From Macrostomum lignano (taxonomy: Eukaryota), in NCBI GenBank assembly GCA_002269645.1, contig NIVC01002996.1, positions 1 through 64,000 on the forward strand: a DNA stretch of 64,000 bases, written 5' to 3'. The notes beneath the pieces were generated by a model. That model saw only the letters and a list, made by a program, of their open reading frames with translations. It was not told where the DNA came from and did no database searches. Shown here piece by piece: positions 1-64,000 of the stretch (positions are counted from its first letter, which is position 1; every line of letters starts with the position of its first letter). Position numbers and translations under genes: made by a program.

Positions 1-244
1 CAATTTTATTAAAAGTCAAGGAAGGGCTCAAGATTTGATTAAGAATGAATCAAGGAAATTCTTTATTAAGTTACCGCATGTTGATAATTTTTTGCCTGAT
101 TTGTTTTTCGATATCTAAATGTAAATTCACAAGGATAAGTCTTTAGCTGTGTCAAAAATTCGTGTTATAGCTAACGCAAAATCTATTTAGATGTGTTTTT
201 ATCATTTCTAGCTTAATTACTGTGCACCAGAATGTGTAGCCGAA

Positions 245-385
245 TGATAAAATAGATTCATAAAACCAAAGTCGAGTTGTTGACATTTTTATGATTTTTA
301 GGAGAGGTCAGAGGACATGCACGTAGAATTTAGGATTAACATAAAATCCTAATTTTATTAACAAAGAGCTTTATGAATTTTCGTC
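245..385 (-). mobile_element. Diverged fragment related to the foldback/MITE at 31113-31811
   Basis: tgataaaatagattcataaaaccaaa...gatttttag...acgtagaat...attaacataaaatcctaatttt aligns by eye to the reverse complement of ~31305-31445. Confidence 0.6.
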
Positions 386-411
386 AAAATTCAGAGCCAC
401 TCTTTCCGCCC

Positions 412-915
412 CTAACCCTGTGGGGTTTTACCCTCCAGAATCCGCCCCCAACCCTGTGGGGTTTTACCCTCCAGAATCCGCCCCCAACCCTGTGGGGTTT
501 TACCCTCCAGAATCCGCCCCCAACCCTGTGGGGTTTTACCCTCCAGAATCCGCCCCCAACCCTGTGGGGTTTTACCCTCCAGAATCCGCCCCCAACCCTG
601 TGGGGTTTTACCCTCCAGAATCCGCCCCCAACCCTGTGGGGTTTTACCCTCCAGAATCCGCCCCCAACCCTGTGGGGTTTTACCCTCCAGAATCCGCCCC
701 CAACCCTGTGGGGTTTTACCCTCCAGAATCCGCCCCCAACCCTGTGGGGTTTTACCCTCCAGAATCCGCCCCCAACCCTGTGGGGTTTTACCCTCCAGAA
801 TCCGCCCCAACCCTGTGGGGTTTTACCCTCCAGAATCCGCCCCCAACCCTGTGGGTTTTTACCCTCCAGAATCCGCCCCCAACCCTGTGGGTTTTTACCC
901 TCCAGAATCCGCCCC
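412..915. repeat. 36-bp minisatellite (ccctgtggggttttaccctccagaatccgcccccaa), ~14 copies
   Basis: Direct tandem copies. It is followed by aaatttctggttgcgctac, which resembles a hAT-MITE right end. Confidence 0.95.
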
Positions 916-1399
916 CTCAACAAATTTCTGGTTGCGCTACTTGCTGTACTGGATGCAGCCAGTGCAGTGACGCGTATTATCGCAAAAACTCGACCAGTCG
1001 TTTTTCGGCCAACCGGAGCATCAATGCGGATCGGGCATAATTTTAAATAAATATTTAATTACTTTACCCTGCTCCAAGTGCTAACAATCATTATCCTTAG
1101 ATTTACCCTTCAGCTAGTTGTGTCGTCTCTTTTTGAAGATATTGGATAGCTGGGCAAAATCCTATAAGTTTTTCTTTTGTATCGTTGGTGAAAAATACCG
1201 AGCATATACGGTTATACTACTTGTAGTATGTAGCTAATTACTCTTTCGATCGTGGCTTCAATGGCCAAAGGGTTATGGACGATATGGACGATTCTGCGAC
1301 GTGACGAATGCTATAATCAGCATAATGTATCATGTATACATAATGTACCATAATGTGCCCGAGACATTATATTTGCACACCCGTGCAATAGTGCTGACA

Positions 1400-4300
1400 T
1401 CTCTTGGCATCGCGGCCAGATCATCATGCCGGGGATGACCTCGGTTGGCTCGGACGGCCGCGCTTCGGCTGCGGCAGCAAAGTTCAGTACAGCAGGGACT
1501 CGCAGAGGTCGGCGCAGTGCAACGTCGGACTGAGCGGTGGCGCGAGCGCAACCGGCGAGGGCGACTCCGTGGCGCGGCCAGGCGCCTGTCGCCCCCAGTC
1601 CCTGCAACTTGAACTATGGATCCGCCGGGTGGCACCGGGGACCACGAGGCCAACCTCCATCTGGCCCCAGCTGTACCAGGTGGCCGCCTCAGGCTCGGCA
1701 CGGCATGCCGAACTCTGAAGGCCCCCTGGCGTCGCACCATCCTTGTCCAGCTGGCCCACGACCTACAGCTGGACCTCCTCTCGCTGCAGGAGGTCTCTAT
1801 CGTGGCTGAGCGGGGGCTCCACTCTGAGGACCTTGGAGCCGGCTGGAGCCTCCTGTACACGTCGACAGACGACCGCGGCCGGGGCGGTGTCAGCGTACTG
1901 ATCGGACCGCGCCTCCAGCAGAGCGTACACTGCATCTCGCTGTCCCGCGACTGATGCGGGTCTACCTGCGACTGCGCGCCCGCTGCATTCGGCTGCTCGG
2001 TGAGGCTCGTGCCTTCTTCGACTTCCTAGCTGGGCAGCTGGAAGAGGTGCCAAACCGCGACACACTGGCAGTGCTTGGAGACCTGAACGCAGTCCTGCAG
2101 AGGTCCGAGCGCTTGCCCTTTGTCGCGGGACGCGAGAACGCCAACACCGATGCACTGGAGGACCTGCTTGACCGGCTGGACCTGGTGTCCGCGAACACCT
2201 AGTTCTGCAAGCCACTGCCCGCCTGGTTACCTTTGCGGGCTGCAAGAGAAGGCGGCGAAACGCACGCGGGCGAAACGCCATGCGAGGAGACTGGCGAAAC
2301 TCTATCATGCGCTGGTTCGCACTCGCGAGCGCCGCCGCGTCACCAACTGCGACACCATGGCTCCACTGGCTCTCCGGTCAGACCATCGACTTCTGCTCTG
2401 CGACTTGCGGCTCCGCGACCATCTCTACCGACCGCCAAAGCAGCGGCCACGGCGCTACTATCGCGCTCTGTTGGACACCCGCGTCAAGCGTCAATTCGAG
2501 GGTGCCTTCGTTGGCGCGCTTGGAGACCAGCGTGAGACGGAGTATTCCGACATCAGCACCGCCGTTAGAGCCGCTGCGGAGCAGACGGTCCCGCTGATGC
2601 GGCCAGCGCAAAAATCGCTGCCTGTCTGGCAGAGCGACCCGACCATCAGGCAAGCGCGGCTCAACATCGAGCGACTCCGCAGAAACCGGCGGCCCACGGG
2701 CGACGCTGAAGACGCATTTGAGCGCCTTCTAGACGAGCGGCAGCAGGCCGCTGTCGACGACGCCGTTAGGTCCATCACTGCAGCCGGCCCAGACGTGAAG
2801 AGCCGCGCAGTGTGGACGGCCGTCCGGTCTATGACGGGCGCAAAAAGCGCGTGGCGCTGAATCTGGCCGGTGACACCTTGGAGGAGCGCAGGAACGAATT
2901 GCGCGACTTCTTCGTCGGCATCGTGAACGCGCCCGCGTTGCCGCTGCCCGTCAGCTTTGCGCTTCCACTGGACACGCCGCTCCCAGCTGAGGAGGACTTC
3001 TGCACCAGCCCAGTCACCACAGAGGACGTTGTGCTGTTCGCTCGGAAAACATCAGGCGGCAAGGCACTCGTCCCGACGAAGTCCCGGTCGAGGCGCTGCG
3101 GCTCCGCTATGTGGCCTTCCAGGTCACAGGCGTCATGAATCGCGTGCTCGCCGGCGCCCCCGCGCCCACCGAGTTTACCGTCGCGCACATCGTGCCGATC
3201 CCGAAGAAGGCAGGGACAACGCGGAAAGCAGACCACCGCGGATCTCGCTGAAGTCCTGCACCGCGAAGCTCTTCAACCGGCTGCTGCTCGATCGTCTCCA
3301 GTCGGTGCTGGATCCGTACCTGCGGTATGAGCAGAACGTATTCCGGCCGCAGCGTGGTCAGTGACACGGATCCTCGCACTCCGCCTTGTCATCGAGGAGG
3401 CGCGCATCCGCCAGTCTACGCTGATCATTGTCTTCGTTGACTTTCGAAAGGCATTTGACTTGGTGTTGAGAGCCGCGCTTCCCTTTGTCCTTCGAGCCTA
3501 TCGGGTACCCCAGCAGCTAGTCGATGCTGTCATGGCGCTGTATTGCGACACTCGAGCTGCTGAGGCGACGGCGGACGGCCTGTCTGACCTGTTCGACACT
3601 TCATCAGGAGTTCTGCTGGGCGACACGCTGGCGCCGTTCCTCTTCGTGCTGCTGCTGGACTGAGTGCTTCGGACCGCTCTCCCCTCGGCTTACGACGGCT
3701 TCCTGCTGCGCAGACGCATCAGTCGCCGCCACGGCGAAAAGCCACGGCGTCTTCGTCCGTTGAAGGAGCCCAGCGCCAGATCGACAGGCTGGTCCAGGTG
3801 GCATCGAGCATCGGTCTGGTTGTCAACACGCTGAAGACCGAGGTGCTGACTGTGCCGGCCGACATCCCAGCGGACCTGACGTGCCGCGGCGCAAACGGGC
3901 AGACGACCAAGCTCGCACGCTGCCAGCGGTTCACCTACCTCGGTGGTCTGGTGCCTCACGTGGAGGAAGACCTCCGGCGGCGCAGAGGACTTGCCTGGGC
4001 GGCCTTCCGCTCGATCCGGGCCGTCGTCCAATCCGAAGCGCTGCCCGCGACCACCAGAGGGCTCGGCTGTGGCAGGCGGTAGTCGAAACCGTCCTGCTGC
4101 TATACAACACCGAGACGTGGACGCTGACAGCTACGCTAGAGCGGTAGCTGGACTCGGCGCACTCAGGGCTGTTCCGTGCTTCGAGCTGACGAGAGCATCG
4201 GGACCGAGACCCTGTACGATCGGGCCAAGCTGCAGCGCCCGTCCACCATCCTGCGCCGGCGGCGACTACAACTGGCGGGCCACGTGATCCGGGCCGAGGG

Positions 4301-4475
4301 CTACTGCCCCTAACCTGTTCAGGACGTCTTATTGCTCACCTTGCAGGGCCCCTTCAGGCGGGGTCAGGCCCGAACCCGTCGATACGCGGACTGCCTGCCG
4401 TGCGACGCTGGGGCGCACGACACTGCCAACGAAGCGGACTTCATTCGCTCCCAGACTCTGCGGCGCGCCATCTGA
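1400..4475 (+). mobile_element. Decayed non-LTR retrotransposon (APE endonuclease + RT), RTE-like
   Basis: APE motifs LSLQEV, LGDLNA, SDHRLL. RT motifs IVPIPKK, KLFNRLLLDRL, FVDFRKAFD, GVLLGDTLAPFLF. Downstream LLYNTETWTL and RLQLAGHVIR are typical of RTE. Multiple stops and frameshifts; the YADD segment is absent. The 5' boundary is approximate. Confidence 0.9.
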
Positions 4476-4896
4476 CGCGCCCTACTCTAAATGTGACTTT
4501 GCGTGCGGAGTAGCGTATTTTGTTTTTGTTTGTTGTAATGTATGGATAAAGTATGTAGTATTTTGTGTAAAAGATCACAAACAAGTCTAGCCGCTTAACA
4601 GTGAATGCTAAATGGTAAAGTTTTCGCCTATTTTTTATTAACAAGACAAATTTTAAACCACTACTCGCCAACATTACACTATTTGTGAATAAATTGTTTT
4701 AATCCTACATTTGAGCGTGAAAACTTTCTAGGAAAAGCGACTTGACTGTACAAATAAGTCGCGAAAGAAATCTGTATCTGCTTACTTACTTGTTTGAATA
4801 ATAAAATTAGGCTGCAATCGGTTTAAGACATCGTTAAAGTGCAAAAATTTTGTAATAAATTTTATAGATTCGCTGTTCATCTCGAATAACATCAGA

Positions 4897-7800
4897 ATGG
4901 ACAAAAATGAGTCTGGTGACTCCTATGAAGAAAAGCCAGGTTCAGAAAAGTTGGAGAAGAAAGTAATTGGTAAGCAGCGCATATTATCTTAGAGTTTTAT
5001 ATGATACTTATTGATACTTTGTGTGTACATCATACTAGAATTAAAAAAATGAATCTGTATTTTTATTTATTATTTAAATAGGTTTTCAGAGTCTGAAAAA
5101 ATCATAGGAAGAGTCAAGAAAATATTATCTCAATTTGTCTGAATCCTTTGGTTTATTAATGCCATTGCATTAATGACCATAATAAATTGAAGCCCAATTG
5201 CAATGCATAAAGATTTTGATAGAATGTCTACTACAGAATCCCTAGTGCGATCAGAATAGTGGTAATACACCATAGTTTGAATTGTTATTAGTGTACACTG
5301 GGTCAAATGGGGTAAAAAGTATAGGATGTAGGCCATAGTCCGGATCATGCTGGACTTACACCGGAGGAAAAATCCAACATTTTTTGGCACTTATGCCAGA
5401 CTTACACCAACCAAAAAAGGTCCCTCTGACTTATGCCACCCAAAAAAGGTCCCTCACAATTCTTGTGAATAGATAGAATAGATTATTTACAATGAATCGG
5501 TGATTAATTAAATTCAGAAGTTGCAACTGTTTAAAAATCTCACAAGTTGCAAATTCTGAATCAAGAATCAAAGTAAGCATCTTGAAGCTAAAAAAACTTT
5601 TGCTATCCTACAATAGATATTCTGCTATCTCATTCATACGAACTGCAATATTTTAATGAACTTTGTTTTAATGCTGCTCTTTAACATCATAATTAATGCA
5701 AATGTGTAATGTTCTATAGTGATACATTTGATCGTGAATGATCTCATTTGTGCCAACATTTATGCCACTTGATTTATGCCATGTACTTACGCCAAGCACT
5801 TACGCCAAAGCACATTTTGGCCTATACTTACGCCAAGCACTTATGCCAGCCTCTGATCCCAAACCAGATTTACGCCGGAGATCTCTGGCGTAAACGACAT
5901 GATCCAGACTATGGGATGTAGGACCACATTTGTATGCTAGGACTATAAAAATGTTTTCAACTATGTATGCCAAAGTTTTACACTTTTATTTTTGAATTTA
6001 TTATGCAAAATAGGCCTATAAAGTAAAAAATCATGCACTTTTGCAATGTACACAGAGAAAGGACAAATGTAAAAGAAGTAAGGCCTACTGTAAATATTTT
6101 TTATTTGCTAAAATAGAGAAAAAGAAGTTTTTAAGGCATAAAGTTTAAAATGTTTTTTTATTAGGCCTATTCCTTGTTCCATTTTGAAATATTGATAGTG
6201 TTGTATATAGTATATTTTATGTAGTCACTTTATTTGATCCTAACCCATATTGCGGAAGGTTTTCTGTGTATGCCGGACACATTTTTATTGAATTTTCAAT
6301 TGTACGCCAACATATTTTAAATGTACACCAACTTAAAAAACGGTAAAAAATCATCAAATATTTAAATTTCAAATTTAACTACAAAAAATTGATAACCATA
6401 TGACGATTGTCGTGACAATTCCAGTAATTAAAATGATTGGTAAATGAGAAAATAGTAGCAAAAAAATGTTTTTGAAATAACTTAACATAGAAAAAGCACA
6501 AAAAATTCTTTATATTAATTTCTATGCCAGTTGCCATATACCACACTGTACGCCACACTGTACACAGCCAAGAAATGTATGCTGATGTACACCACGGAAA
6601 TCAAGTGTATGCCGGAATTTTCTGGCGTACACCCCACCATCCACAAAATGGATCCTAACATGTATGTAATTATGCCACAGAAATAAGCCAGAAATTTTCT
6701 ACTGTGTTTATGTACACTAGGATATATGCTGATGTATGCTAAAAAATGGCAAATACTTTATTGTATGCTAGGAAATCCCAGTATATATGTTGCCTTCCAA
6801 ACTATGAGTAGTGCAGTGTGGTATGGTATATTATGGCATGGCATGGTATGACTTATATCAGCAGTTCTCAACCTTTTTAGGCAACCTTAATTTATTTACA
6901 TAAATTTAATGTTCGCGACCCCTTTTATAATCAATATAATGTATTATTAAGTATGATATACTCACACATTTCTTAGTGCTGCGACCCCTAGAAATATTTT
7001 ATATTTCAGTATGTTGTGCTATGACTTAAAAAAGTAAGGTTTAATTATGCTTCCACTTGCTCAATAACTGCTTCCATTTGCTCAATAACTGCTTCCATTT
7101 GCTCAAGGCTGCTTCCATTCGCTCAAAGCTGCTTCCATTTGCTCAAAGCTGCTTCCATTCGCTCAAAGCTGCTTCCATTTGCTCAAAGCTGCTTCCATTT
7201 GCTCAAAGCTGCTTCCATTCGCTCAAAGCTGCTTCCATTCGCTCAAGGCTGCTTCCATTTGCTCAAAGCTGCTTCCATTTGCTCAAAGCTGCTTCCATTC
7301 GCTCAAAGCTGCTTCCACTTGCTCAAAGCTGCTTCCATTCGCTCAAAGCTGCTTCCATTCGCTCAAAGCTGCTTCCACTTGCTCAAAGCTGCTTCCACTT
7401 GCTCAAAGCTGCTTCCACTTGCTCAAAGCTTCACAATTTGTGAAATTCAGAGCTTTTGAAATGTGTCTGTCTCAGTTCCAATAGACTACTCATAGTACTA
7501 TATCAAAATCTCTAGTGTCTGCCGCTGCCCCCTCCCCCCCCCTAGCAACAAGCGTGTCCGGCACAGTCAAGTGGTTCAACGTGAAGAATGGCTACGGCTT
7601 CATCAACAGGGACGACACCAAGCAGGACGTGTTTGTGCACCAGTCCGCCATTGCCAAGAACAACCCGGCTAAGTGGAAGCGCAGCGTCGGCGAAAACGAA
7701 CGAGTCGAATTCGACGTTGTACAAGGGCCCAAAGGCGAGGAAGCCACCAATGTGACCGGGCCGGACGGGGCCGCCGTCCAGGGCAGCGAGTACGCGTCCG

Positions 7801-9829
7801 AGAGGCGCGGCGGACGGCGGTTCAGAGGCGGCCGCAGCCGTAGACGGCCCTACGGCGGTCGGGGCGGAGACGGACCGCCGGTTAGAGCTCTTTGGTGCCT
7901 GCCCAGTTCCCCAATTCCAGTTCTCCAACCCCAGTTCCCCAACCCCGGTTCCCCAATTCCAGTTCTCCAACCCCAGTTCCCCAACCCCGGTTCCCCAATT
8001 CCAGTTCCCCAACCCCAGTTCCCCAACCCCAGTTCCCCAACCCCGGTTCCCCAATTCCAGTTCTCCAACCCCAGTTCCCCAACCCCGGTTCCCCAATTCC
8101 AGTTCTCCAACCCCAGTTCCCCAACCCCGGTTCCCCAATTCCAGTTCTCCAACCCCAGTTCCCCAACCCCGGTTCCCCAATTCCAGTTCCCCAACCCCAG
8201 TTCCCCAACCCCAGTTCCCCAACCCCAGTTCCCCAACCCCGGTTCCCCAATTCCAGTTCCCCAACCCCAGTTCCCCTACCCCAGTTCCCCAACCCCGGTT
8301 CCCCAACCCCGGTTCCCCAATTCCAGTTCCCCAACCCCAGTTCCCCTACCCCAGTTCCCCAACCCCAGTTCCCCAACCCCGGTTCACCAATTTCAGTTCT
8401 CCAACCCCAGTTCCCCAACCCCGGTTCACCAATTTCAGTTCTCCAACCCCAGTTCCCCAACCCCGGTTCCCCAATTCCAGTTCCCCAACCCCAGTTCCCC
8501 AACCCCAGTTCCCCAACCCCGGTTCCCCAATTCCAGTTCCCCAACCCCAGTTCCCCAACCCCAGTTCCCCAACCCCGGTTCCCCAATTCCAGTTCCCCAA
8601 CCCCAGTTCCCCTACCCCAGTTCCCAACCCCAGTTCCCCAATTCCAGTTCTCCAACCCCAGTTCCCCAACCCCGGTTCCCCAATTCCAGTTCTCCAACCC
8701 CAGTTCCCCAACCCCGGTTCCCCAATTCCAGTTCCCCAACCCAGTTCCCCAACCCCAGTTCCCCAACCCCAGTTCCCCAACCCCAGTTCCCTAACCCCGG
8801 TTCCCCAACCCCCCATCCCTAACCCCAGTTCCCCAACCCCCATACCTAACCCCAGTTCCCCAACCCCCATCCCTAACCCCAGTTCCCCAACCCCAGTTCC
8901 CCAATTCCAGTTCCCCAACCCCAGTTCCCCAACCCCAGTTCCCCAACCCCCCATCCCTAACCCCAGTTCCCCAACCCCAGTTCCCCAACCCCAGTTCCCC
9001 AACCCCAGTCCCCTAACCCCGGTTCCCCAACCCCCCATCCGTAACCCCAGTTCCCCAACCCCCCATCCCTAACCCCAGTTCCCCAACCCCCCATCCCTAA
9101 CCCCAGTTCCCTAACCCCGGTTCCCTAACCCAGTTCCCAAACCCCAGTTACCCGAATCCCCTAACCTTGCCGCTCCCTCAAACTCTTCCAGATCCCCAGT
9201 CAGCCGCCCCACTCTCCCATTTCAGATGAAGCAGGGCCTGCCAGATGCGCCGCCCCCGCCTCCCAGTAGAGGCGGCGTGGCGCCCCGCCGCCGGCCCTAC
9301 ACGATGGGGCCGCCTGCTGCTGCTGGCGGCGGCCGCGGTGGTGGCGGGCCCCCCTTCCAGCCGAGGCCTCCGCCAGAGGAATTCAGCGATCGTGGCGGCT
9401 ATAGCGGCGGTCGTGGTGGCTACGGCGGCGGCCGCGGTGGTGGCGGGCCCCCCTTCCAGCCGAGGCCTCCGCCAGAGGAATTCAGCGATCGTGGCGGCTA
9501 CGGCGGCGGCCGTGGTGGCTACGGCGGCGGCCGTGGCGGCTACGGCGGCGGCCGTGGAGGCTACCGCGGCTATAGCGGCCGCGGCGGCCAGTGGAGCAGA
9601 GGCGGCGGCTCACGGAGACGCGGTAGTGGTCGCTATCCACTGCGGGGTGGAGAGGTGAGAGTGAACCGCCCTCTGTTCCCTGAATAATCGCCCTCTGCTC
9701 CCCGAATAATCGCCCTCTGCTCCCTGAATAATCGCCCTCTGCTCCCCGAATATTCGCCCTCTGCTCCCTAAGCAGCAGCCGTTTATTCCCAACCCGCAGG
9801 GAGCAGCGCAGGGAGAGTCGGAGGCGTGA
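4897..9829 (+). CDS. YBX: Y-box binding protein (cold-shock domain + RGG-rich C-terminus), 4 coding exons
   Basis: Exons 4897-4969 (MDKNES...EKKVI G|gtaag), 7546-7880 (ag|CA ACA; [28 protein letters not shown]), 9226-9654 (RGG/RGGY), 9773-9829 (stop TGA). Phases are consistent. The intron at KKVIA|T matches the conserved Y-box intron position. Confidence 0.9.
5271..6806. mobile_element. Probable outer non-autonomous DNA transposon hosting the MITE (termini catagtttg...caaactatg)
   Basis: Short inverted termini and many TATGC/TACAC subterminal motifs. 6790-6806 is the exact reverse complement of 63478-63494. No TSD found. Confidence 0.45.
5333..5914. mobile_element. MITE with TIR ccatagtc(c/t)ggatcatg and 8-bp TSD GATGTAGG, in Y-box intron 1
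   Basis: TIRs at 5333 and 5914. TSD at 5325-5332 and 5915-5922. Internal TTA(C/T)GCCA motifs. Confidence 0.8.
7052..7430. repeat. 21-bp minisatellite (gctcaaagctgcttccatt[t/c]) in Y-box intron 1
   Basis: Direct tandem copies. Confidence 0.95.
7899..9150. repeat. C-rich complex minisatellite (ccccaacccc[a/g]gtt / ccccaattccagtt) filling Y-box intron 2
   Basis: Tandem copies between the donor at 7881 and the acceptor at 9225. It has ccctaaccc variants at the 3' end. Confidence 0.95.
9665..9770. repeat. 22-bp repeat (gaataatcgccctctgctcccc) filling Y-box intron 3
   Basis: 4-5 tandem copies between the donor at 9655 and the acceptor at 9772. Confidence 0.9.
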
Positions 9830-10310
9830 CCAGCTTAACTGGCTGCCCGCAGCTGAGCTGTCCGTGATGCACCGGACTGCGGCATTGCATGCGAACTCGT
9901 TCATACTCGACACTGGGACCCGTCCTTCACCCAGAGCTCCCCGGCCCGCTTGCCCAGGCTTCCCCCCACTCAGTTTTTCTATAGCTATTTGTATTGATGG
10001 TTAAATTGTTGCTATAACGAATTCATAAATATATTTGCAATCATATGCCGCTGGGTTAGTAGAGAGCCGACAGCTGCTCTGCAGACTGACTGCTTCACGG
10101 GCTGGCAGCTGTGATTTCAGTGTTGGACAATTGCTTAGAGCGGCGGCTTGGAACAAAAAGCAAATCGAGTAAGGCTTGTTTTCTGAGTGCCTTTTGATTT
10201 TTACCTGCGCTTGCTAAACTGAAATATTCATGCGTCACTTAATCTCCTCAGTCTCGTTGAGAAAACCTGCGGACTACTCGAAAGTTGGATTCGATCTTGA
10301 TGAATTCAAC

Positions 10311-12208
10311 ACACCAGGAGAATCGCCCTTCCATCCACCTGGAGAATCGCCCTTCATCCACCAGGAGAATCGCCCTTCCATCCACAGGAGAATCGCCCTT
10401 CCATCCACCAGGAGAATCGCCCTTCCATCCACCAGGAGAATCGCCCTTCCATCCACCAGGAGAATCGCCCTTCCATCCACCAGGAGAATCGCCCTTCCAT
10501 CCACCAGGAGAATCGCCCTTCCATCCACAGGAGAATCGCCCTTCCATCCACAGGAGAATCGCCCTTCCATCCACAGGAGAATCGCCCTTCCATCCACAGG
10601 AGAATCGCCCTTCCATCCACCAGGAGAATCGCCCTTCCATCCACCAGGAGAATCGCCCTTCCATCCACCAGGAGAATCGCCCTTCCATCCACCAGGAGAA
10701 TCGCCCTTCCATCCACAGGAGAATCGCCCTTCCATCCACAGGAGAATCGCCCTCCATCCACCAGGAGAATCGCCCTTCCATCCACCAGGAGAATCGCCCT
10801 TCCATCCACAGGAGAATCGCCCTTCCATCCACCAGGAGAATCGCCCTTCCATCCACAGGAGAATCGCCCTTCCATCCACAGGAGAATCGCCCTTCCATCC
10901 ACAGGAGAATCGCCCTTCCATCCACAGGAGAATCGCCTTCCATCCACCAGGAGAATCGCCCTTCCATCCACCAGGAGAATCGCCCTTCCATCCACCAGGA
11001 GAATCGCCCTTCCATCCACCAGGAGAATCGCCCTTCCATCCACAGGAGAATCGCCCTTCCATCCACAGGAGAATCGCCCTTCCATCCACAGGAGAATCGC
11101 CCTTCCATCCACAGGAGAATCGCCCTTCCATCCACAGGAGAATCGCCTTCCATCCACCAGGAGAATCGCCCTTCCATCCACCAGGAGAATCGCCCTTCCA
11201 TCCACAGGAGAATCGCCCTTCCATCCACCAGGAGAATCGCCCTTCCATCCACAGGAGAATCGCCCTTCCATCCAACAGGAGAATCGCCCTTCCATCCACA
11301 GGAGAATCGCCCTTCCATCCACAGGAGAATCGCCCTTCCATCCACCAGGAGAATCGCCCTTCCATCCACCAGGAGAATCGCCCTTCCATCCACAGGAGAA
11401 TCGCCCTTCCATCCACAGGAGAATCGCCCTTCCATCCACCAGGAGAATCGCCCTTCCATCCACCAGGAGAATCGCCCTTCCATCCACAGGAGAATCGCCC
11501 TTCCATCCACAGGAGAATCGCCCTTCCATCCACAGGAGAATCGCCCTTCCATCCACAGGAGAATCGCCCTTCCATCCACAGGAGAATCGCCCTTCCATCC
11601 ACCAGGAGAATCGCCCTTCCATCCACAGGAGAATCGCCCTTCCATCCACAGGAGAATCGCCCTTCCATCCACAGGAGAATCGCCCTTCCATCCACAGGAG
11701 AATCGCCCTTCCATCCACAGGAGAATCGCCCTTCCATCCACAGGAGAATCGCCCTTCCATCCACAGGAGAATCGCCCTTCCATCCACCAGGAGAATCGCC
11801 CTTCCATCCACGGGAGAATCGCCTTCCATCCACCAGGAGATTTGCCCTTCCATCCACAGGAGAATCGCCCTTCCATCCACAGGAGAATCGCCCTTCCATC
11901 CACAGGAGAATCGCCCTTCCATTCACAGGAGAATCGCCTTCCATCCACAGGAGAATCGCCCTTCCATCCACCAGGAGAATCGCCCTTCCATCCACGGGAG
12001 AATCGCCTTCCATCCACCAGGAGAATCGCCCTTCCATCCACAGGAGAATCGCCCTTCCATCCACAGGAGAATCGCCCTTCCATCCACAGGAGAATCGCCC
12101 TTCCATTCACAGGAGAATCGCCTTCCATCCACAGGAGAATCGCCCTTCAATCCACAGGAGAATCGCCCTTCCATCCACAGGAGAATCGCCCTTCCATCCA
12201 CAGGAGAA
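10311..12208. repeat. 23/24-bp intergenic minisatellite (ccac[c]aggagaatcgcccttccat), ~1.9 kb
   Basis: Highly homogeneous tandem array; it produces the long spurious ORFs in all frames. Confidence 0.97.
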
Positions 12209-12798
12209 TGGTTCTTCATGCCTCATCACTTAGAGTACATGACGAAGTACGGCTGTTCACCTGTAGATATCAAATCAGTCTGTAGATTAGAATCCCCTGT
12301 CTGCGCAAAACGGCCAATCCCGGGCAGAATCTGATTAAAAATCGCAGAGCCTGACGGCAGCTCGAGAGGGGATGGGTGGCTTGAGCCCGGCTCAGTCTGC
12401 TTCATTCCCATCGAGTTTTTGCGCCGATATGCCTAAAAAATCGGGGGTCTGTGTTTTGCTGCCATGGAAACGGAAATGACGCGTGCCGATTGAGAGCTGG
12501 CGCGAGTATGCCGCCAGTTTCCGCGTGACCTGCTGCTCAAATTGCAGTCGAATTTGAGTCCCCTGCATTCGCCTGGCCATCTCCGGCCTCCGCACTCCCA
12601 CCTGCGAAGGGAGCGCGCGGGAGGCGAGGCCGGCAGCTGATTGCTAACTGGGGGAGATGAGGCACGATCGAATGGGATGCTGGAGGGGGTGGGGCTCCCC
12701 GATCTCTCAAATGCTGTAGCCAGCGGGGCAGAAGCGGACTGTGACACAGACTGCACTTCACCTCTCCGGCGGGTGGAACTACAGCTCAGCGCAGCCCC

Positions 12799-15700
12799 AT
12801 GAACAGTAAGCAGCAGCCAAGCCAGATGCAGCAGCAGTCAACTCCAAAGCCGCTGCTACAGCCGCCCTTGCTCCAGCAGCAGCAGCAGGAGCGCTGCGCC
12901 CGCGACGTGCCGGGCATGGAGTCCGCGGCCGACGCCCTGCTGGACGCGGTGACCCGGGGCAAAAGCCATCTGGTAAAGTTTCTGCTGGAGGCCTGCGAAA
13001 AAGAAGTAGAAGTGGCCACGAACTTTCGCGACTTCAAAGGCAAAACGCCGCTCATCAGGGCCGTGTACATCACCGTAAGCGCCCGGCCTTGCTTCCCTCA
13101 TTTTTTTCTGCGGCTCAGAGAGCTTTTTAGCTAATTAATTACTGTCACGGCCGTCGGCTCCGCCCGGACCACCCAGACTGCGCAGGGAGACAGAGTGGGC
13201 TGCCACACCGTGCCCGTGTTCGCGGTTTAGCAGCGGTGCTTACCTCGCGAACTAGGGATGGAATTTTTTAATCAGACTGGGAATTCGGGATTCTGAAATT
13301 TCCAAGGCGAGAATGCTGATAGGGATAGTGTAGCGTTGGGATTAAGGCGTGGAATTAAGGCTTTGATTAGCACTGAAATTTGTGTGGGAGGCTGGCTAGG
13401 CCCTTAATCGGCTGTAATTACTGCAGGACTAGGATTTGCGTTTCGCTTCAGGGTTTTTATAAGGGCTCTAGACAAGGCTGTAGTAAAGGTTATAGTCAAG
13501 GCTGTATAGTCAAGGCTGTATTGTCAAGGCTGTATTGTCAAGGCTGTATTGTCAAGGCTGTATAGCCAAGGCTGTATTGTCAAGGCTGTAGCCAAGGCTG
13601 TAATCAAGGCTGTATAGTCAAGGCTGTAATCAAGGCTGTAGCCAAGGCTGTAATCAAGGCTGTATAGTCAAGGCTGTAGCCAAGGCTGTAATCAAGGCTG
13701 TATAGTCAAGGCTGTAATCAAGGCTGTATAGTCAAGGCTGTAGCCAAGGCTGTAATCAAGGCTGTATTGTAGCCAAGGCTGTATAGTCAAGGCTGTAGCC
13801 AAGTCTGTAATCAAGGCTGTATAGTCAAGGCTGTAGCCAAGGCTGTAATCAAGGTTGTATAGTCAAGGCTGTAGCCAAGGCTGTAATCAAGGTTGTATAG
13901 TCAAGGCTGTAGCCAAGGCTGTAATCAAGGCTGTAATCAAGGCTTTAATCAAGGCTGTATAGTCAAGGCTATAGTCAATACTGAATACTGTAGTCAGAGG
14001 CTCGTTCGCATTGACATAGAATGAAACAGCAATGTACAGGTGACGTACAAGCCGTGTGTTTACTAAACTTGGCCTCAGTTGATGGCGTTGTTAACATGCC
14101 TTTAATTGTCAAAAAAATTTTTTTGTAAAAGGGTGTGAAGCACCTTTTGATGCATTGTCCCACAACAGCGCTGAGGCAATTCAGCCCATTCCGCTGACTG
14201 TGATAGGGTTAATGTTGGGATGTGATAGGGTTAATGTAGGGATGTGATAGGGTTAGTGTAGGGATGTGATAGGGTTAGTGTAGGGATGTGATAGGGTTAG
14301 TGTAGGGATGTGATAGGGTTAATGTAGGGATGTGATAGGGTTAATGTAGGTCTGTGATAGGGTTAGTGTAGGGATGTGATAGGGTTAGTGTAGATCTGTG
14401 ATAGGGTTAGGGTAGGGCTCTGGTAGGATTAGTGTAGGGCTCTGGTAGGGGCTAAGCCCCAGGAACAGTTTCCAGACCAATGCACGCAGAGCCGGTGCAC
14501 CCACAGGAAGAGAAGTGCCGGCAGAGGATCATGGAGATGCTGCTGCGCCATGGCGCCGACCCGAACTCGCAGGACGACTCGGGCAGGACGGCTCTGAGCT
14601 ACGCCTGCGAGCTGCGGCGCAACGACGTGGTCCGGATGCTGGTCAAGCACAACGTGGACCCGGAGCTGCCCGACAAAGACGGTGGGATGCTTTGGGATGC
14701 TTTATGGCAACCACTTAGCAACTGGAATTATTCATTTTTGCGACGTTTTTGTTTGCTGCTCTCGTCCTGTCACCTGTCATCGCCTCCGAAACTCTTTACC
14801 TTCCACTGGTCTCCTTGGCTCTCCTGTTGCAATTGCAATTCGCCCTCTTCCAGTTCCGAATTTTACTAGAGCTTTTCCTCTCCTCTCTAATTTTCTGCCG
14901 CATTGCTGCAGAGCCGGGCAAGCAGCTACCGGCTGCTCCCCTGGGCAGAAGAGCTCCGATGAGGGGGAGGCGGTGGTGCGAAACAAGCAGTTTCTTGGGA
15001 AGAACTTCGAGTTCGGCCGGATTAAGGATGGCGGCAGCCCGGCTCGGTCTCTCTGAGCTCCTCTCCCGGGAAACAGCAAACTTGAGCACTCGCCTCTCCC
15101 GCCCTGGCCTGCAGCAACTTCCTTCTCAGGTGGGGGGAGGGGGAGATCCCCGAGGCCGGCTGCAGCCTGCTGCCTGGACTCTACGCCGGGTCTGCGAGCT
15201 GAGTCTCCTCTCTTCGGTCTCCATGGCAACTCCCCTGGCTTCCTTTTGCTTCTCCGACTCCCGATCAGCTTTCTTACCTTACTGCTCCTAGAAGCAGAGG
15301 CTGTGGCTCCGTCACGCACAGGGCCAGCTGCAGGAAGTCACTTTGCCGCAATTAGCAGCCCGAGCTCCCATGGCTGATGGCACTCCGCGGCTCTTGAGTA
15401 GAGCCGATCTTTCTCCGGGCACCAGTTTCTGCTCCGCTCTTTTCTTTGGAGGAAAAAAGAAAAGTGGGGAAGGTGCTCTGTCTGATCTTCCCTATTCATT
15501 TTCGCTGCCCTCTTTGAGGCCGTCTTTTTTCGTAATCAAGAAAATTAGCTGGGACTAAATTTATCTGTTTACGATTCTGGACAGGTGCACATCAACTCTC
15601 TGTACGCTCTCTGTAAATACGATCGGTATGCCTCTGTATCTGTCTGTGTCCTTAGATTTCTGTCTGTGTCCTTAGATTTCTGTCTGTGTCCTTAGATTTC

Positions 15701-16650
15701 TGTCTGTGTCCTTAGATTTCTGTCTGTGTCCGTAGATTTCTGTCTGTGTCCTTAGATTTCTGTCTGTGTCCTTAGATTTCTGTCTGTGTCCGTAGATTTC
15801 TGTCTGTGTCCTTAGATTTCTGTCTGTGTCCTTAGATTTCTGTCTGTGTCCTTAGATTTCTGTCTGTGTCCTTAGATTTCTGTCTGTGTCGGTAGCTTTC
15901 TGTCTGTGTCCTTAGATTTCTGTCTGTCGGTAGATTTCTGCCTGTGTCCGCAGATTTCTGTCTGTGTCGGTAGATTTCTAGCGATGTCCCTCCGTCTGGC
16001 CTCTGTGGGTCTGCTTTTACTGCAGGCCTGTTACTTAAGAGGCTGCAGTAAAATGAACCCGCAATTTCATTTGGATTGGTGCCATTATCGACCCGGCCGC
16101 AGGCAACACTCCGCTGATGCACTGCGCCCGCGTCGGAAACGACTCCGGCATTGTGGTGCTGCTGAAGTGCTTCCGCCGGCTGGGCCTCGACCCGGACAGG
16201 TGCAACAGGGCTGGCTGCACCGCTCTGCTCATCGCCGCCCGCGGCGGGTTCCTCGAATGCGCCGGCCTGCTGGCCAGCGAGGGCCGCGCCTCGGTGACCC
16301 GGGCTGACCCCGAGTTCGGGCGCAACCCCGAGCAATGGGCCCGGGCGCAGGGCTGCACCACGCCGGAGGTGGCGCCGTTCAGCGCCGACAGGCAGACGGC
16401 GGCCAGGCGAGGCCGGGGCGAACCCCTGCCGCTCGACGCCAGCGGCAGCTGCAGCGAAGTGGACGACGATGACGACGACGATAGCGGATCATCGGCTTCG
16501 TCCGGCCCGACCGAGCGGGAGGCCCTCGGCGAGGTGCGGGCTTCCAGGAGCTCCACCCTGACCACGCGGGTTGGCAGCGTCGGCCGGGACGACGACTTCA
16601 GGAGCTCAGGAGAGGAGAACGGGCGGGCGAGAAGCGGCAGATCGAACTAG
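12799..16650 (+). CDS. Ankyrin-repeat protein (ANKRD34/63-like), 3 coding exons
   Basis: Exons 12799-13074 (LLDAVTRGKSHLVKFLL...GKTPLIRAV, |gtaagc), 14507-14681 (LLRHGADPNSQDDSGRTALSYAC), 16103-16650 (GNTPLMHCA...GCTALLIAA). Phases 0 and 1 are consistent. The C-terminal end is uncertain. Confidence 0.8.
13490..13975. repeat. 12-14-bp repeat (caaggctgta[tagt/gc/at]) in ankyrin gene intron 1
   Basis: Tandem copies. Confidence 0.93.
14195..14420. repeat. 22-bp repeat (gtgatagggtta[g/a]tgtagggat) in ankyrin gene intron 1
   Basis: Tandem copies that include agggttag. Confidence 0.9.
15630..15975. repeat. 20-bp repeat (tctgtctgtgtccttagatt) in ankyrin gene intron 2
   Basis: Tandem copies. Confidence 0.95.
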
Positions 16651-17095
16651 GGCTTGGGATTCAGGGAGAGTGGGGCTTGGGATTCAGGGAGAGTGCAGGG
16701 ACTTGGGATTCAGGGAGAGTGCAGGGGCTTGGGATTCAGGGAGAGTGGGACTTGGGATTCAGGGAGAGTGCAGGGGCTTGGGATTCAGGGAGAGTGGGGC
16801 TTGGGATTCAGGGAGAGTGCAGGGGCTTGGGATTCAGGGAGAGTGGGACTTGGGATTCAGGGAGAGTGCAGGGGCTTGGGATTCAGGGAGAGTGGGGCTT
16901 GGGATTCAGAGAGAGTGCAGGGGCTTGGGATTCAGGGAGAGTGGGGCTTGGGATTCAGGGAGAGTGGGGCTTGGGATTCAGAGAGAGTGCAGGGGCTTGG
17001 GATTCAGGGAGAGTGGGACTTGGGATTCAGGGAGAGTGAGGCTTGGTATTGAGGGAGCTTGGGATTCAGGGAGAGTGGGGCTTAGGATTTAGGGA
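16650..17095. repeat. G-rich repeat (ttgggattcagggagagtg[cag]gggc) starting at the ankyrin gene stop
   Basis: Tandem copies of two related unit lengths. Confidence 0.93.
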
Positions 17096-18449
17096 GTGAT
17101 CGAAGTTAGTATTTAGGAAGAGTTAGTTTTTGCAGACACATCAGCATCTTTAGTAAACTTTTTAGTAAAGTTTTAAGTCAGACTTTTGCTTCAATACCCC
17201 ATGCCATAGATAAAATATAGCAGCTTAAGCTTCAAATTTCTGAGCTTTCGCTTAATATTCACTTAATTTGTGTCCAATATGTGTTGTCGGATGCACCACA
17301 CAGCACCCAACCTTATCGCAAATGTTTTCAGAACTAATTGTACTTTTTTGTCCATCTGCAGACAAATTTTCCCAGTTTACATTTAATTTCCCAGAGTTAC
17401 ATTTAATAAACAGATTAAATTATACGCTCATCTCCTGTCCGTAAATATATTGTTAATTACAATAACAATACATCACACCAGCAATGTTGTGCTGCCTTAA
17501 AAACTAATGGAGCGGATCTTTGCAAAGTCTTTGCTTCCCTGTCAGTTTTCATGGGATCCGGGCTGAACTGCAGTTACGCTCGTACTACAGGAAGCCCTGC
17601 TGCTCATCTTGCAGGGCCACTTAGACAGGGGCAAAATGCGAACCCGTCAATAGCGTGATCTGCCTGCTGCTGTGCGACCCGGGGCGCCCGCAACGCGGGT
17701 TTTAAAAAGATAATTGATTTTATACAGCCAATCTCAATGTTATCATAGATGTACATGCATGTTAAGCATGCAATAAGTAAAATTTGAAAATCCCCGCCTC
17801 TTGTTCAACCTCAAGAGTGCAAGACAACAAAAGGTTGGCCAATAGACGAGTATGGTAAAATTACAAAACGTTTTGACATGCTGAACATGACAAGCTTATA
17901 ATAGGTGACAATTTCAATTTCCAAATCGTTTTGTAAAACCCATGCTAGCATTTCAAGTCGTTTTGGCGCAGCTTTACCACTCAATATAAGAACAGATTTG
18001 CAAAGCAGTTTGGGCTAATTCGAACATTCCAGTCGTTCACAGTGAACACAATCCGGAAACTTTTGCAACAAGACTCTTATTTGACCATCTGACCAGCATT
18101 CACACGGCATGAAGGTTCAAGCCACAGCATCCATGGTTGAGCAGCTCCATTCCAAATCGAAGCGTGTGGCTCGAAATCAAGGCCAGTAACAGTTGTAGCC
18201 AAATTGGCACAGCCCTACATGTATTGAGCCATGCCTGCTTCAAGTTGCAACTTACGATGCTATACCTGGCCCACCCTTCTGTATGTAAAATTCAATCATC
18301 AAAATGATTCAGTTCACTAATATTCATCACGTATTGCGATACGTGTTGCAAAAAACTGGATGACAACTCGCCATCGGATGCAGGATTGACAGGTCATGTG
18401 ATGGCATTAAGCTTGCATCTAAGGTTATGAACTTTGAGCATTGGATTAA

Positions 18450-19080
18450 GAATACGGTATGGGGAATGGGTTATGGGTATGGGATGGGACATGGGTATGG
18501 AGCATGGTTATGGGATTGAGCATGGTTAAGGGATGGGGCATGGGTATGGGATAGGGCATGGGTATGTGTTGGGTATGGGATAGGGCATGGGTATGTGTTG
18601 GGTATGGGACTGGGCATGGGTATGTGTTGGGTATGGGATAGGGCATGGTTATGGGATGGGGCATAGTTATGGGATGGGTATGGGATGGGGCATGGTTATG
18701 GGATGGGGCATAGTTATGGGATGGGTATGGGATGGGGCATGGTTATAGGATGGGGCATGGGTATGGGATAGGGCATGGGTATGTGTTGGGTATGGGATAG
18801 GGCATGGGTATGTGTTGGGTATGGGATAGGGCATGGTTATGGGATGGGGCATAGTTATGGGATGGGTATGGGATGGGGCATGGTTATGGGATGGGGCATA
18901 GTTATGGGATGGGTATGGGATGGGGCATGGTTATAGGATGGGGCATGGGTATGGGATAGGGCATGGGTATGTGTTGGGTATGGGATAGGGCATGGTTATG
19001 GGATGGGGCATAGTTATGGGATGGGTATGGGATGGGGCATGGTTATAGGATGGGTATGGGATGGGGCATGGGTAGGCATG
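18450..19080. repeat. G-rich 6/18-bp based repeat (gggatggggcatggttat)
   Basis: Tandem copies with dense GGG runs. Confidence 0.93.
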
Positions 19081-19460
19081 GCTCTAATATATGATACGGA
19101 GCAAGAGTTACAGTAGACCACACAATATTCATATCCATAGAGACCACATCCGATACGGGTTGATGATTATCTTATCCTATACGCGCACGATCTTACTGAA
19201 TTTCCAATTCAAGCTGCAGGTTGCACAATTAAGACGAGTCTTAAGCCGATCCAGGCGACGCTACGCTACTGTATACTTAGTCAAGTAGTACATGTATAAA
19301 AATAAACAAACAATAGAAGGCGATTTCTTCAATATCATTTTCTACACATCCAGTGATCTTTATTTTTGATTCAATAAGCCCAATCAGCTGCAGGCAGCTG
19401 CTAAAATCTTGCACTGTCAACTATTCAAGCACAGAGTCCATCAGACAGCTTCTCAATTGA

Positions 19461-19874
<414 letters not shown>

Positions 19875-21484
19875 TTATCAGAAACTTTGTAACTGTCTCA
19901 TTTTACTAAGGTACAAGATAAAAAAGAAAAATGTCAAATTAAACTTAAATTAAATTAGTTTGCATACCTCCTATTGTAGCCAAGGGTTGAATTGTGCCAG
20001 ATGATTCTTCAAATATACCAAATAAATGTAGAAGTTGCACTAGGCAAAACCAATAACCTTTTCTTTCTTTGCTAGTCAATATATAGATATTTGCTAATAA
20101 AAATTGCTTATAAAAACTTATAAAATAGCTTATAACTTAATAGCTTATAGCTTAAACTTATAAAATTGCTTATAAAAACAGCTTATAAAAATTGAATTTA
20201 TACTTATCAAATTTTAATTTGTGCTAGGTTGTTATCTATTAAAATATCCTTTGGTTTCAAAATATATATATTCTAAAATTTCTTTATAGGTCTAAAGGTT
20301 AGAGAAGATTAGAATAATAGATTTTAGTTAAAATTAAATTGAGATTAGATTAGATTGAAATCCCTATCTTAGTACATAGATAGAGATTTAATTTATAATT
20401 ATATATTTTTATATATATATATATAATATCTAGTCATCTTGGCTAATCTAGAATATACAAGGTAAAAACATAGAGAATTTTATAAATAGGCCTAAGAGAA
20501 AAATAAAAGAAAGAAAAAACTTTTATAGAATAAATTATAAAAAGAAAAAGAATATTTAAATTATATATAAAATAAAATTTAAATATTATAAAAAAGGCTC
20601 TTTAGATATAACTATTACTATAGAAAAAGTAGAACAATATTGCAATAAGGTTTTTTACATATAGCCACATGGTATAGATATATAGCATATTAATAGACTA
20701 TCAAATTGACTAGCAGACTAGGTAAGATTTAGGTTGCAAATAGGCCTATCTAGGCCCTAGGCTTAGCTTTAGCCTATACTTTAAATAAGTTATTTCAATC
20801 TATCTAATCTAGTTCTACTTCTAAATAGGTATTGATATTTGATATTTTAAAAAAAATTCAAAAAGGTAAAAAAGGATAAAATTTGTGATAAATTTTTGTA
20901 ATTTTGTAATAAAATTAAATTCCAATTAGGATAATTTTTTATTAGGAAACTAAGATCTAAAGATTTAAATAGCCTATCAAGATCATAATGTATATCTATG
21001 TGTAATAGGGCCTAATACTATATAGGTCTAATTTGTAATAATATAATAATGCTAAGCTATGCTAAAAATTGCAAAATATCATTATGTATATTAAATGTTA
21101 AATGTTGACTAATAATTTAGGCTTAAATAATATTAAGAGATAAATCATACTTTTTGGATTATATTATAGACTAGGCCTATATCTACATCTACATTTGGCC
21201 CTCTATCTCTAGAAAAATAGGCCTAGAACTTAGAAGTTTATATAAATGTCATTTGATATATTAAGCAAATAAAAACGAAGGCACATAGGCATATAGGCCT
21301 AGGCTACACAATCAATCCATCCACATATGTCATATGATAAGACATATGCCATACTAAAAATGATTCGGCGGTATCTAGGTAGGCATGTGATTGATTTCAG
21401 AAAAATGCCTCAACAAAACTTTCATAACACTTAAATTTCAGATCTCTCTCTGACTCTTACCGTTAGATCTAATTCTAAGCCAAT

Positions 21485-21936
21485 TGTAACGTCGTCGCTT
21501 CTGTATTGAAAATGTTCAATTTCGTATTTATGGTTTTTGCAATTAATATTTAAAACTATATCTATTTTGGTCTAATGTTTGTAACTATTTTTTTAGTTAC
21601 TTTCCCCATTTGGTTTAATTTTGTTTTTCTATTTTCAATTAGTGCAGTTATTCAAATTTTGCTTCTTGATAGTTTTTGTGTAGTGTCCTGCGCTCTGTGT
21701 GTTGGTCTTAGTTCCCGTAGGCTGGGTGGCATTAGCATTATATTATCGTCTCAGATTACCCTTTGGTAAATAGTTGGCATTGCCATACTGCTTCTGACCT
21801 ACTCACCATTATTCAGACTAGCAATTGAGTTGTTAAATTAATAATACGTATATTGGCCTAGGACAAGATCAACACTCAGACTCAGCACGCGCACGCGCAT
21901 CAGTCCCATGTTCTCGAACTAAATAAACTCGTCACA
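21485..21936 (+). repeat. 5' LTR (452 bp)
   Basis: tgtaacgtcg...aataaactcgtcaca; direct repeat of 30420-30871. Confidence 0.98.
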
Positions 21937-21942
21937 TAAATT

Positions 21943-21958
21943 TGGAGGGTCCCACCGA
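21943..21958 (+). promoter_or_regulatory. Primer-binding site, best match tRNA-Gln
   Basis: TGGAGGGTCCCACCGA, 6 nt after the LTR. The complement of the tRNA-Gln 3' end (...TCGGTGGGACCTCCA) is TGGAGGTCCCACCGA, so this site has one extra G. Confidence 0.65.
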
Positions 21959-22577
21959 ATTCGTCGAACTCGCTTCAGCTCGGATTCAGCTCGCATACGG
22001 CTATATGCCATCAAGTATCTGCAGCAGTGCACAGGTACTCTAAAACCAAGTGGCAAGTGTTCCTGCATCCAACAGCGAGAGCGAGACAAACCCCCGCCAT
22101 CACGTGACCGCGAGTCACCCCTTAGCTGGCCAACCAGAAGCTACCTGCCCGACTGCCTGCAAGTTTTCGTCCTTTGGGGTTGCGCGCAACGATACCCCAG
22201 TCAGAATCAACGCCAGTCAGAGTCAGCCAATCGAGACTGCACTACAAGTACAAGCGCCAAGAGACCAACTGACCAACAACAAATTGAGCTTAAGCCGGGA
22301 GGCCAAGCCAACGCCGGCGGCAACCCAGGACTACACCGAATCACGTGGCAGTGGCAGGAGACCAGCTAGGTGAGGGAGTTTTCTTAGTATTCAACTCTGC
22401 ATAGGAACATAGGGCCTGTCTGGCAGAGCCAGTATAATATTTTCTGGGTTAGTCTAATTTTTCTAGGAATTGTAGTGAGGCTCTTTAACTCTGCCAGACT
22501 TCTTTCGTGTTTTTATTATCTGGCCTTTCCTCTCGCCACTCTCTGGCAAAGCAATATCTGTCATATCTCGTCTCCTA

Positions 22578-25500
22578 ATGTCCTCTTCTAACGAAGAAAG
22601 TGATGAGGCCTTGTCGCCCAATCGGGCTGCTGGCCAGGGCCAGCAGGTTTTACAGTTGCAGACAGAGAGTAGCACATCAACGCAACCTGAAGCTGGTGCC
22701 TCAAGCCAACAGGCTGCACAGGTTGGAGACACAAGTAGGGATGCGAAACCACCACATGGTATGGCAGAGCAGTCAGACTTAAGTAAGGTCCTCCAGACTC
22801 TAACAATGATCCTAGAGAAAACTTGTGACAGAGAGGCTTCCGCAGCAGCTGAGAAACTTTCAAACTCGAGCCCAAAGCTACGACCACCACCACCCTTTCA
22901 ACCCCAAATGAATTTCGAACTATGGGAGACACAGTTTCTGACTTATGTTGAAGCTCATCATGTCCCAACACCTCAGCAACCAGCTGTCCTATTGTCAATG
23001 CTCGCACCTGAGTGCCAAGAATTCATTTTTAACAACTCTCTGCACCGCGAGTCCATTCAAACTGCACTAAAAAGTCTGAAAGATCGATTCACAGATTCGG
23101 GAACAGAACACAAAAGCTACTTAGAGCTTGCGGTTGCCGAACAGTTAAACTCGGAAACAACACAGGAGTTCTTTGACAGACTAACAAGACTATCAAAGTC
23201 TGCTAATCTTAAAAAACCTACCGCCGAACCCTTGGTGCGAGCTCGGTTTTGCTATGGTCTGAGAGATAAGGGTCTTGCTGAAAGACTGATCCTCCTGGGT
23301 CAAGAAAACCCAACATGGTCTGCTGAAGATTTAGCAAAAAAGGCCAGGGAAATTGCCGGTGTCAAGAAGCTCTTATCTAGTGAAGTAACTCCAGTCATCA
23401 GAGCTGCCGCCCCTGACAGAACAGCAGAATTAGAAGCCCGAATCCGCGAGCTTGAAAAACTAGTTCAACAGAATCAGACCACTCAGTCTTCAGATCATAA
23501 TTCAAAAGATTTTCAGAACTTTCCTTCACAAGTGCCGCCTGTCAATCTGGGACAATCTGGCCAGTACAAGAACAGTAGTCGTTGGTCTAAATCCCCTAAG
23601 CGATGCAATCGGTGCAGCGACCATGACCATTTAACTGCGGACTGCCCGAAACCACCGCCCTCCAATGGGGTAGGGGCAGGTGGAAGACCAACTGGTATGG
23701 CCCCAATGATGGAAATAGGAACCATAACGGTTTGGAAAGGTGGATTTGGCTTTATCCAGCCAAGTCAGATGCCAGACTCCCTCTTTTGCCATTATTCCAG
23801 CCTTGACAACGAGTTAAAACAGGTTGCAAACAGCCATCAGTTAGTAGGCACAACTGTGCAATTCTTACGCCGAGCAGATCCTGGTCACAAACATGATAGA
23901 GCAGTAGGGGTCTGTCGCTACCAAATGCCTGTCCGATGTGACCAATCCTGGGCGGCCGATACTCCAGTCGAGTCTAGTATGTTTGTGCAGTTGGGAATTG
24001 GAGACAACAAGGTCATCGCTTGCCTTGATTCAGGTTGCAATGCAAGCGTCATGGGCACCAAAGTCAGAGACCAACTGATTGCAAACGATCCAATCAACAA
24101 TACATTTATTCCTGCTAGAAAATACCAAGCTGCAACAGCATTTAATGGTACCTCGACACAGATTCTAGGCACCCTACACTGTGAAGTCAAGCTGGGCAAA
24201 ATATCACAGACTCACGTGTTCCTAGTCACAGAAGGTCAAGTTACAGACGTCCTCTTAGGAATAGACTTTATGAGAGGTTTTAACGTGAACCTGCTTGTTG
24301 CAGATGGTCAGGTAACTGTAGCGGGCGAAGTGGTACCTGTGATTGAAGGCGATCGGGGAGTCTTTCAAGCTCGCAGAGTCACTGCAGCTTGCAACGTGCA
24401 GTTACCCCCCAGATCAGAGACCATGGTGCCAAGCCGAGTCATTGGTGCAGATCCTGGCTCTCCTGGATTCCTGGGCACCAAGCTCTTTTGTTCTGACTCG
24501 GAATTCTTTGTGGCTCATTCTGTGGATAGTGTGAGCAGCACTGGTCATGTCCTGGTACGCCTATTGAATAGTGGCAACCAGCCGTCCGAAATTGCTGCGG
24601 GACAGGAGATCGCCTCCTTTCAAAGCTTAAGAGTTGGTGAGACCATCTCGCACACTGCTCTCACCGAGAAGGACTTCTCAGTTAGCAGTTCCAAAGATCT
24701 GGGAACCAAGCTTGCTAGACTTCCTGACCCTGATCTTGGCACAGCATCTTGGCTAAAGAAGCAGTTCAAACTAGAAGAGTCCACCCTGTCAGAAACCCAG
24801 TTGACAATAACATTAAAACTGTTAAACTATTTCCTCAGTGCGATATCTAAAAGTGACACGGATTTAGGGAAAACACACCTTCACGAGATGGCTATTGAGC
24901 TCAACGAACCAACCTGCCGACCCATCTCGCAACCCTCAAGACGCACAACACCAGCGCAAAAAGAATTTTTAGATCGGCACATAAACCAGCTAATTGAACA
25001 AGGAGTAATCGAAGAAAGCAACTCAGAATGGGCTTCTCCCATAGTCTTAGTTAGGAAAAAAGACGGCTCGCAGCGCCTTTGCATTGATTACCGTAGTGTC
25101 AACAAAGTCATAAAACCGTGCACCTTTCCGCTGCCTCTAATAGAGGAGTCCTTTGATAGCTTAGCGGGGTCAAAGGTATTCTCAAGTTTAGATCTTACAT
25201 CTGCCTACTGGCAGGTAGGTATCCGAGAACAGGACCGTGATCTCACGGCCTTCACATGTCCCCAGGGGACCTATCGCTGGAAAGTTGTCCCATTCGGGAT
25301 AAAAACAGCCCCAGCGAACTTTGCCAAGTTGATGCACAAAGTTTTCCGACCTTTATTAATGCGCGTCAGCCTCATCTACTTGGACGACATCATTATAAAA
25401 GCCAGAGACAATGACGAAATGATCGTCCACCTGGCCCTTGTCCTTTGGCAACTTAAAAAGGCCAATCTAAAAATCAAGCCATCGAAATGTGAACTTTTTA

Positions 25501-26609
25501 AGGATCGAGTTCGTTTCTTAGGATTCGTCGTCTCCTCCCAGGGCATAGAAGCAGATCCGACTAAGATCGACGCTGTTAGAAACTGGTGCAAGCCAACAGA
25601 CAAGAGGCAATTACTAGCTTTTCTTGGATTCGCGAATTACTACAGGAAATTTGTAGCTCGATTTTCTGTAATCGCATCTCCTCTGTATTCGTTGGCCAAA
25701 GGGTCATCAAAATTCTGCTGGCTCGAACATCACGACAGAGCATTTGAAGAGTTGAAGGCCAATTTATGTGCTCCTCCAGTTCTAGCATATCCTGACCTCA
25801 AGCCGTCAGCTGGGCCCTTCATCTTGGACTGTGACTCCTCGCTCGAAGGAGTTGGCGGAGTATTGTCACAAGAAGGCCCAGATGGACAAGAGCACGTTGT
25901 GGCGTACGCGTCCAAGAAATTCACGCACTCCCAGCGGAACTATTGTGCTACTATGCGCGAACTACTTGGCTTGGTCATTATGTTAGAACACTTCAGAACG
26001 TACCTCTTGGACCGCAGTTTTCTGGTGCGTTCCGATGCAGCAGCCTTGCAGTGGCTGCACACCAAAAAACATAGCACGGGCATGCTAGCTCAGTGGCTGG
26101 CAACCATTGACGTCTACAACTTTAAGGTATGTCAGACACCACTGGAACGACTTGCGGAGTATGACTTCTCAGTGGAGCATCGTCCTGGCCGTGATCATGT
26201 TAACGCGGATATGCTCAGCCGCAACCCCAGGTTTAGGTCAGATCACCATGACTGCCCAACGTGCAGCAAAATCCCTGCTTTTCAAGACAAATTTAGGAAG
26301 TTGGAGGAGCAAAGGTGCCAGGACGAGGATGAGGATACAGACAGCATGCCCGCTGTGCAGCTGAGAACAGCACAAATAGACGCTTGCTGCCAGACGGAGC
26401 CCCACCAATCAAACCAAGAGCCGAAGTATCCTTCCGAGATTTTGACCAGCCATGAAGGGTCGGATGAGGTCAGAAGCCATCGGTCCTTAGCTTGCCTTCG
26501 ACAGCCCAGGAACCGGACCCGGAGGGAGAAACATCTGAGGATGAGATGTCAGAAAACTCCGAGAATCTATGGGCTAGAGAAGCTCAAGAATCTAGCACAG
26601 ATCTCGTGA
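22578..26609 (+). CDS. Gag-Pol polyprotein: Gag, CCHC knuckle, cold-shock domain, aspartic protease, dUTPase-like relic, RT, RNase H
   Basis: CNRCSDHDHLTADC (23604-23645); GTITVWKGGFGFI..SLFCHYS (CSD); CLDSG; WASPIVLVRKKDG.RLCIDYR; LDLTSAYWQV; YLDDIII; ILDCDSS...YASKK...RELLGLV...NADMLSR. Confidence 0.95.
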   Translation: MSSSNEESDEALSPNRAAGQGQQVLQLQTESSTSTQPEAGASSQQAAQVGDTSRDAKPPHGMAEQSDLSKVLQTLTMILEKTCDREASAAAEKLSNSSPKLRPPPPFQPQMNFELWETQFLTYVEAHHVPTPQQPAVLLSMLAPECQEFIFNNSLHRESIQTALKSLKDRFTDSGTEHKSYLELAVAEQLNSETTQEFFDRLTRLSKSANLKKPTAEPLVRARFCYGLRDKGLAERLILLGQENPTWSAEDLAKKAREIAGVKKLLSSEVTPVIRAAAPDRTAELEARIRELEKLVQQNQTTQSSDHNSKDFQNFPSQVPPVNLGQSGQYKNSSRWSKSPKRCNRCSDHDHLTADCPKPPPSNGVGAGGRPTGMAPMMEIGTITVWKGGFGFIQPSQMPDSLFCHYSSLDNELKQVANSHQLVGTTVQFLRRADPGHKHDRAVGVCRYQMPVRCDQSWAADTPVESSMFVQLGIGDNKVIACLDSGCNASVMGTKVRDQLIANDPINNTFIPARKYQAATAFNGTSTQILGTLHCEVKLGKISQTHVFLVTEGQVTDVLLGIDFMRGFNVNLLVADGQVTVAGEVVPVIEGDRGVFQARRVTAACNVQLPPRSETMVPSRVIGADPGSPGFLGTKLFCSDSEFFVAHSVDSVSSTGHVLVRLLNSGNQPSEIAAGQEIASFQSLRVGETISHTALTEKDFSVSSSKDLGTKLARLPDPDLGTASWLKKQFKLEESTLSETQLTITLKLLNYFLSAISKSDTDLGKTHLHEMAIELNEPTCRPISQPSRRTTPAQKEFLDRHINQLIEQGVIEESNSEWASPIVLVRKKDGSQRLCIDYRSVNKVIKPCTFPLPLIEESFDSLAGSKVFSSLDLTSAYWQVGIREQDRDLTAFTCPQGTYRWKVVPFGIKTAPANFAKLMHKVFRPLLMRVSLIYLDDIIIKARDNDEMIVHLALVLWQLKKANLKIKPSKCELFKDRVRFLGFVVSSQGIEADPTKIDAVRNWCKPTDKRQLLAFLGFANYYRKFVARFSVIASPLYSLAKGSSKFCWLEHHDRAFEELKANLCAPPVLAYPDLKPSAGPFILDCDSSLEGVGGVLSQEGPDGQEHVVAYASKKFTHSQRNYCATMRELLGLVIMLEHFRTYLLDRSFLVRSDAAALQWLHTKKHSTGMLAQWLATIDVYNFKVCQTPLERLAEYDFSVEHRPGRDHVNADMLSRNPRFRSDHHDCPTCSKIPAFQDKFRKLEEQRCQDEDEDTDSMPAVQLRTAQIDACCQTEPHQSNQEPKYPSEILTSHEGSDEVRSHRSLACLRQPRNRTRREKHLRMRCQKTPRIYGLEKLKNLAQIS

Positions 26610-29020
26610 GATTGATTGAGGCCGTTGAAGGGAAATCTCCAAGACTAACTAAGGTTGAAGTCCAGGACTGCAGTCGTGAAATTCGAACGCTTTGGGCCAT
26701 GTTTGACGAACTCGAGGTTGTAAATGGCCTTCTGACTCGCGTCAAACCCGCTAAGCAGGGCCAAGTCAGTCAGCGACTCATAATCATACCAGAGACAGCA
26801 GATGTTGATGAGCTAGTTTCCTGCTATCACAGAGACATTAATCACTGCGGAATCAACAAAACAGTCCGGGCCTTAAAACAAAGGTTCCAAATCACAAACC
26901 TCGAAGTATTCGTGAAGGGAATCATTGCTGAATGCGAGGTATGCTGCCGCACTAAGAAGAACAAACGGAAGAATAAAGAACCATTAGAACCAATTTTATC
27001 AGGCTATCCAAATCAAATTGTGCACGTTGACCACGCAGGGCCTTTCCCAGAGCAGGAGGGCAACCGTTACTTGCTGGTGCTAGTAGATAACTTTTCTGGG
27101 TATGTAGAGATCGTGCCTGTTCCAGACGTCTCGGCCGCAACTACCGCCACAGTTATACTAACCGAGTGGATAGTTCGATATGGCACTATGGAGAAACTTG
27201 TTTCGGATAATGGCACGGCCTTCATAAATAAAACGGTAGCGGAGCTCACCAGACTACTTGAAATAGACATGGCACGTATCACCGCACACAGGCCGCAATC
27301 AAACGGTAAAGCGGAAAGGACCATACAATCAATCAAAGCGCAGATTCGTGCAATTTGCCTTGAAAAAAGAGTCAATTGGGTCTATGCAGCTCGTTTGGCC
27401 GGTCTTTCAATCCGGACGACTGTGGCCGAATCCACAGGCTGGACCCCAGCCAGGCTATTTTTCGGTCGGGAACTTGTGCTGCCTCTAGACCTGCTGTTCA
27501 ACCCGCCAAGGCACGACAGGTATGATCCAGACTGTTATGCACACAAGCTGCACAAACTATTGGTGGAGGTATCGGCGATCGCCCGCATGGAGCGAGGTAA
27601 GGCCCAACAGAGGCAAAAGCGGAATTATGATCGTAATACCATTCACTCCAACTTCGAAATCGGAGAACTGGTGTGGGTACTCAACCCCGACCATCGGGGA
27701 TTAGACTCAGCCGTCTGGTTAGGGCCATACAAAGTAGTTCAAAAGGTTTCTGAGCGAAACTACCGCCTCATTCCCGAATTCGCTCGCATCAATCCAATCT
27801 GCCAAACACCAAATCCGAGTCATAACATCTACAACGTAGACCGAATGAAGCGGTGTATCCGCAAGCAAACGTACCAAGATATCGCCGACCGGTTCGAACT
27901 CAGGGTCCCAGCTCTGATTCCACCTTCGAGATTAGGCCAACTGGATGATCAATCCGAGTCTCGCAGTGACTCCTGGGGTTCATCGGCCACTACCTGCAGT
28001 GAGCCGGAACCAGAAGCTGAAGTTCCCAACACACAGGATGACGAAGCGCCTGATCCACCGCACACATCAGCGCCTGATCCACCACACATACCAGCGCCTG
28101 ATCCACCGCGCACATTAGCGCCTGATCCACCGCACACATCAGCGCCTGATCCACCGCACACATCAGCGCCTGATCCACCGAACACATCAGCGCCTGATCC
28201 ACCACACACACCAGCGCCTGATCCACCGCATCCACCAGCGCCTGGTCCACCGCACACATCAGCGCCTGATCCACCGCGCACATTAGCGCCTGATCCACCG
28301 CACACATCAGCGCCTGATCCACCGCACACATCAGCGCCTGATCCACCGAACACATCAGCGCCTGATCCACCGCGCACATCAGCGCCTGATCCACCGCATC
28401 CACCAGCGCCTGGTCCACCGCATCCACCAGCGCCTGGTCCACCGCACACATCAGCGCCTGATCCACCGCGCACATTAGCGCCTGATCCACCGCACACATC
28501 AGCGCCTGATCCACCGCACACATCAGCGCCTGATCCACCGAACACATCAGCGCCTGATCCACCGCGCACAGTAGCGCCTGATTTTCTGTGCACATCGTCG
28601 CCTGATCGTTTAGCACGAAACCAGTCGCCAAGCTTGCCTAGCGCTTTCGTAGAAGTGGCAGACTCGGGGAATCTGCAACAGGATTACCAGGTACCTGAAA
28701 TTGGTGCAGAAGTGGAAGTACCGCAGAACAACACAGAAGAACAGCTGCCAGAATCTCGAGTCCATGAAAGCAGCACTACCATGCCTGCAATGGACGGCTT
28801 GCGTCCAGAAAGTCCGACGAGTGGCAGCCATTGTATTCAAGAGACACCACCAGCGCAAGATACCGTGGATAGTGATAAAGTGGAAGCATTTCCAGCTGGT
28901 CCAGTCACTACGTCGATTACGACGACCCGTTCCGGCCGTCTGGTGCGTAAGCCTCAGCGTTTCTTGAACACTATAGTGCGTCTGTGTTCGAGGAACGGAC
29001 ATTTAAGCAACAGCGCCTAG
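26468..29020 (+). CDS. Integrase (separate frame, -1 relative to gag-pol) with Pro-rich repeat tail
   Basis: HHCC (YHRDINHCG...CEVC), D-D-E (VHVDHAGP, LVSDNG, SNGKAER), GPY, and terminal TRSGRLVRKPQRF. The frame is open from 26468. Confidence 0.92.
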   Translation, partial: GQKPSVLSLPSTAQEPDPEGETSEDEMSENSENLWAREAQESSTDLVRLIEAVEGKSPRLTKVEVQDCSREIRTLWAMFDELEVVNGLLTRVKPAKQGQVSQRLIIIPETADVDELVSCYHRDINHCGINKTVRALKQRFQITNLEVFVKGIIAECEVCCRTKKNKRKNKEPLEPILSGYPNQIVHVDHAGPFPEQEGNRYLLVLVDNFSGYVEIVPVPDVSAATTATVILTEWIVRYGTMEKLVSDNGTAFINKTVAELTRLLEIDMARITAHRPQSNGKAERTIQSIKAQIRAICLEKRVNWVYAARLAGLSIRTTVAESTGWTPARLFFGRELVLPLDLLFNPPRHDRYDPDCYAHKLHKLLVEVSAIARMERGKAQQRQKRNYDRNTIHSNFEIGELVWVLNPDHRGLDSAVWLGPYKVVQKVSERNYRLIPEFARINPICQTPNPSHNIYNVDRMKRCIRKQTYQDIADRFELRVPALIPPSRLGQLDDQSESRSDSWGSSATTCSEPEPEAEVPNTQDDEAPDPPHTSAPDPPHIPAPDPPRTLAPDPPHTSAPDPPHTSAPDPPNTSAPDPPHTPAPDPPHPPAPGPPHTSAPDPPRTLAPDPPHTSAPDPPHTSAPDPPNTSAPDPPRTSAPDPPHPPAPGPPHPPAPGPPHTSAPDPPRTLAPDPPHTSAPDPPHTSAPDPPNTSAPDPPRTVAPDFLCTSSPDRLARNQSPSLPSAFVEVADSGNLQQDYQVPEIGAEVEVPQNNTEEQLPESRVHESSTTMPAMDGLRPESPTSGSHCIQETPPAQDTVDSDKVEAFPAGPVTTSITTTRSGRLVRKPQRFLNTIVRLCSRNGHLSNSA
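28040..28590 (+). repeat. 24-bp coding repeat (APDPPHTS)n in the integrase tail
   Basis: In-frame tandem gcgcctgatccaccgcacacatca. Confidence 0.95.
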
Positions 29021-29384
29021 CGTTTAACCTTAATGGGGCTTACTTGGGGTCATTGCTCACTACTAATGATTTGTAACTGACAAAAAAACTTTTAAAAAAT
29101 CCAAAAATATTGAAATGGAAATATTCGAATACGACATTGCAGCAGTCGTTAAAGTAACCATGAAAAGGTAAATTTGAGTTTTCAGTTTTCAGTGCTGGTG
29201 GTCTGCTTTGGTTTTCACACATATCGTTTGCCTTGGCTGTGTTGCGGGCTATCGTTGCTGCAACGCTCTAAGCCTGGTGTGAAACTTTCCTAGCTTTCTT
29301 GTGCCTTTCCACCTTAGGTTTTTTTCTTTCGTCTTTGGGGGGGGGGTTCTGCAGTTGTAGTTATTAGGGGGGGGGGATCGGTCT

Positions 29385-30130
29385 CCTGCCAGCCACCATC
29401 GGCCTCCTGTCGGCTACCATCGGCTTCCTGCTGGCTACCATCGGCCTCCTGCTGGCTACCATCGGCCTCCTGCCGACTACCATCGGCCTCCTGCCGGCTA
29501 CCATCGGCCTCCTGCCGGCTACCATCGGCCTCCTGCCGGCTACCATCGGCCTCCTGCCGGCCACCATCGGCCTCCTGCCGGCTACCATCGGCCTGCTCCT
29601 GCCGGCTACCATCGGCCTGCTCCTGCCGGCTACCATCGGCCTCCTGCTGGCTACCATCGGCCTCCTGCCGGCTACCATCGGCCTCCTGCCGGCTACCATC
29701 GGCCTGCTCCTGCCGGCTACCATCGGCCTGCTCCTGCCGGCTACCATCGGCCTGCTCCTGCCGGCTACCATCGGCCTGCTCCTGCCGGCTACCATCGGCC
29801 TCCTGCTGGCTACCATCGGCCTCCTGCCGGCTACCATCGGCCTCCTGCCGGCTACCATCGGCCTCCTGCCGGCTACCATCGGCCTGCTCCTGCCGGCTAC
29901 CATCGGCCTGCTCACGCCGGCTACCATCGGCCTCCTGCCGGCTACCATCGGCCTGCTCCTGCCGGCTACCATTGGACTCCTGCTGGCTACCATCGGCCTC
30001 CTGCCGGCTACCATCGGCCTCCTGACGGCTACCATCGGCCTCCTGCCGGCCACCATCGGCCTGCTCCTGCCGGCTACCATCGGCCTGCTCCTGCCGGCTA
30101 CCATCGGCCTAATGCCGGCTGCCATCGGCC
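29385..30130. repeat. 21/24-bp minisatellite (ggctaccatcggcct[gct]cctgcc) in the Gypsy 3' untranslated region
   Basis: Tandem copies inside the element, before the PPT. Confidence 0.95.
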
Positions 30131-30402
30131 TCCTTTGGCGTTTCGTTCGCTCGTATGTCTTAATCCACTTTTGATTCCTTCTGACCGTTTGTCTCTCAAT
30201 TAATTTTTCGCGAATATACAATAGTTATATTACTGAATTTTATATCGTTACTTATTGCTTAATCGATCGTCTACTGCTTTTATTCCCAACCAATATTTGT
30301 GGAGTTCGAGTGCGCTCAAATAACAACTTTCGTTGACATTTTATTACATTTTAAGCCCTGTTATTTTCGAATTCATAAGATCGCCAGGCCGTTCCCTAAT
30401 TT

Positions 30403-30419
30403 TTGCGGAAAGGGGCGGA
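30403..30419 (+). promoter_or_regulatory. Polypurine tract
   Basis: gcggaaaggggcgga immediately 5' of the 3' LTR. Confidence 0.75.
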
Positions 30420-30871
30420 TGTAACGTCGTCGCTTCTGTATTGAAAATGTTCAATTTCGTATTTATGGTTTTTGCAATTAATATTTAAAACTATATCTAT
30501 TTTGGTCTAATGTTTGTAACTATTTTTTTAGTTACTTTCCCCATTTGGTTTAATTTTGTTTTTCTATTTTCAATTAGTGCAGTTATTCAAATTTTGCTTC
30601 TTGATAGTTTTTGTGTAGTGTCCTGCGCTCTGTGTGTTGGTCTTAGTTCCCGTAGGCTGGGTGGCATTAGCATTATATTATCGTCTCAGATTACCCTTTG
30701 GTAAATAGTTGGCATTGCCATACTGCTTCTGACCTACTCACCATTATTCAGACTAGCAATTGAGTTGTTAAATTAATAATACGTATATTGGCCTAGGACA
30801 AGATCAACACTCAGACTCAGCACGCGCACGCGCATCAGTCCCATGTTCTCGAACTAAATAAACTCGTCACA
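30420..30871 (+). repeat. 3' LTR (452 bp)
   Basis: Direct repeat of 21485-21936, followed by TSD caat. Confidence 0.98.
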
Positions 30872-31112
30872 CAATGAAAAGTCTATAATTTAAAATTTAA
30901 AATAGCTGCTCAAGTTGAATTGCTTTTAAAAATTAATTCAACTGCCTACAGTAAAACAACAACTTAGGTCACTTCTTTTAAGCCAGTGTAGGACAAATAG
31001 CACATAATCAATGTAAAAAGCACTTTTCTACAAAATAATATTTTCGAACCTTCACAGCGTCAGTGAGTGCGCAGTGCGTTATTGCGCTAAGCCAAGGAGT
31101 ACTTAAAAGTAG

Positions 31113-31811
31113 CAAGGACGACTTAAGTAGAAGGACGGGAAACCTCGTTTCTAAGAAAAGTTTTGAAGGCACTTTTTCCCGAAAAAATACACTACGGAGA
31201 TAGGAAGTTTTCATTTTTTCAGCACAAAAATTGTTATTGCGTTTGATAGGAGGCAGATCCAGTGTTCATCTTTTGATATGTTGTGCCTTTTTTATTGCTC
31301 TATCGATATTTATAAAGCTTTTCGTTCAGAAAATTAGGATTCTATGTTAATTCTTTATTCTACGTATATTTCCTGTATCTAAAAATCACAAAAATGCATG
31401 ACACAGCTCCAATATTTGGTTTTATGAACCTATTTTATCATCTCTGTTACAAATATTTGCTACACAGTCGGGTAAGAATGATAAAAAAAGACTCATGAAG
31501 CTAAAGAGCCGAGCCGTGGCATTCTAATGTATTTCAAGCACAAGACACGCGAAAATATACGTAGAATAAAAAATTAACATAGAATCCTAATTTTCTGAAT
31601 GAAAAGCTTTATAAATATCGATAGAGCAATAAAAAAGGCACAACATATCAAAAGATGAACACTGGATCTGCCTCCTATCAAACGCAATAACAATTTTTGT
31701 GCTGAAAAAATGAAAACTTCCTATCTCCGTAGTGTATTTTTTCGGGAAAAAGTGCCTTCAAAACTTTTCTAAGAAACGAGGTTTCCCGTCCTTCTACTTA
31801 AGTCGTCCTTG
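31113..31811. mobile_element. Foldback/MITE with ~255-bp near-perfect inverted arms
   Basis: caaggacgacttaag...cttaagtcgtccttg. Arms ~31113-31370 and ~31553-31811. Flanks aaaagtag/ataagtag form an 8-bp TSD with 1 mismatch, compatible with hAT or P superfamilies. Confidence 0.88.
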
Positions 31812-32892
31812 ATAAGTAGTCCTTGAAAGCAGCTGAAGCACCACACGCCAGGACTTAACTCATAACGTATAGTGCAACTGGGCAAGTGCATCTGGCTGTG
31901 CCTGTGGTAATTGATGGTTATTACTTATTGGACCTGGGCCTAGGGGCTGTGGCTAGCCCAGCTGTGGCCTAAACTAGGCCTAAACCCATTTATCTAAATA
32001 ATATGACTTAGTCTTCTTACATATGGGCTTAATCTACTTTCTACCTTAGCTTGGCCAGCCGAGGGGCATATTAGGCTAATATAATCTTAAATATTAGGCC
32101 TAGCTATTATTTGCTGCTGCTGGCATTAAGTTTAGTAGGCCCTATTTATTTAGTCTCGAACAATTATTAAAATGAGGATCATATTCATATAATAGAATAG
32201 AAAGTAGGCCTAGGCATACTACTGGCCTAATATTAATAATAGTGTGCCTGGCATATATCTTATCAGATTAGAATTATGAAAAATAAAACTTTTAATTATA
32301 GACCATAGTCATGGACCTAGTAACTAATGCTAGGTCTAAAGCCAAGGTTAGATAGGATTAAATTTTAGTATTTAGGCCTAGCCTAGCCTAGCCTTAAGTC
32401 TAAAGGATTTTAGGTCTAGTCTAGGATAGGTTGTAGGATTGGGATCTTATCCTGATTCCTACCTTGGTCTATGTCTAAACTCTATTCTAGGTCTGATTAG
32501 GCTTAAAATAAATACATTTTATCTTTCTTAAAGTTGAATTTGGATTGGTATAGGCCTAAAATAACTAGGCCCTAGACTAAAGTCAAGAGCATTTTTATTA
32601 GTAAATTCAATAATGTTTAATGTTTATTTTATTACTTAGCCTTAAACCTACTCTAATGTTAATAAATTATAACTTTAGAATTAGAAATTAGGAAGTAGAA
32701 GGAATAAAAGAATAAAATTATATATAATATATTTAGTTTTAAAATTATATATAAATTGAAATACTATAATAGGTAATATAATTTAATAAGTTTAATAATA
32801 TATTATATTTTTTAGTTTTTTTCTTTTTTTTCATATAGCTAGGGTCTAGTTTTAAGTTTATTAAAACAAAAACTATTTATTTATGCATCAAA

Positions 32893-35800
32893 ATGAATAA
32901 GAAGAAACGCCAGTCAATGGTCCTTTCTGATTCTGGTATGCCTAAACATAACAATTATATTCTATCATATTATGCTTTTAAATCATGCAGAGATATTTTT
33001 ATTTTAAATCTTTGTTAACTTAATTTTTGTAGATTCAGAATCGGAGAACTCAAGCCACAGGCAGGCTAAAAACTCAGAAAAAGCTTCAACCAGAGCCAAG
33101 CCATCTAGGAAGAAGCAGAAACAGCACCCTGAAACCATTTTTGTTGAGTCTGGTAAGACAGTTGGATTTGCTAAAATCAATCATGAAGCTAGAACCATTA
33201 ATCAACTTGCTAGAATCATTATCACTCACATCACTAGAATAATCAATAACATCACTTGAATCACCAGTCACTGCTAGAATCATCAATCACATCGCTAGAA
33301 TCATCAATCACATCGCTAGAATCATCAATCACATCGCTAGAATCATCAATCACATCGCTAGAATCATCAATCACATCACTAGAATCATCAATCACATCGC
33401 TAGAATCATCAATCACACCGCTAGAATCATCAATCACATCGCTAGAATCATCAATCACATCGCTAGAATCATCAGTCACATCGCTAGAATCATCAATAAC
33501 ATCGCTAGAATCATCAATCACACCGCTAGAATCATCAATCACATCGCTAGAATCATCAATCACACCGCTAGAATCATCAGTCACATCGCTAGAATCATCA
33601 ATCATATCGCTAGAATCATCAATCACATCGCTAGAATCATCAATCACATCGCTAGAATCATCAATCACACCGCTAGAATCATCAATCACATCGCTAGAAT
33701 CATCAGTCACATCGCTAGAATCATCAATCACATCGCTAGAATCATCAATCACACCGCTAGAATCATCAGTCACATCGCTAGAATCATCAATCATATCGCT
33801 AGAATCATCAATCACATCGCTAGAATCATCAATCACATCGCTAGAATCATCAATCACACCGCTAGAATCATCAATCACATCGCTAGAATCATCAATCACA
33901 TCGCTAGAATCATCAATCACATCGCTAGAATCATCAATCACACCGCTAGAATCATCAGTCACATCGCTAGAATCATCAATAACATCGCTAGAATCATCAA
34001 TCATATCGCTAGAATCATCAATCACATCGCTAGAATCATCAATCACATCGCTAGAATCATCAATCACATCGCTAGAATCATCAATCACATCACTAGAATC
34101 ATCAATCACATCGCTAGAATCATCAATCACACCGCTAGAATCATCAATCACACCGCTAGAATCATCAGTCACATCGCTAGAATCATCAATAACATCGCTA
34201 GAATCATCAATCATATCGCTAGAATCATCAATCACATCGCTAGAATCATCAATCACACCGCTAGAATCATCAATCACATCGCTAGAATCATCAATCACAC
34301 CGCTAGAATCATTAATAACATCGATAGAATCATCAATCACATCGCTAGAATCATCAATAACATCGATAGAATCATCAATCACATCGCTAGAATCATCAAT
34401 CACACCGCTAGAATCATCAATCACATCGCTAGAATCATCGTCAAAACGCTGTTTCCCCATTGCGCCGCTTCCAGACGGCGAGGCCTCGCCGCCGCAGTCG
34501 CCCAGCAAGCGGCAAGGCAAGGCGGCCGGCGGTGCCAATAAGCAGGCCGGCTCATCCTCGGGCAAGAAGTCGGCGGCGGCTACAAAGAGTCCGAAGGCTG
34601 GCGGGCCGCCTGCGCAGAAGAACACTCTGGATAATTACTTCAGCAGGCTTGGAGGCGCTGCCGGTAATTCAGCCAAGCCAAGTGGCAGCGTTAGCGGCGG
34701 CGGCAGCAGCGCAGCTTCAGCCTCATCGGAGCGCGTGACAAAGAAGGTCAATCCGGCTGATTTTTTCACCAGCCCGCCAGCCAGCAGCTTGGCGCGCCAG
34801 AGTCCGACTGTTCAGTCTAAAAAAGCGTCTGTGAGTCCCTTGGAATTTCTGCCAGCAACTTCTGCATAGGGCTTTCTTTTTTCCCCGTGTGACTAATAAG
34901 ATGTGTGACTAATTCATCAAGCGATGCAAATGCGCTTCAAACACAACTACAGTGACTCTAGCGCCTTAAATACGACGACTCTTTATACCGTCACCCCAGA
35001 GTCGCTGACAATAAAACGCTTCAAAGTGACTCTTAGGCAACTTTTTGGTAACGATCTCGTCGTTTTACAGTCACTTCTTTCTTATTTTACATGTTATCTG
35101 CAACGACTCATTCATCCATTGTTTGGATCCGGCCCTTGACCCATTAGATTCCTCTTGACTCTAATGAGATCCTCTTGACCCATGAGATCGTCCTCGATCC
35201 CCCTTGGCTCATGGGATTGTCCTTGACCTACCTGATCCCCCTTGACTCACGGGATCGTCCTTGACCTCCCTTGACTCATGGGATTGTCCTTGACCTACCT
35301 GATCCCCCTTGACCTCCCTTGACTCATGGGATTGTCCTTGACCTACCTGATCCCCCTTGACTCACGGGATCGTCCTTGACCTCCCTTGACTCATGGGATT
35401 GTCCTTGACCTACCTGATCCCCCTTGACTCACGGGATCGTCCTTGACCTCCCTTGACTCATGGGATTGTCCTTGACCTACCTGATCCCCTTGACTCACGG
35501 GATCGTCCTTGACCTCCCTTGACTCATGGATTGTCCTTGACCTACCTGATCCCGCTTGACTCATGGAATCGTCCTTGACTCATTGACTCAAACTCACTTC
35601 TTGACTCAGACAGCGGCTTTGGGATTCAGGCTCTGAAGTGTCAAACTTTTGTGCATCGCAAATTCCCCTCCCCTGCAGACTGCTTACGCGGAAGACCCCG
35701 ACATCATCGAGGCGTCGTTTGTTGCTTCGCCGCCGCGGTCAGCGCGGAAATCGTCAGCATCCACCGCGGCGTCCTCGTCCGATTCTAGAGCGAAGCCCGG

Positions 35801-38800
35801 CCCAGCCCAGCATGAGAAGCCGCTCCTGACTCAGCAGCAGCAGCAACGCGGAAGCGAAGGTGCCTCCGCGCCGCAGCCACCTGCCGGGCCAGAGAAATCT
35901 CCGTTGAAACGGTCGGCAACAACGCCCGAGGCAAAGCGGTCCAGCTATCTGGCTTACCTGCATAGGGACGGGCCGAAACACCTGGGCGAATTGCGCCTGC
36001 CAAAGGCAGGTGGATAGTTATTTAAAGTTTTATTGATCATAGCTGCTTTGTGCGGCTCGTAAGATTTGGTCGCAGCTCTCATAGATCCTTCACCGCAACT
36101 CTCTCGGATACCGAAGCCATAGCCCTCCCAAATCCCTAAGATTCCACCCTTCCAGATCCCAAACATTCCACCCTTCCAGATCCCAAACATTCCACCCTTC
36201 CAGATCCTTAAGATTCCACCCTTCCAGATCCCAAACATTCCACCCTTCCAGATCCCTAAGATTTTAACCTTCCAGATCCCTAAGAGCCCCTTCCAGATCC
36301 CTAAGATTCCACCCTTCCAGATCCCATCCACCCTTCCAGATCCCTAAGATTCCACTCTTCCAGATCCCTAAGATTCCACCCTTCCAGATCCCTAAAATTT
36401 TAACCTTCCAGATCCCTAAGATCCCCTTCCAGATCCTAAACATTCCACCCTTCCAGATCCCAAAGATTCCACCCTTCCAGATCCCAAACATTCCACTCTT
36501 CCAGCTCCTAAACATTCCACCCTTCCAGATCCCAAAGATTCCACCCTTCCAGATCCCAAAATTTAAACCTTCCAGATCCCAAAATTTTAACCTTCCAGAT
36601 TCCTAAGATACCCGTCCAGATCCTAAACATTCCACCCTTCCAGCTCCTAAACATTCCACCCTTCCAGATCCCTAAGATTCCACCCTTCCAGATCCCTAAT
36701 ATTCCACCCTTCCAGATCCCTAATATTCTACCCTTCCAGATCCCTAATATTCCACCCTTCCAGATCCCTAAAATTTTAACCTTCCAGATCTCTAAGATTC
36801 CACCCTTCCAGATCCCTAACCATATCAACTCTCTTTACCCTAACGAATTCACCCCACAGGCGAAGCCAAACAGCCTCAGCGGCATGACAATCGTGGTCAC
36901 TGGCGTGCTGGACTACGTCGAGAAGGAGGCCTGCGAAGCTCTGCTGCATCAGTGCGGCGCCAAGGTTACCAAAAGCGTCAGCAAGCGAACCAGCATGCTG
37001 GTGGTCGGCCGGGAGCCCGGAGCCAGCAAGCTGGACAAGGCCAAGCAGGCCGGGGTTCGCTGCTGCCCGGAGAAGGAATTCTACAGTTTCCTGTGCGAGA
37101 AGCTTGGACAGCCGCCAGAAGCTGATCCAGACGATGAGGCGGTGGAAATGATGGGCGTCGAACCCGGAGCTGGAACTGGAGCCGGCGCTGATCAGCGCAG
37201 CAATGGATCCTCGGGTGCTAGAGATGTGGAGCGCAGCGGAGGTGGCAGAAGCCAGGCTGAGGAGCGCAGCGGCGGCGGCAGAAGCCAGGCTGAGGAGCGC
37301 AGCGGCGGCGGCAGAAGCCAGGCTGAGGAGCGCAGCGGCGGCGGCAGAAGCCAGGCTGAGGAGCGCAGCGGCGGCGGCAGAAGCCAGGCTGAGGAGCGCA
37401 GCGGCGGCGGCAGAAGCCAGGCTGAGGAGCGCAGCGGCGGCGGCAGAAGCCAGGCTGAGGAGCGCAGCGGCGGTGGCAGAAGCCAGGCTGAGGAGCGCAG
37501 CGGCGGCGGCAGAAGCCAGGCTGAGGAGCGCAGCGGCGGCGGCAGAAGCCAGGCTGAGGAGCGCAGCGGCGGCGGCAGAAGCCAGGCTGAGGAGCGCAGC
37601 GGAGGCGGCAGAAGCCAGGCTAAAGATCAGAGAGAGGGCGGGAAAGCCGGAGCGGAGGGCCAGCCGCAGCAGCAGCTGATGTGGGTGGACAAATACAAGC
37701 CGCGCTCGCTGAAGCAGATAATCGGCCAGTCTGGTCCGGCCAGCTGTGCCAGCAAGCTGGTGGCCTGGCTGTCCAGCTGGCACAGGCACCTGGCCAGCGG
37801 GGTGAAGCGCGGCGTGGCGCAGCCGTTTCAGCGCTTCAACAACGACGGCTCCGCCTTGAAGGCGGCGCTGCTGTCCGGTCCGCCCGGCATCGGCAAGACG
37901 ACCACCGCCACTCTGGCCTGCAAGGAGCTCGGCTTCGAGTGCCTGGAGTTGAACGCCTCGGACACTCGCAACAAAAGATCTCTGCACGAGATTGTCGGCG
38001 AAGCGCTGGGCACCTTTTCTGTTGGCGCCATGTTCGGCGGCGGCGGTGGCGGAGGCGGCACCGAGGAAGGTCGCCGACGCTGCATCGTTATGGATGAGGT
38101 GGACGGCATGGCCGGCAACGAGGACCGGGGCGGAGTGGCCGAGCTCATCCAGCTGATCAAGGCCAGCCAGGTACGGCGTGTACTTTTGTGAATTTTGCGG
38201 CGCACCTGGATCTCAAACCGAAGCTTTTCTATTGGGTCTGTCCTGATGGCACCTGAATCTTGTCTACAAGCACCTGAATCTCCCCTATAACACCTGAATC
38301 TCCCCTAAAACACCTGAAGTTCTACTCAAACCCCTGAAGTTCTACTCAAGCCCCTGAAGCTCCACTACAACCCCTGAAGCTCCACTACAACCCCTGAAGC
38401 TCCACTACAACCCCTGAAGCTCCACTACAACCCCCTGAAGCTCCACTAAAATCTCCTAAAGCTCAATTACAACCCCTGAAGCTCCACTAAACCCCCTGAA
38501 GCTCTACTACAACCCCCTGAAGCTCCACTACAAACGCCTGCCCTGGATGTTCTCTGTCGGCCTCTGAATTTAATTTGTCACACCTGCTCCCAAACCTCTT
38601 AGACTCAGCCTAAACTGACTACTTACAGGAGCTAAACGGCTAATTTTGCTAAATCATCTCTGCCAGGTGCCAATAATCTGCATCTGCAACGACCGCAACC
38701 ACATGAAGATGCGGTCGCTGGCCAACTATTGTTTCGATCTGCGCTTCCAGCGGCCGAGGCCGGAGCAGATCCGAGCGGCCGCCATGTCCATCGCCAGCCG

Positions 38801-41800
38801 CGAGGGCCTCAAAGTTGATGCGCAAGCCCTGCTGGACGTTATCAACGCTTCTAACAATGATGTCCGACAGACCATTCACAACCTGCAGGTGAAACTGGGA
38901 CTTCGTGTGCTGTTTTTTTGCGGATACTGTTGCACTGTTTCAAGTTTTTGGATTTCAGACTTCGAAACTAAGATTTCGGGTTTCAGGATTTGGGCTTGGG
39001 ATTCCAGGACTGGGACTTGGGATTCCAGGACTGGGCCTTGGGATTCCAGGACTGGGACTTGGGATTCCAGGACTGGCCTTGGGATTCCAGGACTGGCCTT
39101 GGGATTCCACATAGATAATAAAAACAGTGTTTTAGTATCTGTGGGATTCCAGGACTGGCCTTGGGATTCCAGGACTGGGCCTTTTTTGATTTCATCGGGA
39201 CTCGGAATTCCAGGATTGAGATTTGGGATTCCAGGAATGAGATTTGGGATTCCAGGATTGAGATTTGGGATTCCAGGATTGAGATTTGGGATTCCAGGGT
39301 CGGGACTTGGGATTCCGGGATCAGTACTTGGGATTTTGGATTTGATTGGGACTTTGGATTTTGGATTTGATTGGGACTTGGGATTTTGGATTTGATTGGG
39401 ACTTGGGATTTTGGATTTGATTGGGACTTGGGATTTTGGATTTGATTGGGACTTGGGATTTTGGATTTGATTGGGACTTGGGATTTTGGATTTGATTGGG
39501 ACTTGGGATTTTGGATTTGATTGGGACTTGGGATTTTGGATTTGATTGGGACTTGGGATTTTGGATTTGATTGGGACTTGGGATTTTGGATTTGATTGGG
39601 ACTTGGGATTTTGGATTTGATTGGGACTTGGGATTCCAGGATCGGTACTCGGGATTCCAGAATGGATTGTTTTAGGATTTTAATAATGGTTTCCTTTATT
39701 TCAGGAGTGGGAGTTTAGGACTATCCTAAAACCTTTTAAAATTTCTACTCTCGTAGGTGGATCGTAGGCACAGATACTATAATAACATACTATTATTACT
39801 ACTATATTATTATTACTATAATAATAGTTATTATAGTATCTGTGATCGTAGGGGGGTTTAATTTCTACATTTCGATTTCGGGATTTTAGGATTTGCGGGA
39901 TTTGAACTTTGTTCTTCACATTAGATGAGGACGAAACCAAATTTGAATTTCGTTAATGAGGAGCTGGCAGTTGCGGACTTCTAGACCCCGGCTGTTCCTC
40001 CCCCTTCAGGCCTGGACCAGCAACAGCGGAGGCTCCTCCGGTGCCGACCAGCTCCGCAAAGACGCCAGTCGGTCTCGCAAGGACCTCCGCTTCGGACCGT
40101 TCGACCTCGTCCGCAAGGCGCTGAGCTCGGACGAGATGGCCGACAAGTCTATTAACCAGCTGTCCGACTTGTTCTTCCAGGTAATGAATAAAATGGCTTT
40201 GAAGGATGCCCTGAATAATGTCCCTACAGGCATAGAGTCGTCTTGCATACAGAATTAACTAGTTGGGTAATCGCCGTTCTCTTTACGAACCGTCCCTAGA
40301 GAATCGCAGTTCTTATTGAGAATCGCCCAGCTGAAAAATCACAGTTCTCACTGAGAATCGTCCCCCTAGAGAATCACAGTCTCATTGAGAATCGCCCCCC
40401 CCCTAGAGAATCACAGTCTCATTGAGAATCGCCCCCCCCCCCTAGGGAATCACAGTCTCATTGAGAATCGCCCCCCCCCTAGAGAATCACAGTCTCATTG
40501 AGAATCGCCCCCCCCCTAGAGAATCACAGTCTCATTGAGAATCGCCCCCCCAAGAGAATCACAGTCTCATTGAGAATCGCCCCCTCCCCTAGAGAATCAC
40601 AGTCTCATTGAGAATCGCCCCCTCCCCTAGAGAATCACAGTCTCATTGAGAATCGCCCCCCCCTAGGAATCACTGTCTCATTGAGAATCGCCCCCCCCTA
40701 GAGAATCACAGTCTCATTGAGAATCGCCCCCCCCTAGGGAATCACAGTCTTATTGAGAATCGCCCCCCCCCCTAGAGAATCACAGTCTCATTGAGAATCG
40801 CCCCCCCCCTAGAGAATCACAGTCTCATTGAGAATCGCCCCCCTAGAGAATCACTGTCTCATTGAGAATCGCCCCCCCTAGGAATCACAGTCTCATTGAG
40901 AATCGCCCCCCCTAGGGAATCACAGTCTCATTGAGAATCGCCCCCCCCCCTAGAGAATCACAGTCTCATTGAGAATCGCCCCCCCCCTAGAGAATCACAG
41001 TCTCATTGAGAATCGCCCCCCCCTAGAGAATCACAGTCTCATTGAGAATCGCCCCCCCTAGGAATCACAGTCTCATTGAGAATTGCCCCCCCCTAGGGAA
41101 TCACAGTCTCATTGAGAATCGCCCCCCCCCTAGAGAATCACAGTCTCATTGAGAATCGCCCCCCCCCTAGAGAATCACAGTCTCATTGAGAATCGCCCCC
41201 CCCCTAGAGAATCACAGTCTCATTGAGAATCGCCCCCCCCCTAGAGAATCACAGTCTCATTGAAAATCGCCCCCCCCTAGAGAATCACAGTCTCATTGAG
41301 AATCGCCCCCCCCCTAGGGAATCACTGTCTCATTGAGAATCGCCCCCCCTAGAGAATCACAGTCTCATTGAGAATCGCCCCCCCCCCCCTAGAGAATCAC
41401 AGTCTTATTGAGAATCGCCCCCCCCCCTAGAGAATCACAGTCTTATTGAGAATCGCCGCCCCGTCCCGCAGGACTACAACATGGAGCCGCTGTTCATCCA
41501 GGAGAATTATCCCCTCACCGAGCCGGACTCGCTCCGCTCGCTGCCCTCCTCCAAGCGCGACCTTCGCCGCCTCCAGCTGCTCAGCCAAGCTGCCGACTCC
41601 ATCGCCCTCGGCGACGTCTGCGGCCGCAGCGTCCGCTCGCAGGGCAGCTGGTCGCTGCTGCCCACCCAGGCCCTGTTCTCCTCCGTGCTGCCCGGCAAGT
41701 CCGTCTCCGGCCACTTCACCGGTCAGGTGGCCTTCCCGGCCTGGCTTGGCCGGAATTCCACAGCCGGCAAGTCGGCCAGGCAGCTGAGCCTTCTGGCCTG

Positions 41801-43621
41801 CCACCTGCGGCTGGCGTCCGGCGGCCTGGCCAGCCGCGACCTCGGCCTGGACATGGCGCAGCACCTGGCCGCTGCGCTCACCCGGCCGCTGCGGCAGAAC
41901 GGAGCCGACGGCGTCCCCGGCGTGATCGGCGTGCTGGAGGCCTACGACCTGCAGCGGGAGGACATGGACTCCCTGCTGGAGCTGACGGCCTGGCCCGGGC
42001 AGCCCGACGCTTTGGCCGGTGTGGATCCCAAGGTGACCGTTGAACCTGTGCTGTCTGGGCTGTGACCAGTCACTAATCAGCTATGACCAGTCACTGATCA
42101 GCTATGACCAGTCACTAATCGGCTATGACCAGTCACTGATCAGCTATGACCAGTCACTGATCGGCTATGACCAGTCACTGATCAGCTATGACCAGTCACT
42201 GATCAGCTATGACTAGTCACTGATCAGCTATGACCAGTCATTGGTCAGCTATGACCAGTCATTGGTCAGCTATGACCACTCACTGATCAGCTATGACCAG
42301 TCACTAATCAGCTATGACCAGTCAATAATCAGCTATGACCAGTCACTAATCAGCTATGACCAGTCACTGATCAGCTATGACCAATCACTGATCAGCTATG
42401 ACCAGTCACTGATCAGCTATGACCAGTCACTGATCAGCTATGACCAGTTCTTTCCGCACTAAATGCAGCTGAATACGGCACAGCCAAACAACCCGCATTC
42501 AGGTGAAGGCTGCGCTCACCCGGGCCTACAACAAGGCGGCCCACCTGACCCCCTACTCGCTGGCGCAGGCGCCCGCCAAGCGGAAGGCCGCCGCCAGTTC
42601 GGCCGGTGCGGAGGAATTCGACGAAGAGGCCGCCGACTATGGAGAAGGCGGCGGCGTCGCCGAAGAAGAGGCCGGCAGTGAGGAAGGCGAGGACGCCGAC
42701 CCGACTGTCGACGCCATGATTAAGGTGCGAGTGCTGAGCCTGCCGCAAATAAACAGCCCTCATGATCGGCGCAAACTGCGGTTGTAGTGCTTGCTCCAAA
42801 AATCACCCTAAGAAAACCTTAAAAATCGCTCCTTGATCCTTGCTAGAAATTGCCCCAAAATCGCCCCTAAAACCCGCCCAAAATCTAATCTAGGAATCGC
42901 CAATAAAATCACCCCAAACTCGCCTCTAGGAATCGCCCCTTAAATGGCCCAAAAATAGCCTCTAAAAATCGCCCCAAAATTGCCTCTAGGAATCGCCTTT
43001 AGGATTTAGGAATCGCCTCTAAGAATCGCACCTTAAATGGCCCAAAAATCACTTCTAGGAATCGCCCCTTGATCACCTCTAGGAATCGCCTTTAGGATTT
43101 AGGAATCGCCTCTAAGAATCGCGCACCTTAAATGGCCCAAAAATCACCTCTAGGAATCGCCCCTTGATCACCTCTAGGAATCGCCCCTTGATCACCTCTA
43201 GGAATCGCCCCTTGATCACCTCTAGGAATCGCCCCTTGATCACCTCTAGGAATCGCCCCTTGATCACCTCTAGGAATCGCCCCTTGATCACCTCTAGGAA
43301 TCGCCCCTTGATCACCTCTAGGAATCGCCCCTTGATCACCTCTAGGAATCGCCCCTTGATCACCTCTAGGAATCGCCCCTTGATCACCTCTAGGAATCGC
43401 CCCTTGATCACCTCTAGGAATCGCCCCAAAATCGCCCATAAAGATCTCCTTAACAATCGCACACCGAACCGCCCAGAGCGCCAATCGAATTCCCCATATC
43501 ATCACCGCAGAAGCCGAAGAAGGCGGCGGCCACCAAGGCGAAACCTGCGGCGGCGACTGCCGGCCCCGCCGGTTCGAAGGCGAAGTCGACGGCGCCAGCC
43601 AAGGGCAAGAAAAAGAAGTGA
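32893..43621 (+). CDS. RFC1: Replication factor C large subunit, 10 coding exons
   Basis: Exons 32893-32935, 33033-33152, 34475-34830, 35679-36005, 36860-38170 (BRCT; WVDKYKP; Walker A GPPGIGKT; DEVD), 38667-38888, 40010-40180, 41472-42032 (DYNMEPLFIQENY), 42503-42724 (VKAALTRAYNK), 43511-43621. All phases are consistent. Extra 5' exons are possible. Confidence 0.93.
33240..34440. repeat. 21-bp minisatellite (tcatcaatcacatcgctagaa) filling RFC1 intron 2
   Basis: Tandem copies, degenerate at the 5' edge, ending ~35 nt before the acceptor at 34474. Confidence 0.96.
35140..35610. repeat. Composite repeat (gactcatgggattgtccttgacctacctgatccccctt) in RFC1 intron 3
   Basis: Tandem copies with higher-order structure. 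Confidence 0.9.
36125..36820. repeat. 24-bp repeat (taagattccacccttccagatccc) in RFC1 intron 4
   Basis: Tandem copies. Confidence 0.93.
37226..37621 (+). repeat. 33-bp coding repeat (EERSGGGRSQA)x12 in the RFC1 linker
   Basis: In-frame with BRCT upstream and WVDKYKP downstream; no convincing splice sites flank it. Confidence 0.85.
38250..38540. repeat. ~20-bp repeat (ctccactacaacccctgaag) in RFC1 intron 5
   Basis: Tandem copies. Confidence 0.88.
38985..39660. repeat. G-rich repeats (gggattccaggact...; 25-bp gggattttggatttgattgggactt) in RFC1 intron 6
   Basis: Two related tandem arrays. Confidence 0.92.
40300..41456. repeat. ~37-bp repeat (ctagagaatcacagtctcattgagaatcgcc(c)n) filling RFC1 intron 7
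   Basis: Tandem copies with a variable C-run, ending ~15 nt before the acceptor at 41471. Confidence 0.96.
42064..42447. repeat. 21-bp repeat (cagctatgaccagtcactgat) in RFC1 intron 8
   Basis: Tandem copies. Confidence 0.95.
42880..43430. repeat. 24-bp repeat (ctaggaatcgccccttgatcacct) in RFC1 intron 9
   Basis: Homogeneous 3' block with degenerate 5' copies. Confidence 0.93.
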
Positions 43622-43959
43622 AACAGAGAAGCCCACTTGACCGAGGCGACTGCACTCGATTCTCTGCAATTGCATCTCCATCTTGACTGCCTGTTTGTTA
43701 TTATTTTTCCCGATGATTGGCTGTTTGTTTATCCGCTTGACCGACTGACTGACTGACCCTAATCTGATCTGACAATACAAATAAACACATCATAGTAATT
43801 TGGCCAATGCATTTTTTATTCCCGTCTCATGGGTGTCTGAAGCTTGTTTTCACATAATTGGCGTTTATTTTTACTAATAAAAAGTTTTGTGAAGCCTCTA
43901 AAAGTGTCTTTTTTACTTTCATTGATACTGGGATACCGTGATTTCTCTGTCAGCTGTTT

Positions 43960-44610
43960 GGGGGGGGGGGGGTTTCACAAACTCGAAATTTCACAACGTC
44001 GAAAGCACCTTCTTTCACAAGGTCGAAATTTCATAAGGTCGAAATTTCATAACATCGAAAACTCAAATAGCAGCCACTTTCACAAGGTCGAAACTTCACA
44101 AGGTCGAAATTTCACAACATCGAAAACTTTAGCAAAGGACTTCATAAGGTCGAAAATTCACAAGGTCGAAATTTCAAAACATCGAAAACTTTAGCAAGAG
44201 ACTTCATAAGGTCGAAATTTCATAAGGTCGAAATTTCACAACGTAGAAAACTACTGTATGGTTCTTGATAGATAAAATTTTCGACTTTGTGAAATTTCGA
44301 GCTTATGAAGTTTCGACCTTGTGAAAATGGCTGCACTTGAGTTTTCGATGTTATGAAATTTCGACCTTGTGAAATCTCTTGCTAGATTTTTCGATGTTGT
44401 GAAATTTCGACCTTGTGAAGTTTCGACCTTGTGAAAGTGGCTGCTATTTGAGTTTTCGATGTTGTGAAATTTCGACCTTATGAAATTTCGACCTTATGAA
44501 GTCTCTTGCTAAAGTTTTCGATGTTTTGAAATTTCGACCTTGTGAAGTTTCGACCTTGTGAAATAATTTACTTTTCGACGTTGTGAAATTTCGACCTTGT
44601 GAAAGCACCC
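43960..44610. mobile_element. Foldback (FB/MULE-like) element with internally repetitive inverted arms and 9-bp TSD
   Basis: Left arm built of tttcacaaggtcgaaa units and right arm of tttcgaccttgtgaaa units. G...C termini. TSD CAGCTGTTT at 43951-43959 and 44611-44619. Confidence 0.8.
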
Positions 44611-44611
44611 C

Positions 44612-44700
44612 AGCTGTTTCACTGTCAGCTATTTCACTGTCAGCTGTTTCACTGTCAGCTATTTCACTGCCAGCTATTTCACTGTCAGCTATTTCACTGT
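44612..44700. repeat. 16-bp repeat (cactgtcagct[a/g]ttt)
   Basis: Short tandem array into whose edge the foldback element inserted. Confidence 0.8.
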
Positions 44701-45670
44701 AAGGGATTTCACTGAGTAAAGTTTTCTGAACAGTAAACATTCTTAAATCAAAGACCTGCGCATGAAGTTCAGCTAAACATTTATTTGTGGCGAGAACTGC
44801 AGTGCTCTAAGAACAGTCGTACATATGCACCACCATCAGGAATGAAAATCTGTGGAATTCAATAATCTGTCACCAATCTGCTGAACTGATTAAATTTTTC
44901 ACAAATTTTCGTCAGGGGTGACGCCATGGATTATTTTGGTGGAGCCGACAACCCAAGAAATCTCATGAGAAAATTCCTACATATTTTGGGAATCAGTTAT
45001 AACAGATCAGCACTCATTTTAGCGCCACCAAATGTTTTACTTTTATAAAATATAAATGGTTCGTATTTTATTGCCTGGAGCAAAATTATTGAAGTCCATA
45101 ACGGCTCACAAAAGCGGGGTGGACAAAACATTGGCATGTTCCCCAGCGATTTTCAGTCACTGGCCTGAAACTCTCCATCACAGCGACATCATGAGAGCTC
45201 TTGTATAAATGATACTAAGATGATTTGAAGGTCCGTACTGGACAAAAGTTCTTAGGCATTAAACTGCAACAGTGATTATTGCATCCTTTCACTTCATTCT
45301 TCAGTGTGAGTAAACCTGAGTCCCGAAATTCTTAGCCAAAATCGATCGCCTTAGCAACTATTCGCATAGTTAAGGAGTTGCACCTGTGGATCCTGCTGTC
45401 AAACAAGCGCCACTTCAGTCCTGTGTTTGCTCAGCACAGCGAAAGTCACCAAAACGACAAGGTCGTAAATGTCTTGAGAGCAAGGAGGAGTTTGACTACT
45501 TTTGCACTAGTCAGCAGTCGAACCAAACAAACAGAATTGCCGAAAATGAACGGCATTCAAGCCGCCCAAACTTCAAGTGCAGAGCAGTGGGCAAACAAAT
45601 GTTAAAAATCCGACAATCTACCAGCTCAGCAGTTGCCATCCGACAGGTGAAGAAACGGCCACCCGCAGGG

Positions 45671-47206
45671 ATGTCAAACTCCAACAACAGCATAAAAGTA
45701 AGTCCGTTTCGGGGCCTCCGAAATTCAATCCAGTCAGCACCGAAACAGCTCAAACATGAGACTTATTCTGTTGGCAGCTTGCGCCGCGCTGCTTTGCACG
45801 CTAGTGGTAAGTTGAACTCTGTTGCACACAACTATTCAGCACTAACTCCAGCTTCAATTCGAATAATTACGAAAATCATTTGCACTTTTCAGCTCTCAGC
45901 GCCACCACCAAATGCGAAGAATAAGCTGAAGAAGCCAGCAGCCGCTAACGCTGCGGCCACCGCTGGATCCGCTAAGAAGCCCGCTATGGCTCAGAAGCCT
46001 TGCAAAAGACCGCCAAGGAGGAGCGCAGAGGAAAGACGGGGCAGAAGCGAGAGGCGGAGTCGCCGCCAATCCAGGCGGCAGAACCGACGCGCTGCAAGAC
46101 GTGCCCGTAGAAGCCGCGATGTGAGAAGAAGAGGCGGCCGTCGTGTCAGACGCGCCAGACGTAACGGTAGACGCGCTGCAAGACTTGCCAGACGTAACGG
46201 TAGACGCGCTGCAAGACTTGCCAGACGTAACGGTAGACGCGCTGCAAGACGTGCCCGCAGAAGCCGCGATGTGAGAAGAAGAAGCGGCCGTCGTGTGAGA
46301 CGTGCCAGACGTAACGGTAGACGCGCTGCAAGACGTGCCAGACGTAACGGTAGACGCGCTGCAAGACGTGCCCGCAGAAGCCGCGATGTGAGAAGAAGAG
46401 GCGGCCGTCGTGTCAGACGCGCCAGACGTAACGGTAGACGCGCTGCAAGACGTGCCAGACGTAACGGTAGACGCGCTGCAAGACGTGCCCGCAGAAGCCG
46501 CGATGTGAGAAGAAGAGGCGGCCGTCGTGTCAGACGCGCCAGACGTAACGGTAGACGCGCTGCAAGACGTGCCAGACGTAACGGTAGACGCGCTGCAAGA
46601 CGTGCCCGCAGAAGCCGCGATGTGAGAAGAAGAAGCGGCCGTCGTGTGAGACGTGCCAGACGTAACGGTAGACGCGCTGCAAGACTTGCCAGACGTAACG
46701 GTAGACGCGCTGCAAGACGTGCCAGACGTAACGGTAGACGTGCTGCAAGACGTGCCAGACGTAACGGTAGACGCGCTGCAAGACGTACTCGCAGAAGCCG
46801 CGATGTGAGAAGAAGAGGCGGCCGTCGTGTGAGACGCGCCAGACGTAACGGTAGACGCGCTGCAAGACGTGCCCGCAGAAGCCGCGATGTGAGAAGAGGC
46901 GGCCGTCGTGTCAGACGCGCCAGACGTAACGGTAGACGCGCTGCAAGACGTGCCAGACGTAACGGTAGACGCGCTGCAAGACGTGCCAGACGTAACGGTA
47001 GACGTGCTGCAAGACGTACTCGCAGAAGCCGCGATGTGAGAAGGAGAGGCGGCCGTCGTGTGAGACGCGCCAGACGTAACGGTAGACGCGCTGCAAGACG
47101 CGCCAGACGTAACGGTAGACGCGCTGCAAGACGTGCCAGACGTAACGGTAGACGCGCTGCAAAACGTGCCAGACGCAACCGCAGGCGCGCTGCAAGACGC
47201 GGTTAA
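45671..47206 (+). CDS. Large Arg-rich protamine-like / sperm nuclear basic protein candidate
   Basis: Proposed exons 45671-45697 (MSNSNNSIK|gtaagt) and 45893-47206 (ttttcag|, same phase). Lys/Ala/Pro segment KKPAAANAAATAGSAKKPA, then RRARRNGRRAA / RRARRSRDVRRRGGRRV repeats. AATAAA ~65 nt after the stop. The frame is also open upstream to 45386, so the start is uncertain. Confidence 0.62.
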   Translation: MSNSNNSIKVSPFRGLRNSIQSAPKQLKHETYSVGSLRRAALHASGKLNSVAHNYSALTPASIRIITKIICTFQLSAPPPNAKNKLKKPAAANAAATAGSAKKPAMAQKPCKRPPRRSAEERRGRSERRSRRQSRRQNRRAARRARRSRDVRRRGGRRVRRARRNGRRAARLARRNGRRAARLARRNGRRAARRARRSRDVRRRSGRRVRRARRNGRRAARRARRNGRRAARRARRSRDVRRRGGRRVRRARRNGRRAARRARRNGRRAARRARRSRDVRRRGGRRVRRARRNGRRAARRARRNGRRAARRARRSRDVRRRSGRRVRRARRNGRRAARLARRNGRRAARRARRNGRRAARRARRNGRRAARRTRRSRDVRRRGGRRVRRARRNGRRAARRARRSRDVRRGGRRVRRARRNGRRAARRARRNGRRAARRARRNGRRAARRTRRSRDVRRRGGRRVRRARRNGRRAARRARRNGRRAARRARRNGRRAAKRARRNRRRAARRG

Positions 47207-48460
47207 ATGGAGTGTTTCCACAATAGCCTTATGATTCGGTTTTGGACCTTTCTTTTGTGGGTGTTTTAAATAAATTATGTTGGTCATACGATAATCGTAC
47301 CTATTTTGTATTTCTTTGTTTGCTTTTTCATTTTTATTGCTGGAATTCGGCCACCTTTACCAGCATGCGAGTTTCTGCAAACTGCGATATCGAGAAAATC
47401 TGATATGCGTTGCCTGAAATTTGATTGTACATGTAGAAGTACAGAAAATTAAACCACTTTTGATTGGTGTGATCGACCAATGAATATATAATTATGTTTT
47501 GTGCCATTTGTGCCATATGCAATAATTTATAAATTTATTCCATAAGTGACAAGTAAAATGCGAACGAAAATTAACAGCAAAACAGCGAAAATTTTGTGTC
47601 CTCAAATTAGAATTTAGAATGAGCGAGTCAAACTAACAGACCAGTTAGTTCTAATTCGGTAAAGTACATGTTGTTCACGTTTTTATCATTGCTTGGAAAT
47701 ATTACGATTTAACGTTATAGATATTAAGTTTCTTTAGTGTGCTGGTGAACGCATCTCTGTCCTCCCGTTTGAATCAGATTTCCAGCTTTTGAGTTCTGGA
47801 TCCCAAATTTATCTCTGTTATCTCAAAGCCTAGGTTTGGAACTCGGAAGGGCGACTAGTGCCCTAGCTTTAAATTTGATTTAGGAAACTCTTACACACAC
47901 CTGGTCGTAAATCAATGTTATTAAGGTAACAATCATACTTTAATAGCATAATTTGATAGTTATACATCGCCTTATTGGCAATTCCTGTCTGAAAGCCAGA
48001 TATGTTGGAGTGTTGAGTCGTCGGGGCAGATGAGCGTGGTCAGGGGCAGGCAGAGAGACTGAAAAGTAGAGCACACGTATATTTATATAGGAACGGCATG
48101 CTGCGAGAGAGAGGACGAAAACTTCTCTTTACCATGGTATCGTTCCCGGGCAGGGGTTTCAGTGTGCATGGCTTGGGGGGTGGGGGTAAAATTCTAACCC
48201 CAACCCTGCCTTCTACAAACGTACATTAAAAGCGCTCTAGCCGTCTGCCGTCTGTGGCCTTGCCCAAGTGTCCTATGTACATCTATTTGATTTCATTCTC
48301 TTACCAGTGTGTGGGCCGCCCTTCCCTCCCCCACTAGGCTTAGAAAAGATTCCACGGCAGTTAAACATGACGTGTCAGTAGAGACCTTTTATTTTCTCAA
48401 TTCAATAACATTGGCCTAACTGGCATAACTGCCTATTCTACTCGTGTATTTGAATTAAAA

Positions 48461-49123
48461 ATGAACTTCAGTCTATTGATACTTTTGTCCCTATTGGGCG
48501 CGGCCACTGCGTTCGACAAATATCCGAAAGAATTTGTTTTCGAGCTACCAGATAATGAGGAATTTTGCTTCTACGAGGAATTCGCGCAGGACGCCGCAAA
48601 AGAAGCGTTTAACACAGTGTTCCGCGTGATTCGCGGCGGTAACAATGACGTGGACTTTGCAATCACTGCTCCGGACAACCAGAAAGTTTACGAGAAGCAG
48701 AAGCAACACTTTGATGAGCACGAGCACACTTTCCGTCCTGGCACTTATTCCTTCTGCTTTGGCAACAAGTTTTCAACCATCACGCACAAGCAGATCTACT
48801 TCGCCCTGAACCGCAAACGGCCGGAAAGTCTGGCTGAAGAGGCCGGAGCAACCAACGTACCGACAGCAATGTCTCTGCTGCAGACCAAGATGGAGGCCAT
48901 CCACGAATATCTGGTCACTGTGGAGACGGTGCAGTCAATCTACAAGGTGCGCGAAGCCGAGGGACGCGAGATTAGCGAGGATCTGAACGAGCGCGTCATG
49001 GTATTCAGCGCCATTCTGGCCATGGCTGTGGTGGTTTGCGGCTTCGGACAGGTTGTGGTGCTCAGGACTTTCTTCTCAGACAAAAAATCCGTCTCTTATC
49101 CTCGCTATCCTACCAAGGCCTGA
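48461..49123 (+). CDS. TMED7: p24/GOLD cargo receptor, TMED3/TMED7-like (p24 gamma), intronless
   Basis: Signal peptide; FELPDNEEFCFYEE; GGNNDVD; YSFCFGNKFSTITHK; TM helix and GQVVVLRTFFSDKK tail. Orthology to TMED3 versus TMED7 is not resolved. Confidence 0.9.
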   Translation: MNFSLLILLSLLGAATAFDKYPKEFVFELPDNEEFCFYEEFAQDAAKEAFNTVFRVIRGGNNDVDFAITAPDNQKVYEKQKQHFDEHEHTFRPGTYSFCFGNKFSTITHKQIYFALNRKRPESLAEEAGATNVPTAMSLLQTKMEAIHEYLVTVETVQSIYKVREAEGREISEDLNERVMVFSAILAMAVVVCGFGQVVVLRTFFSDKKSVSYPRYPTKA

Positions 49124-49364
49124 ATTGAAGGCGGCGGTTTTTCTAATCCCCTTTGATCCTTTATGACTCTTAGGTGATTCCATAATCCGTTCATATTCCT
49201 CCTTCAGCTGACAGTGAAACCTACTTGCCAACAAACCCCTTAAATATGGAGTTCTATCACCCGAATTCAGTTACTAGCTTCCACTGGTTCCAATCCAATT
49301 CCACTCATGATTTATGAACCCCAGGCTCAAACCTTGCAGCCCTCGTTTATAATTCACCATCTCA

Positions 49365-49880
49365 GCTCCATCTCACCTTATCTCAGCTTCATCTCACCCT
49401 ATCCCATCTCCATCTCACCTTATCCCAGCTGAGCTCCATCTCACCCTATCCCAGCTTCATCTCACCCTATCCCAGCTCCATCTCACCCTATCCCAACTCC
49501 ATCTAACCCTATCCCAACTCCATCTAACCCTATCCCAGCTCTATCTCACCCTATCCCAACTCCATCTCACCCTATCCCAGCTTCATCTCGCCCTATCCCA
49601 GCCTCCATCTCACCTTATCCCAGCTGAGCTCCATCTCACCCTATCCCAGCTCCATCTCACCTTATCCCAGCCTCTATCTCACCCTATCCCAGCTCCATCT
49701 CACCTTATCCCAGCCTCTATCTCACCCTATCCCATCTCCATCTCACCTTATCCCAGCTGAGCTCCATCTCACCCTATCCCAGCTTCATCTCACCCTATCC
49801 CAGCCTCTCTCACCCTATCCCAGCTCTATCTCACCCTATCCCAGCTCTATCTCACCTTATCGCAGCTCCATCTCACCCTT
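49365..49880. repeat. ~21-bp C-rich repeat (cccagctccatctcaccctat)
   Basis: Tandem copies. Confidence 0.92.
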
Positions 49881-50659
49881 TCCAAGTGTTCCAAAATTCA
49901 AAATCACATCAGTCTGTTCCTATTATGTGCATTCCTACAGACAGTCGGTCATGCAAGCAGGTAGTTAGAGCTCTGCTTAGTGTTTTTTTTGTTTCCCAAC
50001 ATGTAGCGTTTCTGTTTTACTACAGAATCTGTTTGACTTTTTGACCTGTGGTATTTCTCATTTTTTGTTCTCTGTAACAGTAGGCCCAGCCTTTAAAGTT
50101 TTGAATGAAAAAATCAATCAAAAGATGTAGACTATAGCGTCAGTGTGTGAACTCTTCCTAGAGGTCAGAAAATTCCTCTATTGCTGATGTTCTCTCATAA
50201 CTGCTCGGTTTCCTAATTTCTAGGCAATTTTCTCACACAATTTTCCCCAATTGCCCCTTTGACCTTTGGTGTTTTTTATTCCTTCTGTTTTTAATTATTG
50301 ACAGCGTTTTGCCATTCACTCACTATTAGTAGTAATTGTAGCTTATTTTAACTGGAGTGAAGCAGGAGCTGAGCTACAGACTGGCTGATTTTCCTGTCCT
50401 AAAAATTCTTTAATGCGTTTAAAAGTTTGTGTTTTCAGACCCCCGATATACTAATAGAAGATTTTGCTTTTGTTGCTTCAATTTCAATTCCTGGGGTTCC
50501 TGCGAATGTTTTGCTGCTGGGGTTTCTTCTGCGGTTTCTGGCGTGCAAAGTTTTGTTCGCCTTGCTGAAATAAATATATTGGTTTGAAAACCATTGCCCT
50601 TGTTCACTTGCAGGATGGATTTGAGTGGTCAAAATATGGCTTAGTATCGTATGGACTGA

Positions 50660-51230
50660 CTGGTGCCTGGCACCCCTGTCTAACAGGTGGGCAGCGATCC
50701 CATAACAGGTGACTGGCACCCCTGTCTAACAGTTGTGTAGCGATGCCATAACAGGTGACTGGCACCCCTGTCTAACAGGTGGGCAGCGATGCCATAACAG
50801 GTGACTGGCACTCCTGTCTAACAGTTGTGTAGCGATGCCATAACAGGTGACTGGCACCCCTGTCTAACAGTTGTGTAGCGATGCCATAACAGGTGACTGG
50901 AACCCCTGTCTAACAGTTGGGCAGCGATGCCATAACAGGTGACTGGCACCTCTGTCTAACAGTTGTGTAGCGATGACATAACAGGTGACTGGCACCTCTG
51001 TCTAACAGTTGTGTAGCGATGCCATAACAGGTGACTGGCACCTCTGTCTAACAGGTGGGCAGCGATGCCATAACAGGTGACTGGCATTCCTGCTAACAGC
51101 GATCCCATAATAGGTGACTGGCGCCGTCCCCTGTCTAACGGGTGGGCCGCGATCCCATAACAGGTGACTGGCCCGCCCCTGTCTAACGGGTGGGCCGCGA
51201 TCCCATAATAGGTGACCCGGCACCCCTGTC
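50660..51230. repeat. 46-bp repeat (ggcacccctgtctaacagttgtgtagcgatgccataacaggtgact)
   Basis: Period of 46 (50669, 50715, 50761...); no unique spacers. Confidence 0.93.
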
Positions 51231-52417
51231 AATGACTGCATGGCACCCCTGTCTGCATGACAGGCGGGCAGTGTCAGAAATGAAAATACTTAAATTACAG
51301 TTCCCTACCTGCAACCGTTGTTCCCGAAGGTTACATGCATATGTGAGGTGATGGGGAACTGAGGGAGGAATTGTATATCGCAAAGTAATTCCTTGTCAGA
51401 CCAATTTCGATGCCAAAATATTGAATATAACCGGTGATTGTGCGACAAATACTCGAATAAACTGGTCTTTGTTACAGCCATACATGGTACTTGTACACAG
51501 GACAGTACAGTATATCAAGGCTTCTTTTCAATGCCATAAACCGATTTGCTTCATCAATGCGTGACAATACTACATGTAACTACATGGCAAATATTGCCTT
51601 GTGTAATATGCAATCAATATACCAGCAAAATACTAGCTAATGTATATCAAATCACCTGCATGCAAACTAGCTGTGGGGATTTTGGGTATGGAGCTGATTT
51701 ATTGCTATAATATAATGATTGGTCACCTGGGTGTAATTAGTCTCTTACCATACACGTGCATCCCAAAGCACCACATGTGTATAGCGAGGTGGCGAATATG
51801 TAGTTTAATTCATTTTTGAAAATCATAGAAAAATTGGAACGTTTCAAAATGCATTAGAAATATTGAAACAAATGATTAATGACGCCATGCATGCGTTGGG
51901 GGTAAACTTTCGAATACACTGTTTTGGCGGATCCGGGGGTCCCTGGAATGATAGTGAATCCCAGTGGAATTCACTATCTAGTTCCAGGATTTTTTCCTGG
52001 GGAGGTCAACCGACCCTTTTGACCTCCCAACGGATCCTCCAGTGGTGAATTTGACCCCTGTACATGTACCTTATAGAGAATATCACTGCACGTAGCCTTA
52101 GATAAAGTTATGAAAGGATAGGCATTAAATGCATAAAAAAAAAAATAATAATTAAATACACCGGCCCCAATGAGCAGATGTGCAACCGCGACAGCTCAGC
52201 CGCAGCTATTGCGCGGCGCATCTGAAGGCTGCGTACGGCTGTTCAGTCCAAGGACTGGGGGGTCGCCACACACCCTCAAGTAGCAAATGCTGCATGGTAA
52301 CTCTGCACTTTATACAGCTGGGTGAAAACCATGAAGCAATGTAGAGTTAAGTGTCCACAAATTGTTCCGAGTGGGTCCATCGAATCGAACCCCCGACCTT
52401 TCAATCGTGATTCCGAC

Positions 52418-55199
52418 CATAAGCGTAGGAACGTTTCAAAAAGGGGGGGGGCAGGTTCAGTGACAGATTGAGGGGGGGGGAACAGGGTGCACGCCCCATC
52501 GAGTTCTATTTTTTATATGGAAAATGCACATTATAATGTACCGATTATTTTCAGAATCAGTCAGCAGTCAGAAACTCATTTTATAAAGCACCGCAGGCAC
52601 TCATTTTAGCGCCGTATAGGCCCGCATTTTGGCGCCGCAGGCACTCATTTTGGCGCCGCAGGCACTCATTTTGGCGCCGCAAGCACTCATTTTAGCGCCG
52701 CAGGCACTCATTTTAGCGCCGCAAGCACTCATTTTAGCACCGCAGGCACTTATTTTGGCGCCGCAGGCACTCATTTTGGCGCCGCAGGCACTCATTTTGG
52801 CGCCGCAGGCACTCATTTTAGCGCCGCAGGCACTCATTTTGGCGCCGCAAGCACTCATTTTAGCGCCGCAGGCACTCATTTTAGCGCCGCAAGCACTCAT
52901 TTTAGCACCGCAGGCACTTATTTTGGCGCCGCAGGCACTCATTTTGGCGCCGCAGGCTCTCATTTTAGCGCCGCAGGAACTCATTTTAGCGCCGCAGGCA
53001 CTCATTTTGGCGCCGCAAGCACTCATTTTAGCGCCGCAGGCACTCATTTTAGCACCGCAGGCACTCATTTTGGGGCTGCAGGCACTCATTTTAGCGCCGC
53101 AGGCACTCATTTTGGCGCCGCAGGCACTCATTTTAGCGCCGCAGGCACTCATTTTAGCACCGCAGGCACTCATTTTGGGGCTGCAGGCACTCATTTTGGC
53201 GCCGCAGGCACTCATTTTGGCGCCGCAGACACTGCACTCATTTTAGCGCCGCAGGCACTCATTTTGGCGCCGCAGGCACTGCACTCATTTTAGCGCCGCA
53301 GGCACTCATTTTGGCGCCGCAAGCACTCATTTTAGCACCGCAGGCACTCATTTTGGGGCTGCAGGCACTCATTTTAGCACCGCAGGCACTCATTTTGGGG
53401 CTGCAGGCACTCATTTTGGGGCTGCAGGCACTCATTTTGGCGCCGCAGGCACTCATTTTGGTGCCACAGGCACTCATTTTAGCACCGCAGGCACTCATTT
53501 TGGGGCTGCAGGCACTCATTTTGGCGCCGCTGGCACTCATTTTGGCGCCGCAGGCACTCATTTTGGTGCCACAGGCACTCATTTTGGCGCCGCAGGCACT
53601 CATTTTAGCGCCGCAGGCACTCATTTTGGCGCCGCAGGCCCTTGTTTTAGCGCCGCAGGCACTCATTTTGGGGCTGCAGGCACTCATTTTGGCGCCGCAG
53701 GCACTCATTTTGGTGCCACAGGCACTCATTTTAGCACCGCAGGCACTCATTTTGGCGCCGCAGGCACTCATTTTGGCGCCGCAGGCACTCATTTTAGCGC
53801 CGCAGGAACTCATTTTGGCGCCGCAGGCACTGCACTCATTTTAGCGCCGCAGGCACTCATTTTGGCGCCGCAGGCACTGCACTCATTTTAGCGCCGCAGG
53901 CCCTTATTTTAGCGCCGCAGGCACTCATTTTGGCGCCGCAGGCACTCATTTTGGCGCCGCAGGCACTCATTTTGGCGCCGCAGGAACTCATTTTAGCGCC
54001 GCAGGCACTCATTTTGGCGCCGCAAGCACTCATTTTAGCGCCGCAGGCACTCATTTTAGCACCGCAGGCACTCATTTTGGGGCTGCAGGCACTCATTTTA
54101 GCGCCGCAGGCACTCATTTTGGCGCCGCAGGCACTCATTTTAGCGCCGCAGGCATTCATTTTGGAGCCGCAGGCACTCATTTTAGCACCGCAGGCACTCA
54201 TTTTGGGGCTGCAGGCACTCATTTTGGCGCCGCAGGAACTCATTTTGGCGCCGCAGGCACTGCACTCATTTTAGCGCCGCAGGCACTCATTTTGGCGCCG
54301 CAGGCACTGCACTCATTTTAGCGCCGCAGGCACTCATTTTGGCGCCGCAAGCACTCATTTTAGCACCGCAGGCACTCATTTTGGGGCTGCAGGCACTCAT
54401 TTTAGCACCGCAGGCACTCATTTTGGGGCTGCAGGCACTCATTTTGGGGCTGCAGGCACTCATTTTGGCGCCGCAGGCACTCATTTTGGTGCCACAGGCA
54501 CTCATTTTAGCACCGCAGGCACTCATTTTGGGGCTGCAGGCACTCATTTTGGCGCCGCTGGCACTCATTTTGGCGCCGCAGGCACTCATTTTGGTGCCAC
54601 AGGCACTCATTTTGGCGCCGCAGGCACTCATTTTAGCGCCGCAGGCACTCATTTTGGCGCCGCAGGCCCTTGTTTTAGCGCCGCAGGCACTCATTTTGGG
54701 GCTGCAGGCACTCATTTTGGCGCCACAGGCACTCATTTTGGTGCCACAGGCACTCATTTTAGCACCGCAGGCACTCATTTTGGCGCCGCAGGCACTCATT
54801 TTGGCGCCGCAGGCACTCATTTTAGCGCCGCAGGAACTCATTTTGGCGCCGCAGGCACTGCACTCATTTTAGCGCCGCAGGCACTCATTTTGGCGCCGCA
54901 GGCAGTGCACTCATTTTAGCGCCGCAGGCCCTTATTTTAGCGCCGCAGGCACTCATTTTGGCGCCGCGGGCCCTTATTTTAGCGCCGCAGGCGATCATTT
55001 TGGCGTTGAAGGCGCTTTGTTTTGTCGCCCTGCAGCAAAATGTATTCATGCAAAGCAGAAAAAACCAAAAATAAGCAAGAAGTCTACATTTTACATTTAA
55101 AATGTGGAGGGGCCAGATACCATTACTGGCCCCCCCCCCATTTTATAAAGTGGGGGGGGGGGGCATGCCCCACTGCCCGCCCCCGTTGCTACGCCTATG
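52418..55199. mobile_element. Non-autonomous hAT-like element carrying a 2.4-kb minisatellite
   Basis: TIR CATA[A/G]GCGTAG at both ends. 8-bp TSD ATTCCGAC at 52410-52417 and 55200-55207. G/C-run subterminal motifs. Confidence 0.85.
52590..55010. repeat. 21-bp minisatellite (gcgccgcaggcactcattt[t/a]g) with a 1028-bp higher-order duplication
   Basis: Tandem copies; the ORF track shows identical variant patterns at 53259/54287 and 53311/54339. Confidence 0.96.
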
Positions 55200-57004
55200 A
55201 TTCCGACGCTCTAGCCACTGGGCTACAACCGGAATGCATTCATATTGCTAATAGCTCGGATATTTGAAGTTTAAAAATACAACTTCAACTTTAAATATTT
55301 GAGAATAAATTTTATCTTCGAACCCTTTGTATACAGAGACCGGCACTTCGGCATGCACATGTAAAACCAACTTATTGCATAATGCAGTGAAGTGCCACGC
55401 GCTCCAACTCAAAGTCAAAAGCATAGTAAGCATTAAGCAACAGACTACCGCCCGGTCCATCGATGGGATGGGACGGGATGGTTCAGAAGTCGGGAGGATA
55501 TTATCACCTATCCTCCTCAATTCCTAATCCTCATCCTCATATTCCACGTCAATAACAATAACATTTAGGGTTCAAGCTTCACATGGAACAGATGGAATTT
55601 TATTGTTGAATAAAATCAACAAGTTGACACACAACTGAGGCGCGATCCAGATTCTCGTATGGCTTTGTGTTTTGAACATTGAATGATGGTGTAGTTATTA
55701 GTAATCTTATCAATAATCCTATACTAAAAGTAAAAATCTTGCTTGCTTGTAAAATATTCTTAATTTCTAGTCAAATTATAGAATAGAATGTTTTTCATGA
55801 TTCAAGAGAAGGTACAGACAGGTGGGCGGTTGGTAAATGCGATTCTGTGACTGTGAGTGAATCAATGAGTGTCCCTAGTCCCTGCTTACACTCACATTCA
55901 CACAACACCTGTATGTCAGATTTGACAACTTGATGGTTCTTGACTGTAACTGTAACAGACTTCATTTATCATTATAGCCTACAACTACAATCCAGTCTGC
56001 TGCACCGTTATAAAACACTGCCCTGTTACTCGTAGTCATGAATCTAGTTTAACTTGATTATCTATAAACAAAGCTGAGGAACCAATAAGAATTAATTCAA
56101 ATTAAATTGTTTCAAACAAATGAATTAAATACAAATACACTAACTTACATATAATGCAATAACATAGTATAATATTACATGTACAAAGGCGTGAACAAGT
56201 TATTTTGGTTGGATTTTATACGTACACTTTCTACTGTCTTTGTCTCAGGGCTTATCTATGGGCACTGAGAGTCATAAAATCACTTTAAACCTCTTGGGGT
56301 AAATGAAATAGATTAGGCCCTCCTTTCCCTTTCGTCTTTGACTAGGTGGAGCTCCCTTCCAATCCTCGCCTGCCGATTGGTTGAGGGTGTCATTAAATCT
56401 CGGGCTTTGACCAGCCAATTAAAGAGGGGCGCCGGCCAAAGGAAAGCTGAAGGGGGAACCAGTCAGTCTAATTGAATAAAAGCCTTGCCAGTGCCCAGCA
56501 CAGATTTCAATACCAAACCAATAAAAACAAAATCAGGCTACTATAATTAACCATACACTCGTGCAAGTATATTGTAAACAGCTTGTTAAAAAGCGATCGA
56601 TTTTGAATTAAGACTCAACGCGTTCTATCTCACTAATGTAAGTATTTATTTATCTTTTCTATCTGGTATTCTTTACAACTTTTCAGTTTTCATATGTTTT
56701 TAGGTGCTCTCTTAATTTAGATTTAGAACTTCCTGTAAATTACTACGAGGAATTATTGAATTAATGCCAATGGGTTTAATGGCTAGGGCCTATAATATTA
56801 CTTACAAGCTACTATACTCAATGCGGTATAAATATAAAACGATTAGAGATTGGAAACTCTGTTTAACCTCTGTTCTCTTCAGCATCAGGCAATCTCCGGG
56901 GCGTCGACAGTTAGGACTTCTACATTAATGGAATCGGAGTGTACCCTCTCGCGGGGGCATTATACTTATACATGCATGTAATGAGTGCTTATCCCCCCTT
57001 CCCA

Positions 57005-57375
57005 TTCTACACAGTGGAGTGCTACCCTCCCCGGCCATTCTACACAATGGAGTGCTACCCTCCCCGGCCATTCTACATGGAGTGCTACCCTCCCCGGCCA
57101 TTCTACACAGTGGAGTGCTACCCTCCCCGGCCATTCTACACAATGGAGTGCTACCCTCCCCGGCCATTCTACACAATGGAGTGCTACCCTCCCCGGCCAT
57201 TCTACACAATGGAGTGATACCCTCCCCGGCCATTCTACACAATGGAGTGCTACCCTCCCCGGCCATTCTACACAATGGAGTGCTACCCTCCCCGGCCATT
57301 CTACACAATGGAGTGCTACCCTCCCCGGTCATTCTACACAATGGAGTGCTACCCTCCCCGGTCATTCTACATTCT
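57005..57375. repeat. 33-bp repeat (ctacacaatggagtgctaccctccccggccatt) upstream of the zinc-finger exon
   Basis: Tandem copies ending ~60 nt before the acceptor cccagcag. Confidence 0.94.
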
Positions 57376-57446
57376 ACCCCAAGCATCCAACATTGTCACA
57401 TGTACATCACAATACCGTATTTTCCCAATTCCCAGCAGCGGCCATC

Positions 57447-57835
57447 ATGCAGCAGCAACTCCTGCAGCAGATCAACGGCAGTGCAGGAGTAGCAAAGCGG
57501 CTGCACACCGACTCTGAAGACCAATCCGACACCGACTTGTCTGATAGTGAAGGCCGACTCGTCATCGACATGTCCAACTCCGCCTGCTCGACCAGCATTA
57601 ATGTCACCGACTGCACTGAAAACGACATCCCAACGCCGCCGCCAGCGCCGCCTCCGTCGATTCAGCCGAAGATAAAGTCTTCTGTTGACGAAAGTTGCAC
57701 CTTCAACAGATGGTGGCTGACGACAGAGCAGCATTCATCAGCAGAATCTCAACAAGCATCTCCACTGCCGGTGCAGATGCCGCCTCGTGTCCCAAAAAAA
57801 GAAAGCAGCAGCGACTGGTGGTCCCAGTGGAACCT

Positions 57836-57878
<43 letters not shown>

Positions 57879-58433
57879 TCTTCCCGGCGTTGGGGCCCGC
57901 CCCAGACTGTCAGCGACCGGCTGTGTGCCTGCATCGGTTGCGCCGTCGGCAGTTGGCCCTGTCGGGCCTGGCAGCCACAGCAGCCGCTTCAACCGCGGCA
58001 TCAATCAGCGGGGTTTCAGCCAGTCGGATGGCAGTTCTCGCCGCCTTTAGCGCCACCACCCCAGCCGCCCGCATTGGCGTCTCAGCAGCAGCAGCAGCAG
58101 CAGGCAGCAATGGAGCCGCAGGCTAAAAGAAGTTGCGACCAGCCTCAAAGCATCGGGAACTTCGAATGCCGCTGGTGCAACGCCGATCCGTTCCGTAGCT
58201 GTCGCCAGCTGGCGCAGCACATTCAGCGCGTCCACCAGCTGGCTAGCGGAGCCTGCGGCGTCTGCGGCTCGGCCAGGGTTGGACCCGGACACTGCCGGCA
58301 GCACGCGGCCGAGTGTCTGACCGCGACCGGCCGGTCAGCCTTCCTCTGCGCCGCCTGCGAGGGCAGGATTTTCGCGTCCCGCTCCGCCTTGAAGCGGCAC
58401 ACCGAGCGGCACCACCGCAGCGGCAGGAGGTGA
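57447..58433 (+). CDS. C2H2-type zinc-finger protein with polyQ tracts (328 aa, single coding exon)
   Basis: ATG in gccatcATG context after an acceptor. Acidic SDSE region and polyQ. Fingers CRWC..HIQRVH, CGVC..HAAEC and CAAC..HTERH. Confidence 0.8.
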
Positions 58434-59211
58434 ACGGCGGGGCCTCTTCAATCATCTGAGCTCCTCAAAATGATCCGTTTTAATTTGGTGCGCAAAATGC
58501 AAGCCTTTGTACTGATAGTAGCAACCAATGTTCATGTATCGATTATTTCACCATTCAACTACGCGTAAATATCTGCAATTGTTAAAATGTATTTTTCCGG
58601 GCTTGCCGATCAAGTTAAATCATTAATTTATTTGCATTTGCGATCTTACCATTGTGCTATAAAAGCTTTTGCTTTTTTCTTCAATAAATTTTTCTCTAAT
58701 AAAAAATTAAGACTGAGTTGGCATTACAAGATTTCTTTTCTTTAAGAGATCAAGTTGAAGAAGCATCAAAACGAATATTTATTTAGTCGGAGCATCGGCA
58801 GCATTAATTAGAATATATCGACACAGAGATAAAGTGTATAAATATAATGTTGCACTTTCTAGATTTTGGACACGCGACAATATCAGTTATGATATAACTC
58901 AGCTGCTATGTAAGTAGCATAGGATGCATTTAACTAGTTAAAAACTATTTACAAAGGTAAAAGACAAACAGAAATATAAAATGACGCACAACAATATACG
59001 AGTATAAAAACTGAGTAAGCCTTTAATTTTTATGACAGTCTAACAGAACAGAACGCAGTTAAGCCAGCAAAGTTCTAGTGGCGGACAGAAAACCTGTACA
59101 AATTTTTTATCAGCGACTCAAAACGTAAGGTACAGAAAAAAACGCACTGCAATTCAGCAACTTCGCAGTTGTGTCATTGTGTGGGTCTGCTGCTCAATGC
59201 AGAAGTACTTA

Positions 59212-61118
59212 CAACACCCCCGTTTCCGCTTGCCCTGATCATTACACCCCCGTTTCCGCTTACCTGATCATTACACCCCGTTTCCGCTTACCTGATCATT
59301 ACACCCCCGTTTCCGCTTACCTGATCATTACACCCCCGTTTCCGCTTACCTGATCATTACACCCCCGTTTCCGCTTGCCCTGATCATTACACCCCCGTTT
59401 CCGCTTACCTGATCATTACACCCCCCGTTTCCGCTTACCCTGATCATTACACCCCCGTTTCCGCTTGCCCTGATCATTACACCCCCGTTTCCGCTTGCCC
59501 TGATCATTACACCCCCCGTTTCCGCTTGCCCTGATCATTACACCCCCCGTTTCCGCTTGCCCTGATCATTACACACCCCCGTTTCCGCTTGCCCTGATCA
59601 TTACACCCCCGTTTCCGCTTGCCCTGATCATTACACCCCCGTTTCCGCTTGCCCTGATCATTACACCCCCCGTTTCCGCTTGCCCTGATCATTACACCCC
59701 CGTTTCCGCTTGCCCTGATCATTACACCCTCCGTTTCCGCTTGCCCTGATCATTACACCCTCCGTTTCCGCTTGCCCTGATCATTACACACCCCCGTTTC
59801 CGCTTGCCCTGATCATTACACCCCCGTTTCCGCTTGCCCTGATCATTACACCCCCGTTTCCGCTTGCCCTGATCATTACACCCCCGTTTCCGCTTGTCCT
59901 GATCATTACACACCCCCGTTTCCGCTTGCCCTGATCATTACACCCCCGTTTCCGCTTACCTGATCATTACACCCCCGTTTCCGCTTACCTGATCATTACA
60001 CCCCCGTTTCCGCTTGCCCTGATCATTACACCCCCGTTTCCGCTTACCTGATCATTACACCCCCGTTTCCGCTTACCCTGATCATTACACCCCCGTTTCC
60101 GCTTGCCCTGATCATTACACCCCCGTTTCCGCTTGCCCTGATCATTACACCCCCGTTTCCGCTTGCCCTGATCATTACACCCCCGTTTCCGCTTGCCCTG
60201 ATCATTACACACCCCGTTTCCGCTTGCCCTGATCATTACACCCCCGTTTCCGCTTGCCCTGATCATTACACCCCCGTTTCCGCTTGCCCTGATCATTACA
60301 CCCCCCGTTTCCGCTTGCCCTGATCATTACACCCCCGTTTCCGCTTGCCCTGATCATTACACCCTCCGTTTCCGCTTGCCCTGATCATTACACCCTCCGT
60401 TTCCGCTTGCCCTGATCATTACACACCCCCGTTTCCGCTTGCCCTGATCATTACACCCCCGTTTCCGCTTGCCCTGATCATTACACCCCCGTTTCCGCTT
60501 GCCCTGATCATTACACCCCCGTTTCCGCTTGTCCTGATCATTACACACCCCGTTTCCGCTTGCCCTGATCATTACACCCCCGTTTCCGCTTACCTGATCA
60601 TTACACCCCCGTTTCCGCTTGTCCTGATCATTACACACCCCGTTTCCGCTTGCCCTGATCATTACACCCCCGTTTCCGCTTGCCCTGATCATTACACCCC
60701 CGTTTCCGCTTGCCCTGATCATTACACCCCCGTTTCCGCTTGCCCTGATCATTACACCCCCGTTTCCGCTTGTCCTGATCATTACACACCCCCGTTTCCG
60801 CTTGCCCTGATCATTACACCCCCGTTTCCGCTTACCTGATCATTACACCCCCGTTTCCGCTTGTCCTGATCATTACACACCCCCGTTTCCGCTTGCCCTG
60901 ATCATTACACCCCCGTTTCCGCTTGCCCTGATCATTACACCCCCGTTTCCGCTTGCCCTGATCATTACACCCCCGTTTCCGCTTGCCCTGATCATTACAC
61001 CCCCGTTTCCGCTTGTCCTGATCATTACACACCCCGTTTCCGCTTGCCCTGATCATTACACCCCCCGTTTCCGCTTGTCCTGATCATTACACACCCCCGT
61101 TTCCGCTTGCCCTGATCA
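59212..61118. repeat. 30-bp minisatellite (cccccgtttccgcttgccctgatcattaca), ~1.9 kb
   Basis: Tandem copies just downstream of the SSBP-like stop. Confidence 0.97.
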
Positions 61119-61257
61119 TTGCAACCTGTCTCTACAATTCTGCATCCTGTACAGCCCCACGCAGGTCATGGTGACAGTGGAGTCACAGTGATCTGCTCGG
61201 TCAGAGCGTATTTTGAAAAAGCAGATCAACAGCCAAAGCATCTCTCGGGTCTCAGGG

Positions 61258-62227
61258 CTACTGACTGCTGAAGAAGTCAGCGTCAAATCCGCTGCTGACG
61301 ACCAGCTCCGACTCCTTCTGCATGTCCTCCTTGATCTTCTGGATTGCAGCGCTGTCCGCGGTCTGCTGTTGCTGCTGCTCTGGCATCTGCGGAGGCGGCG
61401 GAGGCAGCGGCGGCGGCGGCGGCATTGACGGGCCCGCCATCATGCGAGGGTCCTGCTGCTGCTGCTGCTGCGGCCAGGGCGGAGCCATCATCTGACCGCT
61501 GAAGCCGCCGCCGGAGCCGGGCCCGGTTGATCTCGGCGGCGGCGGCCGATACAGCCCCGGGCCGCCGGGCTGCTGCGGTGGCGGCGGCAGCCGCTGCTGC
61601 CCTCCGTTCGGCCCGACTGCCGGGCCTCTGACGCCGCTCGGCGACGACTGGGGTGGCATTGGCGGCGGCGGCGGAGGCGGCGGGAAGAAATCACCCGGCG
61701 GCGGCGGCGGTGGGTGCATCGATGGTGGCGGCGGAGGACCGCCGCAGGTGTTGGAAAAGTTCTGCAGAGCGAGTCGATGCGCGCGAATTGAAATACAGGT
61801 ATGTTTAAACACTGAGAGTCTGGGAAAGCACACCACCGGCACTCACATAGTCGTGGAACGCTGTGGCCTCCCCCGAGTGCTCGCAGTTGTCTCGCCTCTC
61901 TGGCGCGGCGCAGTACAGATCCCAGAATACGCTGCGAGTTGATAAAAAATTAATTACTATTGAGAAGTACCTACTCACTACTTGGAGCCAGAGAGTAGTA
62001 CGATACGGATTTGTGGTAAAAATTTCTGTGTAATAATGCTAATTAACGAGATAAAATAATGAAGCAAAGCAATGCAGAGAAAAGCAGCTCACCACCACCA
62101 GGAGCAGAGAAAGCCAGGCGGATCGCCCAGGGTGATGCTCTTGTCCCAGTGAATCTCTGACAGAAAAGTCTGTGCAGACTTCTGCGCCCCGATGTGCACC
62201 AGGTATTCATAGACATAAAGAGCAAGC
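61258..62227 (-). CDS. SSBP3: SSBP2/3/4 (Ssdp) LisH/LUFS-domain protein, partial (first exon not found in window)
   Basis: Exons 62227-62093 ([43 protein letters not shown]), 61931-61847 ([25 protein letters not shown]), 61761-61258 (Pro-rich, stop). Phases are consistent. The symbol denotes the family. Confidence 0.92.
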
Positions 62228-63477
62228 CTGCAATGTGCAATCATGAGTAGGATAAAATCCAAGTCAATACAATCCAAGATATAAAATTTTCTAAGAAAGC
62301 ATTTCATCTGGTTTTATTTGTAAATTTAATCCAATTCAACTTTTTTGGTCAAAATGGAAAATTTTTTTATGGTATTTAAAAATACTTATTGATGCTGAGC
62401 AATACCTTCTGTAAGCCAAGTTGAAATAAATTTCATTTAATAAACAAAACAAAAATTAAAGCAAAATATGATTATCATGTTTGAGCTTACATCTATGCTA
62501 AAGTCAAATGAGCCTAGTTTTTTAAGTCAATCTCAAGTCAAGAAATAATAACAAAATTTTAGTAGTCAAATTATGCTCAAATAGTTGTGCTTGGCTATTA
62601 TTAGACTATATAATTATAATACATTATATATATACTTCAATAAAAGTTATAAACAAAGTATTACTTGATTTATGTGGAAGCAGTACTATGTTTCTAGGAA
62701 TGACTAGTTTAAAATAAGTGCAAAATATATATTTATTATAATGTACAAAATATTCTCAATTTGTAAAATTTGTTAAAATACACACAATTTGTCTAGTATA
62801 AATAAGAGTAGAATTTAGGAAGAAAGAACTAACCTTGAGCTAAGTTGCTCAAGCTTGCTAAAGCAAGTTAAATAAATTACTAAGCTTGTTAACTCATGTT
62901 TCAGTTCAATAAATTCATTCTCAGACTTAAGTGTTATTCATTTATAGTAAAAGAGATTCCAAGGAGAAACAAGTTTAAAGAAATCTGCTAAAGAGGATTG
63001 GAAAACTTATGCAAAGACATACTAAGAGTACACTGTGACCCTCTCATCTTAGTAATGCCCAGACTAGAGAATTGTACATATACCATAAGACTGCTTAGGC
63101 TTATCAGAATTATACCAAGATGCTATCACAGCGCACTCTCAAATCTATTACACAGTACATTGGAAAAGTGACCCCCTTCACTAATATTTTAAGTTTATAC
63201 TAGAAAAACAAAAGTTACTTGTAGTATATATGCTAGACATTATCAAAAAAGTTGCAACAATAAAGGACCTTTCTTTCTTGCATTACAACATTTTGGTCTT
63301 TTGTATGCCAACAACTATGCCACTATATATAGGCTCTGTGGTGCAATTTTCTAGTAGAATGTTCCCTATACCAGATATTTTATACTAACCCTTTTTCTAT
63401 ATCTATTCTACAACAGAATTTTCTAGCATATATATATAAGACTTAGGAGTGGGAGTGGGATGCTTTCAGAATTAACC

Positions 63478-64000
63478 CATAGTTTGGAAGGCAATATGCA
63501 TGCTAGGAGGGTATTTGCCATTTTTCAACATATTATCAACATATATCCTCAGCATACATGACACATTAGAAAATTTTTGGCTTACATCTGTGGTATATTT
63601 GCATACATATTAGAATCAAATAAATTCACTTTATGTAAAATATGCTGCATGCAATACTATGATCTATCAACATGAAACAAGGAATAATATTTCCTTGTTT
63701 AAAAACTTTTTCTCAATTTTATGCAAATTAAAATTATTTAAATTACTTTTTTTATAATTGTCTTTTCTCAATGCACATTACAAAAGTGCATAATTTTTAA
63801 GTTTGTCACTCTTCATGAATAATGAATTTTCCCCCACTAGACCTGGTATACACTAATATATGATCCAAACTATAGACTAACACATTACTGAATTATACTA
63901 AGATGCTTGTTAAAACTATACCGAGATGCTTCTAGAACTATATGCTATTAGAAATATGCTGGGACTTATGCAAAGATCATAATAGCATAAGCCAGAACAA
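63478..64000. mobile_element. Left end of a DNA transposon of the same family as 5271-6806
   Basis: catagtttggaaggcaa is the exact reverse complement of 6790-6806, followed by TATGC-rich sequence. Confidence 0.5.

Follow-up and report, generated by a model that had tools for sequence, protein, structure and literature searches.

A two-exon gene for a hyper-cationic arginine-repeat protein with a signal-peptide-like N-terminus in Macrostomum lignano

Introduction

An Arg-rich coding region built of tandem repeats in Macrostomum lignano raises the question of whether its product packs sperm DNA, as the original prediction of a giant protamine-like protein held, or acts elsewhere. The window (the whole stretch of 64,000 nt analysed, positions 1 to 64,000 of contig NIVC01002996.1) carried the gene on the + strand. 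The gene order was RFC1, Arg-repeat gene and p24, with the same synteny at the paralogous loci. An operon with RFC1 or p24 was rejected given the gaps of 2.1 and 1.25 kb. A scan of the window with Rfam returned 0 RNA families, and a scan for bacterial-type promoters was set aside as irrelevant for this gene.

Gene model

In the deposited annotation, positions 45723-47206 form a + strand gene whose product has 465 aa. Annotation of NIVC01 was built from a genome-guided transcriptome combining RNA-seq and transcript assemblies (PMC5730564), and with this transcript-derived model the Arg-rich ORF is a real transcribed gene. The features of the locus were as follows.

45690..45697, + strand: TATA-like motif CATAAAAG, from sequence, 26-33 nt upstream of the annotated 5' end
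45723..45755, + strand: 5' leader; the 5'-partial annotated CDS begins at 45723
45756..45806, + strand: coding exon 1, encoding MRLILLAACAALLCTLV; first AUG, with A at -3
45807..45892, + strand: intron of 86 nt, phase 0, GTAAGT...TTTTCAG, from sequence and annotation
45893-47206, + strand: exon 2, frame +0 open, 437 codons plus TAA
45893..46015, + strand: start of exon 2, with the predicted end of the signal peptide (LS, before APPP) and then the Lys/Ala/Pro linker
46016..46084, + strand: transitional Arg/Ser/Glu/Gln segment RRSAEERRGRSERRSRRQSRRQN
46085..47161, + strand: tandem array of 'a' and 'B' units
47162..47206, + strand: degenerate terminal unit KRARRNRRRAA, then RRG and TAA
47269..47274, + strand: polyadenylation signal AATAAA, 63 nt 3' of the stop

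The annotated CDS opened at 45723 with ATT instead of ATG, and an in-frame TAA lay 8 codons before it, at 45699; the annotated starts of the two paralogues were the equivalents of 45738 and 45735. Because the TAA at 45699 was not taken as the boundary, the 5' end of the transcript was placed at about 45721-45723, which makes the AUG at 45756 the first. The intron at 45807-45892 followed from the annotated span of 1484 nt minus the CDS of 1398 nt, which leaves 86 nt. Coding exon 1 was 100% identical in the three paralogues. The two paralogous loci (three loci in all) shared exon 1, the intron, the stop and the AATAAA with the locus in the window; the last two were kept in 3/3, and the sequences parted directly after the AATAAA.

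Exon 2 and the 3' end agreed with the original prediction: the Arg-rich ORF, expected to span about 440 aa, was open for its 437 codons, and the AATAAA expected after the stop was found and was common to the three paralogues. The predicted 5' end did not hold. The proposed start at ATG 45671 opened an 'exon 1' (45671-45697) that lay upstream of the annotated transcript, and the proposed intron at 45698-45892 contained the annotated gene start at 45723, when the annotation requires 45807-45892. Both were only formally possible, because one frame was open throughout from 45386. The TATA-like motif overlapped the 3' end of this 'exon 1', preceded its GT donor at 45698 and was identical in 3/3 paralogues; its sequence makes it a candidate promoter element. 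The length of the ORF was rejected as coding evidence, since two antisense frames were also open across the array at 3/3 loci and an open frame alone is no evidence of coding.

Repeat array, composition and fold

The 'a' module comprised 11 aa (33 nt; RRARRNGRRAA) and the 'B' module 17 aa (51 nt; RRARRSRDVRRRGGRRV), with a variant of 16 aa (48 nt); the two 'B' forms together read RRARRSRDVRR(R)GGRRV. Both modules existed as predicted, but they did not strictly alternate: the 28 full units followed the order aaaBaaBaaBaaBaaaaBaBaaaBaaaa. A higher-order repeat a-a-B of 117 nt extended over 46181-46723 (4.6 copies, 97% identity). The last unit, expected to be degenerate yet basic, was so. Arginine made up 48% and alanine 19% of the spliced product, the repeat part having 208 Arg in 377 aa and the 437-aa product of exon 2 about 50% Arg. 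Ahead of the array, the Lys/Ala/Pro stretch noted earlier (NAKNKLKKPAAANAAATAGSAKKPAMAQKP) was present, and the linker to which it belongs carried the only Cys of the mature protein. The transitional segment differed between paralogues by an in-frame 3-nt (AGA) indel.

No histone fold or winged helix had been seen from the sequence, and Pfam (0 families in the protein) and the AlphaFold model bore this out. The Pfam scan gave no Linker_histone or protamine match, nor any to C-type lectin, vWD, C8, TIL or EGF. The AlphaFold model (pTM 0.22) had no globular domain: a helix over the signal peptide was followed by a disordered linker and then by long helices; residues 18-56 had pLDDT < 50 and no secondary structure.

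The claim that the protein is lineage-restricted stood as far as the searches reached, with no credible homologue among 1.84 billion representatives. Homology searches gave 0 matches with the whole protein as query, with its first 113 aa, or with the 64-aa non-Arg N-terminal part (E<=10), and neither the gene models (454, 446 and 465 aa) nor the antisense ORF had an identical entry in the protein collection; HMMER composition filters probably blunt searches with such an Arg-repeat query. The 10 weak matches returned by phmmer (best 1.9e-9) were rejected as homologues, being unrelated periodic low-complexity proteins with, for example, KNG.RLSENEKRSKHD or RAQxEAQ repeats.

Paralogues and reading frame

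Full units numbered 28 in the window and 51 and 75 in the paralogues, in agreement with the predicted tandem expansion of a protein-coding gene. Exon 2 encoded 437 aa in the window and 771 and 1080 aa in the paralogues, and the whole proteins 454, 788 and 1097 aa, respectively. Mature net charge was about +216 in the window and +395 and +555 in the paralogues, with 50-54% Arg in the mature proteins. At 324 and 880 aa, the paralogue annotations, which are based on short reads, fell short of the genome-encoded lengths. All array length differences among the three loci were in frame, the units being of 33, 51 and 48 nt. The array may grow and shrink through unequal crossing-over of blocks of 33, 51 and 84/117 nt, with the Arg reading frame presumably held by selection.

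Among 141 units, 10/19 variant sites were synonymous in the Arg frame (about 30% expected), as were 83/110 variant occurrences. Synonymous variants were common to all three paralogues, and replacements were almost all private and mostly conservative (e.g., R>K). The identity of the paralogues is so high that conservation alone tells little and puts a strong selection test out of reach.

These figures bear on whether the array is just another of this genome's many minisatellites, non-functional as protein and in frame by chance, whose transcription or annotation goes back only to its acceptance by an ORF finder. Such an origin would suit a window of which 34% consists of tandem repeats, an array open in 3/6 frames at all loci, paralogues too alike for a strong test of selection, and the empty homologue searches. 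However, unit lengths and indels all preserved the frame, synonymous variation was in excess and common to the paralogues when replacements were private, and the stop and AATAAA were kept. The array is also joined through a canonical phase-0 intron to an exon for a signal peptide that has no parallel elsewhere in the window, and the gene model derives from transcripts. A chance array was considered very improbable.

Translation of an antisense frame (Leu/Arg/Ala-rich or Ser/Thr-rich) was considered jointly with the membrane anchor treated below, and the pair was judged highly improbable. Antisense frame -2 (Leu/Arg/Ala), wobble-matched to the Arg frame, was open and equalled it in synonymous variants, so that the test cannot separate the two. 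Against its translation, the Leu-rich frame had no ATG, the antisense ORFs otherwise lacked signal or splice context, and both ran opposite to the annotated strand and to the polyA signal. The Ser/Thr-rich 'mucin-like' reading was rejected, its frame being synonymous at only 3/19 variant sites among the 141 units and opposite to the annotated strand.

Predicted signal peptide and the sperm-chromatin hypothesis

Under the transcript-supported gene model, the N-terminus resembled a classic ER signal peptide. It read MRLILLAACAALLCTLVLS and then APPP: the n-region is basic, the hydrophobic core spans 16 residues, and the residues at -3/-1 are small. The n- and h-regions were encoded by coding exon 1, and the first two codons of exon 2 (LS) would complete the peptide. 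Its hydrophobicity was unmatched among the 810 other ATG-initiated peptides in the window. The call was made in silico, by rule and hydrophobicity, and by the -3/-1 rule cleavage likely occurs after Ser19.

An uncleaved N-terminal membrane anchor with an intracellular poly-Arg tail was the other half of the highly improbable pair. By the charge-difference rule, a more positive C-terminal flank favours a cytosolic C-terminus, and the C-terminal flank of the core carried +4 in 15 residues vs +2 on the N-terminal side. The core, however, has just 16 residues and is followed by S-A-P-P-P, typical of cleaved signals. With a huge polycationic passenger, translocation might be poor or topology inverted.

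A giant protamine-like SNBP, replacing histones in spermatids and condensing sperm DNA, perhaps after removal of a leader or cleavage into units, would be consistent with the lack of a fold and with the protamine-like composition, about 50% Arg, in which RR and RRR clusters are separated by A, S, G and V. The short AKKP/KKPAAA stretch also recalls H1 tails, and precursor forms with an N-terminal leader are known among protamines. Like the Arg-repeat protein, protamines and H1-derived SNBPs are about 50% Arg, grouped in clusters of two or three between small residues; they also lack a stable fold when alone and evolve by internal repetition. The papers retrieved described no Macrostomum SNBP: queries on Macrostomum protamine or SNBP and on rhabdites and arginine gave nothing relevant, scaffold and neighbouring-gene identifiers were absent from the supplements of the Mlig-sperm1 paper, and the seminal-fluid screen paper did not mention Arg-rich candidates and contained no primer or sequence tables.

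The predicted sperm-chromatin function was nevertheless unsupported. The hydrophobic ER-type signal was unlike a protamine leader and would steer the product away from the nucleus; no protamine or protamine-like protein is known to carry an ER signal peptide. Arg-repeat proteins of 454-1097 aa lie far beyond the protamine range (about 30-110 aa), being 4-10 times as long. PL-I type SNBPs have the H1 winged-helix domain, which the Arg-repeat protein lacks, and matches to linker-histone or protamine families in Pfam numbered 0. The exon that would give a product free of a signal peptide lay outside the annotated transcript. An SNBP was judged decidedly unlikely, and an exported polycation more likely than a sperm DNA-packaging protein. 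A 'protamine' call based on composition can thus be reversed by the correct first exon.

Possible processing in the secretory pathway

The protein contained 36 R-X-[K/R]-R and 110 dibasic sites, with G-R-R in both modules. In a secretory context, these sites give more substance to the earlier idea of a precursor cleaved into units, and furin-type convertase cutting would be expected given the 36 R-X-[K/R]-R motifs.

The array could then be a multi-copy precursor from which convertases, a carboxypeptidase and an amidating enzyme yield dozens of antimicrobial or cell-penetrating oligo-Arg peptides (e.g., ...ARRN-amide). So many candidate sites behind a signal peptide would fit this, as would the highly variable copy number, which is like that of other multi-peptide precursors. 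Gly-Arg-Arg and a terminal Arg-Arg-Gly are canonical contexts for cleavage and C-terminal amidation, and the protein ended in Arg-Arg-Gly-stop. However, the dibasic sites were so dense that full processing and trimming would leave only fragments of 1-4 residues, and the acidic or neutral spacers of known precursors were missing, with non-basic stretches between sites of <= 2-4 residues. In addition, KR repeats with similar motifs in the M. lignano protein Mlig-ap1 are still detected by antibody in adhesive footprints (PMC6410801). Processing into peptides was judged unlikely.

Comparison with polycationic gland proteins of flatworms

A transcribed, two-exon, lineage-restricted gene for a secreted, fold-less, hyper-cationic repeat protein that binds or condenses polyanions was given about an even chance of being the correct explanation. 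By analogy, the closest precedents would be the KR regions of Mlig-ap1 and the standalone Mile-ap3 of Minona ileanae, which suggest a gland-cell context.

Mlig-ap1 is secreted, has KR repeats of >3,600 aa with a pI above 14 that bind anionic molecules, and in its 5,407 aa includes a folded core (C-type lectin, vWD, C8, TIL and EGF) (PMC6410801). Its proposed action is purely electrostatic, through cohesion and through binding of anionic sugars or of a releasing factor (PMC6410801). The Arg-repeat protein comes from the same species and resembles Mlig-ap1 in its predicted signal peptide, in the great length of its tandem low-complexity repeats and in being extremely positively charged, but it is domain-free (Pfam 0). 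The Mlig-ap1 repeats combine Lys and Arg with Ser/Gly/Pro (e.g., SRKPRRKNRKSRKP), whereas those described here are nearly pure Arg, with Ala/Gly/Asn and very little Lys. The published Mlig-ap1 repeat peptide itself was absent from the Arg-repeat protein.

Minona ileanae has the KR/GRK-rich part as a separate adhesive-gland protein, Mile-ap3a/b (MK854813/4; PMC6745481), and its RNAi led to loss of the electron-dense core of adhesive vesicles (PMC6745481). Mile-ap3 is likewise an independent gene, encodes essentially a polycationic low-complexity repeat without the core domains of Mlig-ap1, and has a granule-condensing role such as is proposed here. It differs in belonging to another flatworm order and in its Gly-Arg-Lys repeat vs Arg-Ala. 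In sequence, the R/A/G/N repeats do not resemble the S/G-R-K-P repeats published for the two gland proteins, Mlig-ap1 and Mile-ap3.

For a secreted polycation, the ER signal peptide would be cleaved and the protein would enter the secretory pathway of a gland cell. Charge alone would drive its action there: it would bind and condense polyanions, for example nucleic acids, acidic proteins, and glycans that are sulfated or acidic. Possible roles would be packing of a dense secretory-granule core, electrostatic cohesion or adhesion, or coating after release. If secreted, the protein would show that an animal can translate, translocate and store a half-arginine polymer with several hundred net positive charges, and would raise the questions of how it escapes ribosome stalling, furin-type cleavage and self-toxicity. 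It would also be a standalone, domain-free, Arg-only addition to the polycationic proteins of flatworm temporary adhesion and granule packing, a field of biomimetic interest. Transgenesis and RNAi are available in M. lignano, so the question is directly testable.

A bolder form, in which an essentially pure polyarginine polymer of 50-130 kDa is exported and, whole or cut by convertases into dozens of oligo-Arg amidated peptides, acts on other cells or organisms, was regarded as improbable. It would place the protein among the most cationic secreted proteins known, for example as a cell-penetrating or antimicrobial agent, or as an ejaculate component binding partner tissues or sperm. Its copy number would evolve rapidly under conflict or defence, a role beyond that of a structural glue.

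Similarity to arginine-rich RNA-binding motifs

Arginine-rich RNA-binding motifs, such as the HIV-1 Rev ARM, become helical on binding nucleic acid. Short Ala/Arg/Asn-rich segments of the Arg-repeat protein, e.g., ARRNRRR in the terminal unit, resembled the Rev ARM and cell-penetrating oligo-arginines, and the repeat modules were also predicted to be helical by AlphaFold. Rev-type ARMs, however, are single intracellular motifs of 10-20 residues, whereas the Arg-repeat protein strings such motifs together over hundreds of residues behind a putative secretion signal.

Gene structure

In the deposited annotation, a plus-strand CDS spanning 45723-47206 encodes 465 residues, and the gene model was based on these annotated coordinates and this product length; window coordinates are the record coordinates of GenBank contig NIVC01002996.1 (assembly GCA_002269645.1). 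The NIVC01 annotation was built from a genome-guided transcriptome (StringTie/TACO/TBONE, RNA-seq plus de novo transcripts; PMC5730564) and thus reflects transcript evidence. Subtracting 1398 nt of coding sequence from the 1484-nt span leaves an 86-nt intron, and the sole canonical intron of that length is 45807-45892 (GTAAGT...TTTTCAG). The annotated CDS opens with ATT at 45723, which is neither an ATG nor the codon next to the upstream in-frame stop (TAA, 45699), and the CDS is read as a 5'-partial ORF beginning at the transcript end. The two paralogous CDS begin at positions corresponding to 45738 and 45735, and a TATA-like CATAAAAG lies at 45690-45697; the starts in the three copies place transcript initiation about 26-45 nt downstream of this element, with ATG 45671 outside the transcript. 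The original prediction had used that ATG, with a first exon ending at 45697 and an intron covering 45698-45892, and was abandoned here; the phase compatibility it noted for its intron was true but trivial, the frame being open from 45386. The first AUG is at 45756 (A at -3), and the features of the gene and of the p24 locus beside it are:

45756-45806, plus strand, exon 1, encoding MRLILLAACAALLCTLV
45807-45892, plus strand, intron, with a phase 0 junction to LSAPPPNAK...
45893-47206, plus strand, exon 2, containing the repeat array (46085-47161)
48461-49123, single-exon p24/GOLD gene, matching a Macrostomum lignano protein cluster exactly and placed identically in NIVC01002996.1

Repeat protein

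Exon 2 encodes 437 residues in one frame, followed by TAA: LSAPPP, a Lys/Ala/Pro stretch, a short R/S/E/Q transition and a 377-residue repeat part. The repeats comprise a 33-nt module a (RRARRNGRRAA) and a 51-nt module B (RRARRSRDVRRRGGRRV; one 48-nt variant lacks an AGA) in the order aaaBaaBaaBaaBaaaaBaBaaaBaaaa, an order without strict alternation. A 117-nt a-a-B higher-order unit was present in 4.6 copies (97% identity). The last unit is degenerate (KRARRNRRRAA, then RRG and the stop), and AATAAA lies 63 nt 3' of the stop. The earlier description of the repeat protein was otherwise accurate (about 440 aa, two modules, Lys/Ala/Pro stretch, basic degenerate last unit, AATAAA). The product contains 48% Arg, 19% Ala and 8% Gly, with one Cys in the mature protein and, by composition count, no aromatic residues or His.

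No Pfam family was found in the product, and word-indexed searches and exhaustive phmmer, run on collections without the species' own products, returned no credible relative. These negatives weigh little, because composition filters penalise an Arg-rich query and M. lignano products lay outside the collections. Ten weak phmmer matches were rejected as unrelated periodic sequences. In the single-sequence AlphaFold model the signal peptide is helical, the linker is disordered (residues 18-56, pLDDT <50) and the repeats are drawn as three very long helices, with no globular domain (pTM 0.22). A free helix is implausible at such charge density; it is conceivable that the repeats would turn helical on binding a polyanion.

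Paralogous loci and coding frame

Two further p24 copies occur in syntenic loci (RFC1, Arg-rich gene, p24) on NIVC01001187.1 (L001) and NIVC01001409.1 (L002), both of which retain exon 1, intron, linker, stop and AATAAA of the window gene. Between about 45600 and the array start, a single substitution (Pro>Thr) and a single in-frame AGA indel distinguish the three copies; upstream of about 45600 they are several percent apart. The arrays hold 28, 51 and 75 full units in the window copy, L001 and L002, respectively, with exon 2 of 437, 771 and 1080 aa, predicted full-length proteins of 454, 788 and 1097 aa (Arg 50-54%) and predicted mature net charges of +216, +395 and +555. The annotated paralogue products are shorter, at 324 aa (L001 6259-8729) and 880 aa (L002 5334-8734) against the predicted 788 and 1097. 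The sequence absent from them (1410 and 672 nt) is in each case an exact sum of 33- and 51-nt units, which suggests that their extra introns are repeat collapse in short-read transcript assemblies and not real introns. The gene is already in the public annotation as an uncharacterised model, truncated in two of the three copies.

Openness of the Arg frame is not decisive, because the array is likewise free of stops in two antisense frames, one Ser/Thr/Ala-rich and one Leu/Arg/Ala-rich, at all three loci. Variants were compared across 141 full units (19 distinct variant sites, 110 occurrences). They were synonymous in the Arg frame at 10 of 19 sites, against about 30% expected, and in 83 of 110 occurrences, and in the Ser/Thr antisense frame at 3 of 19 sites; the Leu-rich antisense frame has wobble positions in common with the Arg frame, and the variant test cannot separate these two. 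The common synonymous variants (CGC/CGT, GTG/GTC, GCC/GCT) were present in all three paralogues, and the replacements (R>L, N>T, R>K, RR>KL, G>S, R>S) were nearly all in one paralogue only and often conservative, a pattern consistent with purifying selection on the Arg frame. Four features settle the strand: the annotation, the exon for the signal peptide, the canonical intron and the polyA signal. The gene very probably codes for protein in the Arg frame with the model given here.

Predicted secretion and function

The N-terminus (MR / LILLAACAALLCTLVL / S-A-P-P-P) is organised like a cleavable ER signal, with n-, h- and c-regions. Cleavage is likely after Ser19 (VLS/APPP) by the -3/-1 rule, with Pro at +1 disfavoured. 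In the window, 810 other peptides start at an ATG and run for 22 codons or more, and none of them reaches the best 12-residue hydrophobicity value of this N-terminus (2.98). Against secretion, positive charge is greater on the C-terminal side of the hydrophobic core than on its N-terminal side, and the passenger is extraordinarily cationic; topology and translocation are the points at issue. The locus is a transcribed gene for a half-Arg, fold-less polymer with a predicted signal peptide and a rapidly changing length. The sperm-chromatin protein originally predicted agrees with the composition but is improbable given the predicted signal peptide, the protein size, the lack of an H1 or protamine signature and the position outside the transcript of the exon that would yield a signal-free protein.

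The product would enter the secretory pathway and act through its charge. Flatworm adhesive glands offer the closest precedents. In M. lignano itself, Mlig-ap1 is secreted and has >3,600 aa of KR repeats with a pI above 14; the repeats mediate cohesion, and anionic molecules neutralise them (PMC6410801; PMC8621496). Minona ileanae has the KR/GRK-rich part as a protein of its own, Mile-ap3a/b, whose knock-down gives adhesive vesicles without an electron-dense core (PMC6745481). By analogy, the standalone polycation may condense anionic cargo inside secretory granules, or bind electrostatically once released; the gland may be an adhesive, mucus/rhabdite, cement or prostate one. The protein differs from the known secreted polycationic repeat proteins of M. 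lignano in that it has no domain, consists almost purely of Arg/Ala and shows no detectable homology. An oligo-Arg peptide precursor is retained as an alternative to the intact secreted polycation: the predicted secreted protein has 36 furin-type motifs, and the G-R-R of each module and the R-R-G-stop end are compatible with cleavage plus amidation, but the protein may instead be protected from cleavage, as the Mlig-ap1 repeats evidently are. Interest would be greater for a transferred or cell-penetrating agent, or for a processed peptide battery.

Neighbouring genes and repeats

The window also holds a Y-box gene, RFC1, a C2H2 zinc-finger ORF and a Ty3/gypsy-type retroelement. Tandem repeats make up about 34% of the 64 kb (>40 arrays with periods of 12-37 nt; many are 0.5-2.4 kb long), over double the 15% of simple plus tandem repeats reported for the whole genome, which also has large duplicated blocks (PMC5730564). 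Many of the arrays are intronic or intergenic.

The RFC1 (replication factor C large subunit) ORF at 36884-38191 carries an in-frame 33-nt x 12 minisatellite (37228-37621) encoding ERSGGGRSQAE repeats between the BRCT and AAA+ domains, so coding minisatellite expansion also occurs within a conserved housekeeping gene of this genome. Between RFC1 and the Arg-rich gene, a structure of about 640 bp (43966-44611) is foldback-like: a 16-nt unit (TTTCACAAGGTCGAAA) and its complement are arrayed in opposite orientations, giving arms of up to 164 nt with 91-95% complementarity, and G7/C4 runs mark the boundaries. The structure is a candidate foldback or MITE-type element. The retroelement (22578-29020) has two long ORFs (protease-RT-RNase H; integrase), a weak cold-shock-domain match after a CCHC knuckle in the gag-side region (E 2.4e-4, below the Pfam cutoff) and, as the end of the integrase ORF, APDPPHTS repeats coded by a 24-nt minisatellite. 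A 21-nt x 60 array (33188-34439) is open as (LESSITS)n and runs on into a Ser/Ala/Gly/Lys-rich ORF to 34869, with only spurious coiled-coil matches in Pfam. The Y-box exon (cold-shock domain E 1.7e-26) passes straight into a 14-nt-period array of about 90 copies, the two together covering 7515-9153; the array is presumably intronic since 14 is not a multiple of 3, and a Gly/Arg/Tyr-rich (RGG-type) coding repeat follows at 9226-9687.
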